Of a stretch of DNA of 64,000 nt, positions 1-64,000 are shown one piece after another; position 1 is the first letter of the stretch; the number at the start of each line of letters is the position of its first letter. The translations under genes were made by a program, and so were the position numbers. The stretch comes from Candidatus Omnitrophota bacterium (GTDB taxonomy: Bacteria > Omnitrophota > Gorgyraeia > Zapsychrales > Fredricksoniimonadaceae), in the NCBI GenBank assembly GCA_015232565.1, contig JADFZK010000003.1, positions 64,540-128,539 on the forward strand, given 5' to 3'. The notes under the pieces are model-generated. The model was not told where the DNA came from and made no database searches. It saw only the letters and a program-made list of their open reading frames with translations.

Positions 1-3000
1 GCAAATATGCCGGACAGGATGCCCAGCAAACGGCCCGCAACACTATCCGGCATTTCCTGCCAGCCCCGGGTAATGGTCCGCAAGGCGGCCCGCGGATTCA
101 GGAAACTGCGGTCGAAATACTGCAAGGTGCCTTCGACCGTAGCCGCAAAATAGATCCAGATCGACCGGAAAATTCCCGCATTCGGATACTGCCGGAAATA
201 CTTGGCCTTCTGGTTCTTGATCTTGTCGACCAACAGCGCCAGAGTGATCGACTGGTTAAACACGATCGAGACCCCAATGAATAACCCCGCCCACATCAAC
301 GACTGGTACGGCATACTGCTGGAAAAGAGCATGATCGGCAAAAGCGCCAGATTGACCGCGGCCGACAAATGCTTGGCATAGAACTGCTCTTTTACCAGGC
401 GCTCCCGCTTGGCGTACCACGGGACCGTGGGGTTGATCGGGAAATCATCCAGGATATCGGATCTCCAGCGCTCCACATTGCCCCAGCGCGTCCAGGCATT
501 CTGGGCCTGGGCCAAATTACGTTCAAAACTCTCCTTAAGATCAACATAAGGCGCATATTTGGTAACTCCGCCGCCCAGGATAATACGGGCCTGAGTCATG
601 CCCAAAGCCGACATAATATCCTCGGAAGCGAAATCCTGGGCAAATTCGTAACCACCGGAACGCAAATATTTTTCGATCATCCGATTGCCCCGGCCGATCT
701 CCCGGGCGGCAGTGGAGATCTCCAGAAGCGGCATATAATCGTTCTTGAACCCGTACATGGAAGAACAAATACTGTGCCCGTAATGGCCGGAGAACCCTTC
801 ATTGAACAAACGTACCCGGTCCCAGGCATTATGCGCCTCGCCGGCCGCGTACATAAGCGGGGTATCCACCAGCTCCAGCACGCAGTGGGCCGGCTGTACA
901 ATGTCTACCAGAGGATTAATGAACTCCGCGATCATATACGGATACCGGGCCGCCGCAGTACGCGAAATATAGCTGTCGCAATCGTAGGACATCACCACAT
1001 GGCCTTCTTCGAAGAAAATACGGCTCGTCCAGTTGCCGGCCTTGGCGCGCGTACCGGCGGTACGGTTGGTTTCGTGATAACGGATAATATCCTTGAGGAA
1101 AAGCTGTTTGCCATTGTTGGGATATCTTTTCCAGTCCGGATGATTGGCCGGCTTCTCAAAACCCTGGGGATACGAATCGCGGTCAAAACCATGCAAATTC
1201 TGTAAACGGGACCGCACCAGGTAATGGATCTCATCCTTGTTGTGTTCGCGATCCAGCATATATTCCATCTCGGCATATGGCGTATAACCATGGGTATAGA
1301 GGTTATTCATACCCGAGGTCAGGCCGATCAAAGTCTGCAGATGCTGATTGGCCCAGTCCACAATAATGGTCCGGAACAGCGGTTGGGATTCACCAATCTG
1401 AACCATGTCAGAATGCAATTCTGCTCCGTTAAGAAGCCGGATCAATTGCGGGCGCATAACCTCGGCCACTTTATCCAGGACCGTAACGAACTCCGGATTC
1501 TCCAGGACCTCGTTGATAACCGACTCATCCCCTTCAGGAAAAAGCTCCGGCGCCAACTGGTTACGCAGAGCCAGTTTCACCGCCGCGGGGTCGGCCACCA
1601 CACCCTTCATTGCCTTGGCGATCGCTTCTCTGGCCCGGGTTTCGGAAGGCTGCCACACCCCCATCAAATACGCCGCGGCCATAACCCGGCCAAACCCGGT
1701 GGGATTGATCAGGATCGCCCAGTTCAGGATCGATTTGCGCTGGTGCGGCGCCGCCCCCTCGAACTCCGCAGCATAGAACATCTGTTTACTGCCGCCGTTC
1801 CGGTAAGCGTTACGAAAGTTCCGCGGGCCGTCAAAGAAGTTGTCATAGGATTCATAGATCTCTTGCCAGGTATACTTGATCTGCTCATCCGGCAGAGAAA
1901 AGAACACATTGGTCGAGATCGGGATACGGAGGAAACTGTGGCGTTTCGGCTTTTCCACAGTACCTCTCGGGCGCGAATAGACTATCAAGCTCTCCAGGAT
2001 CTCCATGATCGAATAATTTACAAACAGGGTACAGTTAAGCACGAACATGGTAGAGGTTAACAGCATCAACGCCGATCCGCCCACCAAAAGCCCCTTGACC
2101 GCGCAAAACGCCAGGAGCGGAGCGACGAACAACATCAACCAGCCTTTAGGACTCTTGGTAACATCCTTAATGCGCAGTTTAAGCACCAGGGACACCAGCG
2201 CCGCCCCGATCGCCAGGAAATTGCCTGCCGTCGGCAGGTAACTGCTGGCGCAACCGCTCAAGACCCAAAAGACCGCCAGATAAATAAAGGTAGCGGTGGG
2301 CGTACCTTTCTTGAAATACTGCCAATGCGCGGCCATCTTGGCCTTTACGCCGGGAGATCTGTTGGTATTAAGGCTCCGGTAAAACCTGCCCCCGGCCACC
2401 GACAGCAAGACCAGCGCGACCAGGAAAAGCAATATAGGCGCCGTTTGCAGGAGCGGGATACTGGCAAAACAACCCTCCGCCAAAACCCGCGGCAGAAGAT
2501 TCATAAAGAACGGCGCGATCCCCGCGAAGATATAAAGGTTGGCCACCACCGAGAAAACATCGTTAAGGATAAACCACAATTTGGTGCGCCAAATGCCTTC
2601 ACTGCGCGGATCAATACCCGGCCGGCAGAAATTGAACATATCGCCGGCGAATCTATAGGCCGCCTTACCCAGGGCCGGCAGCCAGACCATATTCTTTTCG
2701 CGATCACTCTCGGCACGAGCCGGCGCATCATTGCGCGCCCGGGTCTCGCGCACCAGCTGTAAAACCTTGATAACGTACTGCGACAAAGGCACAAAGATCA
2801 TTATCGCCAGGCCAAACATCCAGAGCTCCGGCCCGCTGTTATGCGCCATGTTCAACAGCGGGCTCACCAGGGGCGAAGCGTCATGGATCATTTGCGCCTG
2901 CTGGGCGACGGTCAATGGCAAAAGCACCGCTTTCGAGATCAGGATCGCGGCCGTGAACAAACCGCCATAAAGAGTGGAATAGTACGACAGGTACAAAGAC

Positions 3001-4240
3001 CAGAGATTATAAAAATAATTCGGCTTGCGGGCCACCTTCTGATAGGCGGTCTCAAAGAAATAACTTACTTCCTTATCGAAATACGTCAGGCCGTCGCGAT
3101 CTCCCGGCACAACGTCGAGGCGCGCCTCCACATTATATTGCACATTTTTTGCCGGGGTGTGGTCCTTGGCGCTATCCATATACCAGACTTTCTCCAGGAA
3201 AAAATCCATCAGCCGTTCCATGGCGAACACATGCTTGATCCGGTTCTCGCTGTCGGTCATTATCCGGTGGAACGAGATTATGGCTTCGTCGGAAAGCTTG
3301 GTGAAATCCAGCCCGGCGAATTCTTTATGGGCCACATTGTCGCCGGTGACCAGGTAGATATACCAGGGATTCTCCTTGGCACCGCGCGCGGCATGGATAC
3401 TAGCCAGGATCGTGTTAATATCCGCGGTCATAAACATATGAACCTGTTGCGAACCTTGTTTGGCGATCTTCTCGACCTTATCCGCCCCCTTCAGAGCCTC
3501 CTTATAGAAGAACAGGAAGAAATCCAGGACTTCGCGCCACTTGACGCTGTATTCAATAACTTCTTTCAGGGAACGTTTTGTGCCGTCTACGGTCTTAACA
3601 TCGCCCGCAAGGTGCCGGGCCAGGAAGTGCACAAAACCCGGAGCCAGGTCCATCAGGCCAAGATATCTTTCCAGCACAATGAAATGAGTAAGATAACGAT
3701 AATTCTTGATGATCAGGGATTCACTTTTCAGAGTAAGGTCCGCGCCGCGCGTATTAAACGCTAACCCAAAGATCAAGGCCCCGCCCGCCACTACCACCCA
3801 TTCGATCAGCGTAACCGGCCAGGTGAAAGTAACCGCCACGTACACGCCCAGCATGCCGATCACGCCGACCAGGGATTTGAAGACCAGGGTCAGTAACATG
3901 CGAATTGACCAGGACAGGCGCATGGAATTAATCACCTTAACCAGCCCGAACGCATCAAGATGTTTACCGATATTGGTCTTTCTCTGGATCGCGTGCAGGG
4001 CCCAGGTTAACGGGGCGGCGATCATGTACAGCACCCCCCCGACCACGGCCCCCACGACCACGACCGCCAGGAGCTTTGACAGGCCCGGCAGGCCCATAGC
4101 AACCAGGGTCAGCGCCTTAAACCATCCCATGACCACCGGCAGATTAACCAGCCAGATCGCACCCCGAACTATTAAACCCAACACCGCCCATATGCCGAAG
4201 TACCCGGCCACAGCCGCCCAGCGTTTCCAGCCCCTCACGA
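1..4240 (-). other. C-terminal polytopic membrane module of the giant protein, containing a DCD (DxD-like) motif at 966-990
   Basis: There are many 20-25 residue hydrophobic segments (…[21 protein letters not shown]…, …[25 protein letters not shown]…, …[16 protein letters not shown]…, …[29 protein letters not shown]…). The soluble insert …[11 protein letters not shown]… is followed later by …NAWTRWGN…. Confidence 0.4.
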
Positions 4241-7200
4241 AACTCACCCGCTCGTCCGCGTTACGCTTATTAATTCCTTCGCGGTCGAAGAACATCTTCC
4301 ACATGCGATCCTTCATCTTCTTGGTATAAGGCTCAAAAACCACGGTAAAGAATGTTTTATGTTTGCTAACCAGCTCATGCTCTTTCCCCTTATAAGCTTC
4401 CAGAGCACTCTGAACCCCGGCCAGAATAGCCTTTACATCCAGAGTCTTAAGCGTTGCTTCAACTTCTTCACAAGGCGTCTTTGCCAGGCTCAACGACATT
4501 CCCGCCATCGCCATCAGATCGTCAAAAGCGGCAATACGAACCCGCAATTTCTCTTCCTCAATGTCACGGCAGACTTTATCATCAATTTCTTTAGGCAACC
4601 CGCGCTCCAGGCCCACAATGTCGTTAACCAAAGACATGACAGTTAAACCGTCCTTGCGCACCAGATCTCCCTGTTGTATTACCTTTTCCTTAGGGCTTAA
4701 GGTGGCGTCATTCTTGATAGCCTCAAGATTAGCCAGAGTATCCATATTAAAACGCAGTTCCTGACGAACCATCTCGGGCAGGATCTCGGGCCGCGCGATC
4801 AAACGGTGGGCGTAATTTCTCAGGAGATCAGCCGTGGCATCCACTATATGGAACAATACCAGTTCGGCGCGATTATTTCTACCAACCGCAGCCAGATCAA
4901 GGGGGTCACTCTTGCCATCCAGTTTCTCAGCCTTTGCAATAGCAAATAATTCCTGGACCGTCCATTGCTCTCCACCTTTCTTCTCTTGAGCCAGGGCCAC
5001 GGCCCGGATCAGATCGAATATCGTCGACAACAAAAGGCCCGCATTTACCCGCCCTTCATCCACATCCTTGCCCTGGGCCTTTTTAAACTCTTTTCTGGCC
5101 GTCCTCAGGCGCCGTTGTTTATCCCCATAGGAATAACCGTTCTCCCGCTCCAATGCCTTCTGATCATTAACCTGACTGACCAATCTTGCCATCATCTTAT
5201 TCAACACTTCTATAATGCTTTCTTCGGTGATAAGTTCTATAATGACTGCACTCCGAAGAACATTCTGCAATTCGTCTAAAGCCGTGGCCAAATCTACCGG
5301 AGCCGGAGCCGCGGGAGTCGCGATCTCGCCCTTTTCATTGTATGTAATCATCTGAGCCACAAAGCTTGCCAAATCCATAGCCTCTACACACACCAGCGCT
5401 GTCTTACAATATTCTGGCTTGGAAGATTGCCATTCATGCTCTATCACTTCTTTGGCCTGTTCTGCATACTCTTTCCGGTTGGCCTGATAAGCCTGCTGCT
5501 TTTCTTTCTCCGAGGCTATCGCCTCCTTAGTGGCCCGGGCCGCTTTCCAGCCCGTAATCCGACGCAAAGCCACCATACCGCTCAACAACAGCCCCAGGCC
5601 CCAGGCATATTCTCTCCAGCTATCCTGCAAATGCTTCCTTACATCCAACAGCCACAAGTCGCTCTTGAGGCGCACCACAAAATTAGGCTTAACCACCACA
5701 TGCTCCACAATATTCGAATACTGCGCCACGGCCACATAAGGCACCGCTTTAAGCCCCGTCTGACGTTCCGCCAGGGACACACTCTTGATCTGCGCCAGGA
5801 CCGTATTGGTGGCGCCGTCGGAATAGTCGGACTGCCGGCCCTCCAGGAACCACAAATAATACAAGGTGGACTCCAGATTATTCGGCCCGGTATGATCGCC
5901 GTAAGAAACATTGTTGTAATCCTGGCCGGAGTGGTTAGCCAGCGGCAAGCCTACGCTCGTCCTGCCGTCCAGCCCGGGCACTGTGGATTCCTCGAGCAAT
6001 TTACCTAAAGTGCGGCGCACGGCCTGGTCCTGCGGATGCGTCGACCCGGCCAGCAACTGGCCCGCGAGCGCGGAATTAACATAAGAAACCAGGTAGCTAT
6101 GATTGGTAAGCCCGGCATTAACCGGAACATTCACCAGATTGGTTTCCGCCAGCCGGTTGGTCCCCGCGATACCAAAACCAACACCGGTCAGGGATCTGGA
6201 ATTTACAAACCGGCTCACTGCATCATCGACCGCGCCATCCGCCAGGACTTTGGTGAACCTCAGCACAGTCGCTGGCAACATGTTCTTTTTATATACTTGC
6301 CCCAGCGCCTGGCGGGCTTCCTTATTACCCAGCACCTGGCTGGCTACCAACTGCAGGCGCACACCAAAACTGTCATCCGCGCGGCCGCTGTCAAACAACC
6401 CGGCCTGGTAATAACGACTGCCTTCGTTATATTGCTTCTGCACAAAACCCAGTATCCGGGTAGCCGCCTGGCGAATTTCGGTGCTGGCGGCAAAATCGCC
6501 CAGGAAGCGGGCATAACGCATCAAAGCCGGATAAGCCAGCACATTGTCCAGCGTGTCTTTACCGCCATGGAACGTGGGCGTGAGCGCATGCCTGGCCGCC
6601 AGGTCGCCGTGCTTGAACAATCCACCGTCCACCTGGTCCTGTAACGACAACAGGCGCTTGGCCAGTTGGCCTGCCAGTGCGCTGAACGCCGGGCGATCGG
6701 CCGCCAATTCCTTGATATCCGCAGTTTCCTGAAGATACTTTACCAGCACCCGCAGGAGCTCCGCGTTATCCGCCACATACACCTCGTCGCCGCCCACAGT
6801 GCCCGGCAAACCCCAGTACATTGACGAGAAGCCCGTAAACTTGTCTCTCCCCGCCATCTGCATTTCATACTGGCGGATATATTCCTTAAGGATCGAAAGC
6901 ACATCTTCCGCGGTTCTTGCGCGGTCCACCGTGCCGTCGGTCTTGCGCAGGTCGTACAAGGCATTCTCGATGAAAAGAGCATTAACACGGCTATAGCTCT
7001 GCAAGGTGCCTTCCTGGGTCGCAGGCAATGTAGTACCGCGCGCGATATTGTTCTCGCCGGCCAGTCCCGCATTGCAGGCCGCGCCGGTATAACGCACGCT
7101 CGCCGCCACCGCCGCCCGGAGCAATTTGATCCGCTGGGCGTCATCCAGGACCGCCTCACCGCGCCAGGAGCGGTAATTGCTCCAGGACATATCCAAAGAT

Positions 7201-10200
7201 ACCCCCAGCGCCAGGTCCGCGGACATCCCCCGCGCCAGTTCCTGGAACTTCAATTCCATCTTGATGAACGCCTGCTGACGCCCAAGGTTCTCGCGCAAAC
7301 GCCGCTCACGGGCCGCGATCTCGCCCCTCTGCGCCGCAAAGCCGGCCAGGGAGGAAGGCACCGCCCTCTGCGGCCCAGCGGCGACAACTTGCAAATTCAA
7401 AGCCCGCATTTCCCGCTCGATCTCACGCAGTTGCGCAACCTGCGGCGTAAAGGCACTGCCCCAGGGCGCGGCAAACATTTGCGTCAGTTCATTCTCCCGG
7501 GTCTTTAACTGCCGGAATAAATTTTCGACCACAGAACGACCGTCCACCAGCTGGCGTTCCAGGAAACGCCTGTCATTCTCATCCAGCAAAAGGAGTTTCT
7601 CCGTTTCCATAGTGGCGATCTGATGGCCGGAAAGACCTTCCAGCACTTTGGAAATAAAGCCGGTTTTCCACCCCAACTCCTCGGCGGCGTTCTTGTAAAG
7701 GGCAAACCGGAAAGCGGCATCGCCGGCAGATTCATAATATCCACCGACCGCCCGTTTCAGGCCGGCCACCCGTTCCCGCTCCGCGGGCGTACCGTAAGCG
7801 TCGGCATATTGTTGTAAGGTGTCCAGGACCCGTTTTAAACGCTCCTGTAATGGATCCAGCCGTTTGGTTAACTGCTGGTCGGCCTGGCCCAGGCTTTGAA
7901 TAAAGCGCCGGTCGGTATCGATCGCCTTCCGGATGGCCTCGTTACGCAGGTAAACAATGTAATACCCCAGGGGATTCTGGTTCTCGGGCACGATGGCGGG
8001 ATAATACGGGGCCAGTTTGGACTTCACACCCATAAAAGCCTGCGAACCAATGGCAAAGAAGTTGGCGTCACTCTCCGCCAGCATTTGCTGTACGACCCTC
8101 CGGGACAACTCGTAAAGCTCCAGCTGATGCGTCAAAAGGCGGATCGTATTATTTGCGCCTTCAGCGTAAAGCCAGGCCATTTCCCGATCCCGGTTCAATT
8201 CCGCCAGTTTCTTTTTCTCTATAGCCAGTTGCTGGCGCAACGCCTCGGTCTCTTGCTCGAGAGTATACTGTTTCTGCAACTGCTCGCTGTAAACCAGCAC
8301 GATGTTCCCAAAACCGCTTTGCGCCTCGAAGGGGTCCATCCAGAGCGTAATCGCCGGAGCAATATATTTGCCCAGGATATAGCTCGAGGATGAAGTCAAT
8401 TCCGGCTGACGCGAAAGCGGGCTGAACACATGGAAGGAATCCGGCACCAAAGACCGGGAGACAAACTCCACACTGGCCGGCCGGCCGTTAAGCATCCGCG
8501 AAGTATCAAACCAGCTGTAAACACCTTCGGTAACTTCCAGCCGCTTGATCGTAGCGCGCGGCAAACTTTCCAGATCGGTGATCGGAATGAACAAACGCCC
8601 GGCAGCCCGGTCCGGATACGTGATCCGGGCCAGCACCCGGCGCATACCGGACTCTTCCAGCCGCCGGGCTTCTTCTTTATTGTTTGCCACGATCAGTTCG
8701 TTATTCAACGGATTCAAGAACAACCGGCCGTCGAAAAACGCCTTTTCACGGTCAATAATAGCCCTGGGCACTCCCACTACCAGGTTAAGATTATCCCGGC
8801 TAACCAGGTCCCAAATAGCATTGGTACCCTGGCTGTACACTAAAACATCAGGTATTTTCTTGGCTACCTGGGCCTCGGTCCAATAATTCACCGACCGGTT
8901 CGACATCGGCACGGCAAAATACTGGCTCAAGAAATTCGTATTCGTCCGCACACTAACCACCGGGGCCGCCAACGGCAAAGCGCCGGGCCGCACCGCTCCA
9001 CGCGCCAGAAGTTCCGCAGGCACCGGGACCGCAGGCAAAGCGGAAACATTATCCTTGTTCCATAAAGCCTTGAGCGCTTCATACGCCGGCTTGAAAGAGC
9101 CGTCGGCCCGGCGGATACCCCAGTGTTTCTCGGGGTGACTGGCCGGAGCCCCAACGCCGCCCTTGAACAAGTTGTCCTTGTCGGACATGGCAAAGAAGCT
9201 CAGTCCCATCTTCCCGGCCATCTGGTAATCATTAACCAAAATCCGCGCCTGCACCGCTTCACCGTGGACAGAAGATACGCCCGCCTCGGAGATCACGAAC
9301 GGCCGGATCATCCCGGACTGCGCATAAGCATCTTTAATATCAGTAACCAGCTGTTCATTATGCCGGTACCAGTTCAAGCCCACTATGTCCACTCCGGTCG
9401 AAAGCGCCCCCACCAGGTCCTTAACGCCCCTTTCCTCCTTGCGGTCGCCCATGGTAGTGGCCACCAGCTGATCCGCACCGATCTCCCGGTGGATCCGCGC
9501 CGTATGCCAGGCTATAGTCGCGAACATTTCATTAAAGACCGCCGGAGACGGCTTTTTATTGACCCAGAGCGGATAACTGAAATCCATATTGGGTTCGTTC
9601 ATAACTTCAAATACCATCACCATACGATTCCCCACCGCCGCCCTGACTGCACGAATATAATCGATGTAATTACCCTTCTCCAATGAAATACGCTGACTCT
9701 CCTCCGGAACTGCCTTGCCCCAGTAGGCCTGCAAATTCTGCGCGCTATACGCCTGGCTATTCATGGGCAGGCTGATCCAGGCCACCTTGATGCCATGATC
9801 GGCCATTTTAACCAGCAAATTCGTCGTTATCGGGTAATACGAGCGTACGGCATCGCCCTGATGAAATTGAATATCGCGTTCGGAATAATTATTGGCATCG
9901 ATAGTTAACCCCCGGAAAGGCTGGCCATTTACCACCAGTGTGGACACCTGGGCGCCGCTCACCGTAGCCGCCACGCCCTTCATCATCGCCGCCGGGGCGG
10001 AAGCGACGGGGGTGGCCAGCGGCGTTGCCGTCGGCGCGGCCAAAACCGCCGGAGCCTGCGCCCGTACCGCCTGCTCCACAACATCATGTTCCACCCGGAC
10101 GGAAACAGGCTTAACCAGTGACGGCAAGGCAATGCCGGCATCGGTAGTATCTATAGCAGCGCCGCCAGCGGCCGGAGGCGTAACCGTATCCAACGAAGCC

Positions 10201-13200
10201 GAGGGGGTTGCCGAAGGAGTGGCGGTAGGCGCCGGCGCCTGAGGAGCCGACGGAGCGCCCGCCTTTTTATCTATAACCTTAATTGTCAACGGCATATAAG
10301 TCTTGCCATTCTTCTCGATCGTCGGCACCTGCTCCTTGCTAAATTCCATCTCATAAATGCCGTTATTATCATAGTAATATGGCCAGCCATCCCCGGTTTC
10401 GATCTGCAGGTCATACAGATACCCCTGGTCAGCCTGCTCTTTTAAATACGCCTCATCCTGGATCCCAAATTGCGGGTTAGCCTGGTCGGCGATAATAAGC
10501 GAAAGGTAAGAGTCATCGGCATTCTTCACCAGGACTTCATATGTTCCCGTATACTGGTACGCCGCACGCATTGCCCGCAACTGTACCCGGCGGGCTTCCA
10601 GCGCCCCTCTGCCCGACTCAAAGATCTCAACTTCATTACCCACCAAACGCGCCATCACTTCACCGGAATACGACTTGCCTTTCAGCTTGAACATATCGCT
10701 GTCGCCAATGCGCCGGGCTTCCTTCATATAGCGCACGTTCTTGAAACCCGCGGGCATGGAATCCACCGCCACCGGCAAGGCCGTACCCAGCACGGTGGAA
10801 CCAAAACCGCCGATCCGGTAACGTTCCCGGGCATTTTGCGCAATAGCTTCCTGCAAATCCCGGGCCCACATATCATAGGTCTTGACCGACGGCTCAAAGA
10901 TACCGATAACTTCCTTGCCATCCGCGGAAAGCACAAACAAGGTGTCCTGCATCACTTCTTCACCATCCGCAAAAGCCTGCGCGAACTCGGAACGGGCCCG
11001 GGCCTGCAGATCCTTGGACAACCAGCGGTACGGCTGCATTTCCCGCTTGATCGCGGACTGGTCTTTTATCACCCAAGGCTTGTGATTGCTCTTGTCGGAG
11101 AAGAACACCAGTCCCAGCTCGTTAACGCCTTGGACTACGATCTGTTTCAACACCCCGGAGGACACCGCGACCACCAGCCCATTGCGGACCTCATTATTCT
11201 CTCCGTGCGGCGCAAAGATATAATCGCGCAACACCGACGGCATTTCTACAGTGCCCAGCGTTTCAAAGTCGAACTTCCGGAAAGCCTCGCTCACCGTGCG
11301 GCCCGCGCCCAGTTCGGCGGCGAAAATACGCCACTGATCCAGGAAATAATCGGTCAGCACAGAGCCTTCGTACGTGGGGCTCTTGGGCGCATAACCCTTC
11401 TCGCCCCGCTCTATAAGGCTCCGGTTGAACCGTTTAAGGTCATCGGTATAAAGCTCGTCGATCTGCGCGATCTTCCGTCTATCTGCCGTAGTAAACTTGA
11501 GGAACGCATATTTCCGGTGCAACTCGCGGTCAACCAGCACTTTTTCGTTGATAAAATCAACCCCCTTCTCATCGCTCCAGACATCGTCCGGAACAACCAC
11601 GCCCCGCTTCTGTAAGGCCGTCAACAAGTCATGCACTTTCAGCTGGCCCATAAACTCGCCCTTATAGAACCAGGAAGACCCAAACCTCGGCGCCACCGGC
11701 TCCGCCTGGCTAATGCTCATCTTGCACAATTCCGGCAGGCTGGTGGGAGAATCAGCATAAGAGAAGCCCATTATCGCCCCGGTAACGCCATTGCGATACG
11801 CCTTCATTATTAACCGTCCGTCGGCGGCACGGCCATTAAGGAAGATCTGCTCGTCCAGAAGCTCACTCATCGAGCGGATCGGTTCAACTATCCTGGACAA
11901 TGTATTATTCTCTTTCACGCCTTGAGCCAGGAACTCCATGGCCACAAAAGAATAAGTCCGGTACATAATTTGCGTGACCGCCTCATTATTCTTGTCCGCG
12001 TGCAGGCGATATCCGGTAATAGTAGCCCTCTGGAAAAGCTTGGTGCCCGGCGGAACCGGACCCCTGACGAGTTTAAATCCGTTATAATGACCCTTCTGAT
12101 CATTCATGCTGGCGGTATAAAGCTCGCTATCCAGGAAATCCTCATAAACCCGGAAATAGGCCGCATTCAGGTCTTTATTCTCGTAAGCCGCCAGATTAAA
12201 GAACTGTTCCTTAAAGCCCGGGCTCACTATCCGGCCCATGCTCTCAAAAGGCGCCTTGGCTTTCATATTGCCAACGTATTGCAGGATCGGTTTGATATTG
12301 ATATGCAAACCCATAAGATTTGCAGCTGCAGTTACCCCGCGATTAACCAGTGAGGGCACGCTCTCCACCAGCTCCATTAAGCCCACCCGCAAGACATAAT
12401 CGTTATCTTTATTATTACCCCGGTCAAAACCTTCCTTACGGGTAACATGAATAGCGATCGTATCCAATACGGCTTTCAACAAACCCTTTTCGGTGTTATA
12501 AACCGCGCTCTGGCCGCGATTGTTATGCGTTAAGGCATAATCGTAAATTTTCAACAAATAATCGAGCGCCACCACCGGTGCCATAACCACGCCCGGCCCT
12601 TTATAAGGAATGCCGTTCTCAGCCAGGCCGCGGATAATAATGTAAGCTTCAACCTCCGGCTGGTTAGGATAATGAAACTGGAAGGCCCAGGTAGACGACT
12701 GGGTGCCATGCAAACTGAAAGGCATAAAGTTATTCTGGGTTACAAAGGTAACATGGTACGGCTGAGTTCCACCAACTGTCAAAATCTCAATACTGAAAAT
12801 CCTTCCACTCTCAATACCATCCCTAAGGAACTTATGGCCTTTAATGAGTTCTTCCAGGTCGGGAAGATCGGCTTTCGCCTTGACCGCTTTCTCCACCGCC
12901 AGCTGGCGAGCAACCGGCTGTTCGTTCTGTTGCTTCCATAACTCTGCACCTTTTAACTGCAGTTTGGCGTCGATTGTCTGCACGGTATCAATAGCGAGCT
13001 CAACATTATCGGATTGATTCGCCAAAGCCTTCTGAATGTCTTTATCCGGCCGCGGACACAACACTTTTGCCACCGCCAGGTTAAAAGGACCCCGGTTAGT
13101 GCTTCCCTTAAGATCGTCATACTTAATGGCATAACTGCCGGGGGTGCTATCTCCCAGTATGTGCATCTTCAGATCAATGGTTGCTCTCTTATATACCAGA

Positions 13201-16200
13201 TCAAACTTGCCACGGAAACCTACGATCGAAGGATCCACCAACATTACCCGGTAGCCCTTATCCAACAGATCATTTACCTTGTCTGCCGTTTCATCATTCA
13301 ACTCAGCCGGCAACCCCTGGGTCTTGCCATACTGGATAGTAGAAATAACTTTACCGTCTATCTTGGCTGCAAAGCTAACCCCTTGTTCCAGGCCAGGCGC
13401 CGCAACAATCTTGTTAACGGTAGCCAATGCAGCCGGCGGAGCCCGGAACGAATCCGGCATAGCCTGGGCACTGGCGTTAAGACTGCCGCCCATCAAACCC
13501 GAAAAGAATAACATAACCCACAGCACTATGGCCCGCGGCAGGAAGCTGGAAAGAACGGCCAGGGCGATACCAAAAACCGGCATCGAAGCGGGAGCTTGCT
13601 GACCCTGGCCTACGACATTGCTGGCCGAGAAGCCCAATGTCGGGGTGACGAACCCTAAATTTGTATTCCGGGGATTTCTTGTATCAGATATATAACCGGG
13701 GAGCTCCGCAGGCACACCTATAGCCGGGACTTTTTGTTCCTCGCGGACACAAACGCCTACCGGTGCATTGCTGTTCCCCGCTGGACGTAAGCTACCGCCA
13801 TCGGGTTGGGCATTTCCTGTTGATATGTCTATTGAGGATCTATTTTCTGGGCCCTGAGCAACACTTTCCACACCCGTCACACCTGGCTTACCCTGCGTGG
13901 ATCCGGAGCTGGTATACGAACCAGTTCCCGCACTCTCCACACCCCGGGCATTGCCGTTTTCGTGAGCGTTGCCGAGGCTGATGCTTAAACCAGCAGGCAC
14001 ACTTCCCACGATCGTGGTGCTACCTTCTCCGCCCTCGGTATTCGCGCTGTATATACACCCAGCGTTCACACTCCGTGCGTAGCGGGTGCCATCATACACA
14101 CTCTGGGCACCTGTACTCTCAATCCAGACTGTTACAGCCTGCGCATTGCCATTGCTGGCGGGCGCAGTCTCTTCAGCTGCGGCAGTACCAGGCACACTCT
14201 GGGCATCCTTACTGGACACACGTGTTCTGGCACCCCTGTCAGAGCGGGCGTTACCGATCACTCCGCATACCCAGGCGTACAGCCTGAGAACGATCGCGGT
14301 GATCTCTCCGTACACTTTCTCAACCGCGGGCACAATACTGGCACCCTTGTTTGCAACAGTGTACAAAGCACTTCTAACCTGAGCCCAACTACGGCTCACA
14401 GAACGGGCACTACGTGCAACATCGACAGTAACCGCGGTATTAACGCGGGCATTCGCTACTGGCACTGCATTTGCTTCATCTACAATAGGCACAACTTTAC
14501 TCGTATTCGCTACTGTACTACCATTACCCTTGGCGTGATTGTCAGCCTTCGAACCATCAGCCTGGGTATGAGCCGGTTCGCCGCTTGCACTGTTAATGTT
14601 GACTGCCTCAACCTGCGCTTTAGCGCCATCTACCATTGCACTGCTTGCTTCATTCACTACTGCACCACTTACTTCATTCGCTACTGCACTGCTCACTTCT
14701 TCTACAACATTCGCTACATTTGCTTCTGTGTTACCGTCCGTTCTTTCTTTTTCAGCACCAGCGATCCCGGACAGACCTTGCGGTCCACTGTTGCTCTTGA
14801 CTGCGTTTACGTTCAACTTCTCCGCGGCACTCAGCCTGCCGTAAGCTCCCAACACTACATTAACGACATAACCAATACTGTCTCTCGTGAATTTCAGGAC
14901 CGCTCCGGCTATGAGAGATAGCCTGCGGTCTTTGATACGACCTCCATCGCCCTCACTTGACTGTTTTTCTTCCAAAGTCGGACCCTTGCGGCGTCCGTAT
15001 ATAAATCTGGCACCACGACCGGCCAAAACAGCTACCACGCCATATACAACCGGTAAAACACCCGGAGGCAGAGCGCCCCCGCCCGACCCGCCGGCTGCGA
15101 AGGCATTGCCAATAAAGCTAAAGAAACTCATGAGGAACAGGACCACGGGCAAAGCGCCCGAATGAGGTGTCATTGGGGTCGTACCCGGCACTTGCGGCAT
15201 AACTGGTACCGCCGGCATTGCCGGAACAGCCGGCGCGGCAGGCATTACCGGTGCAACAGGTGCCGCTGGTGCGGTTGGTACCGCTGGCGCGGTCGGGGCC
15301 GTAGGTGCATTAGGTCCGGGTGGTGCTACCGGGCCGGTTGGAACAGTAGGACCGGTAGTTCCTGGACCGGCAGGCGGTAAAGTATTATTCGCGGCCAGAT
15401 TGGTGGTGGGCGCAGTAGGAATAGCCAGCGGATCAGCTGTTAACGGAGCCGTAGTATCCCTATTGGGCTGGTCACTATTGGCCCGCAATAATTCCGGCAA
15501 GCCATAAACCAGCGTTTCCCCCTCTCTGGTGAACAAAGGTTTGCGTGCCAACTGTTTAGCATCCTCAATGACCTCACGGCTATGCTGTTGCTCAGCTTGC
15601 GCTTTAGATCTGGCGTCAGCCGCCGAGACAGGTTGCTGACTAGCGGCAAAGAGCGAGCCCAAAGCCAGCCATATCGGGAGCGTAGTTCCCTTGGTACCGG
15701 TTGGCGAAGATGGTGCGGCCGGTGAACCCGGCGCTCCAGGAGCAACCGGCTTTGTTGCCACACCAGCGGGACCAGTTGCGAAGGTAAGCGCTTCCTGGTC
15801 AATCTCCATGTGCAGAGCCGCCAAAACATCCATTTTGGCCTTAACATCCGCAATAGCATTCGTAACTGCTTTGGTAACACCCGGCTCAATTCTAATAGCG
15901 TCTTCCAAAACCTGGACAGCTTCAAAAGATTCGTTTAAAGCCGTAGGATTACTGCCCAACATACCCAGCAAAACCTCAGCATTGCGAGCTTGCCTTGCCA
16001 AACGTTCGACATTAAGAAGTTGCACTCCCTCATCTTCACCGAGGGTGAGAGCAAAACTATCCAAATCCGCCTTCAATTGTGCAAGCGCAGAGCTGGCCGC
16101 AGTTCTGGCATTATTGAATTTGTCCGCCGTTATTTCATTCTTCACCACCACCACTTTATCTGGATCGTCTACCAGTTGACCCAGACGAACCTCCATATCA

Positions 16201-19200
16201 CCCGGCAACTCCGCGAGTTTCTGCATCACAGCTTGCGTTTTAGGCTCGTCCATCTCTCTCATTGCCAAAAGCGGCAATAGAGCCGGATTTCCTGCCAGAA
16301 CGCTATTTAAAATAAAGTTGGGCGTAATGGTGCGCCCACGGCTCTGGCCGATCCACCGGGACTGGTTGCTACCCACAACTTCCACTCCGCTGCTGGGCTT
16401 GTTACTAAGGAGAGCGATCGCTTCACGCACCCTGGTTTTCGTTTCTCCGGTAACCAATTCCCCAAGATATGCCAAACCCGCTAACGTACTACGATTGTTT
16501 AACACCACCAGCATCGCAATTGTATTTAAAGACAGCAACTTGGCCTTAACATCGTCCGACTCCGGCAGACTGGCCAGGAAAACCTGAAGTTTCCGGGCCT
16601 CGGCCTCAGCTCCAGCCAGAGTAATGACCTGTTTCGCACCGTCCCGCATTAAATTAAAGGCCGCGGCAAAAAGAAGGGGCGATACTCCGGAACTGGTCAA
16701 GGCCTGCTCCAACATCGGATATGTCAGCACCGCATCTTTCGCCTGCTGTACCGCTTTTGTCAATTCTTCGGCACTGGATTTAACTGTCTGCTCAAGTTCT
16801 TTGCGTTTATTCGCCCGCTCCTCAACCTGTGTGGGGGTTAAGCCGTCCGCAGATTCGGCCAATTTAGGCTCGGCTAATTGAAACTCGGTATTAACTAGTT
16901 TCTTATATGCCTGAATAACCTTATCGGCAATAGTAACAACATTATCTAACGCATCTATAGTTGGCTGGTCTATACCATGTGTAACCTCATTAATCTTTGT
17001 CAACCATGCATTAAGATACACCAAGCAGTCCTGGTTATTAAGCGCCTCCTCAGCCAATTGCAAAGTCTCTGCCAGAACCGCCGATTCCTGAGGGGAGAAC
17101 CAATTACGGAATTTGTCCGCCAGCTTCCGATGGGTGGCTTGCCGGGCAATCATTTTATTAAGATCAGACCAGCCATCCTTAGCGCTATTAAGCGCCAGCG
17201 CAGCCAGTTTCAAAGCCTCTTCCTTGGTATTCAACAGACCAAAAGACGCCATTACCGATATGGCCGGAATATCTTGCGCCCTTAAAGGAGTGCCCACCAG
17301 GGTTACAGCCAAAGAAACAATGTCCGAGGGGCTAACCAATAATTCGGCCAGTTTCTCGCGCGCAGGGACGTCCAACATGACGATTCGCGGCAAAATAGCC
17401 AGAACACTCTTACCCGTAGGCGTAACCACACCCTTGTTCAGCAGTTGCGGATTGTTTTCAAACTGCTTGCGGACGACTTCCTTTTCCACCTCGGTCAGGC
17501 CGCTCTCCGCTACATACTTGTTAAAAGTCTCCGCGCCTTCGTAATGATCAAAAACATTCTGCTCGATCCTGTTAGCCAAGGCCGCTATCTGCTGGTCAAC
17601 TTGGGCCAGGAAAGCCCGGTTCTCCGCAGAAGCCTGCCAAAGCGCCCGTACGGTACCGGCACTACGCAAACCAAGTTCGTCTTTGAACTTCCGGGCATCC
17701 TGCGCTACAAACGCGGCGCGTACTTCCGGTAAGAAAGTAGCCAACCGCTTTTTATCATCAATAACGAACCGGTTTTCAGTCTCCAGGTTGAGCCGCACAT
17801 AAAAGCTCGGCAGGCCAAACTTTTGCATACCCACACGATTTTTGGATTGAGCACGCTTGGCGAACTGGGTATAAGAGTCCTCATCCATGTGATAACCAAT
17901 AATTACCGCGCCAGCCTGCAATTTAGTGAGATCGAGCTCTCCGTTCGCATTAACAAAGTGCTCCTTGAAAGGATTACTGCCCGTGGGTTCCCCGACCATT
18001 AAAAGCACCAGCGGCTTACCGTCGGACATTTCTTCGAAAGCGTCCTTCAGGGCCATTTTGATACTATCGCGATCATTGCCGCCAATGCGTCTTATGTCGG
18101 CTGACGGAACACCTTTGGCAAGCAAATCGGCCTCGACATCTCTCAGATTGGCCTCCGGGGCAACATAGATAACGCCAACTTTACCATTTGCGTTATGCAC
18201 ATTACGAAGGCTAATAATATCCTTGCCTACTGTTTGAATATCCTCTTTATAGGTGTCAAAAAGGCGAACATCATTGTCCTTGACCGCCTCAAACATCGAT
18301 TGTTCTTCTTCCAGAACCACGATCTCGTGGCCCAAAGTCTTAAGAGTGGGCGAACTGGTACCGCTGAAAGAACCAACCTTATTCAAGCCAACCTGCTTAA
18401 CCGCCATCAAGAAACTGGTGCGTTCTTTCTGCTCCGAATGCAGGGCATTGATGATAAACCGGAGCGCTTCATCTTCTTCGTTATCACGCAGCAAATCCTT
18501 GGCAAGATAAGCATTAGCAAAGGCCGACTGATACGGGTCGCCAAAGATCGTATTCGGCTCGGTCACCAAAACCTGGTCTAAAATGTTGTACAAATACAGG
18601 GCTTGCGGCTTTTCCAGAAGAGCCTTGTACTCATCCCGGGCTATTGCAGCCCCAGAACGGTTGCCAGCCTGGATAAGACCTTCGATCTCAGCTTCTTTGT
18701 TGGCCAGTTCCTGACGCAAAGCCAGGCTTTCGTCTAACTGTGCTCGAGTGATCTTCTGGTAATCGCGGCCTTCGGCCATCCGCAAGAAATTAGCGGCCGA
18801 CTGAACAATGCTCCGGAAAGCATCCAGCCCGTACACACCGTCCGCAAACTTCTCCCGGAACAAGGCCTCAATGACCGGCATATATTCTTCGCGAATTGTC
18901 CCCACAAAGCGGTTCTTGGCCTCGCCGCCCGGTTGCAGAGTTGGATTATCCAGGAGATCAGAATGTACGATCATCAACTTTTTGAGTTCATCAACCAGCT
19001 TCAGGAAAACCCGGCCTTCCCGCTTTTTGGCTTCCAGGGCTTTCGCGCCCTCTTTTTTGGCCGCTTCATAGGGCTGATCACCCGTGGAACGGATAGAATC
19101 CGGACGCGACGTGACCGACTGGAATTCATCCACCACCACCGCCATTAATTCTTCCCCATCCCGGAAAGTTACCGCCTTCATATAATCCGGATGATGCTCT

Positions 19201-22200
19201 ACCAGGTTCGCACGGGTAATAACCTCGTCGTAAGCCGCATAGCGGATGGTAAATTTCCTGCTTTCATCATAGGAAAAATGCTTAAAGAAATTCGATCCGG
19301 CCATGAGCGGATCTTTCATGTCTTCATCGCGGCCGGCAAAACGTTCGGCAACCATATCGGTTGGCTGGATCCCGTTAGCCGCAACTTGCCCCTCGGGAGC
19401 CTTGATCTTGACAATACGCGACAAATTGGCATATTGGTTAACGCACTTATAAAAGAACATAGCCAGATGATCGTTAGCTATCTGATCGATCGAAAACTCC
19501 TGTAAAACCCACATTTCGATGGTGCCCTTTGCCTCGGCGCTGGTCTTATTGAGTATCCTGAGGGTCAGCGCCAGGGCGCCGTACTCAGCCGCAGTCTTAC
19601 CCGCACCAAGACTAAGGATAATAGAAAGCGCCTTTTTATCTTCATCATCACGTAACAAACTGGCCGTACGTAAAAGAGTTTCCACGATCTGTTCGGGATT
19701 GTACTTGAAGGCCGGCAGAACTTTCAGAACACCACTGACAGGATCGGTGACCTCTTTATAAAGGGCTAAGCCTTCCAACATTATCATTTTTGCAAGGTCG
19801 TCAGAACCTATCAACCACGCGGCGGTACTGGAGGAGGAAGACTTCTCTTTAATGATCTCTCTGGCTTGCTTAAACACGCCCCTAAATGCTTCTAACCTCG
19901 CCTCTTCCGCACCGGCCAGCGCGGCTCGGTCATTGGTGCCGGTAAAAAGCTGTTCTTCCGGCCCGGGCTGGTTAAAGTCTACCGGCGTAACATTACTGGC
20001 CGGGATAGCGGGTAAGGGCACCACATTGTCCGGCACCACCGCCGACGGCTTGCGGGCAGATCCGGCGCTCAAAGCCGAGAGTTTGGGCCCGGCGGTTGGT
20101 AATACTTTAGCCGGGGGCGCAGGCGGGTTCATTAACTTGCCGGGCAGGCCGATAATGCCATCCACCAGGCGTTTCACCCCCGGCGGAACGGCCGGCAGAG
20201 GCGCTTCATTATCCAGCTGACCCTTGGCGGCCCAGGTCGGAACCTGGCGTAGCCCTAATATCTTGGGATCAGTCACACCCACCGTTGCCGGTGTGGTCAC
20301 GCCGTCATCGGCAAAGAAACTCTTGCCTGCTTTACCATCACCCTGATCAACGCTATCAGCTCCCAGCGATTCATCCTCTACCGCCAGCGGCTCAACCACG
20401 GCCGGAATACCGGCGCCCCGGGGAGCATTGGCCGCGGACAGACGGGCCTCGGCCAGAATAGCCCGGGCTTCCGCCAAAGACTGGGCCTGCGCCTCGGCCT
20501 CGGCTTGAATAGCCTGGGGATCGTTCCACGGATAGCGGGCTTTGTAAACGTCTTCGCTAAGTTCGGGCGCTTTGCCCTGGCGCAAGGCTTTAAGATTGCG
20601 GATCTTCTCCAGCAGTTCGTCCTTCTCCTTACGAGTAAGGGTGCGGTCATTACGCAATTGGTCACGCATGCGGGCCAAAGCCTTAACCTGGCCCTGATTG
20701 GCTTCCGGCTTTCTGGCTTCGGCGCGCCGATAGTTCTTGGTAAAGAGCTCGAAATAGTTGGCGTTAACGGTCTTGACAAAGATCACCCCGTTCGCATCCA
20801 CATAAACCTCGAGCATGCGGCCTTCCCACTTCTTCAGCCAGGTATTAAACTCGGCCAGGCGAGCTTCCACCGCCGGAGCATCCGCGGCATTGGCTTTGGC
20901 GAATCTACGCACTGCAATTAACTGGCTGGCGATCGAGTCGTTCAATTCATCCAGCCGGAACACGTGTCCACTGCCTGCCAACTGGCCGTTAACTCTGTTC
21001 CATTCGTCCTGCACGGCTTTGGGCCATTTGCCAATACCGTACTTGAAGTTCAGCAGGTCCACAATACCCTGGGCCTGAAGCTCGCCCTTAGTGGCATGAT
21101 GCTTGAACGCCTTTATAGCTTCAACAACCGAGGCCGCATCAGCAGGCACTTCCTTGATAATTGCCCGTACTTCCGGCGGCACTTTATCCAGAATGTAGCT
21201 CATGAACCAGGTCCAGAACCCGGGGAGATTGGCTCCGAACTTGCCTAAAGCCCAATTCACCCAGGTGGGGTCCTTAGCGCTCTGCGCGGCATTGGCACTG
21301 ACCTGGAAGCAAGAACCCACCTGGATACGGTCGGCCGCAGTAACCTCGGATAAGCCGGAACGGTCGGGCGCCGGCAGGCCCAGGCCTCTATACAAGAAAT
21401 CCACTTTTTTATCCGTCAACCGGGCTATCGCGGCCAAAGCGCCCGCATTATCAGTACCACCGGTTAAAGCGTCTCTCAATTCTGGCTTCGAATGATCCCG
21501 CATGATACTGGCCAACGAAGTTTCCAGAGTTGCATCGTTAGCGGCAGGATCAACAACCAGGCTCGGAGCGGGCAATGGCAAATTGGTGCCAGGCAAAATA
21601 CCATTGGTATAAACATGAGAACGAGCATCCGGATTGGCCGGCTCCACCGGGCCCTTTATCTCCGGCGTTCCGGCCGAAGATTTTCGCTCCAAACGCTCCT
21701 TGGAAATAATAATACTTCCCGCCTGCGCTGGCTTTAATCCTGACCTGGCATCCGCGGCTTTAAGAACCGGATTAACCCTGGCCGGATCATAAAAAATAAC
21801 ATCATTGCCCCAACTCCGGGAATATTGCTGATGCACCATCGGCCAGGCGGCATTCCCGGCATAAGCCTGCCAATTCTGATCGAAATAACCAATAGGCATC
21901 CCCACCCTGACCCGGGTGCCAACCTTGACATTGCTGAAATTAGCGTGGGATACGCGCAACTGCATACCGTCAATAGTATCTATGAGGACCGACCCGCCAT
22001 GCGGCACCGCAACGCCATCAAAATATTCGTAATAATTAGTTGCAACCTCCTTAACCTGCCCGTTAACTACCGAGAGTACCGGGATCTTCCGCCCGCCCTT
22101 CAAAGACTCCAGTGCCATGAAATTCAACTGTTCATCATGTCCAAGATGGATCCTGGAATTGGACTCACTGTTGCCATTCGCACGGCCGCTGGCAAACTGG

Positions 22201-25200
22201 TCTTTTGCGCTGGCGGCCATCAAATTACCAAAAGGAACTGTGAACCCGTGCAAGCCGGTTGTTTTAGCCGAGCCATTGCTCCACTCCAAAGGAGAAGCCA
22301 GAACACTGAGCGTCTGAAGATCCAGTCTCTTCAGGAAGGCCTGCCCGCGTGCCAGCGGATAAATAACCTTACCGTTAACCTTGACCTTCAGCTTGAAATT
22401 GGCATCAGGGAACAGCTTGGCCAAATCCGCTTCCGGCGGTAACAGCGGCAATACATCCTTAAGCGCCAGGGCGCCAGCGCCCTTTGCCGTTAGATCGATC
22501 CTGGTGTTGTATAAGGCATTGCAATTCGTAACGATCTGCCGGGAGATCGCATTATAAAAAGTCCGGGGACTCAAGGGGAAGTCTACCGATAATGCCACCA
22601 TCAACTGCTGGGCCGGAGTCAACTGCTCCAGGGTATACCCGGACAACTGCAGTTGGCCGTCTAACCGCTCAAGGTTTTCGGCCATCATCAACAGTCCTAT
22701 TTGTGCCGACTTCTCAGGATCCTCGAGAGTCTTTTCATAAAGTATCCCACGCTGAGCGGCCGGGGTAGACGAAAGAACTGCCGCCGGGATAACCTTGTTC
22801 CATATGGCTTGCGAAACACTACCGGCGCGGATCTGCAATTTGCCCAACGACTTTACATAAAGAGAAGCCGGCACTTTGGTACCCAGGTTAAACACCGTGG
22901 CGGCCTTCTTTACCTCTTGCAAGAAAGAAGCTTCGGCGGCACGCGCCTGTTTCTCAACACCAAAATAACGCTCCAATTCCGTGATCGCCCTTAAGAAATC
23001 CTTGGCTACTTGCCGCCGGCCGGTAGGACGATAAGTCTCCGAACTGGCCAAATGCTCAATAGCCGCCTGCCCTATATTCCCCTTGGCCAAAGAGTCTTCC
23101 ACGGCACGTTGTTTCACGATCGACGGCACACCATTACAACCCAGAACACCCAGCGCCACCGCCATCATTGCGGAAGTCCTTACAACACCATATTTTACAT
23201 CGCTCCATTTACGCTGGCTCTTTAACCAGCGGTATGATGTTGAAGCCAGCGCCGGAAGGGCCACCATACCCGCTACCGCAACACCCACGGAAACCAGTTT
23301 GTGATCATAATTGTAGCCGAGCGTGCTATTCAATGCCTGAAAAGCCGACAAATATCCCAGCGAAAGCGCTCCGCCAATAGCGGACGGAGAAGCCTGCAGG
23401 GGATTTAAAGCCGTCCTCAAGAACTGGCTAATAGGCCCGCCAAAGCGTTTAGGCGCTTCAGATCCCGACTCTGAAACGGACTCGCTGTTTAACGGCGCAT
23501 CACCGGCCAGCGCCAGTGCCGGAGCAGGTGCGAGCTCGGGTGCTGGCGCAAGAGCATCCGGTGTCGAAGCGGCAACCGCAAGCAACGGCGTAGGCGCCGG
23601 TGTTGACGCGGGCTGAGGCGCAGGTGTTAACCCGAAAGCGGCGGGGATCATGGCCAGAAGCAGATCGGCCGCAGGCGCCGGAGCAGGCGTGGAGAACGCA
23701 ACCGGCGGAAGCCCAGTTGGCGGCGAAACAAAAATAAACGGTGTGAGCGGATTGTCAGTCGCGGGAGCGGCAGGAGCCTCAAGGACAACGGGTTCAGATA
23801 CGGCGGAAGCCGGAGCGCTCAAACCCGTGGAACCCGAAGCCGCAGTCGGTGGCAAAGAATCATTCTGATCACCCTGAGGGGGAGCCTGGGGCTGATTTGT
23901 ATCTTCCTCATTACTAACAAGCTCAAAACCAGGGCGCCCCGCCACAGGCTCAGTCAATGCAATGAGATCATCAACGCTGGTTTTAAATTCAACAATAGCC
24001 GAACTCGCGCCAGCCTTATATTCCACATCCCAAACCATCTTCTGCAATGCATCTATTGCCGCTGCTTGATGCTCCATGTTTACATCAAACCGGATCTGAT
24101 TAATTCCCAGCTTTTTGGCCCGCAATGCCACGGAACGCAAAAGGGCCGCGCCCAAACCAAGTTTTGCTTTAGCGGCAACATGCTTGATAACGATATACGG
24201 CTCACTCCCGGCAACTTCCGGGCCCTGCTCTGCCACCACATAACCCAGGACAGCCCCTATTTTATCGGCTACGATAGCATTAAGCGCTAACGGATCTTCA
24301 CCCATGAATAACGCTTTGATCTGATCGCCATTTCCACCTAAGCCGCCCACCTCCTTATTAAGCAGATCGGCCTTGAACCACAGGGCTTGCTTCAGCTTTT
24401 TGATTCCCTCGTAATCATTCAAGAGCGCCAACGGGATCATTTTTAAATCTCCACGTTGCGTAACCTGCAACGGAGCTTCTTCTGTGGGCAGAACACCAGA
24501 TTCAGGCGTTGCCAAACCAACTGGTTCCGGTGTAGCCTGTTCAGGCGGGACGACCCCCGGGTAAGTAAGCAATTTCTGTTCATTCGCAGATCTTTCAGAA
24601 TACCTGGGATAACTCCAATGCTCCGCCGTTCCCCGGTGATTAAGGAACTCATTGATCTTGTTTATCCGGTGCTGTATGGCCGGCTTTTCGTCTGGCCGCG
24701 CTTTCAGTAAACGCAGGGTCAACTGCTCCAGTTTTCTGTATGCCACTGGTATCTCGCCAAACATACTGGCCTGAGCAGCCAAAAGATCCAGCCGGTCCAC
24801 CAGCCCATCAAACGCCTGGCCTCTTTCCGGATCAGTCTTCCTTAAATACGCCGCCAAAGTGCGCCGATTACTGGCCGCCGCGGCCGCCTCTTTTAATGCG
24901 GCATCCGAAGCAAAGTTATCCCTGTCACTCATTAAAACGATATGTGTTTCATATATCCGGCAGAACCCATCCGTAATTCTCAGCGAATCACTGAAGATCT
25001 TCTGCAGGTGCGTCCGCAGGTCCCCGGCCTGCCACCGGCCCTTTTCTTTGCCAATAGGCTGCTGCAAAGTGAAAATATTGCCATTAGACGTGATCATGCG
25101 GAATTTAACCACCTGATTACCCTTGGCATCTTCCGTTATGGTATTCATCAATTGCTCATCCGACATGCTGTCCAGAACCGTTACCGCAGACCCGAAAGCC

Positions 25201-28200
25201 AGCCGGGACTTGAGCGCCATACCACGCCCTCTCAACAGCATGGTCTTAATAGAGGAAGCCTGCGCCCTGGACTCCTCGATATCTCCGCGTTCAAAAGATT
25301 CCTGCATAACTGCGAATTTACCGCGGAAAATAGAAGCCGGCAAGCCCGGCTTGCCGCCCAGTCCGTTTCTTAATGCTTCAAAGAAACCCCTCATCGGTGC
25401 CAGCAGTGTCTGCATAACAGGCGGCAGTTCACTCCACTTCTCGGGAATACCAAAAGTCTCCACATAATGAGTCTTGATCTCTTCCGGCGAGAACTCTTTA
25501 TCGTAAATACCGGACAGAATATCGGCGATCTGCTGTAGCTCGCTGTTATTCTCCAAACGCGCCTGTTCCAAAGCGCCGGGCAGTTCGTTATCGCCGTGCT
25601 TGCTGATGATCAGTTTCTCTTCTTCGTGCATAAGCTCATGCAAAAATACCGCAGCGGAATCGAAATCCATTTCACCGCTCAACAAGAACTTGGTTAAAGC
25701 CCGGCCGGTATGAAATAACTCGTCTGTCGACAAAGCGGCCGAATTACGCTCTTCCAGGGCCGAAGTAGCAGTAATGCGTTTTTTATAACGCTGTTCTACA
25801 AAATTTATCAGTCCGGCTACGAACGAAGTGCTATCGGGATCCGCTTTAAAAACCAGCGAATACGTATCGGCCTTTCCCCCGGCCGCAACCTTGTTAAGTT
25901 TCTGGTCCAGTCCTATCACTTCCACACTAACGCCCCAACCGGACGCTCTTACCTGGAACTTGTTGGCGAGATCATCCATATCCTCTTTGGTAGCGCCCGA
26001 CTTAACGGCTTTTTCCCAAATCTTGTTAAAATCATTGGAAAATTTCTGTGCCTCGGCAATAGCCCGCTCAAAATCAACTGCCTTAACAGTAAAATCCGAT
26101 CCTGCCGCAACCTTACTCACTGTATTGCGGTCCAGAAACTCAACCGTTTGAATATCGCTTTGCGGGATCAAATAATTATCGCCATCCTTAACCAGGATCT
26201 TGTCGAAGAAGAACAGGCCTACCTGATTGCCTTCCTTATCGCGCAAACGGCCCTTTTCCCGATCGATCTCCGTGCCTTCAGCGAATGTGTTGGCACCGTA
26301 AACCAGGTCGCGAGCCAGCACCGACCGGGCCCGGACCACACCCATACCGGCATGGTCAACGCGATAGGTATCCACCGTTTCAATGCGCGAAGCTTTCCTG
26401 CCATCCGGACTTATAGCCCTTACCTGGGCCTTGGAAACATCAAATGCCCCGTCATGATTAGGCATATAGATATGTTCGCCGAATACCGCGGCCTTCACTT
26501 CTCCCTGCTGGCCGCGGATCACCAGGACCTTTTCGCCCTTGTCGTCGTTAGCAAACTCCACCTTGTCGCCGGCCTGTACATTAATGCCGGGCAATAACAC
26601 CGGCGCCTTGTTAACCACTTCACCAAACTTCTTTACCACTCTGCCATCCACCACTTCCATGCGGCTCTTCACAAATAGCTTCTCGTGCCGCATATCCGGC
26701 AATTGCACGTGGTCTTCGGTAACGGCATCAAAAGAAAAAGCCCGCGGGTCATTATCAATACTGGTCCTTTTATACAAAACCCCCTCAAAGATAACCCCCT
26801 TTATGATCTCCGCCTGTTGACCATTAAACGTAAACCGCTCGGTGATTATTTGCGCTTTACGGCCGTCCATATCGGGCATCGGCCGGCCGACAACCAAATT
26901 GTTTGCATCACTGGCCCCCACAGCCCGGGCAATAGCTTGCCGGCTGGCCGCAGTAACGCCCTTATAGAAGTTCGGATCGGCAATACCCTGCCCCTGGTCA
27001 AACTGGGAAACCAGCGCAACATTGATCGGAGCTTGCGGAGCACCTTTACTATCCATAACTTGCGGAACACCGTTACTGTCCATAACTTGCACCGACTGAT
27101 TCTGCGTATATTCAGGCGTTGCTCCATTCCAGGTAATACTGCCGCTTACCCAGCCCCTTACCATAAGAGGACCTTCCCAGGGGCGCACATTAGCAATAGC
27201 GCCATGCGTTATATAGCTCACCGGCCGCACCAGCGAACCGTCCTCACGCTTGCCGTTGCCATCGAAACGCGCCTTGATCCAGTCGGCCATGCTGGCGAAA
27301 ACACTGTAACCTTCATTTACCAGGCCGTTCTTCATGTCGGCCACCTGGCCGGCTTGCAAAAGCACCTTCCCGTCCCGGTCCATCCTTACGCCGTGGCCAT
27401 TCTCCAGCGCCACCAGAGAAATAAAAGAATAATCCTGACGGTTATTGTCCAAGATGGCTTCGTGATACCCTTCCCCCAAAGCGTGCGTAAAGATCCGGGC
27501 AAAGGAACCCCCGCCGTTCAAGGTTTTGTATTGATTAATGGCTCGTACAACGCTGGCCTTGTTGATGTCCTGAACAAACTTGTCTATAGCCTCCAGATTC
27601 ACTGTGCGGGCCACCACTGCTGTGCTGTGCACACTCTGCACGGAAGCGTCCTTGGCCATTTCTCCCATGATCTGTAACAAAGCACGCTTGGCTTCTTCTT
27701 CATTGCCATTTTTGTATAAATTGGCCAAAAGATCACGCCGGTCCTTGGATAAAGACGGATCGGCATTCTTCTCTTTCAAGCTGGTGACGGTAATGTATTC
27801 ACCCTTGGATCGTGTAACGTTAAACAACTTTTCTTTTTTAGTTTTAGGATTCAAAGAGTCCACGCGCAAAGCCGCCTGGTCATGGCCGAACTTGGGGCGC
27901 AAAGTATAGTCGCGAACAGTTACAAAACCCACGTTCTCAATAGAAACCGCCGCTTCCATAGCAGTCAAAATAATGACCCTTTTGCCCGCTATTGAAACCT
28001 CATTGCCGGACTGATCGATTATTTTACCCTCCCCAAGCAACTTCGCGGTCTTACCCATCCGGGAAGGATCCACCTTGACCGTTATCACATCGCCGCGATT
28101 CAAACCGGCAATATTTTCCCAGGCTTCATTCCGGGCAGGCCCCGAATTACTATTAAGCACAAGCACCTGCGTTTCCTTATCCTTCAGACTGTTGAAGAAA

Positions 28201-31200
28201 TCCTTAGCATCAGCGGCTATAGCTTCAGACACGGTCTGTTCCGGCCTAAATTCCGCCTTCCAATTGGTGTGCAGTTCGATCTCCGGCGACGGACCGTGCG
28301 GTTTGGAAAGGATATTTAAAAGTTTGGCCATGTCATTACCCGGCTCGGCAGTACCGGAGTAGCCGATCTTGCCCGGCATCAGGGTGAGCAATTCGGCCGA
28401 AGTTATCTCCCGGTCGTGGCCCTGTGCCACCAATTCCGCAAACCGGGGCAAATTGGTCGCAATGCCTTTCCTGTACACATAATCGTAAACACCCAAGACG
28501 CCGCGCATCTTATGCTTTAAACCATCCTTAGAGCTATAAACCCTGCCGCGCGCCTCCGCACCAAGGTTTTCCAAATACTCATAAATAATCAGCTCTACAT
28601 CGCCCTTCCTGTTGGTCTCGATAACATTATTAACTCGATGGATCTCGTTACGAAAAGACCAGGCGATCTCGTCTAAAAGCGGCGTTAAAACCCCTTCCTC
28701 CACCAATTTCTTGTGCCATTCGGTTTCCCCAAATTTCGCTGTTAACTCCTTCGTGAACTCTTCCTTGAACTTATCCGCGTTTATACCTCCCTCATCTATA
28801 TTGTCAACAATAGGTTTAACTTTTTCTTTGTTATCAGCTACTGTTTTGTCCTTTAACGCCAGGGTTCCAATAGCGTCTATCAAATGCGCCACGTCCTGCT
28901 GGCTCCGCTCTAATCTTTCGCGATATTCCCAGCCCCTTTGACTCAAGAAATCAGCTCCGTCAACGCTATTGCCCTTTATCATCGTTGGATTTAAAAGGAA
29001 ATTATGTTTTTCATCAATAAAAGTCAAAGTCTTGAACCAGGGATTGCTGGGATCCTGGGTGAAGTCCGTGCTGGCCATCACCTCCGACGTCAACTCGGCC
29101 GACTTCTCGCCTTTAAACTGCAAGCCGATCTCTTTAGCCTCGGCAAAAGTCAGCACCATAACCTTGCCCGATTCTCTCCCACCCACTATTTTGCCATCTG
29201 CCACTTCACCACGTGAGAACAAGTCACTGGCATTACAAGCTGTTGCGGCCTGGTTAGGATCGGCCTTTAAAAGGATAAAAGTAACTCCCGAGCCACTTTT
29301 TACTACGTATTTCATTAAAGCATCAAAAACGAACCTTTCCATCGTGGTTTTACCGCCCGCCATAGCCAAGGCCAATAATTGCGCTTCCATAGACCCGAGA
29401 TTGGCGACCGTGTCGATGGCATGGAACGAATAGTTCAAAAGATCGCGCAAATAATCACTTTGCTCCTTTGAGATCGAAGGAGTCTCGCCTTTCTTCGCTT
29501 GAGACTCAAAATACGTCAACAATTCTTTTTGCAGGCCTCGTTGAACCGTGCTCAAGCCGTCAGCGCCATCAATCTGTAGTTGACTATGCAATGCCAACTC
29601 CTGGCCCGCTTTCTGAATATCGGTTTCCACTTTATTCAGAAGAGTATGCCTGTCGAGAATAACGGATCTTTCAAATATCCGCAGTTCTCCGGCGCTTATC
29701 CTGAAATCACCACATATTTTGGTAAACAAGGCCTCCCATGTCCGGGCCTGCTGCTGAGGCGCCCCGGCAACATCGGGCATTTGCTTCTTTAAGAAACCCG
29801 CGGCATCCTCCGGCTTGGAATCTTTGCTCTGGTAAACCTTCAAGGCTTCACTCAGAGCATCCAGGGACTCTCTTAAACCGGTTAGACCACCGTCAATATT
29901 AAGCGCTTCCGCATTAACTTTTCTCAGATTCTGCCGGGCCGCCTGAACCATAGTGGTCAATTCTGCCGTAAGAGCAGGATCTGGTTCACCAGCCGTCTTC
30001 AGTTTGTCCACTATGGCCTTACGCTGGGTAAACACTTCAGCTATATTGCCATATCCGGCATGAGGGGCGATCTTATGAGCTGCGTTAAAGTTCTCAACCA
30101 GAGTTTGTTCGTTAACCTCGGACGCAGGCTTGTTAAGTTCACTTCTGATTGCATCCATATGCGGCTGAAGCTTGATCGCCTGACGAAGCAGGTCGGCATC
30201 CCGGTCATTCTCCAGTGCCTTTACAGCCAACAATTTACCGGCCTTGTCAAGATGTTCTTGTGCTTTCCGGGACATCTCCGCAGACTCCTCGCCCACGGCG
30301 GTCTTTTGTGCTGGCTCGGAGGTCTTGCCGGCGATCTCTGTTAAAGAAGCCGCCGTAGTATAGGCGATATCTCTTATGGACATCCGATGCTTGGCTATCA
30401 AAAGGCTGATCTCGCCAGTACCCCGTTCCGTCTGCGCCTTAGGCAATACGCTCTCAAGCTCGGCTATTCTTTGCTCCAGGGCCTTTATCCTGGACGCTAC
30501 TGGATCAACCTTACTCACAGCTTCCGGGCCAAGCCGGGTTATATCTGCGCCAGGGACTGCCGAGTTACGAGCGGCAACGCTGAACGGATTACCGCTGTCA
30601 TACACTTTGGTAACAACGATCTCACTGCCCAGCTTAGCCTGTGCCACCAGGATATGGTCCTTAAGCATATCCTTGACTTCGGAACTTATAGCTTCATTAC
30701 CCTCAATTAACCGGTGCATGTCGGCAATACGGGCGGCTAAAGCGGCCTTTTCAGTCGAAACATCCGCCGATTGGTTGGTACCTTTAAACTCCGCCCGTTG
30801 TTCGCGCCCATAACGCTCATGCGTCAGCAGGTTCAACTGGGCAATAGCATTGGCCGCCAAATTAGCATCGGAAGAACGTGCCGCAAACTGGTAACTTTTA
30901 ATAAGCCGGTCGTTAACAGCGTCGGCCAGGTTAAAGTTGCCGTCAGTTGCCGCTTGTGCGGCGATCTTGCGTAAATTTAAATTCTCGCCATACGCAGTAT
31001 CCACCACATAGATCTGCACTTCCGGCCGCTCTGTAAGAGTCTGCAATTCGGCCTGCAATCTACTTATCTCAGAACCAGTACCGTCCGGATTATCCTTCCG
31101 CATACGCTCAATCTCAGATTCGATCTTGCCGATCTTCTTAAGCGTTTCATGAACAGGCTCAACAGCGCTCTCTAGCTGTTGCTTTTGTTGCTCAAGAGCG

Positions 31201-34200
31201 GTTCTTTGATTTTGCAAATCCCCTGAAACAGACGCATCTTTTGTAGACTTGATTTGCCGATCAAGAGCGGCGATCGTACTCTCTATGCCCCGCACCACAG
31301 CCTTTACCTGCGCCGCCACCCTCGGATTATCAACCTTCTCCCGCAAGCCCTGGCGCAATAATGCGTCCGGCTTGCCGCCTATCTGTAACGCCTCCACATC
31401 TTTAACTACAACCGAGGCCATTTCGCTGGATATCCTGTTTTCTGCCAGGGCTTTCTCCAGGACACCGGCGACTGCCTTAACCGCTACCTCCACGCTCTGA
31501 GTATTTGGTGACCGTAGCAATACTAATTGCTCCGAAACTTTTTCAATTACATCATTGGCCGCGCTGGCGGCAGAACTTACCGCCCGGTCGCCGGAATTAC
31601 GTAACGGCAACAATTCCAACTTCCGAGCCTGCAGGCGGATCTTTACAAAATCTTCTTTACCCGCATTGTCTGTGGCTGGCTTTACACCGCTGGCTCGCAC
31701 AAAAGCTGTGTCCAGATAAAAATCGCCCTCGGACTTTAATGCAACGGCCTTTTCACGTGCGGCTTTCGCCTTGTCTGTTTCACCGGAAGCTTCCAGAGAA
31801 TTGGCGCGGTCCAGCAAAACCTCGGCTTCAATAAGAATTTTCCGGCCCAGCGCCCTATCCAGCTCCACCGGATCTTTTGAATTTTTCAGCACATATTCCT
31901 GCTCACCCAACCGGGCACTCTGTGCCGCCTGATAAGCTTGATTGGCATTATCTTTAAGCTTGGAAATTTCTGGCGCGCTTGCACCTTTTTCCGCACCAAG
32001 CTGTAATGCTAATTGGGCTTGCTGTAATTCCGCTTCGCGCAGACGACTGACGGCTCTCTGCTCCGCCATGGAGGCAAAGACCTTGGGCGCCGCCACTGCC
32101 GGAGCTGGCGCAACTATTGGCGCCGGTACGGCAGAAGGCAGATGAACAGCGGCCGGCTGAGGCACAGGCGCCGCTGACGCCGCTGGAACCGTAGCCGCGG
32201 CTTCTGCGGCCTGCCGCTGTTCCATGTTTTTGCGAATGCCCTCTATATTCTTTTTCAATCGTAAAATCTGGGCACCCTTGTCATAATGGCCCTTTGTTTT
32301 GGGCTTTAGTTTCCCCAGATCAGTTGTCGCCTGGTTGAGCAATCTCTCAAGATGTGCTAATTCTTGAGCCGGAGAACGCCCCTGTGCGGGCTTTGCTGTG
32401 GCCATCTTGGCAGAGGTGCCATCAGCCTTAGGCTTAACAGTCGGCGTGGAAACCACCGCATCCGCGGGACGAGCCGCCGGAGCCATTTCGGCATCGGAAC
32501 GGGCCTGACCAGCGGCCGGTTCTAATTGCGGAACGCCCGTTTCGGCCCGGCCGGCTTCGCCGGGTTTAGCTACCTCGGACGGCCTGGACGCTCCAGGCAA
32601 AGAAGCTGACGGTTCATGTGCCGCCGCTGGGGCCGCGGCCGGCTCAACCGCCGCAGAGCCCGGCTTGCCGGCACCCGCAACATTAGCCGATTCAGGGGCA
32701 GAAGAAGATTTGGGAGAAAGCTCAACAGAATTTCTAGCCAGCTCCGGAGCAGGAGAAGCCGCCGCTGGGCTGGCTGAAACCGGTGCCGCCGCAGAGGCTG
32801 AGGCCGCGGCCGGCTCAGCCGCTGAAGACCCTGGCTTTCCGGCACCCACGGCATCAGCCGGTCCGGAAGCAGAGCCAGATTTAGGAGCAAGAGCAGACGC
32901 CGTCGGAGCCGCAGCACCCGGCACAGGAGGCAGAACTGCAGGCGCCGCCGCCGGAGCTACAACCGGTGCAGAAGGCGCCGCCGCGGGCGTTCCCGCCGAA
33001 GCACCCGCCGTTGAAGCAGGCGCCGAAGCCGCGCCGGAACCCGCCGGTTTCGCCGCCGCTGGCGCAATAACGGGCGCCGCAACAGGCGCCGGAACAGGAG
33101 GCATAACTGCAGGCGCCACCACCGGTGCCGCCGCACCCGGCACAGGAGGCGCCGTAGCGCGGCCCGCCAGATTAACAGGCGCTGGGAGCGGGGCTGGAAC
33201 AGCCGCCACTCTGGGCGCCGGCGCCACAGTTGCCGCAGGCGCACCCGCCGCCGGGCCAGCTACAGCCGGAGCGGTGGCCGGCGCAGGCGCCAAAGCCCCT
33301 GCCGGTACCACAGTCTGCAACAAAGACACCAGCTTGGCCTGCTGTTGCAGCTGCCTTTTGAGAGACGGCGATTTACCCATATTCCCGCCCGGCACAAAGA
33401 ACAAGCTTACAAAAGCGCCCTGCTTGGCCAGCTCGGTGCGCTTAACCTTAACCATATCTTCAATAACTTTATTGTCTATGGCCGCATTGCCGCTAAGCAG
33501 TCCGGCCATATCGGCCCGAGCTTCTTTTTCCAAACGAGCCACCATCCCCGGAGCAATATAAGGAAACGCCTTGTACACCAAAGCGTCGTTCAAGGACAAT
33601 ACGCCAATAGTACCCGCCATACCAAAGCCATGATAAATCCCGGAAAGACGCCCGGCGCTCCTGGCCAGCAAGCCGGTGGGCTTGGCCGAGATCGCCGATA
33701 ACGGCATCTGCAACACACCCAGCGTGGGCCCCAGGCTGTAACCGCTTTGCAAGCCGCCCACCACGTCTTCCTTTAACATCTCGCCAAAGCCGGTCCGTTT
33801 CAGGCGGCCTTCTTTGTCGAATTGCGGCAAGCCGCTGCCATCCAGCGCCAGCGGCCGGAAAGTATTAAAAGACTGCACCCCGGCCTCAGCCCAGCTGATG
33901 CGGCTCCCGATCGTATTCTCTACTCCGTAATTCACTATTCTCTGCACCGGCAGGCTTACCAGGCGCCAGGCCGGCATCATAACCGCAAAGTCCAGGGAAG
34001 CGGCGATCGACATCTTTACGCTCATCTGCGGATAAAGGCTCATGTTCAAAAGGTTGGCATCCAGCTGAACCATGTCTGGCCCCACCATTACATTGCGCGA
34101 CCAGGTCTGTAAGACCGGCCGGGTAATAGCCAGAACGCTCAGCAACCCGCCCGCCGTAGCACCATAACCCACATAGCCCAGGCGCTCTTGCCAGGACATG

Positions 34201-37200
34201 TTTTTCTGTGGATCGGCATACGAAGCCGCCCACCCGCCAGCCGCGCCAACAGCGGTTCCGCCAGCCAGCCTTTTTACCGCGCCCGACGTTAAAAGATCTT
34301 TAAAATACACACCGGCGGTTATCTGCCGGTTGGCCGCGACTGTGCCGGCAGTCTGGAACGGCGCCGAAGAATACGGTGAGAGCTCAAAAACAGCCTTCAC
34401 CCGGTCTACAAAAACATCCAGCCGCGACGTAGGCGGACCCATGGGTTTAGCCGCCGGCTCACCCCACACCGCCCGTTGTGCCCAGCGCGGCACGATCTTA
34501 ACGCCAGCCGAGGCCAAAAGACCAAAGCCGGCATCAAAAATCATCTGCCGGTTGATTACATTGGTATCGCTGTAATTTCTCTTCCAGGCCTCGTTACCGC
34601 CTTGGGCCAGATACCGGTCGGTCATACCACCGCCCACACTCACCAGCGTATAGCCCGCCGCGTCGTAAAGAGAGCCCCAGGCATTGGTTTTCCAGAAACT
34701 ACCAGGTAAGATATTCTTTACACCACCCACCACCAGGCCGCCCGCCACGCCCACACCGGCATCGACCAGTACTTGCCGGGTCTTGATGTAATCGTTCCAC
34801 ACATCGCGGCCGCTAAACTTGGTAAGCACCGCGCCGCGCAGTACATTCACCGCCATACCGCCAATAGCTTTACCCGCCAGTTCCCGGGCGTAACTGGATT
34901 GTATGCCCGCGAAAGACCGTGATAACTGGGCCCCGCCGCCCAAAGCCAAGCCCGCCAGAGCGCCCCAGCCCCAGCTCTCGGCTCCCTTAATAAAACCGTT
35001 ATCTTCTTTACGATACAATTTCTCGTTCACCACGCTGTCTATGCCCAGCTGGATATTGCCCGCGGAAAGAGCCGAATTAACAAAAGCCTGCCGAGCCGAT
35101 ACCTGGGCGGCATCTTTTACCGCCGCCGGCAACATGCTCCTGGCCAACAAAGTGGTCACCGGGACTATCGCCAATATGGCGGCATCCTGCTTGAGCGTTA
35201 ACAATTCGCCGTTAACCAGCAATGAACCCGCGTTAGACAAAGCCGCCACGCGCACGCCGCTGGCCATGGATTCCAGCGCCCGGGCCGAGAACCCATTGCC
35301 CATCACACCCGGGTTCCGCATACCAAGCACAGCCAAAGGCACGAAAGCGGCGCCGATACCCGCATCTTTGAGGATTTGCCCGCCGGTTACATAATCAAAT
35401 ACGGTTCCGCCTTGCGCCCGGTTGCTGGTAACGCCATAAGCCACATTAGCAGTCGCTCCGCCAGCGGATAAAACCGTTAAGCCCACCGCCCATTTTTGCC
35501 CCTCAGTCAAAACCACAGGAGTAGAGGCTCCCAGCTTGGAAGCGACAAAAGTAAACCCTCGGGAAGTCGCCACGGCATTGCCCAAGCGCGGAACACCACT
35601 GCTAATTGCTGTTGAAGTTCTCGCCGCCAAACCACCGGCACCAAAAACGCCCAACCCCGAGATAGCCTTGGCACCCAGATTAAAAATGCCCATAGCCAGA
35701 ATAGCCGAATTCATTTCATCTTGACCTAAGCCCCTGCCGGTGTTGTACAGGCTATAATTATCCAATGCTACAGTTGAAACGGCCCCGATGGCAGATCCAG
35801 CTCCTGCAACACCCGTCAACCTTCCTCCCAAATACGCGTAGGCACCCTTACCCAAAGTTCCACCCGCATAAAGGAAAAACGAATCCCAACCCTTATTCTC
35901 TGGCCGAACCGACGCGTTCTCAGCATCACTAAAAATGTCCAACACATGACTATAACGCTCGGGTTTATTTTCATCGGTATACAACCGGCTATACCACCCG
36001 TTATAAACCCAGGTCTTACCCAGATCTCGCATCTCTTTGTTGCCTACATAAGGGATAAGACCACCCGCATACATAGCGGCCCCTATAAAGGGCTTTGTAG
36101 CTCCCCATAACGCTTCACCCGCTTTTCGTGAACCCCAGGACCATGGATTATAGGAAGGGTCATAAGTCTTGTCAGACTTGAAGCTGTTAAAGAATACTCT
36201 GGCCCCATTCGTCTCAAATATCTCCGCCACTCCATTTGTAAGGCCGGTAATATTCTTGTCCAGCTTGCGCATATCAAGCAAAATGTTCTGATAATAATCC
36301 TTTTGCGCATCGGTCAAATTGCCGGCGTTGATCTCACCTTGCAATGTAGCGCCAAAATCTTTCATTTCCTGTTGTCTTTGCTTTTCATTCTTGGTCAAAG
36401 CATCTTTCAGTTCGGAAGACCGCTTGTCCAAATTACGCTTAAGATCTATGGCCGGGATCTGGTTTTCTTCACCATTACCGGCAATAACTATAGATTTTCC
36501 GGTCTGTTCGGCCAGGTCCCTCTTCTGACGCTCAATACTTTCCAGCTCGGCCACAATAGCATCGGCCTCGGCCTTCATTTTTTGCCCCGCCGCCCAGAAT
36601 TGCACAGATAGGGGAGCCGCCTTAAGCACCTCGGCGATAACCTTCCTTTGTATATCGTCTTCGTTAACCCACAGTTCTTTCCCGTGGTCCGGCACCGTTA
36701 ATTTGTCTTCCAGTTTGGGGATCACCGCATTATCCATCAACTCCGGCAAACTATTCTCAAGCATGAACTGATCGAGCTCACGCAGTTTGGCGGCATAATT
36801 GTCCTGGGCTTCCTTAAACAACTTCTTCTCTTTGGCATCGTTAACCACAAGCCCGAACCAGTCGAAAGTATTCATTTTCTTATGAAATTCAAAACGACCG
36901 ATATAGAACATGTCTCTGGCGTAAGACGTCTGCTCCTTCAGCGCCGAAAACTGCGCCTGTTTCTCGGGAGTCATAACCGGAATCGGTAAATCCAACTTGG
37001 GCGCCGCATCTCGTATAGCGGTCTTGACGATCCTGGCGCCGTCATAATTACGGTAATCAACTATAGCCTGGCCATTCTCATCGAAAAAGATCGATTTCTG
37101 GCCCGACCCCAAAACCGCCGTCACCAGGTTTACCGGCTGAACACCATCGGCAGTCAGGCCGCGTTCACGCTGATACGTCACCTGTTCTATACCCTTACCG

Positions 37201-40200
37201 CCCAAACCAATAACCGCTACCTTGCGCAGATCACCATGGGCGGCGCCGCTAAAGTTGTAAAAATCATAAGAATCCACCATCAATCTCTGTTTACCGGTGC
37301 CCCATAAGGCGCCATCCGAATACACATTGTTCACAGTTAAATATCGGCGTGCTATTTCGGCGCCCTGCGCCTCTTCCCGGGTTTGCGGAGCCGACTTAAA
37401 TTTACTCTTGGCCTCCAGCCCTTCACTGGCAAAAAGCGGCAAAACAGCCTTACCGTAAACCCCCACCGTTATAACCGGCGAACCGTTCTCAATACGAGCG
37501 CTGGCCGGTGTAAAATTCTGCCCGCCATCCACCGATAAGCCATTAACCTGGAATTGATCCCAAACCGCGCCCACCACCCAACGCCCTTTTTCATCCTTCA
37601 CATAATCGCCGTACTGAGAGATCTCTTGCCCGGCCTTCATGTTAAATACCACCTTCTTATCCACCAATCCTCTTCCACTAGTTAATACCGGCGTAACCAT
37701 TGCTATGAGCGCATCGTCCAGAATGGCTGAAGTTGTAACAACCGCCGCATAGTCCAATTCGGAACTGCCATTCTCCTTAAAACGCACCTGATCGCTGTCT
37801 ACCCCAAAAGCATAACGCGACGCCTGCACAACCTTGCCATTCTTGTCCACACCCACCTGAAACACCAGGTTAGGCGTGTCATCTATACGGGTAATGTTAA
37901 AATCCCTGAAATCTCCGGAGAGCGTAGCCTGCGCAACATTAAGATTAGGCAAAGAAAAATCGGCTTTCTGCATACCATCCAAAGAAGCTATCCCGGCGTT
38001 TGTAGTCAGCAAACCTTCCCGTGCACGCACCGGGATCTTTAAAGCATTCAAGCCAGCCGTCGATTTCTCCTCATTCTTTTTTTCCAGCGGCTGTTTTATA
38101 ACCTCCAGCGACGTCTGCGGAAGAAGCGCAGGATTACTTCCACCAACAAGAATAGACGGATTACCAAATTCATCCAAACCAGCTCCAACACTGGCCTCAA
38201 CATCATTCAACAGCAAAGACTTAACATCAAAAGACTGCCACTTCTTTCCGCCATTGGTCACCCAAAAGTCTACTCCGCGCAATTCAGCTTTACCTTTAAG
38301 GATTTCCTTGTCGTCAACCGCGTACTTCAGGAACGACGCATCCGTGTTAATATTGGACCACCCCGACCGTAAACCCGGCGTGACCACAAAACCGTTCTGG
38401 TTGATCTCGGCCGTTTTCCCGTCCAGACTGCCCTTTTCGTTATTTACGGCTATGACCTTACCGGTAACTGCGAACTCGCCATTTTCCTGAACCTGGCCCT
38501 GCACGCTGGAAACAAAATCCTTAAAATTGAGGCCGCTGAAAGAATGGTATACTCCAGAGAACATGGGCGCAAAAGAAACCGACTGTTCCTGCAGGCTTTG
38601 CGGGCTGGTAACATTATCAAAATTTAGAACTGCGATCTTGGCGCTGTCAAACCAGCCTACCCGAGAGGCGTAGATCAAAGGCAAGACTTCGCTCGTTAAA
38701 AAACCGGATCCTGGCGGACGCAAGCCGCCATTACTATTATCCCCGGCCGCCTCCGGACTGCCCGTCTTGTTATCCGCATTGCTCTCCGGCGGTTTCTGCA
38801 TTATCTGCGAAGTGTAGAAAAATCTTTCCTGGCCATCCGCGCTGGCCTGAGCATAAAGATCGGTAAAATTCTCCGTCCGTCCGTAAAATACCGCGCTATC
38901 AACTAACTTCCCCTTGGCGTCGAAAACTTTACCGTCCCCTTTTATGCGCTGTGTAATGGGCGTAAACCTTTCATCCAGGCTCCAGGTGCCGTGTTCCCCG
39001 GTAAGACCCTCGGTGCCGCTTAAGGTCCAGCCCCGGGGCTTGCCTTCCGGTTCCGCGGTCTCGTTAACAGTCACCGCATGGCCGCTTTTTGTGCCATCCG
39101 GCAACACCATTACCATGCTCTTGGTGCCCGCCGTTAAAGAGTTCCAAAAAGTTTCCTGCCGCTCCACTGTACTTAACGGGAACAAAGCCCCGTTCTGCCC
39201 TATCTCCAGGCCGCCGCCCCAGAACGTATTGTTGGCACCGTATAAAGATATCGGCGATCCTTCGGTTATGGTCGGCCCGAAATAAGCCTTGGCACCGGGA
39301 TTAAAATTGATATCCTGCAAAGCGCCTTTCTGGAACGCAAACTCCAAAGAGCCGAAAGCCTGGCCAAAAGCGGTTTCACCCGGAATTTTGTCCAGGTTGA
39401 ATATTGCCTGGGTATTTATCGGCTTGGAGGCCGTGCCACCCTCAGATTTGCCTGGCAAAGCCAGCAATCCGAAGCCAACACCACCCAGCACCAGGGTATT
39501 GCCTTCCCCGCGAGCGCGGTCCAAATAAACCCTATGCTCCGGAGAATCCAGGTCCTCCCTATATGTAGTATAGGTACCGTTAACAGTCGTGCCATCCACA
39601 TTGCCCAAGGGCGGCACATACCGGAACTCGCCGTTTTTGTCTACTAACAAATGATTAACTATGAAATCCTCCACTATGACCTTGCTGGCGTCCGCAGGAT
39701 TCTGCATTAAATTACGACGTTCCAACGTACTGAACACTTCGGCAGGTTGCCAGTTGCCATTCTCCTGTTGGTCCGCCATTATGCCGGAGGCATTACCCAT
39801 TCTGTCTCCGGTAAGTATAAAGCGGGTAACCGGCAGGTCAGACTTGCCGTCGGCGCTATAATCGGGAGTAGTAAAGACCATCTCGTCATCTTGCCAGGCT
39901 GAATCCCGACTGTATACTCCTTTACCGTCACTAAAGTTAAGTTCCGGCAGGAAAGCATTGTTGCCCGCCTGTATCCATACCGGCTGGCTGGCGTACAATA
40001 TGGCGCCCGTCCGGTTATCCAAAGCCACCGGAGCATCGCCTTCCAGACGGTAATGAAAATTACCGTATTGCTCGTTAACCCGGGTGATCTGACCGTAAGC
40101 ATTGATCACCGGAGTTAGCCCGGCCTCAAAGCGCGAAACGAATTGCGGGCCGTTAGGATCCGGCGGCGAAGAAAGCGCTTTACCGAGCTCGTTCCAAACA

Positions 40201-43200
40201 GCATTTTCGCTAATATCCGTAGAATTATCCGCCACACCAAAGCGCCAGCCGGAACCAATAAAATTCGGCAAACCAAATGCGTCTATAAAAGATGCCTCGG
40301 GCCGGGTCCAGACAGTGTGTGTAGGCGATACCTGGTCCTGATATTTCCCCTCGATCTCAACCGACGTCATTTCCTTGGCCTGGCCAAAGAAAGGCACATT
40401 GGTAACCAGTTTACCGTTCTCGTCCCGGGTTTCCCAGTTTTGGCCATTCCAATCAAAAGCCGCGCCCTTTGGCGCTTGGGCATAACCCGGTGTCCGGACA
40501 ATTCTCTTTATACCATCCAGCTCATCCTCAAACACTTGTTTATCAGGGTCAAAGGTCAGCTCCGTGGCGGCAGTGCCTTTAATCCATGAAACCCGGCCAT
40601 TACTGTCGACCTCTTTACCGCCCTTGATCAAATACATGCTTTCAATAAAACCATTGATCAGCTCAAAATTACCCGGAACTTTAACCGCGTCCTCCGTTGC
40701 CAGCCTTTTATCGCCCACCGACCACGACTCGGGAGTTTTAGGCATCAGGGTGTTGCCGGTTAAAAGCGCCCGGCCTTTATCGCCCTCCAATGCAAAACCC
40801 ACCAGGTACGGAAACGCCCCGCCGTTAGGTAAATTTATCGGCCGGCCAAAAGTGCCTCTATTGCTGACGTCTTTGCTGGGAGGGCCCGGCAACTCATTAG
40901 TAGTTATAATATTGCCGTGGCTTAAATAACCCTCGGTGGTTATCGAGAACGGCTGGATACGATCGATCACCGGCTTATCGCTTTGCGATTTGTCGGGATC
41001 AATATTATCCAGCCCCACCACAATGCCGGCTTTATTCTCTGCCGAGAAATCGGCCGACCAGCGCGGCTGGCTCGGGAATACATTTATGCCTGCGGCATCG
41101 GTTTGAGCCTGAAAATATTTGCCGCTCTTGACCACCAGGCTGGCACGTCCTTCCGGGTCTACCCCGATATATGAATGCGGCTTATCACCACCGGTAACAA
41201 TATCCAGCCCGTACACCATGGCCGCCCCGGTCAAAGCCGCCGAACCATATCCGTTCCCACCCTGAACAAACGTGGGAGAATATTTCACGCTCACTCCCTC
41301 ATTAAAGAGCGGCATATAAAAAAATGTATCGGTGGGAGCTTCGTCCTTGAATAGAGTCCGGGTGTCGCCAACCGTTTCACTGTTGAGGTCTTTACCCTTC
41401 TTGCCCAGGATATTCACCTGCGATTGCTGTCCGGCAAAACTGGAGCCGCGGCTTGCGTCCCGCAACCAGCCCGCCAGCTCCGCAAAATCACTCCCCATGT
41501 AACTGTTATAATTACCGGAAGCTTGGTCGCCAAAGAAGTCCGCACCGAAAATTGTAGCAAAACCGGTAAGGCCGAAAGCTTTAAGGTCATAAAGACGACG
41601 CCCTTCACGAACTATGTTCAGTGAACGCCCCGCCCCGCTGGCCAAAGACAGGTCGAAGGTGGATTTACTGCCAGTCAGCACAAAATTCCGAATGAACGCT
41701 TTTTGGGTGTCGCCCAGCTTGCTAAGGTCGGTAAGCCCCTTGGCTTCAAGATCCAGGGTCATGGGCCCGCCGGCCAGGTTCCTGCGGGCGCTGACTTCCA
41801 ACTTGTTATCTCCGACCACGCGAAAATCATCGGTAGTAAGGTCCAAAAGGTTGCGGCCCGCTCTTTTTTCCCGGTACACATTGCCGAAATCCATACCGTC
41901 CAGCGAACCGCGGAAAGTGCTAGTGCCCTGGTAAAAGAAAAGCCTCCCGTAAGAGCCATCTTTTACCGAAGACTCATACGTATAAGGCTCGTCTTTTTCC
42001 TGGGGTGCCGGCTTTTGCGGAACAGGCGCAATTGCAGTATCATCTGGCTTGTCCAGCCGATAATCATACCCGGAATATATACCCGAAGAAGCCGCCATAT
42101 CCTGCGCATTGACCCCAGGATACATGTACGAAGAAATATCCTGCACCGGGGCCACCGGCTGATCCTGGGGCTTGACGGCGGCCTGAACCGGCGGACGGGG
42201 AGCTGGCAGATCCTTCAGATTCAGAGAACCGCCCTCGGAATCGCTTACAAACAACTTGTCTTTGCCAGCAACCTTAACAGTGGTAAGCATGTTATTTGAA
42301 ATATTGCTGGTAAACGACCGCCAGTAACCCGGCTTACCCTGCCGGGATTCAAAGCCTTCATTTACGACCTGTTCATGTGGAACGAAACCCTGCGTTATGG
42401 GTTTCAGATTATCTTCTTTATCCCTTAAAGGATCGCCATACAAGTCGTCCTTAAACGACTTGTCGCGCGTATATTTACCATAGCGCATACCTTTGGCGTC
42501 GATACTGACCGGCACGTTTATAGTTACCGAATCCGCCGCGTACAAACTTTGGGCATAAGCCTGTCCGCCCAGGCCCCACAAACCGTTCTGGCCGGCCTTG
42601 CCCAGCACCGCCACTGAAATAAGCTGGCGCATTACGTCTTCCCTGGTACCGTTATTAAACATGGCCTGGCCACCAAACGAGTACACATCGCCTGTCTTCA
42701 AAGGAAAAGCCCCGCAACAATAATGCAAAGCGCTAAAGTCAGCCGAAAACCGACTCCCCGGAAGATACCCGTTACCATCATCCTTGCGGTCCTTTACCCC
42801 GGTGAATTGAGCGACCATTTTGTAACCACTATCATTATAGAACGTGGTTATACTGCGATTGCCTTCGGTGGTCTTGGCGCCGGTAAAAGTTTTATCCATG
42901 CCCAGGGGGCCGTTCTTTACATTCCTGCGGGCCTGTTTCTCGAGCTCTTTATCCGAATACTCGGCGCCTATATCCAAAGCTTCCAGCCGCCGGACCTCGG
43001 CCCTGATCAAAGCCGGGTCTTTGGCGCGCTCGGCCAAATTCTCCACCGCCTGCTTGTACAAAAGCTTGTATTCGGTAGGCTCAACACCATACATGGCATC
43101 CATTTTTCTCAGCCGCCGGATCTCGTCCTCCAGAGCCTTGGAATTCACCGCCTGCTGATCACGCAGACGCTGATGCGCCATAGACAAAGCGCCGGTCGAG

Positions 43201-46200
43201 ACCGCCGCAATATCCTGCCCGAACACATATGTGTTCGCCATCTTCACTATATTACCGAACGAGGCCGCACCTACCTGCGAATACTGATCGCTCCGGTAAT
43301 TCAGGCTGGACAGTTCCCAGCGCCGGGTAGAATCCAGGATCCATTGCATTTCCACGTCTTCATCACTACGGCGCTGATCGTCGGGCAAAGCGGCGTTGGC
43401 GGCTTTGGCCTCTTCCTTTTGCTTCTTCGCGGTAATAGCGGCCTGAATAGAAAAGCCCGACATACCCGCCAAATGCTCGCCAAAAGCCAGCATTTCCAAA
43501 GGATTAGCGAAACGAAAACTGGTCTGGGAATTACCAAATTCGAGGTACCGGGTGCCGTAAACAATGTCTTTACCCATTACAACTTGAGAAAAAAGAGCGT
43601 CCGGAACCGCATTGTCACCGGGAAAGATTATGCCGTCCAGAGCCGCAACCGCCCTGGCCTTCTCCAGCGGTTTGGCCCCATTATCCTGGGCCCCCTTTGC
43701 GGCTTGATCATGAGTATAGCCATTGTCCGCACTTCTGCGCTGGATCTTGCCCTTGTTCTTTGGGTCATTGCCAAAGATAATCGCTTTATCCCATAATTCC
43801 CGAGCCTCGGGATGATCCTCGGCAAACTTGCAATCCCAAAGATCAAGTTTTTCGTCCACCTCACTCTTGATACTGGAATAATCATCCTTCTTCGCCAGAA
43901 TTGCAGTTCTTTCTTCCTCGGTTTTCGCGGCCATCAGTTTAGCTTTGTCATCAGGAGTTAAGACGCTGGAGAAATTGTCTACTGCCTCCCGAACATACTC
44001 ACTTTGCGCCTGGTCGCGCTCTTTCATATATTGATCCGCCAGCCGTGCACCCTGCCGCACATCTTCGTTGATCTTGGGCTGGTCCAAAGCATCCAAAGCC
44101 CCCAGCGTAACACCGGCCATAAAATTAGCCATCGTGCCCGCCACTATATTGTATTGCGCCGCCAGATAAGCATGGTTACGGGACTGATCATCTTCGCCGA
44201 TGATCTCTTCCCGCAAAGTGTCAAAAGCCCAGGCCGAAAGCGAGCTTAATACCGCGCTTCCCACGCGCACCTTGAGGTTGTCCCACACACTACCGGGGCC
44301 TGCGGCCAGTCGTTCGCCCGGGGTTTGCATAAGGTTACCCGCGCCATAGGAAACCACCCCCGCCACACCCTGCCCTACCGCTTTGGACGCCAAAGACTCC
44401 GGATCACCGCCCACCAGATAACGCGCCAGACCGCCCGCCAACTGGCCAATAGAACTTTGCGCTCCGGCCCGGGCAAAGCCCTTTAAAGCCGTCCAGACAT
44501 TGCTCCGGGAAAAAGAAATCTCCGACCTCGCCAGCCGGTCATTAGCCACCGCATCCCGCGCGGCCATGACCTCAGGTTTAGACACATCCAGCTTGCCGTC
44601 CTTAAACATGCCGTTCAGATCGGTCACATGAGCCTGCATTTTGTCCAGGCCTTCCAGCCGGGTCATCTCTAGTGTTTCCTTTTTGGTAAGGCCAACCTCG
44701 CCATCAAAAATGTTAGCGTCGTCTTGAGTTTTAAGTAAAGCCAGCCGTTTCTGGGCGTCATTGTCCATAAGGTTTTTGAACTTGCCGGCTTTTTGCTCCT
44801 TCGCCATATCGCCGGCGATCTCATTTTTGGTAATTTGCTCGGATTCCGCCAAAAACGCTTTGCCGGCGGCATCTCTTTGCCCCTGGTTAAAGTCCCGGAA
44901 CTCCGGGCTGGCCAAGATTTCTTTGGCCAATTTCTGATCGTGCTGGGCATCCCCGGTTCTTTCAATAAGGCGGTCGTTTACCTTATCCGCACCGTTTATG
45001 GGTTTGCCATTATCATCGAATTCCGGAACGAACTGATCCTTGGATTTCACAATGGCTTCGTTCTCAGCCGCTTGCTCCCTGGAGGCATCCTGCATAGTGT
45101 CAGTCTGCACCCCCACCATATCTTTAAAATAAGTAATATCGTGCCCGGCAACCTGGGCGGCCACGGCGTCAAAGGCCACCGCGGTTCCGGTAATGGCCAG
45201 GCCGGCGGCCAGCGAACCGGCCACCCCGCCTATCGTCTGGCTGGCAATGATACAACCCTTGTCGTCCTTGTCGCAATCAAAAGTCTCGGCTATAACCAGC
45301 TGAACCTCGTAGCTTACCCCAGCGCCTACCAGCGCTACTGCGAAAGACGTGGCAAAATCCTGGACCATACCGGAAGCAAAACCGGCCAGAGCACTGGTCC
45401 CGGCGTCCTTGGCGTTCTCGATCCCCGATACTCCGCCGCTCACACCAACGCTCAAGGCTGTACTTAAAGAAATACTAAGAATGGTTCCCGTCTTTTCCGA
45501 ACAGTTGCCCGACATTACGCAAGCTTGCGCTACCGCACCTACGAATTTACTGATCCCGATGCTCGCTATGGCCATGGCGATCACGGTTTGTATTTTGGTC
45601 GCGATCATGCCCATCTTGGCCAGGAAGATCAGGATCTTTTGGATCGCGTTAAGTGTTTCTCCCGCTTTTTGAGCCGCTATGGCGGCATTCGCCGCACCGC
45701 TCAAAGCCGCGCCCACGCCAAGGGAAACCACCAGCATGGCAAAGCTCAACCCCACATCGGTCCAGATCTGGCTGGTGCTCACCAGGCCCGGCAGGTCGCC
45801 GGAACGGTCGCGCCACTTGTTGCCCCACACAAAAGTAAGGGTGGTGTCGTCCACCGCGGTAAAATCCGCCCGCACAAAAGTGCCCATGTCTTTCGCCAGC
45901 GCAAAACCGGAGAGTTTGGCAATAAATTCGGCTTTGGGGCTTTGGCTGATCTTGCCGATATCGTTAAAGAAAACCGTGTCTTCCGTTACCTTGGTGACCG
46001 TAACGAAGTGCTCCTCTTTAAAATGCGCCACGAACGGCGTGCGGAGTTTTACCACATCATCCGGGGCCAAACGGGCACCGCTGTATTTCAGGCCGAAAGC
46101 CTTGGCGGCCTGGCTGATTGAAAAGAGGGAAATCTTAAGTTTGGGTTCCCCGGCCTTGATAACATTGCTCAAAAGGTCGGTAGAAATGGTAAGCACCGCC

Positions 46201-46913
46201 AGCTCTTCCAGCGGCTTATTTATCCCGGCATTAGCCAGAATGTCCTGCAGAGCATAAACGCCGCAATTCAGCACGTTCAGGCTGGGCTTATTAAGCCATA
46301 CAGCGATATCTTTGATTTGCGTGGGCGTAAACTTGGCCAAAGCGTTGATCAACAGCGCTTTGCCGTCTTTTTTCTGGTCGTCAAGTCTAAGCGATACGCT
46401 CTCGGCCTTCTGGCGGTTAACGTCGGTCAGCAACTGGTCCACACTGCCCGCTACCTGGCGAGCGGCCAGTTCGGCCGGGGTAATATCCGGGTTCTGCATT
46501 ACCAGCGGAGCCTTGTTGCCCCAGATAATGGCCGGATTATAGTTAAACGCCCAGCTGATCTGGTCGGGGATGAAAACACAAAGCACCGTAAGCGCAATAG
46601 CCCGGATCCAGTTATTGAACCGGGAAGCAAACTGACCTTCCGGGTAACCGGCCGTTACACCTTCGCCAGCAGGAGGAAACTGATCGCCACCCGGCACGTT
46701 AGCATTATAGCCAGCAAAACCGGCGCCAGCCAGGTCCGGAAATTGCCTAACCAGCTCGGAATCCGAAAGTTGCACATTGTCATTTGCCGCAGAGGACGGC
46801 TCAACCGGGGAAATTTCAGCAGATTGGGGGAGGGCAAAAGAAGAAATATCCTCTTTATTATTAAAAGAAGATTCAGAATTGTTAGAAGACTGTGGTTTAC
46901 CGTTTTCAGTCAT
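1..46913 (-). CDS. Giant multidomain protein, partial. The N-terminus is in the window; the C-terminus runs past the window start. At least 15,637 codons.
   Basis: No stop is reported in minus frame 2 (coordinate 46913 mod 3) across 46.9 kb. All listed minus ORFs in 1-46913 lie in the other two frames, and the plus ORFs are short antisense shadows. ATG at 46911-46913 follows an in-frame TGA 48 nt upstream. GC3-rich codon periodicity holds throughout. A reverse-complement read gives continuous protein-like sequence with domain motifs. Confidence 0.8.
9060..9900 (-). other. Clan GH-A (GH5-like) TIM-barrel glycoside hydrolase domain within the giant protein
   Basis: …[19 protein letters not shown]… carries the NEP acid/base motif (codons at 9586-9606). 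…LNWYRH… follows, then …[12 protein letters not shown]… carries the nucleophile motif (codons near 9285-9300). The spacing is typical of GH5-type enzymes. Confidence 0.55.
13600..15430 (-). other. Low-complexity Ser/Ala/Val/Asn region followed by a Pro/Ala/Thr-rich linker (15160-15430) in the giant protein
   Basis: The translation shows …[23 protein letters not shown]… repeats and …[43 protein letters not shown]…. The DNA has imperfect 24-bp tandem repeats at about 14590-14720, and the Arg-rich plus-strand shadow ORF 15162..15380 overlaps it. Confidence 0.55.
21850..22100 (-). other. Degenerate M23/LytM-like or hybrid-barrel segment
   Basis: …[73 protein letters not shown]… follows the M23 beta-barrel spacing but lacks the HxH metal ligands. 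Confidence 0.25.
24000..24480 (-). other. GNAT-like acetyltransferase segment
   Basis: …[82 protein letters not shown]… has the beta-strand/V-shaped fold pattern and an R/Q-x-x-G-x-G/A acetyl-CoA motif (KLGLGAAL). Confidence 0.4.
25626..25640 (-). other. HExxH (HELMH) zinc-metallopeptidase-type motif
   Basis: Minus-strand codons CAT GAG CTT ATG CAC at 25626-25640 give …[16 protein letters not shown]…. This is a motif only. Confidence 0.25.
29330..29370 (-). other. P-loop-like motif (LAMAGGKTT) resembling helicase / SecA motif I
   Basis: Codons GGC GGT AAA ACC ACG at 29343-29357 on the minus strand give GGKTT. The surrounding sequence is …[42 protein letters not shown]…. Confidence 0.25.
32150..33330 (-). 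other. Ala/Pro/Val/Gly-rich low-complexity linker of the giant protein
   Basis: Minus-strand translation is dominated by AP/APA/PAV repeats (…[32 protein letters not shown]…). The plus strand here gives the A/G-rich shadow ORF 32665..33561. The DNA is built from GCC/GGC/GCG triplet runs. Confidence 0.6.
45100..45800 (-). other. Cluster of hydrophobic segments (predicted transmembrane anchor region) after the peptidase-like domain
   Basis: Long runs of A/G/V/I/L-rich segments (…[20 protein letters not shown]…, …[21 protein letters not shown]…, …[14 protein letters not shown]…) read between verified landmarks at 45748-45812 and 45098-45146. Confidence 0.4.
45950..46330 (-). other. Papain-fold (C39-like) cysteine peptidase motif region at the N-terminus of the giant protein
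   Basis: Read on the minus strand: ...[16 protein letters not shown]... (Cys codon at 46263-46265), then about 80 aa later ...[21 protein letters not shown]... (His near 46010). The spacing and context match a C39-type Cys/His dyad. Confidence 0.4.
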
Positions 46914-47074
46914 ATTTATACCGAGTTTGTGAAACAATGGAAGTATAGCACATATATGCTGTCAAGCAAATTTTTGGCAAAAATAAATGCCCTCACAACC
47001 CATTTCTCAACAATGCCTTACATTCCATGCAGAATCTTTTTTCCAAAAAAAATTGCATTAAATCTCTTAATATA

Positions 47075-47117
47075 AAAAAAACAAAAAAAAGATTGCAAAA
47101 CTCTGTTTGGACATTAA
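47075..47117 (-). promoter_or_regulatory. Putative sigma70-type promoter for the giant gene, with an adjacent TGGACATTAA half-site
   Basis: On the minus strand, TTGCAA sits at 47093-47098, an A/T-rich 17-18 nt spacer follows, and TATATT sits at 47069-47074. An A/T tract lies upstream. The half-site 47108-47117 exactly matches the right half of the 59188-59210 palindrome. Confidence 0.25.
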
Positions 47118-47160
47118 ACAAAAACCAAAGCCCCCCTCCCTGACCCGCCCCACCAGGGGG

Positions 47161-47305
47161 CGGGTATCAAGCAGCATGCAGAATCTTTTCACGAATAACT
47201 GCTCCACCAAGAGCGGGCATCAAGTAGCATGCAGAACCTTTTCACGAATACCTGTCGTATCAAGAGCGCGTATCAGGTAACGTGCAAACCCCTTTCACAA
47301 ATACC
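47161..47305. repeat. Three tandem repeats of about 53 bp, sharing the GCATGCAGAAYCTTTTCACGAATA core. A fourth partial core copy lies at 47026-47040.
   Basis: 47161-47213 and 47214-47266 match at roughly four of every five positions. 47267-47305 is a decayed third copy. Confidence 0.6.
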
Positions 47306-47340
47306 CTCCCCCTCTGTGGGGAGGGTCAGGGAGGGGGACA
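47304..47340 (-). terminator. GC-rich hairpin (CCCTCCCC / GGGGAGGG stem, 6-nt loop) followed on the minus strand by UAUUUGUGAAA, copy A
   Basis: An inverted repeat with an 8-bp G/C stem sits at 47304-47325, and a U-rich tail follows in the minus sense. The element is duplicated at 47507-47545. Confidence 0.3.
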
Positions 47341-47354
47341 TGCTCACAAAATAT

Positions 47355-47373
47355 ATTGTCCAGACTGGACAAT
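47355..47373. promoter_or_regulatory. Perfect 9-1-9 palindrome ATTGTCCAGACTGGACAAT (core TGTCCA-N3-TGGACA), copy 1
   Basis: The inverted repeat was checked base by base. It is duplicated at 47559-47577 and related to the site at 59188-59210. Confidence 0.6.
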
Positions 47374-47506
47374 CTCTTGAAACACAAAGACCCTAAATGG
47401 TTTACAGCACCAAAGAGGGTCGCTTTTTACTTCATAAAGAATGTCCAAACACCCAAAAGACTTCCTTAAAACAGAAACTTAATCATCAACAAATCCCGCT
47501 CACAAA

Positions 47507-47545
47507 ATACCCTCCCCCTCTGTGGGGAAGGTCAGGGAGGGGGTT
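47507..47545 (-). terminator. GC-rich hairpin plus U-rich tail, copy B, about 40 nt downstream of the tadC-like stop codon
   Basis: The sequence matches copy A with one stem mismatch. In the minus sense it is followed by TATTTTGTGAG. Its position just after the stop at 47584 fits an intrinsic terminator. Confidence 0.35.
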
Positions 47546-47558
47546 GCATAAAGCACTT

Positions 47559-47577
47559 ATTGTCCAGACTGGACAAT
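47559..47577. promoter_or_regulatory. Perfect 9-1-9 palindrome ATTGTCCAGACTGGACAAT, copy 2
   Basis: The sequence is identical to copy 1 and sits about 7 nt from the tadC-like stop. Confidence 0.6.
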
Positions 47578-47583
47578 TTTAAA

Positions 47584-48483
47584 TTACTTGCCTAACCCGC
47601 CCAGCGGATTGTTCATTACGAAATCCAGGAAGATCGGCGCGCCAACTAAAATGAAAACTACCGGAAAAATAAAGAACAAAAGCGGGATAAGCATCTTGAG
47701 CGGAGCCTTTAAAGCCATCGCTTCCCCGCGCCGAAAACGAGCCAAACGCATATCTTCCGAAAGAATGTTCAAAGCCTCGCTGACTGAAGTACCCATCTTG
47801 TCGGCCTGAATAAGCGTCCGGGCAAAGGTGGAAAGGTCCGGCAATTCGTACTTTTTGGCCAGGTCACGCAAAGCCTCGCGCCGGGGCTTGCCTACGCTGA
47901 TCTCCTGCAAAATATTGTTCAGTTCCCGGTTCACTACCGAATCGGCCGATTTCTCCACCACCCATTTAAGAGCCATCATAAAGTCCAGCCCGGCATTTAC
48001 GCACAAACCCAGCAGATCCACCGAATCCGGCAATAAACGCACAATATCGTCCTTGATCTTGCCAATGCGTGAACGCAATACCATCTCCGGGCCTATATAA
48101 CCTATTGCAACAGCCATCAGAATACCAAAAACCAGCAAATCTGGCGGCACAACCCGCGATAGCAACATAATAAGCGCACCCGTCAAAACCAGCTTGATCA
48201 ACATAAAAGCTTCCGGCGTAAGGTCGGTCTGCGAGATCATCAGGTCGCGCGTGAGGCGCTTGCGCATTTCCGGGCTAATTAACGGCTTAACGATCAAAGC
48301 AATACCGTTAAGAAAGAAAAAACGGTCCACTTTCTGCTTTTGCACCTTAGCTTGCGGCGTTAAAGGCGATATACCCAGGTCCTTAAGGTTCAAAGAAGGC
48401 CTATCATCCTTTGCCACCGGGGAAAGGCCCACGATCAACAAGGAGATCGAAAGAAAAACCAGGATCAATGTAGCTGTTAACAT
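47584..48483 (-). CDS. Inner-membrane platform protein with a single T2SSF domain (GspF/PilC-half, TadC-like)
   Basis: This is a 299-aa ORF with three hydrophobic segments. The conserved T2SSF cytoplasmic helical domain pattern (…DLLGLCVNAGLDFMMALKWV…, …RREALRDLAKKY…, …SVSEALNILSEDMRLARFRRGE…) is read directly. Confidence 0.6.
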   Translation of the reverse strand: MLTATLILVFLSISLLIVGLSPVAKDDRPSLNLKDLGISPLTPQAKVQKQKVDRFFFLNGIALIVKPLISPEMRKRLTRDLMISQTDLTPEAFMLIKLVLTGALIMLLSRVVPPDLLVFGILMAVAIGYIGPEMVLRSRIGKIKDDIVRLLPDSVDLLGLCVNAGLDFMMALKWVVEKSADSVVNRELNNILQEISVGKPRREALRDLAKKYELPDLSTFARTLIQADKMGTSVSEALNILSEDMRLARFRRGEAMALKAPLKMLIPLLFFIFPVVFILVGAPIFLDFVMNNPLGGLGK

Positions 48484-48501
48484 GAAATGTCCTCGAAAAC
48501 G

Positions 48502-49359
48502 TTAAACATCTTTAAAAGAGCTGATCTTAAGGATCAGGAAAGTCCCCACTACCCACAGGCCAAGGCACAATAGTAGTAACATGCGCCCGGTATCGGTGGT
48601 GGTCATGGTCTGAAAATACCCCGGATTGGTAGTATTAACCATAAGAAAGAACGCTACCGGCAACCCGCTCATAACAAAGGCCTGGATCTTGCCCTGCACT
48701 GTAAGCACCGCCAGGCTTTCCTCGACCTTTTTGCGCTCGCGGATATTCTGCACGATACGCGTAAAGATCACCGGCAGGTTACCGCCGGTCTCGCGGGCCA
48801 GCAAAATAGCGCTGATCATCTGTTGCATGGACGGCGAAGGCATGCGCCGGTACAGGCGGTTTAAGGCTTCGTCCATGGTAACGCCCATCTTGTTCTCACC
48901 CAGCACAATGCTGAACTCCTGGCGGATAGGCTCGGGCATTTCCTCGGCCACCGCTTCCATGGACTGAATAAGGCTCAACCCCCCGCGGAACGAGCTCGAC
49001 ATGATCATCAGGGAATCCACCAGCTGAGCATTGAACAATTCCCGCCGCCGGGTCACCAGCATGCCGGCATAGAAACGCGGTAAAATAATCCCCACTACCA
49101 TCCCGGCCAGCATACCGTAAAACTGATACCGTTCGGGGCTGAAATAAAACCCCAACCCGCCCAACACGATAGGCGCCAGGAAATACAGCGGCAGGATGCG
49201 CTTGAAATCGTCCTGCATAAGCGAGCGGTCCATATCGGCCACCAGCTTGTTGGCGCGGTTCTTGTTAAGGTCAACATAAGTCGACACAATGAACGGCACG
49301 CCAAAGAAAGTGAACAAAGACACCGCCAGGAAGATCAGCAAAGTTATTACAAAAAGCAT
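48502..49359 (-). CDS. Second single-T2SSF-domain platform protein (TadB-like)
   Basis: This is a 285-aa ORF. …SLMIMSSSFRGGLSLIQSMEAVAEEMPEPIRQEF… and …TMDEALNRLYRRMP… resemble the GspF/TadB family. It sits next to its paralog at 47584-48483. Confidence 0.6.
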   Translation of the reverse strand: MLFVITLLIFLAVSLFTFFGVPFIVSTYVDLNKNRANKLVADMDRSLMQDDFKRILPLYFLAPIVLGGLGFYFSPERYQFYGMLAGMVVGIILPRFYAGMLVTRRRELFNAQLVDSLMIMSSSFRGGLSLIQSMEAVAEEMPEPIRQEFSIVLGENKMGVTMDEALNRLYRRMPSPSMQQMISAILLARETGGNLPVIFTRIVQNIRERKKVEESLAVLTVQGKIQAFVMSGLPVAFFLMVNTTNPGYFQTMTTTDTGRMLLLLCLGLWVVGTFLILKISSFKDV

Positions 49360-49439
49360 ATTTTGGCTCCGTGGTTTAACGTCTATTCGCCGGGCCCGGC
49401 CGCCATGGCGGGCCTACACCCTGCTTGAACTTGTTTAGC

Positions 49440-49560
49440 GAATCGAGAGCTCGTCGATCGTAGGGGCCGACCTTGTGTCGGCCCGGCACAAGATGCGCAA
49501 CGACCTGCAATTGCTTCTCCGCCGGGCGGACATAAAGTCCGCCCCTACGAAAACGATAAA
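49440..49560. repeat. Structured intergenic element with nested inverted repeats (CGTAGGGGC…GCCCCTACG; GGGCCGAC-N5-GTCGGCCC)
   Basis: The inverted repeats are read directly between 49360 and 49613. The element shares the CGTAGGGGC / GCCCCTAC arms with the 28-bp palindrome at 59280-59307. Confidence 0.35.
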
Positions 49561-49613
49561 TCCTCTCGACTTGCTAAACAAGTACAAACGATTAATTTTC
49601 TCGCTGAACATCT

Positions 49614-49967
49614 TCAATTAACCTTGCACCCGTTTAGACAGGCATGCATTGCTGTGTTGGTGCATAGGATGTAATTGATACTGCTCTTGCAACCGCTTAC
49701 AGCATGCTGATGGTCGTAGCAGGCCTGCGAATACCAGATATCTTCCTTGTCGTCGTAAACGCAGGCAATGGTATCGTTTGGGTCGTACTGCCGGCCAAAA
49801 GCAAAGCTTTCCCCGGCGGTCGCCATCTGGCCCTGGTAAGCCCGCTGAATATAACCCCGAAAAGCGAGCAGGCAGGAGATGACCACAATGATCAGCACCA
49901 TGTACTCCACCAGGGCAAAAGCTTTTTTGGGCACGGTTGTTTTTATCATAGTTAATGCGTTGGACAC
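49614..49967 (-). CDS. Pilin/pseudopilin-like protein with a Cys-rich C-terminal half
   Basis: The N-terminus …KKAFALVEYMVLIIVVISCLLAF… is a class-III-type leader. The C-terminal 70 aa hold 8 Cys. The overlapping alternative-frame ORF 49618..49974 is Arg-rich junk. Confidence 0.5.
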   Translation of the reverse strand: MSNALTMIKTTVPKKAFALVEYMVLIIVVISCLLAFRGYIQRAYQGQMATAGESFAFGRQYDPNDTIACVYDDKEDIWYSQACYDHQHAVSGCKSSINYILCTNTAMHACLNGCKVN

Positions 49968-52435
49968 GCCTCATTACACTTGATATACCTCATTCTATAA
50001 CTATTATCTTCCACAAAATACTCGGCACAAACCTCGGTAACATAACCCTGCCGAATAGCAGCCTGCACCGCGTCGGCACAATCCAGCCCGTACTTGTTGG
50101 TATAGTCGTCGCCTTTGTTGATCATAAAAGAAGTTGGTATGTAATAAGGCTGGCCGCCGATCTCCACTTTGTCGTGGTTAAAACAGGCCTCCAGATTTTC
50201 CAGGGGCGGTTTCATCTCATTGGCCGGATGGCCGGTAAAGATACCCCAGAACGGCAAACCACCCACAAAAGTCAAGGCCTTGCTGATCCGGTTCTCATCC
50301 CAGCGCGTAATACGCACCTTAACGCACCCGTTGCCGTCGGTAAGCGTATAACAGCGCCCCATCTCGCCGGATTTCTCCGACTTGACCCAGGGAAATTTAA
50401 CCGCACCGCAAGAACGCGCCACACCCCCGCGCTCCCGGCTCCACCATTCACAACGCTTGGGCGTAGCCACTTCCACCTTAACCACGTGGCGATAGCCGCG
50501 GTCCCGGGTTTGGGCCGCCGCCTGCCAGCCATAGATCACGTACGGGCTGATGGCCACCACGTCCTCGATCTTCCGGGCCTCTTCAAAAAGGTACTGTAAA
50601 TATGCCAGGCGGTCATTGGCGGTGCCCATCTTTTCCGCGCACAGGTCGGGATCCCTGGCCGTCTCGCAAAAGAACACCTGGTTAGCGACGTCAAAATTGT
50701 TCACAAAGACCGCGGCGTTATCCGCGGCTTTCTGCAGTTCCACCGTACCCTCGCCCACCAGGGTAAACCCGGTAGTTACTTCCGAACTGGTCAGCATGCC
50801 ATTGATCATGCTGAAGTCCCTCTTGAGCATTCTGAAATTAGCCATCGCGTCGTTAAATTCTTGCGCAAACATATCAGGCGAGACCATAAAAACCTGCTCG
50901 GCATACGGGGTATCAAACGCGCGCATGACCATCGAAGTATTACGCAGGTTATTCACCATCTGGTCGAAGCGATCGCCTTTCCATAATTTCTGGTCCGTAA
51001 CAAGCGGGCTTTTACACTCGCACACCCTGTCGGCCTCCCTGTTTCCGTCGGCATCAGTGGTGATCTTGGTAGTGTCGCACCCCATGGAAAAAGAACAATT
51101 CGACGAATGCGGCGCGGAATAAAAACCGTCCGGAGTTTCATTGCTCTCGCAAAACCGGTCATCTCCCGGGCGCCAGCGGTTATTAATCCCGGGATCCGTC
51201 CTGAGGATGTCCAGCGTGCTATCCAAGCTTAATCTCATATCCGACGGACAACCGGCCAGATCCGGGCTCTCGTAGAAATATTTCATCCGCACACGCTTAT
51301 CATCAAAAATATCCATCGGCGCATTTATCGGATCCTGCCTGTGCGCCTCAATGCTCTTGTCTGTCGCCGCTTTCAGGTTCCACATAAAACTGAACAAAGG
51401 CCCCTGCTCCGGCTCAGCCTGCCTGACCTCAGCGCCGTTGTCGATCAAGATCACCCGTTCCCGGCCCACCAGCGCGGCCACAGTAGTGTTGTCCCCGGTG
51501 ACCACGCCATTTACCGGCGCAGAAGACAAACACCGCAAAAGGTCTTCGGCATAAGGGAACCCCTGATATGGCCCCTGGTTGCAAGTGGATCCCCACGCCA
51601 TTGCCGTCTGATCGGACGCTATGGTGACCGAAGCCTGAAACTGACATTCCTTTTTACAAGAACTTTCCGCACAACAGGTACCCACTTTGCCTTGATCCAG
51701 GCCCAGGTCACGCGCAAAATCAGACAACTCTTCGGTGAACTTGTCGAACTTACTGGGCGCCAGCGAAACACTCTTCAGGCGATTGGTGTAATGATAACTG
51801 AAGCGGGAGATCATTTCCCTGGGATCCGAGCCCGGCTGACTCGCCACGTTCCATTTACCGTTCATATTGTAATCCAGCAAGTCGGGGATCTCTACCGTAT
51901 CGGTGTTCACGGCCTGAATAGCTGCCTGCACCGCCGCTTCCAGGTACTGGTCTTCCACGGTAGGAATGTTATTCTGCAATTTATTCCACATTGAAGTGAT
52001 CGTAGGTTGAATATACGCGAGCTGTACCGCTACCGTGGCGGTGGTCAAAACCAGGGCGGTGGTTAACCCGACTGTTACCGCCGTCACAACTTTAGCAGAT
52101 ACCATGCACCCCCAAGCCATTCCATACGCCGCCGGTAGAATAACCAGAAAGGCAATCATAATTATGACTATTATGATGATCATGATAATGAGAGTCAGAA
52201 CCCCGTTCTGACTGCATTTCTGGGCCTTGCCCTCCAGCTGGGTTTGCATAATATTCTCGCCATAGCTCGCCATGCGCGACACCATCGTTGCGGCCGTAGT
52301 AGTGGCGGCCACCTGGGCCTGGGTTTTAAACTGCACCGCCTCGCTCCAGTTCATCACCATGGCCATAAACACCAAACCCAGCGCTATGGCCACAATGAAC
52401 AACATGGAGATCTGGGCTTTATTATTGCGCAGCAT
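49952..52435 (-). CDS. Large (827 aa) membrane-anchored, Cys-rich pilus-associated protein (TadG-like by architecture)
   Basis: The N-terminus is MLRNNKAQISMLFIVAIALGLVFMA (a pseudopilin-like TadE/G N-terminal segment). A second hydrophobic run is followed by a long Cys-rich extracytoplasmic region. The gene is translationally coupled on both sides (1-nt overlaps). Confidence 0.4.
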   Translation of the reverse strand: MLRNNKAQISMLFIVAIALGLVFMAMVMNWSEAVQFKTQAQVAATTTAATMVSRMASYGENIMQTQLEGKAQKCSQNGVLTLIIMIIIIVIIMIAFLVILPAAYGMAWGCMVSAKVVTAVTVGLTTALVLTTATVAVQLAYIQPTITSMWNKLQNNIPTVEDQYLEAAVQAAIQAVNTDTVEIPDLLDYNMNGKWNVASQPGSDPREMISRFSYHYTNRLKSVSLAPSKFDKFTEELSDFARDLGLDQGKVGTCCAESSCKKECQFQASVTIASDQTAMAWGSTCNQGPYQGFPYAEDLLRCLSSAPVNGVVTGDNTTVAALVGRERVILIDNGAEVRQAEPEQGPLFSFMWNLKAATDKSIEAHRQDPINAPMDIFDDKRVRMKYFYESPDLAGCPSDMRLSLDSTLDILRTDPGINNRWRPGDDRFCESNETPDGFYSAPHSSNCSFSMGCDTTKITTDADGNREADRVCECKSPLVTDQKLWKGDRFDQMVNNLRNTSMVMRAFDTPYAEQVFMVSPDMFAQEFNDAMANFRMLKRDFSMINGMLTSSEVTTGFTLVGEGTVELQKAADNAAVFVNNFDVANQVFFCETARDPDLCAEKMGTANDRLAYLQYLFEEARKIEDVVAISPYVIYGWQAAAQTRDRGYRHVVKVEVATPKRCEWWSRERGGVARSCGAVKFPWVKSEKSGEMGRCYTLTDGNGCVKVRITRWDENRISKALTFVGGLPFWGIFTGHPANEMKPPLENLEACFNHDKVEIGGQPYYIPTSFMINKGDDYTNKYGLDCADAVQAAIRQGYVTEVCAEYFVEDNSYRMRYIKCNEACPTH

Positions 52436-52668
52436 TATTTGCCTTTCTTGAAAAGCGCCGCATCCAGCGGCCGCGGGCGGTGAAAATTCGGGTTGAGCTG
52501 GCCGTCAAGCGGGCCAGCGGCGGTTAAAACCGCTTCGTGGTCGTAACGGCGTTCGGCCAGGTCCATCATTATCCAGCGCACAGTCTGCACCATCCCGAAA
52601 AGCAGTAACATAAAGACCGCGCAAGCAAAACAAAACTCGATAATGGATTGCCCTTTAGCGCCGCTCAT
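52435..52668 (-). CDS. Small TadE-like pseudopilin (77 aa)
   Basis: MSGAKGQSIIEFCFACAVFMLLLFGMV has a G-x4-EF motif followed by a hydrophobic helix. Confidence 0.45.
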   Translation of the reverse strand: MSGAKGQSIIEFCFACAVFMLLLFGMVQTVRWIMMDLAERRYDHEAVLTAAGPLDGQLNPNFHRPRPLDAALFKKGK

Positions 52669-54176
52669 TTTACACCCAGCAGTTTTTCAGTGCGTTCGGT
52701 ATCTATATTCCTGATCCACATTCGGCCGCGCTCATCTGTTAAACGACTGCGAATGAACAAGGTACGGCTGTTCATGTCGAAACAGGTTAAAAGCACGTTC
52801 GGCACCGAACGCTTTGTTTTAATAAGATCCGCTACAGTATTCATACAACAGCCGCCCTCCGCCGGAGGCGTAAGCTGTGGATAAAGAGGCTTTTCCTCGG
52901 TAGACGGCTCGCTCTGACAATAAGCTTCTACCGACCCCGGGTTCCTTTCCACAAAGTTCCACGGATCGATCATCTGGCGGTTCAATTGCCAGGTGCGGGA
53001 AATAAAATCCCTTTGTTTCTTCTTGTTAACGCTCATCGCCAGCTTATTGGTATTCGGCAGGAAAGCCTGGCCGTTACGGATCTCCATCACGGTGCCGTCT
53101 TTTAGTTCGGTAAAGATCTGCGCGTCCATCTTGAGCCCCGGAACATCCCGGGCATTATCATAACGTTCCGGGCCTTCACCGGCCATATCGCCGGCGCTGT
53201 AATCCTGGATAGCCAAGTCGAATACCGCCTCCCCTTCACATTTAGTCTTGCTGGTATCCTTCGCGGCAGCCGAAAAAACCGATTCTTCCACCAGATCCCC
53301 GTTCACATCCGCCTGCTCATTCTGATTTTCACCGTCATGGGCGTTAACATCCCCCGCCAGCTCCCAGCGCCACAAAGCTTTCTCCAGGCGTTCATTCCTT
53401 AAATTCGGGCGGCTCCAAAGGTCATCCGTTAAAAAATCGTTACGATTGTAGTTGTACTTCCAATCGTAAAGAGCCTTGTCCGAATCGGCGGCAGTAGCTT
53501 CCGCATCAAACCAGCCTTTATTGCCGTTGGCCTTAATAGCAAAGAAAGTAGGCGCCGCCTGTCCGGCCGGCCATTCCCGCTTAAGACGGGCAAAAGCTTT
53601 TTGATTGTCGACAAAAGGCCGGCCTTCCTCACAGATCGGCAGTTTCTCAGCGTCATAGAACCAGGTAGTGGTAACCGTGCCATCCGGCTTCTTGCGCAAC
53701 CGCAACACATAAGCCGCCGAACCGGTAAGCTCAAAAGTCTGGCCATTCACCGTAAGTTCGGTGACCCCTATGGCGTTTTTCTTCGGATCGCTTACGTCTA
53801 TCCACTCTACCGGGTACATCAGCCCGGTGGTCAAACTCCCCGACCCCGACATAATAGCCGGCCGGCGATCCACCGCACCATACTTTGCCAGTCCCGGTGA
53901 AAGCCGGTCCTGCACCACATGAATGCTGACTGATTGACGTTTGAATACCTCGGGTCCGCTGTCCTTGCTGATATACTTGGTGGCCATATACGATTTCAAC
54001 AAAGCCATGCGCATAGGCTGTAACTGGGCCTGCTGGTATTCCATACTGGCATACCCTTGCTGAAAGATAGACCCCACCACGAAAATAAAAATAGACCCGA
54101 ACACCGCCAGCTCAATTATAGCCTGGGCACGCCGGGACAAAACAGCTTTGGGGGAGGCCGGTTGATCACTAGTCAT
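52665..54176 (-). CDS. Large (503 aa) protein with a pseudopilin-like N-terminus (TadE/TadF-like)
   Basis: …RRAQAIIELAVFGSIFIFVVGSIF… lies at the N-terminus and the rest is soluble. The stop and start are coupled to both neighbours. Confidence 0.4.
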   Translation of the reverse strand: MTSDQPASPKAVLSRRAQAIIELAVFGSIFIFVVGSIFQQGYASMEYQQAQLQPMRMALLKSYMATKYISKDSGPEVFKRQSVSIHVVQDRLSPGLAKYGAVDRRPAIMSGSGSLTTGLMYPVEWIDVSDPKKNAIGVTELTVNGQTFELTGSAAYVLRLRKKPDGTVTTTWFYDAEKLPICEEGRPFVDNQKAFARLKREWPAGQAAPTFFAIKANGNKGWFDAEATAADSDKALYDWKYNYNRNDFLTDDLWSRPNLRNERLEKALWRWELAGDVNAHDGENQNEQADVNGDLVEESVFSAAAKDTSKTKCEGEAVFDLAIQDYSAGDMAGEGPERYDNARDVPGLKMDAQIFTELKDGTVMEIRNGQAFLPNTNKLAMSVNKKKQRDFISRTWQLNRQMIDPWNFVERNPGSVEAYCQSEPSTEEKPLYPQLTPPAEGGCCMNTVADLIKTKRSVPNVLLTCFDMNSRTLFIRSRLTDERGRMWIRNIDTERTEKLLGVK

Positions 54177-54499
54177 TAATAATGCCCTATTTGCACGCCG
54201 CCATTCTTGGTTTCCCGGGAAGAAGCCACGTCAGAACGCATGGTATAATAACCTGCCACGCCCTGATTACCGCCGCGGATGGTCTGCACCCGGGATTCGG
54301 AATTGGATTCGATCCGGTGCGTTACCACGCTGTTGGTCTTCTCGGGGTCGTACTGGTCGCCCAGGCCGTCCACGGAATCTTTCCAGCGCCCCTGGATGCC
54401 GCGCTTAAGATAAGTGTTCATGCTGATAAGGGCCGCAATAATGACCACTACCAGGATAGTGTATTCCAAAAGGCTTTGTCCCCGCGCCGAGATCCGCAT
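54176..54499 (-). CDS. Pilin-like protein (107 aa) with a GQSLLEY leader
   Basis: MRISARGQSLLEYTILVVVIIAALISM shows a GXXXXEY motif plus a hydrophobic helix. Confidence 0.55.
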   Translation of the reverse strand: MRISARGQSLLEYTILVVVIIAALISMNTYLKRGIQGRWKDSVDGLGDQYDPEKTNSVVTHRIESNSESRVQTIRGGNQGVAGYYTMRSDVASSRETKNGGVQIGHY

Positions 54500-54519
54500 T
54501 CCGCCTCCTTTAGCAAGCG

Positions 54520-54864
54520 TTACTCATCTTTGGTAAAACCCATATTCGTCAACGAATTGGTCAACGAAACGGTTTCTTCCACGGTCCTTACATTCCGCGC
54601 CCACATGGTTTTATTCATCGCCATGAAAGTGTCTTTCTGCGAGTTCGCCCGGGTATTGGAATAAAAATACTCGGTATAACCGCTATCGGCGTTGAAATCC
54701 TGCTCGGAATTCCTCTGCACGCCGATCTGGTCCGCCCCGGCCTTGATAAGGCTTTGGGTGCCGCGCTTGACCATCGGGAACATCATCGCCACGGCCGCCA
54801 CCACAATGGTGGCCATCACCACATATTCACCAAGGCTCTGGGCTTTGTTTTTTAGCTTGAACAT
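54520..54864 (-). CDS. Pilin-like protein (114 aa)
   Basis: MFKLKNKAQSLGEYVVMATIVVAAVAMMF is a class-III-type leader. Confidence 0.5.
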   Translation of the reverse strand: MFKLKNKAQSLGEYVVMATIVVAAVAMMFPMVKRGTQSLIKAGADQIGVQRNSEQDFNADSGYTEYFYSNTRANSQKDTFMAMNKTMWARNVRTVEETVSLTNSLTNMGFTKDE

Positions 54865-54903
54865 AAAAGACCTTGTGGCCGTTGGGCCCCAACCTTCAAC
54901 TGC

Positions 54904-55260
54904 CTATTTCGACATATAGGGCGCCAGCTGGTTGCTGGACATGCTCATGCCCTGCTCGGTATTAATGATCTTGTTATACGCCCCGCCGGCGGCCAGGAAC
55001 GAATTGTCCTTTTGGTAACTGTCGATATTCGCCGTCGACTCCACGTAATAGGGCTCGTATTCCATGTTCACCTGGACCGTACCTTCCAGCGCGTTAGTGG
55101 CCTTGACCATCACCCAACGCTGGGTGTCATGAGTGCGGGCCTGCAAAGCCCGCCGGATATACGTAGACATTACTGTGATCGCGATCACGATCAGCACCGA
55201 CGCCACCACATATTCCCCGCTGATGGCCTGCCCTTTTCTGGAATAAAAATTTTTTAACAT
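54904..55260 (-). CDS. Pilin-like protein (118 aa)
   Basis: MLKNFYSRKGQAISGEYVVASVLIVIAITVM. Confidence 0.5.
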   Translation of the reverse strand: MLKNFYSRKGQAISGEYVVASVLIVIAITVMSTYIRRALQARTHDTQRWVMVKATNALEGTVQVNMEYEPYYVESTANIDSYQKDNSFLAAGGAYNKIINTEQGMSMSSNQLAPYMSK

Positions 55261-55297
55261 AAGGCCGCCTGAGAAGAAAAATGTATCCGACGATTAA

Positions 55298-55328
55298 TTC
55301 CCGAAGGGGATACCTGCCCCCTTCGGGA
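55298..55328 (-). terminator. 12-bp perfect-stem hairpin (TTCCCGAAGGGG / CCCCTTCGGGAA, 7-nt loop) 46 nt after the stop of the 108-aa pilin gene. It is a likely attenuator or terminator.
   Basis: The inverted repeat was checked base by base. It lies between pilin genes 55374..55700 and 54904..55260. Confidence 0.35.
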
Positions 55329-55373
55329 ACTAAAGCCGGTGAATTATACTTTCACTAACAACCTGGTAAAACT

Positions 55374-55700
55374 TTACGGCATGTATTCAGCGCCGTCACC
55401 CGTCGTCATTCGCACATTAGTAATAACGTTAGTTGTCATCTGAGCGCCAGCCTCGCTACGCTTACCGGTCATCGCGGTACCAGCCAGATTATTGCTGTAC
55501 GTATTGCTGATCGACACCGTGGACTTGTAATAATTTGCCCCGGTGGAGAACTGATCACCAATATCGTCGGTAGCGCTTCTTAAGCGGCCCTGTACGCCTC
55601 TTTTAACATAAGTGTTCAAACTCAAGAGCGCCGCGATAATGATAATTATTAGGATCGCGTACTCCAGCGTGCTCTGGCCCTTACTATTTTTTTTCATCAT
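55374..55700 (-). CDS. Pilin-like protein (108 aa) with a GQSTLEY leader. It is a candidate major subunit because of the downstream hairpin.
   Basis: MMKKNSKGQSTLEYAILIIIIIAALLSL shows GXXXXEY. Confidence 0.55.
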   Translation of the reverse strand: MMKKNSKGQSTLEYAILIIIIIAALLSLNTYVKRGVQGRLRSATDDIGDQFSTGANYYKSTVSISNTYSNNLAGTAMTGKRSEAGAQMTTNVITNVRMTTGDGAEYMP

Positions 55701-55744
55701 AAGCTTTCTCCATAATAAAGACTTTAGTAAAAATTATCTCCGTT

Positions 55745-56152
55745 CTATGGTGCAACCCCTTCACCCTCTACCCTGCCGACTTGAGTCGGAGCCGCGGTAG
55801 TTTCAATCTGCTCGATCTTGTTAGTGAACGTCGATCCATTTGCGGTAAAAAGATCTTGCTCCTTGTTCTGGATAGCAGTACTGCTCTTGTCTACTTTCTC
55901 GTCTGTATTGGTGTAATAAGGCTCATACTGCAAAGTAGCATACTGAGCGCCAAGCCCGATCTCAGTGCCACCCACCCCGCCCGTACCGGCGCTGGTCTTG
56001 GTAGCCATAAACCGGCTGGTATCGCGCACACGCGCCTGTAAAGCCCGCTGGGCATAGGTCTGCATAGCCACTACACCGCCAATTACCAGCGCGATCAGAA
56101 TGGCGTATTCCGCCGTATTCTGGGCTTTTTTATTTCGGATATTTTTTAGCAT
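55745..56152 (-). CDS. Pilin-like protein (135 aa)
   Basis: MLKNIRNKKAQNTAEYAILIALVIGGVVAM. Confidence 0.5.
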   Translation of the reverse strand: MLKNIRNKKAQNTAEYAILIALVIGGVVAMQTYAQRALQARVRDTSRFMATKTSAGTGGVGGTEIGLGAQYATLQYEPYYTNTDEKVDKSSTAIQNKEQDLFTANGSTFTNKIEQIETTAAPTQVGRVEGEGVAP

Positions 56153-56197
56153 GCACAGCTCCTTCTAAAAAACCACGAACTGGTTATAGTTCCGTTA

Positions 56198-56431
56198 CTA
56201 TTCTGTTGCCGTAGCCGCCGTTTCATCAGCCCCCGCAAAAGTAGTGCCGATCTTGCCACCCATCTCATTCATAGTATTCGTACTTGACGTAAGCGTGCTG
56301 TTCAAAGCCGTCCTGAAAGGCGAACTATTGGAGCCTACGAACGCAATAATGGCAATGACCACCGCTGTCATCAGAATGATGTACTCCAGCGTGCTTTGCC
56401 CTTTCTTGACCTTCTTTTTTTCTTTTAACAT
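56198..56431 (-). CDS. Flp-type pilin (77 aa). I trimmed the start from the track ORF to the internal Met, which has a GGAGGG Shine-Dalgarno upstream.
   Basis: MLKEKKKVKKGQSTLEYIILMTAVVIAIIAFVG shows GXXXXEY. The ATG at 56429-56431 is preceded 8 nt upstream by GGAGGG. Confidence 0.5.
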   Translation of the reverse strand: MLKEKKKVKKGQSTLEYIILMTAVVIAIIAFVGSNSSPFRTALNSTLTSSTNTMNEMGGKIGTTFAGADETAATATE

Positions 56432-56468
56432 TGTCTGTTCCCTCCGTTTTACCGCGTATGTATAATGA

Positions 56469-56621
56469 CTATTCCCTCGAGTATTCTTCTCCGATGTCCT
56501 TTTGTTTGGCCTGTACGGCCCGATACACATAGGTGCTCATGGCAACCACCGCCGCCGATACGATCGCAACGACAAGGCAATATTCAACAAGATTCTGCCC
56601 CTGGCAATTTTTTATCCTCAT
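56469..56621 (-). CDS. Unannotated 50-aa Flp-family-like pilin sORF, below the track length cutoff
   Basis: I translated the minus strand by hand: MRIKNCQGQNLVEYCLVVAIVSAAVVAMSTYVYRAVQAKQKDIGEEYSRE. The GQNLVEY motif, a TAG stop at 56469-56471 and an AGGGG Shine-Dalgarno-like element upstream support the call. Confidence 0.45.
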   Translation of the reverse strand: MRIKNCQGQNLVEYCLVVAIVSAAVVAMSTYVYRAVQAKQKDIGEEYSRE

Positions 56622-56700
56622 CGCGCGCCACCCCTGTGAACAAAATACATCTGGCCGGGGCTTCCTTGAACATCACTGCGAAGCGAGAATGTTCCCGGCT

Positions 56701-56729
56701 ATTATACCGCCCCGGGTTACCCCGGACGG
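56701..56729 (-). promoter_or_regulatory. Putative promoter for the Flp-like sORF, with a perfect TATAAT -10
   Basis: The minus-strand TATAAT sits at 56701-56706 about 80 nt upstream of the ATG. A small CCGGG-TTAC-CCCGG hairpin lies in the spacer. The -35 is weak, and an AT-rich tract lies upstream. Confidence 0.3.
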
Positions 56730-56889
56730 CCCGCAAATAATATCAAACAAACTTTATTCGCAGTACAACCCCGCTTTAAACGGAGCCGAAAGGCGTTACG
56801 GCACACCCCTTCCATACAAGCGTCACCAAAGTATAACATATGAAATTGAACGCCGCAATGGTGAAAACGAAATTAGTTTTGTGGAAAAG

Positions 56890-59145
56890 TTAAAGTGTAA
56901 AAACTATGCGGCGGCCATCGGCGGTTTTGAAAAAAGCGGCGTTAAGCGAACTTAAAATAATAGTTAATTGCGGCTGGTAAGCGTAATCTTCCGGTAACTG
57001 AAAACGCAAGAAAACGGTATCAGGGTGTTCCTGAATGTAACCAGAGAGGTCGTAAAGCCAGTGGCACATTCCCAGCCAGGAAAGCGCCTGACAGGTGGAA
57101 TCCAGGAAATATTTCCGCAGTAAAACATCAACTTCCCTGATCACAGCCGAAATACTGCCTATTTGTGGAGCAAAAGACAGCGCTTTACCCTCAATTAGCT
57201 GGCCGCATCCCACATCAGAGGCGATAGTAGAATTGAATAATTGCCGGAAAATATCTTCCGCACCGCACTTTTCAGCCGGAATATTTGACAATAATACAAA
57301 TTCTTCCCCCCAGCCTTCCGGCTTGACTGTTAACACCCTTAATGGCTGATCCGCCCCCTCGACCGCCAGCGCGCCTTCAAAATATCCGCAGGACCTGTCC
57401 GCTATGGGGTCGAAGTACGCGCGGTGATTGTCGATCATTTCGTATTCCACGCGGGCCATTTCGCTTTCGGAAAGGCGCACCCGCAGAATAAAATCCCGAC
57501 GGATAGCCGGAATGGACAGAAATTCCGCGCATTTGGTGTCATTATCGCCAATAAGCTCCAGGGAACCAAAGACGTCCTCACCGCGGCCGTCCATTAAACG
57601 GATAAAAGCCAGCAGTTCCGGCTGTAGGCCAAAAGCGGGCACATTGGCCATTACCGGCTGCATATTGGTGATAATGCTGTCGACCGCCCGCTCGACCGCC
57701 ATGAATATTGGCAAAGCGGCCGCCGGGGACTGGCCGAATACCGAAGCCTGGCCGGCGTCGATGAATTCATAATTCAGGGCCGGTAAGGCGGCATCCAGAT
57801 AAAAACGCGCGCCTTTAGCCGACAACAGGCGGAAATATTTCACCGGCGTGAACGCCATGGTAAGCTCGGTATGTATGGCCGTGCAAAGGGTTTTGTTATT
57901 TTCCAGGACGAACGCTTTATCTATGATCGCCCGGCCCTGCCGGTCTTCCAGCCCGGCCAGCCGCCAGAGCGTCGAGAGGTCATTGGATTCAAAACCAGGG
58001 CGATGTTCCGCGAACATATCCGCAAAAAGTACCGCTTCACATTGCGCCGAAGTTACGCCCTCCGGCAAAGCGCCCAGCTCGCGGGCCAAGGCCTCGCCCA
58101 AACGACAGGAAGAACAAGCCGCCTGAAAAGCGTACCAGAGCGCCGCCGCCCCCAGCCGCCCGTAAAGCTTGCCCACGTTCCCCAGCCAAAGCGCCGAACG
58201 CTCCCGGGCCTTCTCCTCTTCCCGCTCCCGGGCGCGAATGCCATCCTCAACCTCAGCCTGCACCTGTTCAAAGGAAGGCGTGCCAAAAACGGGGTCCGGC
58301 ATCAGCCGGAGAGCCCGATCGTCAGTCAACGCATTGACCGGCTCCTCAGAGTTAGCGGTCGCAGGCGTTAAGGCCTCCGGCGCCGCCAAACCAGGATCGC
58401 GCTCCGGGACCGACATGAAGGGGTCTTCTGGCTCAAGCGCCGACTCAGGCGCTATTTCCTGAGTCAGATCATTCTCAATAGGTTGCGATACAACGGGTTC
58501 TGTTAATGGCTCAGGCACTGGCTGGTCCGAGTTAAGCTCGGCCCCTACGGCCAATGAGGCTTCCGGCTCGATCGACTGATCCGGAGCATTCTCAATAGGT
58601 TGCGGCACAATGTGTTCTGCTACTGGCTGGGCACATTTATTGGGCGAATCTTCGGCTCGTGAAGTATCGTCAGATTGCCGGGCCGACACCAGGTCGGCCC
58701 CTACGGCCAATGAAGCTACCGGCTCAATCCCGGTTTCCAATGCAGCCCCGGCAATGGGATTCAGCGACTGGTCGGGCTTAGCCTCTGGGGCTCTGTCAGT
58801 TTCCGCGATCATCTCCGGCTTTGGCTTGACTTCCTCAAAAACCGCGGGCACCGTTACGGCGGGGACTACTGCCGGCAAGAACATTTGGACATTCTTCAGG
58901 AGTATGTCCTTCTTGTGCTGGGGAATAGCAAAGTTCTTGGGGGCTTTATATATGGAATGCCGGCCGATCGGCCCGCTCAGCCTGGCTTGCTTTAAAACCG
59001 CATTAACCGAGGATTTGGACACCTCAAAATTGAACTTATCCTTGATCATTTTAACCAAACCGCGGCAACTCAAAGAATGGTCGGTCCTTTTAGTTTGGAC
59101 AATAAAGTCAACAATATCCTGCCGCAATTTGTAAGCTACACCCAT
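56890..59145 (-). CDS. 751-aa protein with an N-terminal HTH-like domain, a long acidic Pro/Glu-rich tandem-repeat region and a C-terminal globular domain. Function unknown.
   Basis: …LRQDIVDFIVQTKRTDHSLSCRGLVKMIKDKFNFEVSKSSVNAVLKQARL… is HTH-like. The repeats IEPVASLAVGADLV / IEPEASLAVGAELN produce DNA repeats at about 58537-58580 and 58693-58735. No DDE triad is recognisable. Confidence 0.5.
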   Translation of the reverse strand: MGVAYKLRQDIVDFIVQTKRTDHSLSCRGLVKMIKDKFNFEVSKSSVNAVLKQARLSGPIGRHSIYKAPKNFAIPQHKKDILLKNVQMFLPAVVPAVTVPAVFEEVKPKPEMIAETDRAPEAKPDQSLNPIAGAALETGIEPVASLAVGADLVSARQSDDTSRAEDSPNKCAQPVAEHIVPQPIENAPDQSIEPEASLAVGAELNSDQPVPEPLTEPVVSQPIENDLTQEIAPESALEPEDPFMSVPERDPGLAAPEALTPATANSEEPVNALTDDRALRLMPDPVFGTPSFEQVQAEVEDGIRAREREEEKARERSALWLGNVGKLYGRLGAAALWYAFQAACSSCRLGEALARELGALPEGVTSAQCEAVLFADMFAEHRPGFESNDLSTLWRLAGLEDRQGRAIIDKAFVLENNKTLCTAIHTELTMAFTPVKYFRLLSAKGARFYLDAALPALNYEFIDAGQASVFGQSPAAALPIFMAVERAVDSIITNMQPVMANVPAFGLQPELLAFIRLMDGRGEDVFGSLELIGDNDTKCAEFLSIPAIRRDFILRVRLSESEMARVEYEMIDNHRAYFDPIADRSCGYFEGALAVEGADQPLRVLTVKPEGWGEEFVLLSNIPAEKCGAEDIFRQLFNSTIASDVGCGQLIEGKALSFAPQIGSISAVIREVDVLLRKYFLDSTCQALSWLGMCHWLYDLSGYIQEHPDTVFLRFQLPEDYAYQPQLTIILSSLNAAFFKTADGRRIVFTL

Positions 59146-59187
59146 ATTTCAGCCCTTATTCCTGAAACAATACCCATAAACACCCCT

Positions 59188-59210
59188 TTAATGTCCACAC
59201 TGGACATTAA
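59188..59210. promoter_or_regulatory. Perfect 10-3-10 palindrome TTAATGTCCA-CAC-TGGACATTAA in the AT-rich region upstream of the 751-aa gene
   Basis: The palindrome was checked base by base. It has the same TGTCCA-N3-TGGACA core as the two sites at 47355 and 47559. Confidence 0.6.
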
Positions 59211-59279
59211 AATAATAACATAAAATCACGTCTCGCGCCATAAATGTATAAAAAATAAATATGATTATTTGCACGCATC

Positions 59280-59307
59280 GTAGGGGCACGGCATGCCGTG
59301 CCCCTAC
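59280..59307. repeat. 28-bp perfect palindrome GTAGGGGCACGGCA|TGCCGTGCCCCTAC (14-bp arms)
   Basis: The palindrome was checked base by base. It lies between the abiEii-like stop (59509) and the 751-aa gene start (59145). Confidence 0.8.
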
Positions 59308-59508
59308 ATCGAGTGATCAAAATAACGGTTCAGGAATAATTAATGCATGCAGGGGCAAACGGCGGCCGACATCCCCAGTGAACTTGCTGGCTAGGCATCC
59401 TCGCCCTTCGAACTCGTCTGCTAGGGTGCGCTGTTCGACATGCTGGTAGGTTACCGCTTTTAAACCTGTTTCGGGCTATTCTGCCAGCAAGGAAACAAAA
59501 TTTGGCCA

Positions 59509-60264
59509 TCATTTGCCGACCAAATTGCGCTCAATCTCTCTAACCAAGGCATCCGGGAAACCCTTGATGATCAAATGCTGGTTAACCGGCAGAAACTGCT
59601 TCAGCTCATGCCTGAAATCGCGCCCTTCTTTCTTAACAGCGTTTATTAATTCCGCCTTCAAAGCCTTGTTTTTGGTAAAAACCGCCTGAAATGCCATCCG
59701 CCCGCGTAAAATAAAATATAGATCGTAGAAATCCCGCGCCTTGCCTCGTGTCAAACATGCCCGGATCTTCTCCCCCACCAGAATCTCCTCATCTAAATGA
59801 ATCAACGCAAAGGCAGGAACAAAATCAGACTGGATCAATGTGGCCGCGGCCAAGGCCGCGCCTCGAATCTTATTCTCTTTGCGTAAAGACACCTCTATCT
59901 GGATACGGCTGCTATATGCTCCGGTCCGGAAATCAAAGATCGCAAGATATCCACCAGTTGTTGCCTTTGACTCATCAATCCTGGTCTCGATCCCTGACTG
60001 CTCGATCTTCCCGAGCGTGTCTTCCATAGTGGCCTCAATGCCGCGAAGGCCCAAATTAACCCCAGTAAAATCCAGATCCTCCGAAAAACGGGGGCTCTGC
60101 CAGACTATACGCAGCGCGGTTCCCCCTTTAAAAAGGAATCCCTCCGACCCTTTTGCCTGATAAAGCTGAGCAAGGAATAGATGCTGGAAATATTCGCGAA
60201 TAACATTGTCGGCTGTCGTTTGATATCGCTCGGCAAGTTGCTGGATCAGTCTTTTTTCTATCAT
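59509..60264 (-). CDS. abiEii: AbiEii/AbiGii-family nucleotidyltransferase toxin (DUF1814-like), type IV TA toxin
   Basis: …FLFKGGTALRIVWQSPRFSEDLDFTG… is the family motif (GGTAL … RFSEDLDF). The length is 251 aa. The gene sits directly downstream of an AbiEi-like gene. Confidence 0.65.
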   Translation of the reverse strand: MIEKRLIQQLAERYQTTADNVIREYFQHLFLAQLYQAKGSEGFLFKGGTALRIVWQSPRFSEDLDFTGVNLGLRGIEATMEDTLGKIEQSGIETRIDESKATTGGYLAIFDFRTGAYSSRIQIEVSLRKENKIRGAALAAATLIQSDFVPAFALIHLDEEILVGEKIRACLTRGKARDFYDLYFILRGRMAFQAVFTKNKALKAELINAVKKEGRDFRHELKQFLPVNQHLIIKGFPDALVREIERNLVGK

Positions 60265-60272
60265 GAAGCTCC

Positions 60273-60929
60273 TTACATCTGAAGTTTTGCAGACAGAGGA
60301 ACGGAATCCTGCCCGCCCTGGATGGGCTGGCAGCAGGATAAAACCTCTTTAACCAGTTTAAGCAAACTCGGCCGGCCAAACAAAGCCGCATACTCCATAA
60401 CCATCTTTTTATTCAGCTTCCGTGTGTTCAATCGATCATTGTGACTTCTCAGTTTCAAATCCACAAAATAGTAGTAATCCACGAATGCCTTTTCGGGTTC
60501 GGCCATGAGAACCGTCGCCCCATCGATCTTTTCTGCCCTGTAACCGCGGTAAGCCTGTTTCTTGATACGTGCGTACTCAAAACTCTTATTGTTTACAGTG
60601 AATTCCCGGGTAACCCGGGTTGTGGCCGAGGTGATCGTATAAACTGTCTCTGGAATAATGCCCTGCCGGGCCATAGCGTATTCAAAAGAAATATAGCTGG
60701 GCGCATAAACCCGGTTAGCGATCTCCCCATCGGATGGCAACTCAATACGCAAAGCATACAGGCCATTGCGCATCTTCAAAAAAATATCCTGCGAATGGTC
60801 TTTAATAAACTCCTGGGCCGCCCGTAATGAGACAGAGAAAGTCCGCTGGAATTCAACCGGAGAAAACAGCCGGATTCCCTGGTCTTTCAAGACTTGCTGA
60901 ACAACTATAGGTTTAAGTTTTCGCTCCAT
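60273..60929 (-). CDS. abiEi: AbiEi-like antitoxin / transcriptional regulator (wHTH N-terminus plus C-terminal domain)
   Basis: …FLKMRNGLYAL… and …YAPSYISFEYAMARQGIIPE… match the AbiEi pattern. The length is 218 aa, and an 8-nt gap separates it from abiEii. Confidence 0.55.
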   Translation of the reverse strand: MERKLKPIVVQQVLKDQGIRLFSPVEFQRTFSVSLRAAQEFIKDHSQDIFLKMRNGLYALRIELPSDGEIANRVYAPSYISFEYAMARQGIIPETVYTITSATTRVTREFTVNNKSFEYARIKKQAYRGYRAEKIDGATVLMAEPEKAFVDYYYFVDLKLRSHNDRLNTRKLNKKMVMEYAALFGRPSLLKLVKEVLSCCQPIQGGQDSVPLSAKLQM

Positions 60930-60961
60930 ATAGCGCTATAAGTAAAACCGCCTCCAAAGCA

Positions 60962-60989
60962 AGTATACCTGCCAATCATGAGAATTCAA
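60962..60989 (-). promoter_or_regulatory. Putative sigma70 promoter for the abiEi/abiEii pair
   Basis: On the minus strand TTGAAT sits at 60984-60989, a 16-nt spacer follows, and TATACT sits at 60962-60967, about 30 nt upstream of the abiEi ATG. Confidence 0.3.
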
Positions 60990-60999
60990 GATTTTTTAA

Positions 61000-61533
61000 T
61001 CAACGCTTGGTGAGGCGGATCTGGTTTACTACCAGGGATCCGCGTAAAGAGGCGGAGATATCGGAATATTTTTCAGCATTCATGTCATCGATCCCAAAAT
61101 AACAGGGCGCGGCTTGCGCCAGGTAAATAAACTTGATAAAAGCGCTCCACTGGCCTTCCCAAACCACTTCGACCGAATGGACCTTGTAGAAACCCTTGTC
61201 CCGGGATGGGCGCGGCTGGATATTCACAATATGCACACCCGCCGCATTGGCCGCGAATTCCAGGCTGTCCACCATCTGGGAAGTTTCTTCGCCATCGGAA
61301 GCGGCTACCTTAATATGGGAGGCTATGACCTGGTAAACCGAGTCCAGGGCCCCTTCGCGCCCTACCACCGCCTTTACGTTCTGCAAACGCCGGCGCGCAG
61401 ACTCAATACGGGCGTCCAATTCCTCGGCCCGGTCGTGCGCCGGCAGGATAATGCCCCACACCAGCACATACACCCCCAGCAAAACCCCGCAAACCGCCAG
61501 AATAATCTTTTCACGCCCGGAAAGTTTCATCAC
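61000..61533 (-). CDS. PilO/GspM-like bitopic assembly protein (177 aa)
   Basis: An N-terminal TM segment (ILAVCGVLLGVYVLVWGIILP) is followed by a coiled-coil and a periplasmic domain. A 4-nt ATGA overlap joins it to the upstream PilM/N-like gene. Confidence 0.4.
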   Translation of the reverse strand: MMKLSGREKIILAVCGVLLGVYVLVWGIILPAHDRAEELDARIESARRRLQNVKAVVGREGALDSVYQVIASHIKVAASDGEETSQMVDSLEFAANAAGVHIVNIQPRPSRDKGFYKVHSVEVVWEGQWSAFIKFIYLAQAAPCYFGIDDMNAEKYSDISASLRGSLVVNQIRLTKR

Positions 61534-62945
61534 TTGACCACCCCGTCCTTGATCTGCAGTACGATCTTGAAGAAATTAACCTCGCCGCTGGCCTCAATGC
61601 GCTTGTTAACGAACTCCAGGCCCACCTTGCCAAACCAGCCCGAAGCCAGCAAAGCCTTCTGAAAGATATTAATATCCTCGTTGCGGATCGCCACCCCCTG
61701 AAGCACCATGGAATAACCCTGCGACAAAGACAAGGAAACCAGCGACATACCCGGAGGAATAGCCTGGTATATGGCCGCTATTACGTCGGCCACGAACAAA
61801 CGGTCGTTTATCAGCCCCGCCAGCAGGCGGATGCGCCCGGATTTTTCCTCCACTTTAGCGGCCTTGACCTTAAGATCAGCCGACTCATTCTCCAGCGCCT
61901 CCACGTACAAACCGCCCTTGACCCGCTCCACGCTGAAAACAGCTATAAGAGCCAGGAAAGCCAGGCCGCCAGCCAGCGCCAGGCGCCAGGCCATCGACCG
62001 GCGTTGGCGTTCCTGCGCACCCAGCTTTATCTCGTCGGGGATCAGGTCAAAACCCTTCTCGCGCGCCAGCGCCACGCCGATCAGGGCCGCCCGCGGCGCA
62101 TTATCCCGCCCGGGCGCCGGCTTGCCCTTCCACTGTACTTTACCGGCGGGAGCCTCCCAGTGCACCGGCAGGCCGAACGACTGTGTCAGCTCCTGGCAAA
62201 AAGACTCGTCCCTGACTTCGGGGGAAACCACCACAATAGACAACGCCGCCGGCCCGGACTTTTGCCGGGTATAATTCGCTAAAGTCATCTCCAACTGACG
62301 GATAAATCCCTGTATAGACCCGGCGGCCAGCTGGGTAAAACCCCAGTCCAGATAGCGGGAAGTAAAAACCTTGCCGCGGCCGCACACGCAAATTTCACAC
62401 TCGGCGTCCTGCAGATCGATCACGCAACTCGCCGCCTCCGGCGCCGCCACGCTAAAACGGGCACACCATTGCGCCAGGCCCCAGGAACTGAGCGTCATAT
62501 GTTTTAGAGGCACCCCGGCTCCGGCGCACGCCTGGATGACCCGCTGGTACTGCTCGCGCAACACTGCCGCCAGCACCACTCCGGTATATCCGGCCGGATA
62601 CCCGCCGGCATTGCCGTCGAGAGCCATAAAATCCAGCGCGATATCCTCGCGAGCATACGGCACCTGCTGGGCACACTGCAGTTCCACCATCCGGCGCAAT
62701 TCTTCCGGGTCGCGCGACGGCAGCACCAGCTGGCGCATTATTACGCTCTTGCGCGGGAACACCACCCACACCTCGGCCCCGGCCCGCATAAAGCCTTTGG
62801 ACCGCGCCAGCCCGACCAGCCCCGCCCCCGGGTCCGGCGCCGGGCCCGTCAGCTCCTGGACGGCCGAGAACACCACCGCGTCGCCGGACACCTGCAGTAC
62901 GCTTACCCGGGTGTCAGTTATCATGATGACCGTGCGTATCGTCAT
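61530..62945 (-). CDS. PilM-like actin-fold cytoplasmic domain fused to a PilN/GspL-like TM-periplasmic domain (471 aa)
   Basis: An actin-like domain of about 300 aa is followed by the TM segment …WRLALAGGLAFLALIAVFSV… and then about 130 periplasmic residues. It sits in the operon next to the GspK-like and PilO-like genes. Confidence 0.5.
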   Translation of the reverse strand: MTIRTVIMITDTRVSVLQVSGDAVVFSAVQELTGPAPDPGAGLVGLARSKGFMRAGAEVWVVFPRKSVIMRQLVLPSRDPEELRRMVELQCAQQVPYAREDIALDFMALDGNAGGYPAGYTGVVLAAVLREQYQRVIQACAGAGVPLKHMTLSSWGLAQWCARFSVAAPEAASCVIDLQDAECEICVCGRGKVFTSRYLDWGFTQLAAGSIQGFIRQLEMTLANYTRQKSGPAALSIVVVSPEVRDESFCQELTQSFGLPVHWEAPAGKVQWKGKPAPGRDNAPRAALIGVALAREKGFDLIPDEIKLGAQERQRRSMAWRLALAGGLAFLALIAVFSVERVKGGLYVEALENESADLKVKAAKVEEKSGRIRLLAGLINDRLFVADVIAAIYQAIPPGMSLVSLSLSQGYSMVLQGVAIRNEDINIFQKALLASGWFGKVGLEFVNKRIEASGEVNFFKIVLQIKDGVVK

Positions 62946-62949
62946 AAGA

Positions 62950-63948
62950 TCATTCCCTGTGCCATTCTTTTATCAGCGGCCAACTGTCGGAACTTTTCTT
63001 CTCGACCACCGCCTCCACCACGGCCTTCATGCCGGTATTCTCGTCGGTGCCAACCACCCGCACCCGCCATAAAGACTTGCCGATATTCAGGTCCGCGAAC
63101 GGATACTGCCGGGCAAACGCGCTGGCCGCCAACGCCTTGCCGTCGTCAAGAGTAAAAGGCAGGCCGTCCGGCCCGTCCCGCAAAACCGCCAGCTGACGCA
63201 TCAGGTCCCCGGCCGCCGCCCCCGAAGCCGAAGGGCTAAGCTGTGCGTAGAACGCCAGCGCCACATTATTGGATATGGTCGCCGAATTAAAATTCAACTG
63301 CGCCCCGGACTCTTTGGGGAAAACCGTCAGGAATTCCCGTATCCGCCCCAAGGCCTCCACCGTCATACCCTCGCAAACCAAAAGCTCGTCCACACTGTCG
63401 TAGGGCCGTTTTTTTAACTTGGCGTCCCCTGTGCCGGTAGCGCCCGCGTCGGCCCAGTTCACCGCGCAAGCCGCCGCCAGATTGGCCTGCGGGGCCGCCA
63501 GGCCGGCCTGGGTCAACAGCCCGACCAGGATCGCCATATTCCCGGCGTTGATGGCATTCAAATTCACCCGCCGGCCTTCGTCACTAAAACCATAGACCAC
63601 CCGCGCACTGCCATCGGCGGTATACCCGCGGGTCACATAAGCTATATCCGCCCGCGCCCGCGCCCCCACTTTTATATTCTTAAAGAAACTTTCCGGGTCT
63701 TCACCCTCGGTGTCTATCCCGCATAACGCCAGGCCGGCACATTTGGCATCGGAATGCGCCAGCAGGTTCAGGGCATAAGACATACCCGACCGGGCCGCCG
63801 CATACGCTTTTACCCGGCCGACGGCATTAGCCATGTACCACGCCTGCCCGCCGGTGTAACGGCCGATAGCCAGCGCCATCAGCGACAACAATATCATGGT
63901 CCACAGAACCGAAGCCAAAATTATTCCGGACTCGTCGCGGCGCATCAA
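62950..63948 (-). CDS. GspK-like minor pseudopilin (332 aa). The true start may be the ATG at 63943-63945.
   Basis: The N-terminus is a hydrophobic pseudopilin segment (…GIILASVLWTMILLSLMALAIG…). The length is GspK-like, and …DSVDELLVCEGMTVEALGRIREFL… is a helix-hairpin-helix-like stretch. Confidence 0.5.
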   Translation of the reverse strand: MMRRDESGIILASVLWTMILLSLMALAIGRYTGGQAWYMANAVGRVKAYAAARSGMSYALNLLAHSDAKCAGLALCGIDTEGEDPESFFKNIKVGARARADIAYVTRGYTADGSARVVYGFSDEGRRVNLNAINAGNMAILVGLLTQAGLAAPQANLAAACAVNWADAGATGTGDAKLKKRPYDSVDELLVCEGMTVEALGRIREFLTVFPKESGAQLNFNSATISNNVALAFYAQLSPSASGAAAGDLMRQLAVLRDGPDGLPFTLDDGKALAASAFARQYPFADLNIGKSLWRVRVVGTDENTGMKAVVEAVVEKKSSDSWPLIKEWHRE

Positions 63949-63966
63949 GGCCCCGCCATATCATCT

Positions 63967-64000
63967 TTAAGCCGTTCCGCCGCGCTGGCCCGCAACCGGT
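63967..64000 (-). CDS. 3-prime end (last 10 codons and a TAA stop) of a further minus-strand gene running off the right edge
   Basis: There is an in-frame GC3-rich stretch …PVAGQRGGTA* with the TAA at 63967-63969. It is too short to classify. Confidence 0.3.
   Translation of the reverse strand, partial: PVAGQRGGTA

Follow-up and report, generated by a model that had tools for sequence, protein, structure and literature searches.

The window, the 64-kb stretch of DNA analysed here, belongs to the MAG of an uncultured Candidatus Omnitrophica bacterium and carries on its minus strand seven pilin ORFs (F7 to F1 from 5' to 3'; HQL20_01310–01340 in GenBank), at exactly the positions given by the initial annotation. 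We scanned the 64 kb for ORFs in which Met and 2–20 aa are followed by [GA]x4-5E[YF] and an 18-residue hydrophobic stretch. The results revealed nine ORFs, all on the minus strand at 49.6–56.6 kb, compared with none in 20 Markov-randomised sequences. Together with the Pfam matches described below, this supports the earlier assignment of class-III-leader (type IV) pilin genes to a Tad-like locus. The leader consensus of the seven pilins is [K/R][G/A]↓Q..(.)EY, the arrow marking predicted cleavage. GXXXXEY or GXXXXEF leaders had been claimed for all seven; every gene is leader-bearing, but the strict GxxxxEY form was present only in the four at 54176, 55374, 56198 and 56469. Ala occupies −1 in those at 54520 and 55745, and the gene at 54904 has one residue more, which places Glu at +6.

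The first gene, F7 (56469..56621; MRIKNCQG↓QNLVEY…), encodes a 50-aa Flp-like pilin made of an alpha-helical stretch alone. F7 matched Pfam Flp_Fap at 24.6 bits (E = 2e-5), under the gathering score of 32.2; of its 22 orthologs, 19 also matched the family. These orthologs (49–56 aa, in 22 loci) have gene calls of their own in other assemblies, and the family has a dN/dS of 0.14, so the proposal of a Flp-like gene stands. Its description as unannotated does not, since the ORF is already in GenBank as MBF0386482.1 / HQL20_01340. F6 (77 aa, 56198..56431; …KKG↓QSTLEY…; orthologs 56–77 aa) matched Pfam Class_IIIsignal PF04021 (24.7 bits, over the gathering score of 23.7) and is labelled 'class III signal peptide-containing protein' in GenBank. 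F5 (135 aa, 55745..56152; …KKA↓QNTAEY…, QYEPYY motif) was identified by family alignment as a paralog of F3, the C-terminal parts of the two aligning with 98.6% probability (hhalign). F4 (108 aa, 55374..55700; …SKG↓QSTLEY…, KRGVQGRL…DDIGDQF) has 917 homologs at E ≤ 1e-3, some labelled 'Flp pilus assembly pilin Flp' or 'UPF0333' in their sources. Its low-confidence AlphaFold model (mean pLDDT 65) comprises a helix (residues 11–50) and four strands, and found no match among solved structures. F3 (118 aa, 54904..55260; …RKG↓QAISGEY…, EYEPYY motif) shares Glu at +6 with 12 of its 14 orthologs. It is followed by F2 (114 aa, 54520..54864; …NKA↓QSLGEY…) and F1 (107 aa, 54176..54499; …ARG↓QSLLEY…, KRGIQGRWK…GDQYDP), whose C-terminal part is related to that of F4 (96.8%). 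Five of the seven pilins, at 107–135 aa, exceed the typical Flp pilin length.

From F1 through T117 the minus-strand genes abut or overlap. T503 (503 aa, 52665..54176), whose start overlaps the F1 stop, carries a TadE-like leader (RRA↓QAIIEL…); it had no Pfam match, and its position is conserved in relatives. T77 (77 aa, 52435..52668; AKG↓QSIIEF…), a TadE-like minor pilin labelled 'pilus assembly protein' in GenBank, matched Pfam TadE PF07811 (24.8 bits, over the gathering score of 22.9). T827 (827 aa, 49952..52435) has a Glu-less leader (NKA↓QISMLF…), no Pfam match and three retrieved homologs; judged by position and size, it is probably TadG/KilN-like. T117 (49614..49967; KKA↓FALVEY…), likewise conserved in position, is a Cys-rich pseudopilin whose start codon is uncertain (length about 106–117 aa), and its exact 117-aa form was absent from the protein collection. 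The additional leader-bearing genes noted initially at 49614, 52435 and 52665 are real, and a fourth (49952–52435) had been overlooked. Two platform proteins follow (47584..49359, minus strand), TadB-like (48502–49359) and TadC-like (47584–48483), each with one T2SSF match (Pfam, E about 1e-17 each); the pair is kept 3' of the pilins in relatives. Next comes a giant gene of >15,600 codons (1..46970, minus strand; ATG at about 46913), which runs off the window and has its own promoter, CTTGACA-17-TGCTATACT (46970–46942). In relatives, this position is occupied by giant genes encoding 36,327 and 24,895 aa. On the other side, directly 5' of the array, lies a conserved gene for a 751-aa protein with an HTH-like N-terminal region (56890..59145, minus strand). 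Homologs were found 5' of F7 in all relatives inspected, one of them with weak HTH_Tnp_Tc3_2 and HTH_32 matches. No prepilin peptidase, ATPase or secretin is encoded within the 64-kb window. Relatives carry PPIase-RcpC-secretin-TadZ::T2SSE genes upstream of the pilin cassette, and a search of their 10-kb flanks for Peptidase_A24 found it in none.

A candidate promoter (56830..56858, minus strand), consisting of a −35 TTGCGG (56858–56853), a 17-nt spacer and an extended −10 TGTTATACT (56838–56830), lies directly 3' of the stop of the 751-aa gene and about 210 nt 5' of F7. The closest relative, L001, shares this conserved block. Among the 22 loci, 17 have TGnTA[TC]A[ACT]T 5' of their F7 ortholog, whereas its background frequency is 0.1 per kb per strand; the paired −35 is mostly a perfect TTGACA (type TTGACA-N17-TGnTATACT), and the promoter-to-ATG distance in relatives is 90–385 nt. 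The extended −10 element is thus a likely conserved promoter of the pilin array. Between it and F7 lies a long 5' leader (about 200 nt; 56622..56829, minus strand) that is structured (MFE −80 kcal/mol over 204 nt) and had no match in Rfam. Within this leader, the perfect TATAAT initially reported 80 nt 5' of the F7 start codon is present (56706–56701, ATG at 56621). We rejected it as the promoter of the small ORF, since it has no −35 (2/6), reads TATACG in L001 and lies about 130 nt 3' of the conserved promoter.

A second conserved element separates F4 from F3. The 12-bp-stem hairpin reported at 55298 proved real, its perfect core (55298–55329) forming part of a 17-bp stem with a 6-nt loop (55294..55333, minus strand), followed in this window by a weak U-tract. 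The 113-nt F4/F3 spacer folded at −46.3 kcal/mol (z = −5.3). About 19 related loci have a hairpin at the same junction (−24 to −37 kcal/mol), mostly with a U-run after it, compared with a median ΔG near 0 at the remaining junctions. Its recurrence at one junction despite differing sequences suggests a conserved terminator or attenuator. No promoter was found between the hairpin and F3 in the window's clade, and promoter/terminator consensus scans of the region gave chance-level results. The initial reading of an attenuator behind a major pilin gene was thus supported by the related loci in its first part and not in its second: F4 is not established as the major pilin, since four genes lie 5' of the terminator.

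We consider it probable (roughly 80%) that the array provides the pilins for a Tad-like (type IVc) filament machine specific to Omnitrophota. The best reading of the seven small genes is a set of major, minor and tip pilins with archaeal Epd-like leaders (Gln+1). The locus is already known in outline (West-Roberts 2023, Seymour 2023): small genes with class III signal peptides have been described in a secretion-system locus upstream of Omnitrophota giant genes (10.1101/2023.11.21.568195), and Omnitrophota have been reported to possess Tad (PMC10066038). The rcpC, secretin, T2SSE ATPase and Rotamase_2 PPIase genes of the West-Roberts 2023 outline occur in the relatives studied here, whereas this PPIase-RcpC-secretin-ATPase block lies apart in the clade of the window. 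As far as those outlines go, the seven ordered families are not included, nor are the leader signature, the conserved promoter and the terminator that follows the fourth gene.

Like the Flp/Tad (type IVc) systems of Aggregatibacter, Caulobacter and Pseudomonas, the locus has G/XXXXEY-type leaders, a Flp-sized first gene, split TadB/TadC and TadE-like pseudopilins, with RcpC, an RcpA-type secretin and TadZ/TadA in relatives. Unlike them, it has eleven leader-bearing genes in place of roughly 1–3 Flp plus TadE/F/G, additional C-terminal parts on the five pilins of 107–135 aa, nearly invariant Gln at +1, frequent Ala at −1 and no tadV in the locus; a TadZ-ATPase fusion, a TonB_C domain on the secretin and linkage to a giant gene are further differences. 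The Kil Tad pilus of the predator Myxococcus xanthus (PMC12075869), which combines Flp adapters and TadE/F/G tips with a major pilin, offers a parallel by description: its short all-helical Flp adapters (59 aa) recall F7, and its TadE/TadF/TadG-like tip complexes, which include one very large pilin, recall T77, T503 and T827. However, Kil pilins and tips lie in several scattered clusters with interchangeable tip paralogs, not in one fixed-order cassette, and kilK and kilO are weakly transcribed, whereas the Flp-like gene here comes first after the promoter. DUF361 pilins have G−1, Q+1 and E+5 (PMC3875500), and the Epd pilus of Methanococcus maripaludis (PMC3875500; PMC6668835) shares 5–13-aa leaders with terminal Gly, Gln +1 and Glu +5, PF04021 matches, a pair of platform genes with one T2SSF domain each, and several minor pilins that are essential. 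The differences are a bacterial host with secretin and RcpC, Tyr after Glu5 as in Flp, pilin genes gathered in one operon, and no identified EppA homolog.

It is also possible, if doubtful, that the genes form a short, non-adhesive periplasmic pseudopilus or piston, functionally T2SS-like, which exports, deploys or anchors the downstream giant protein. West-Roberts et al. interpret the locus, as outlined there, as a secretion system (10.1101/2023.11.21.568195), and type IV filaments have repeatedly given rise to such systems (Denise et al. 2019, PMC6668835). The giant gene always lies directly 3' of the cassette and has the same promoter type as the pilin array, and the numerous minor pilins recall GspG-K, in which one abundant pilin-like protein is accompanied by several minor ones and, in GspK, Glu5 is displaced or missing, as in F3 or T827. 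However, the leaders are of another type, without the GspG-like G/FTLxE or N-methyl-Phe motif, the assembly parts (RcpC, TadZ fusion, split TadB/C) are Tad-type and not Gsp-type, a class III leader is not recognisable in the giant protein, and synteny does not show a substrate relationship.

The tandem arrangement of seven homologous pilins had initially suggested a paralog set giving filament heterogeneity or more than one type of filament. An expansion of redundant pilins specific to this lineage, producing heterogeneous filaments, antigenic variation or alternative filaments, seems improbable. The order F7-F6-F5-F4-F3-F2-F1-T503-T77-T827-T117-TadB-TadC-giant was found in L001, L003 and most of 27 species-level GTDB Omnitrophota loci, so each position is its own ortholog group. 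The N-terminal ~50 aa are homologous among all seven families, whereas the C-terminal parts are mostly unrelated; all seven are under purifying selection (dN/dS 0.08–0.31), and neither silent copies nor recombination cassettes were observed. Four loci (L005, L014, L015, L018) do have the F6-F5-F4 triplet in additional copies, with a partial one in L025, and the main pilus of M. maripaludis does without some extra pilin-like genes (PMC3875500). Judged from these sequences, the set did not arise in a recent burst of paralogs but comprises seven distinct, anciently diverged pilins whose order is kept throughout the phylum. Finally, membrane-anchored or secreted non-filament proteins that simply carry a class III signal peptide, like archaeal bindosome substrates, are very unlikely, for although five of the seven have no pilin match of their own in Pfam/NCBIfam and their C-terminal domains are of unknown fold, all are small (50–135 aa), with Glu5-Tyr6 and a hydrophobic helix that are both invariant and a conserved TYxxRxxQ extension, and lie beside TadE-like genes, flanked by Tad assembly genes.

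For the Tad-like filament machine, we propose that each prepilin enters the inner membrane and that a prepilin peptidase encoded outside the window would cut after G/A −1, freeing Gln+1. The hydrophobic N-terminal helices with Glu5 and Tyr6 would then polymerise, driven by TadB/TadC and the TadZ-CpaF ATPase, and the filament would leave through the RcpC/RcpA secretin, encoded elsewhere in this MAG. Transcription would start at the conserved extended-−10 promoter and be terminated or attenuated at the hairpin after F4; this would put F7, F6, F5 and F4 in surplus to form the body of the filament. Expression of the four T proteins and of F3, F2 and F1 would be low, because it depends on read-through and translational coupling, and these proteins may act as tip and adapter pilins in the manner of the Myxococcus Kil Tad pilus. 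The fixed order of distinct families points to non-redundant roles for the seven pilins, which may include those of major, adapter and minor pilins.

Seven pilin genes lie in tandem on the minus strand, all of them where the initial annotation had placed them. In transcription order they are F7 (56469–56621, 50 aa), F6 (56198–56431, 77 aa), F5 (55745–56152, 135 aa), F4 (55374–55700, 108 aa), F3 (54904–55260, 118 aa), F2 (54520–54864, 114 aa) and F1 (54176–54499, 107 aa). F7 and F6 fit the Flp-type size (~50–90 aa, essentially one hydrophobic helix), while F1–F5 (107–135 aa) are too long for it. The GenBank annotation covers all seven (HQL20_01310 to 01340), and F4 is 100% identical to HQL20_01325 of the 'Candidatus Omnitrophica bacterium' MAG. 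The 50-aa ORF had been taken for an unannotated one; F7 is in GenBank as MBF0386482.1, under the name 'hypothetical protein', and therefore does have a public annotation; gene calls exist for its orthologs in other assemblies. Each of the seven N-termini consists of a short basic leader, the motif [G/A]-Q-x-x-x-(x)-E-Y and about 20 hydrophobic residues. GXXXXEY or GXXXXEF leaders had been proposed throughout; the strict form was found in F7, F6, F4 and F1, whereas F5 and F2 carry the variant AxxxxEY (Ala at −1) and F3 carries GxxxxxEY, its Glu standing at +6 because the leader motif has one additional residue. Glu-Tyr and Gln+1 occur in 7/7 of the window leaders, Glu+5 in 6/7, Gly−1 in 5/7 and Ala−1 in 2/7. 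Across about 180 orthologs, the consensus has K/R at −2 and G or A at −1, with a preference specific to the family; Gln+1 is almost invariant, and Glu+5 is present in each family but F3 (+6 in 12/14).

We scanned all six frames for Met followed by 2–20 aa, [GA]x4-5E[YF] and a hydrophobic 18-mer. This Flp-motif scan returned nine ORFs in 64 kb, every one inside the minus-strand cluster, compared with 0 in 20 randomised sequences. The two ORFs besides the seven were those at 52435 and 49614, both already listed as pseudopilin-like; the third on that list, T503 at 52665 (minus strand), has the leader-like N-terminus RRA/QAIIEL. A fourth such gene had been overlooked: T827 (49952–52435, minus strand, 827 aa; leader-like N-terminus NKA/QISMLF). 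T503, T77, T827 and T117, the four TadE/F/G-like genes downstream of F1, are encoded beside the pilin and platform genes. T77 (77 aa, the gene at 52435) matched TadE (PF07811) with 24.8 bits, passing the cut-off of 22.9, and T503, T827 and T117 had no Pfam match, though they have leader-like N-termini and conserved positions. The homolog search with T827 retrieved 3 proteins.

Among the pilins, F7 matched Flp_Fap (PF04964) with 24.6 bits and E = 2e-5, under the gathering score of 32.2; matches to this family were found in 19/22 F7 orthologs (E ≤ 0.01) and in none of the six other window pilins. F6 passed the gathering score of 23.7 for PF04021 (Class_IIIsignal, the archaeal DUF361/UPF0333 family) with 24.7, F4 fell short of it with 17.1, and the remaining pilins had no PF04021 match in Pfam. 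Homologs of F4 matched Class_IIIsignal in 17/104 cases (E ≤ 0.01) and Flp_Fap in 9/104. No NCBIfam pilin model was significant, the prepilin/pseudopilin models reaching only E = 0.03–0.1, and the T2SS GspG-K motif (G/F-T-L-x-E) did not fit, the +1 residue being Gln, not Phe. The AlphaFold model of F4 (104 homologs) had an N-terminal helix of 40 residues and, after it, four short strands (mean pLDDT 65), which is a pilin-like shape predicted at low confidence. Foldseek found no PDB entry matching this model at E < 4, a PDB profile search of F4 was likewise empty, and the F7 profile search gave nothing beyond weak N-terminal matches to Geobacter PilA-N (E = 0.03).

We then ran position-specific HMMs over 27 species-representative GTDB loci, labelled Omnitrophota or lying in MAGs labelled Planctomycetales or Elusimicrobia. 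The order F7-F6-F5-F4-F3-F2-F1-T503-T77-T827-T117 was intact in about 14–16 of the 27 loci, and the array was more divergent in four. In the close relatives (L001 and L003), the genes from F7 to F1 encode 50, 62–68, 118–120, 104–109, 99–116, 107–109 and 107 aa, and those from T503 to T117 encode 474–522, 77–87, 809–879 and 114–120 aa; two T2SSF genes follow, and then a giant gene of 36,327 or 24,895 residues. The TadB-like and TadC-like genes downstream of T117, with a single T2SSF domain each, are both in the window. An additional F6-F5-F4 triplet was found in L005, L014, L015 and L018 (twice in L014), and L025 has a partial, F6-like extra copy located past the F4 hairpin. Among the triplet-duplicated loci, only L005 has a second F7, and that copy is truncated. 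Duplication as a unit suggests that F6, F5 and F4 act together.

Upstream of the array, most relatives encode a SurA-like PPIase, RcpC, a secretin with a TonB_C domain, a TadZ-like ParA::T2SSE ATPase and a homolog of the 751-aa protein. The relatives' genes make up a machine of Tad type. The RcpC, secretin and TadZ::T2SSE fusion genes are not in the window and adjoin the array in relatives only; the PPIase-RcpC-secretin-ATPase block is sited elsewhere in the window's own clade. The window and the relatives' 10-kb flanks yielded no prepilin peptidase (TadV/CpaA, A24), and the candidates among the relatives' upstream ORFs were rejected, their identities being PPIase, RcpC and malate dehydrogenase. 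Two features of the upstream block are unusual compared with canonical Tad systems, namely the C-terminal TonB_C domain of the secretin (L017, 2259–3959; L019, 1893–3779) and the fusion of a TadZ/ParA-like part to T2SSE in an ATPase of ~720 aa (L017, 4030–6195; L019, 3807–5966). The 751-aa protein (56890–59145, minus strand) is HTH-like at its N-terminus and rich in Pro, Glu and Ala over a long middle part, and its C-terminal domain is without assignment; all inspected relatives have a homolog directly upstream of the pilins, and the protein may be a regulator. Upstream of its gene, within 59509–60929 (minus strand), a gene for an AbiEii nucleotidyltransferase toxin (Pfam E = 2.5e-26) adjoins a 218-aa gene, probably the antitoxin. 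This AbiE pair is an insertion that separates the pilin locus from the T2SS-like genes further upstream, and it is missing at this place in the relatives. A second, distinct type IV filament gene set occupies 61000–63948 (minus strand) and extends past the window's right end; it encodes a T2SSM/PilO-like protein (177 aa), a PilM-PilN fusion (471 aa) and a T2SSK-like protein (332 aa), and its ATPase or peptidase might lie just beyond the window.

The array is divided by a hairpin between F4 and F3 (55294–55333, minus strand), whose 17-bp stem contains the 12-bp core reported initially; the folding energy of the 113-nt F4–F3 spacer is −46.3 kcal/mol (z = −5.3). About 19 related loci have a strong hairpin at this junction (−24 to −37 kcal/mol, 13–22 bp), with unlike sequences and mostly followed by a U-run. 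At the other junctions, the median best-hairpin ΔG was close to 0 (F6/F5 and F5/F4, n = 31 each; F7/F6, n = 21; F2/F1, n = 20; F3/F2, n = 14). In the duplicated array of L018 the hairpin is placed after the last F4, and in L001 and L003 it begins about 17 nt past the F4 stop. The window hairpin has a poor U-tract (AAUUAAUCGU), with 3–4 U in the next 10 nt. The initial annotation had read the hairpin as an attenuator following a major pilin gene. Its retention at the F4/F3 junction in relatives supports the attenuator part by comparison, weak as the U-tract is here; four genes, not one, lie upstream of it, and the 108-aa gene is therefore not marked as the major pilin. The interval from hairpin to F3 is too short for a promoter in the window, L001 and L003, so F3 and all downstream genes would be expressed via read-through. 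Neighbouring genes overlap or touch throughout the stretch between F1 and T117. A TTTACC-16-TATAAT element between the F4 stop and the hairpin was dismissed as chance: it is absent from L001 and L003, and the scan that gave it ran at chance level. Seven loci (L007, L011, L016, L018, L020, L023 and L024), whose flanking proteins are just about 50–60% identical, have in common the stem sequence ACATGGCTTAC..GG / CC..GTAAGCCATGTTTT in the putative terminator after F4, to which the stems of the window, L001 and L003 are unrelated. This shared stem could also be a protein-binding inverted repeat.

Upstream of the array, the TATAAT noted 80 nt before the 50-aa ORF is present (56706–56701) but does not stand as its promoter: it lacks a −35 element (2/6 matches), its L001 equivalent is TATACG, and it falls inside the leader, downstream of a conserved promoter. 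The candidate array promoter, TTGCGG-17-TGTTATACT (56858–56830, minus strand), lies directly past the stop of the 751-aa gene, with the extended −10 TGTTATACT spanning 56830–56838 (minus strand). An extended −10 fitting TGnTA[TC]A[ACT]T precedes the F7 ortholog in 17/22 loci, usually with a perfect TTGACA as −35, against a background of 0.1 per kb per strand; the promoter-to-ATG distance in relatives is 90–385 nt. Because the conserved promoter is so far upstream, the array has a long structured leader (56622–56829, minus strand, ~200 nt), which folds at −80 kcal/mol over 204 nt. Its sequence conservation is obvious only at the promoter and the SD region (CAC…AGGTG…CG-ATG). Over the full 64 kb, no Rfam model matched at its gathering score, and 46800–57200, leader and hairpin included, gave nothing at E ≤ 1; the leader is possibly a regulatory RNA.

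The giant ORF begins on the minus strand with an ATG at about 46913 and continues past the window's left end (>15,600 codons). An absence of genes or an alternative genetic code in the 1–47 kb region was considered and rejected, the region being this single minus-strand ORF; the plus-strand 'ORFs' opposite it are antisense artefacts. The candidate promoter of the giant ORF, CTTGACA-17-TGCTATACT (46970–46942, about 30 nt before the ATG), is of the same type as that of the array. The pattern TGNTATACT has four matches in the window; two of them are on the minus strand, and these coincide exactly with the array and giant-gene promoter sites. The shared type may reflect co-regulation, or it may simply be the phylum's strong-promoter consensus. 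The 670 nt that separate the TadC-like gene from the giant gene (46914–47583) are repeat-rich: a 53-nt unit stands three times in tandem (47160–47318), a G/C-rich unit of 39 nt that forms a hairpin occurs twice (47299–47337 and 47505–47543), and so does the palindrome TATTGTCCAGACTGGACAAT (47354–47373 and 47558–47577). The 254-nt T117–TadB gap folds at −120.7 kcal/mol (z = −7.9) and holds an imperfect palindrome of ~163 nt (49425–49587), which is single-copy in the window, absent in L001 (gap of 33 nt) and may be a palindromic element inserted within the operon.

A pseudopilus of T2SS-like kind that serves the giant protein specifically is compatible with this parts list; it is favoured by the promoter type common to array and giant gene and by the invariant synteny between them, and we regard it as less likely than not. 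The initial annotation had taken the large paralog set to suggest filament heterogeneity or multiple filament types. Profile-profile comparison showed that the N-terminal ~50 residues are homologous among all seven families (probability 94–99.9%), and that the C-terminal parts are related solely for F5–F3 (98.6%) and F4–F1 (96.8%). Each window pilin is much closer to its positional counterpart in other species than to the neighbouring pilins, and the dN/dS of the window against L001 was 0.08–0.31 across genes (F7, 0.14). On these sequence comparisons, the seven-pilin set is no recent paralog expansion, and positional orthology makes heterogeneous or multiple filaments arising from such an expansion an unlikely explanation. 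That the genes encode non-pilin proteins using class III leaders is very improbable. Eleven leader-bearing genes stand in fixed order and under purifying selection between Tad assembly genes and a giant gene.

The DUF361 pilins of M. maripaludis have a 5–13-aa leader ending in Gly, with Gln+1 and Glu+5, possibly needed by EppA (PMC3875500). The window pilins share this signature, save for Glu at +6 in F3 and Ala at −1 in F5 and F2, and add the Glu-Tyr of bacterial Flp. This combination fits the proposal that Tad descended from an archaeal Epd-like system (PMC6668835). Epd-type pilins belong to archaeal hosts with an EppA peptidase; the window derives from a bacterial Omnitrophica MAG. The most fully worked-out parallel is found in the predator Myxococcus xanthus, whose Kil Tad pilus combines a major pilin with all-helical Flp 'adapter' pilins of 59 aa and with tips of TadE/F/G-like heterotrimers including one very large pilin (PMC12075869). 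West-Roberts et al. (10.1101/2023.11.21.568195) describe a locus of Tad/T2SS-like kind in which small class-III-signal genes adjoin giant genes, and Seymour et al. (2023) report that Tad complexes and giant ORFs occur across the phylum (PMC10066038). A 2026 preprint repeated the flank analysis, and the limonene-enrichment paper makes no mention of pili. The locus is a genuine member of this published type, and since its outline is already published, the gain is incremental. New relative to the accessible text of West-Roberts and Seymour are the seven ordered pilin families with four TadE/F/G-like proteins, the Epd-like Gln+1, the putative terminator after F4 and the shared promoter.

We propose that the prepilins would be cut after G/A −1 by an A24-type peptidase encoded outside the window, and that the mature pilins, with Gln first, would be polymerised by TadB/TadC and the TadZ-CpaF ATPase into a filament exiting via the RcpC/secretin conduit. 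F7–F4 would be produced in excess and form the filament body, and F3–F1 with the four larger TadE/F/G-like proteins, made at a low level, would form adapter and tip complexes. F7 is the sole Flp-sized and Flp-like member, the first gene and the one with the lowest dS, and F4 lies directly before the putative terminator; the main subunit may be F7 or F4, or the body may be heteropolymeric. A heteropolymeric Tad-derived filament, with F7 plus F6-F5-F4 as repeating unit, that serves export, extension or anchoring of the giant protein is a speculative and rather doubtful extension of this proposal.

The fixed set of seven pilins and four TadE/F/G-like proteins, the conserved promoter and the conserved hairpin after the fourth pilin together enable predictions of abundant subunits, transcript ends and the N-termini expected in proteomes. 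Omnitrophota are abundant, uncultured, ultra-small and probably predatory or parasitic, and their giant genes are among the longest known. A machine adjoining such a gene bears on how giant proteins reach and act at the cell surface, and bacterial Tad pilins with the Gln+1/DUF361 signature bear on the proposed archaeal origin of Tad. If the heteropolymeric filament does serve the giant protein, a protein-deployment machine for a protein of 15,000–36,000 residues would have evolved independently from a Tad pilus, with archaeal Epd-like Gln+1 pilins.

Follow-up and report, generated by a model that had tools for sequence, protein, structure and literature searches.

Every long ORF of the 64-kb window analysed here (the whole stretch of DNA under study, from a Candidatus Omnitrophica MAG) lies on the minus strand, and in the order of transcription T2SS-like genes are followed by an AbiE toxin-antitoxin pair, a gene for a 751-aa protein, Flp pilins, TadB/C and a giant ORF. 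Specifically, a GspK-like gene (62950-63948), PilM/N (61530-62945) and a 177-aa gene precede the AbiEi-like (60273-60929) and AbiEii (59509-60264) genes; the 751-aa candidate regulator gene (56890..59145) then leads into a 50-aa Flp pilin gene (56469-56621), five or six further pilin-like genes with class III signals (54176-56530), two proteins of 503 and 827 aa whose family is unassigned, and two T2SSF genes, one TadB/TadC-like (48502-49359) and one TadC-like (47584..48483), the latter being the final gene of the pilus operon. Across a 670-bp spacer lies the giant ORF (3..46913, ATG at 46913-46911), a putative second target of the regulation considered here, which runs off the start of the window after more than 15,600 aa and whose homologue at the related locus L004 spans 36,327 aa. 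Earlier work on Omnitrophota had already described giant genes preceded by a T2SS/Tad-like locus (West-Roberts et al., bioRxiv 10.1101/2023.11.21.568195). A hypothetical protein from a Candidatus Omnitrophica MAG matches the 751-aa protein residue for residue. The AbiEii/AbiEi-like pair (59509-60929) separates the T2SS-like genes from the regulator gene as an insertion that orthologous loci lack; after it comes a perfect hairpin, GTAGGGGCACGGCATGCCGTGCCCCTAC (59280-59307), of the GTAGGGG...CCCCTAC type.

Two parts of this locus share an inverted repeat of the form TGTCCA-N3-TGGACA, and the palindromes and half-sites that an earlier, sequence-only reading had listed are all present. Site A, a 23-bp perfect palindrome (TTAATGTCCACACTGGACATTAA; 59188..59210, core 59192-59206), lies 43-65 bp 5' of the 751-aa gene ATG, over the predicted transcription start. 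Two identical 19-bp palindromes (ATTGTCCAGACTGGACAAT) lie in the tadC-giant spacer, where the sites begin directly after the tadC stop codon and are interleaved with terminator-like hairpins: Site B1 (47559..47577) is 7 nt past the stop of the tadC-like gene, and Site B2 (47355..47373) belongs to the second copy of a duplicated module. The same spacer holds two isolated half-sites, AATGTCCAAACA on the plus strand (47440..47451, including AATGTCCA at 47440-47447), which is a 12-nt perfect complement of 47104-47115, and TTAATGTCCAAACA on the minus strand (47104..47117, including TGGACATTAA at 47108-47117), which has the giant-gene orientation and lies ~140 bp 5' of the conserved giant-gene promoter. 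A further half-site of uncertain function, ATTGTCCA, sits at +42 within the 751-aa coding sequence (59096..59103, minus strand; codons I-V-Q); it is retained in close relatives despite a residue change (VQT to VHS in L005/L015), and coding constraint may also explain its retention.

The exact TGTCCA-N3-TGGACA 15-mer occurs three times in the 64 kb, as compared with 0.00 times in 100 dinucleotide-preserving shuffles, and the TGTCCA hexamer is twofold enriched, with 42 matches in the window against 21.3 +/- 4.8 expected; eight of these 42 fall in the ~2.4 kb of intergenic DNA that makes up 3.7% of the window. The two spacer palindromes are parts of a ~90 bp local duplicated module (a G-rich hairpin plus the palindrome) repeated at a spacing of 204-206 bp, so within the window they are not independent events, and independence has to come from other genomes. 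The module's G+C-rich hairpin, which with its T-rich tail is terminator-like, follows B1 (47509..47543, minus strand) and again B2 (47303..47337, minus strand), and an inverted partial copy lies beside the 47104-47117 half-site (47132-47160); this G-rich hairpin module is confined to the tadC-giant spacer. The spacer further contains three tandem 53-bp repeats (GCGGGTATCAAGCAGCATGCAGAATCTTTTCACGAATAAC...) at 47160-47318 and a fourth, partial copy of their CATGCAGAATCTTTT core at 47026-47049, nearer the giant-gene promoter, and a search of it against Rfam gave only a sub-threshold chance match.

Motif-like sites are also found inside regulator coding sequences. In the window, AATGTCCA occurs at +252 (58886-58893), and in L020, L023-L025, L027, L028 and L030-L032 such sites lie at +550 to +920, mostly at +700 to +815, AATGTCCAATCTG in L028 being one example. 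Some of them encode conserved residues (IVQ, NVQ, WT), in which case coding constraint and operator function are inseparable.

The window together with 35 related loci, 36 in all, formed our comparison set, in which protein identity falls to ~20%; a protein-guided scan of species-representative genomes yielded 34 loci (490 kb), almost all labelled Omnitrophota. The motif lies no more than 130 bp 5' of the homologue's ATG in 30 of the 36 loci, and in 15 of those 30 a TGnTAnnnT extended -10 box stands 2-6 nt before TGTCCA, as does the predicted extended -10 box of the 751-aa gene in the window (TGTTATTAT; 59212..59220, minus strand), which ends 5 nt before it. Since the motif starts 2-6 nt past this box, it covers the predicted transcription start. 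By a stricter measure, the 8-mer A[AT]TGTCCA is found within 350 bp 5' of the gene in 31 of 36 loci as opposed to 3% of random windows from the same loci, and four of the five exceptions carry a variant (CTGTGTCCA, AACGTCCA, or TTTGGACAAA direct repeats). The sequence-only reading had tied the motif to the 751-aa gene, and this association extends across Omnitrophota, the motif being present 5' of homologues in 30-35 of the 36 loci. A departure from the pattern is L007, where the protein is present and no site lies within 9 kb upstream.

The exact 15-mer is similarly restricted. It occurs 13 times in the 490 kb of the 34 loci, twelve times 19-50 bp before a homologue's ATG and once 5' of a giant-gene homologue; with the three copies of the window, all 16 exact palindromes in ~554 kb lie either 5' of the 751-aa gene family or 5' of a giant-gene homologue. 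Contigs bearing homologues of 45-54% identity keep the same gene order (homologue, Flp pilins, TadB/C, followed in L004 by the 36,327-aa gene), and all of these loci carry TTAATGTCCAnnCTGGACATT 40-50 bp before the ATG, directly past a TATACT or TATGAT box. The position orthologous to Site A is kept in L001/L004/L005/L006.

When upstream regions are aligned on the site, information is near zero except at AATGTCCA, the spacer W, the TG and, more weakly, GACA, giving a consensus of AATGTCCA-nWn-TGGACATT with a minimal unit of AATGTCCAnWCTG. Across the 30 loci the arms are nearly invariant and the spacer is variable; in roughly a third of the lineages the right half-site is degraded, whereas the left half and the TG persist. 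In one clade the right half stands at -12 to -7 of the ATG, where it could double as a ribosome-binding site. Within the window, a 13-codon upstream ORF (ATGGGTATTGTTTCAGGAATAAGGGCTGAAATATGGGTGTAG, encoding MGIVSGIRAEIWV*; 59137-59177, minus strand) starts 32 nt before the 751-aa ATG and overlaps the gene out of frame; its first codons mimic the MGV start of the family, pointing to a small duplication of the gene start.

The second context of the motif is the giant gene. Here the promoter conserved across genomes is TTGACA-N12-TATACT with a TGn, an extended -10 box (TTGACA..TGCTATACT; 46942..46965, minus strand), which recurs as TTGAC(A)..TGTGCTATACT in L004/L010, L024, L038, L036, L153 and L046 and which replaces the TTGCAA/TATATT pair proposed from the sequence alone. 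Two to seven hexamers are present in eight of nine upstream regions of giant-gene homologues. Such clusters lie between tadC and the homologue of the giant N-terminus in the window, L010 (= L004), L024, L036, L038 and L153, and include inverted pairs with spacers of 3, 10 or 11 nt. L053 has a cluster 5' of a giant-gene homologue with neither an adjacent tadC nor a nearby regulator gene, and L060 carries the one-base variant AATTTCCATTCTGA as a palindrome at the equivalent place. At L017 and L046 sites follow tadC with no confirmed giant-gene homologue; in L046 a hairpin of the GTAGGGG...CCCCTAC type also occurs three times after motif sites. Where tadC is instead followed by ankyrin/ABC-transporter genes (L001/L008, L006/L009), the spacer has no site. 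A link between motif and giant gene, likewise part of the sequence-only reading, thus finds support both in the eight of nine homologues and in the two loci where non-giant genes follow tadC and the motif is absent. The description of the three palindromes as promoter-proximal fares less evenly: it suits 59188-59210, with its extended -10 box 5 nt before TGTCCA, but not the spacer sites, which lie ~150-630 bp 5' of the conserved giant-gene promoter.

A metagenome scan for AATGTCCA-N3-TGGACATT returned similar contexts among 120 unselected matches: eight lie immediately 5' of the N-terminus of a homologue, three beside a TadC homologue and one more 1.4 kb away from one. The scan does not delimit a regulon. 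The remaining matches come from unrelated organisms and include other palindromic repeat families in gut metagenomes. Among these repeats sharing the core are GAATGTCCAAGTTGGACATTC, which recurs seven times within 9 kb of L151 and several times in human-gut contigs, and TCGAATGTCCATAATGGACATTCGAT, a separate family; they are found in L050, L075, L151 and others, in other organisms and with no link to Omnitrophota genes. At 3262-3590 of L129, a 3991-bp metagenome contig that encodes a terminase large subunit (Pfam Terminase-T7_RNaseH-like), there is a full palindrome together with a single half-site and four to five half-sites arrayed in tandem with a period of 14 (TTCAGATTGGACAT), which match the extended Omnitrophota half-site AATGTCCAATCTGAA. 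The contig may come from a phage that employs the same DNA-binding protein or titrates it; scans of viral contigs for the motif and for the tandem half-site array gave essentially no further examples.

Taken with the enrichment in the window, this conservation across genomes bears out the earlier suggestion that the palindromes and half-sites form one motif family, and one under selection. We are highly confident that the motif is real, conserved and specific to its two contexts. A larger regulon, or a global regulator, may extend beyond the ~554 kb scanned.

Other features of the promoters and leaders deserve mention. The three predicted promoters of the locus (46942-46950, 56830-56838 and 59212-59220) are all of the extended -10 type (TGnTATAnT), with -35 elements that are weak or oddly spaced; the recurrence of this form in all three and in related loci suggests that it is the usual promoter form of Omnitrophota. 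Furthermore, the conserved promoter and the large ORF are separated in four related loci by a c-di-GMP-I-GGC riboswitch aptamer (RF03167; 64-66 bits, gathering score 59), found at 2082-2177 of L153, 19690-19785 of L038, 408-491 (minus strand) of L036 and 681-781 of L046; the first three of these have a confirmed giant-gene homologue. The giant gene of the window has a leader of ~30 nt and no c-di-GMP-I-GGC element.

The pilin operon presents a different picture. Between the regulator gene and the first Flp gene lies a conserved extended -10 promoter, TATGTTATACT (56830-56840, minus strand), followed by a ~210-nt leader (56622-56840, minus strand) that precedes the 50-aa Flp gene and is conserved in L001, L004, L005 and L006. 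The leader is a candidate new cis-regulatory RNA: it contains a GNRA-capped covarying hairpin and a long-range pairing over the flp start codon, 13 of its 56 predicted pairs show compensatory changes in a comparison of only five sequences, and no Rfam family matches it at E <= 1. Neither this promoter nor the leader holds a TGTCCA site. The motif is no general promoter element, given its absence from the strong promoters of flp and the giant gene, and since the pilin operon has its own motif-free promoter and leader, direct control of the pilus by the motif is not supported. The earlier proposal that one regulator could coordinate the pilus genes and the giant gene is accordingly only partly supported: the motif marks both the regulator and the giant-gene contexts, but not the pilin operon itself, into which read-through from the regulator promoter is possible.

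Several other readings of the element can be set aside. Sigma-54 and ECF-sigma interpretations of AATGTCCA were rejected as there is no conserved -24/-12 or -35 partner, and a leader-peptide interpretation as there is no consistent reading frame. An AbiEi antitoxin operator does not fit, given that Site A is downstream of abiEii and that the site is kept in orthologous loci lacking AbiE. A dispersed repeat of the REP/MITE type was likewise dismissed, all 16 exact palindromes in the ~554 kb of loci being confined to two contexts.

What might read this motif? Clustering at 50% leaves 693 representatives of the family to which the 751-aa protein belongs, and the protein matches no Pfam or NCBIfam family above threshold; PDB sequence searches with full-length and N-terminal profiles returned nothing meaningful. 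Its layout consists of an N-terminal three-helix HTH (residues 9-53), a GR and basic segment, a disordered linker of variable length (~98-279) and a 470-aa C-terminal domain modelled with a pLDDT of 88 and a pTM of 0.85. AF2 places the helices at 9-21, 27-38 and 44-53 with pLDDT above 90, the third, or recognition, helix reading SKSSVNAVLK. The first 82 residues are extraordinarily conserved: in 60 sequences with ~20% overall identity, M1, G2, K6, K19, R28, S43, K44, S45, S46, G61 and R62 are invariant, and the SKSS of helix 3 is found in 60 of 60. Transposase-type profiles recognise this region in most members, with HTH_32 matching 36 and HTH_Tnp_Tc3_2 matching 35 of the 60 (E <= 0.1; best 1.5e-6 and 6.2e-6, respectively), although the window protein itself reaches E = 0.02-0.11 with these profiles, below the Pfam cut-offs. 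The bundle and the profile matches agree with the prior assignment of an HTH to this gene.

The case for pairing protein and motif rests on two parallels, namely that an invariant recognition helix accompanies an invariant TGTCCA and that the motif marks the promoter of the gene encoding the protein, a placement that classically signals autoregulation. The pairing, drawn from sequence comparison, is circumstantial. We consider it somewhat probable that the 751-aa protein reads the motif and represses its own promoter. A different trans-acting factor, encoded elsewhere, could instead read the operator and control both the 751-aa and giant genes, making the 751-aa protein a target. In its favor, protein and DNA are linked here by sequence and position rather than physically, no family assignment of the protein exceeds threshold, the protein occurs in L007 with no site close by, and sites occur in L053 with no regulator gene close by. 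Against this, the motif lies on the promoter of this HTH gene in nearly every lineage, the invariance of the recognition helix parallels that of TGTCCA, and no other regulator gene is conserved in the neighborhood, all of which make an outside factor unlikely.

The ancestry of the 751-aa protein bears on the question of what the sites once were. Top Foldseek matches of the C-terminal domain are Tn5 structures (1muh/3ecp/4dm0; E 1e-3 to 8e-3, probability 0.5-0.77), weak ones at a TM of ~0.2 and an rmsd of 15-17 A, and its top BFVD match, again weak, is an IS4-family transposase (E 5e-3). The order of its secondary-structure elements resembles RNase H with a beta-rich insertion. By sequence the domain matches nothing in PDB or Pfam, and no acidic column in it is invariant, the best being D451 at 77% and E590 at 62%, with no DDE triad. 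From these modelled folds, the domain is possibly transposase-derived. The gene is single-copy and heads the flp/tad operon at the same position in all loci with enough flank; an active, mobile IS4/Tn5 DDE transposase was rejected on the lack of a conserved catalytic triad and on this fixed position.

It could be, then, that the sites are relic terminal repeats of an ancient IS4/Tn5-like element whose transposase gave rise to the 751-aa protein, and that they serve not as transcriptional operators but in recombination or synapsis, or persist as neutral remnants flanking the pilus operon. The transposase-type HTH, the best fold matches to Tn5 and an IS4-family transposase in two libraries, the RNase H-like order with its beta-rich insertion and the position of the two site clusters on either side of the regulator-to-tadC block would all suit such an origin. 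We nevertheless regard it as very unlikely, as the fold matches are weak, the acidic triad is not conserved and the gene is single-copy with synteny conserved across the phylum; moreover, neutral relics would not remain invariant at 20% protein identity, and the second cluster tracks the giant gene, not tadC. A transposase origin is in any case compatible with the operator model and does not exclude it. Extending the operator model in this direction, the protein could be a phylum-wide domesticated transposase, a Tc3-like HTH joined to a catalytically dead IS4/Tn5-like domain, that acts as a dedicated regulator of the predation/attachment apparatus. In that role it would bind ex-terminal-repeat sites at its own promoter and at the giant gene and bridge clusters 11-12 kb apart in the manner of a synaptic complex, thereby coupling the Tad-like pilus operon to the giant protein; we offer this full scenario as speculation of low probability.

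The palindromes can also fold as RNA, forming 8-12 bp stems (z = -3.4 for the regulator leader), and a simple terminator scan flags them. When 29 distinct sequences were tested for covariation against column shuffles, the hairpin scored 0.045 versus 0.043 for the shuffles, 235 of 500 of which reached the observed score; only one cell held a double change, and four of eight pairs departed only by unpaired cells. Conservation of the sequence without conservation of the pairing points to selection on sequence and hence to recognition by a protein, most simply of duplex DNA, against an RNA hairpin, and on this comparative basis the motif is very probably a protein-binding DNA site. Action at the RNA level, with a stem-loop heading the regulator mRNA (affecting stability or sequestering the ribosome-binding site) and terminator or processing hairpins after tadC, is highly improbable: foldable stems, terminator-scan hits and, in one clade, a right arm close to the ATG would suit it, but covariation is no higher than in shuffles, the changes break pairing, about one third of lineages retain only the left arm and TG, isolated half-sites and direct-repeat arrays exist, and the loop is only 3 nt within AT-rich stems that lack a proper U-tract. 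As intrinsic (rho-independent) terminators the palindromes were rejected for their three G-C pairs, weak tails and non-conserved structure; the neighboring G-rich hairpins (47303-47337 and 47509-47543) fit a terminator better.

In the operator model that we favor, the most likely binder of the motif would be the N-terminal HTH of the adjacent 751-aa protein. The site at 59188-59210 begins 5 nt past the extended -10 box and would span about -2 to +20 of the predicted regulator transcript; a protein bound at this observed position would occlude RNA polymerase, which suggests negative autoregulation. The second cluster, two palindromes and two half-sites at 47104-47577, falls beyond the last gene of the Tad-like pilus operon and ahead of the giant-gene promoter. 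Being 150-630 bp away from the core promoter, it fits poorly with simple occlusion and would be unusually placed for a simple repressor. Perhaps the bound protein acts as a roadblock that stops read-through from tadC and reinforces termination; alternatively, it may modulate the promoter from an upstream distance, or bridge to the regulator-promoter site 11.7 kb away. That the motif influences the giant gene at all we put at even chances. Which protein binds, whether it represses or activates, and how it acts on the giant gene are the parts of this model that we infer.

The form of the site may also say something of how it is read. Asymmetric decay of the right arm suggests that each protein copy reads ~14 nt (AATGTCCAnWCTG), and a simple symmetric dimer accounts less well for lineages with a left arm only than would a reader that is monomeric or bipartite, or a function that depends on orientation. 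By analogy with paired-like transposase domains, a bipartite domain made up of the HTH and the invariant GR/basic segment could read ~14 nt.

Omnitrophota are uncultured, ultra-small and probably predatory or parasitic bacteria whose signature is the giant gene (from 15,000 to over 100,000 aa) beside a Tad/T2SS-like locus. To our knowledge, nothing has been reported on the control of these giant genes, and the motif offers a first concrete handle on how they may be controlled. More broadly, it joins a conserved cis-element to a plausible cognate protein from an unannotated family (~700 clusters at 50% identity), points to a definable regulon that can be searched for in new complete genomes, and supplies a consensus promoter type for Omnitrophota, the extended -10 box (TGnTATAnT). 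If the C-terminal domain is truly transposase-derived, the family would be a clear bacterial case of transposase domestication into a lineage-specific regulator.

In its outline the element resembles the autoregulated operators of LacI O1/TetR type, with an inverted repeat of conserved 6-8 bp arms around a short variable spacer, placement right after the -10 box of the regulator's own gene, and auxiliary distant sites. Unlike in those systems, the putative reader falls outside described transcription-factor families, its transposase-type HTH being joined through a long disordered linker to a 470-aa domain; in many lineages only one arm and the TG remain, and the distal sites lie 11-12 kb off, 5' of a giant gene.

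A second comparison is with transposases, some of which repress their own promoter via a terminal inverted repeat, and with domesticated transposases, some of which act as transcription factors. The DNA-binding domains of the Tc3/mariner type are bipartite HTHs. Most members of the 751-aa family match HTH_32 and HTH_Tnp_Tc3_2, the invariant G-R and basic segment after the HTH recalls the minor-groove linker found in paired-like domains, the site overlaps the protein's own promoter as in self-repressing transposases, and the best, though weak, fold matches are to Tn5/IS4 transposases. The family differs from transposases in having no conserved DDE residues, no sign of mobility or multiple copies, and a conserved synteny at the head of a pilus operon.

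The gene arrangement itself is like that of the published locus, in which class III signal-peptide pilins and GspF/TadBC homologues lie directly 5' of the giant ORF (West-Roberts et al., bioRxiv 10.1101/2023.11.21.568195), a report in which the words promoter, regulator and palindrome do not appear. Neither there nor in Seymour et al. 2023 or a 2026 complete-genome preprint (bioRxiv 10.64898/2026.06.07.730766) are the motif, the promoters or the HTH family as a candidate regulator described, and a literature text search for the half-site with operator or repressor returned unrelated systems only. An autoregulated operator is thus of a familiar kind, whereas the protein family, its architecture and the link to a giant gene are new.
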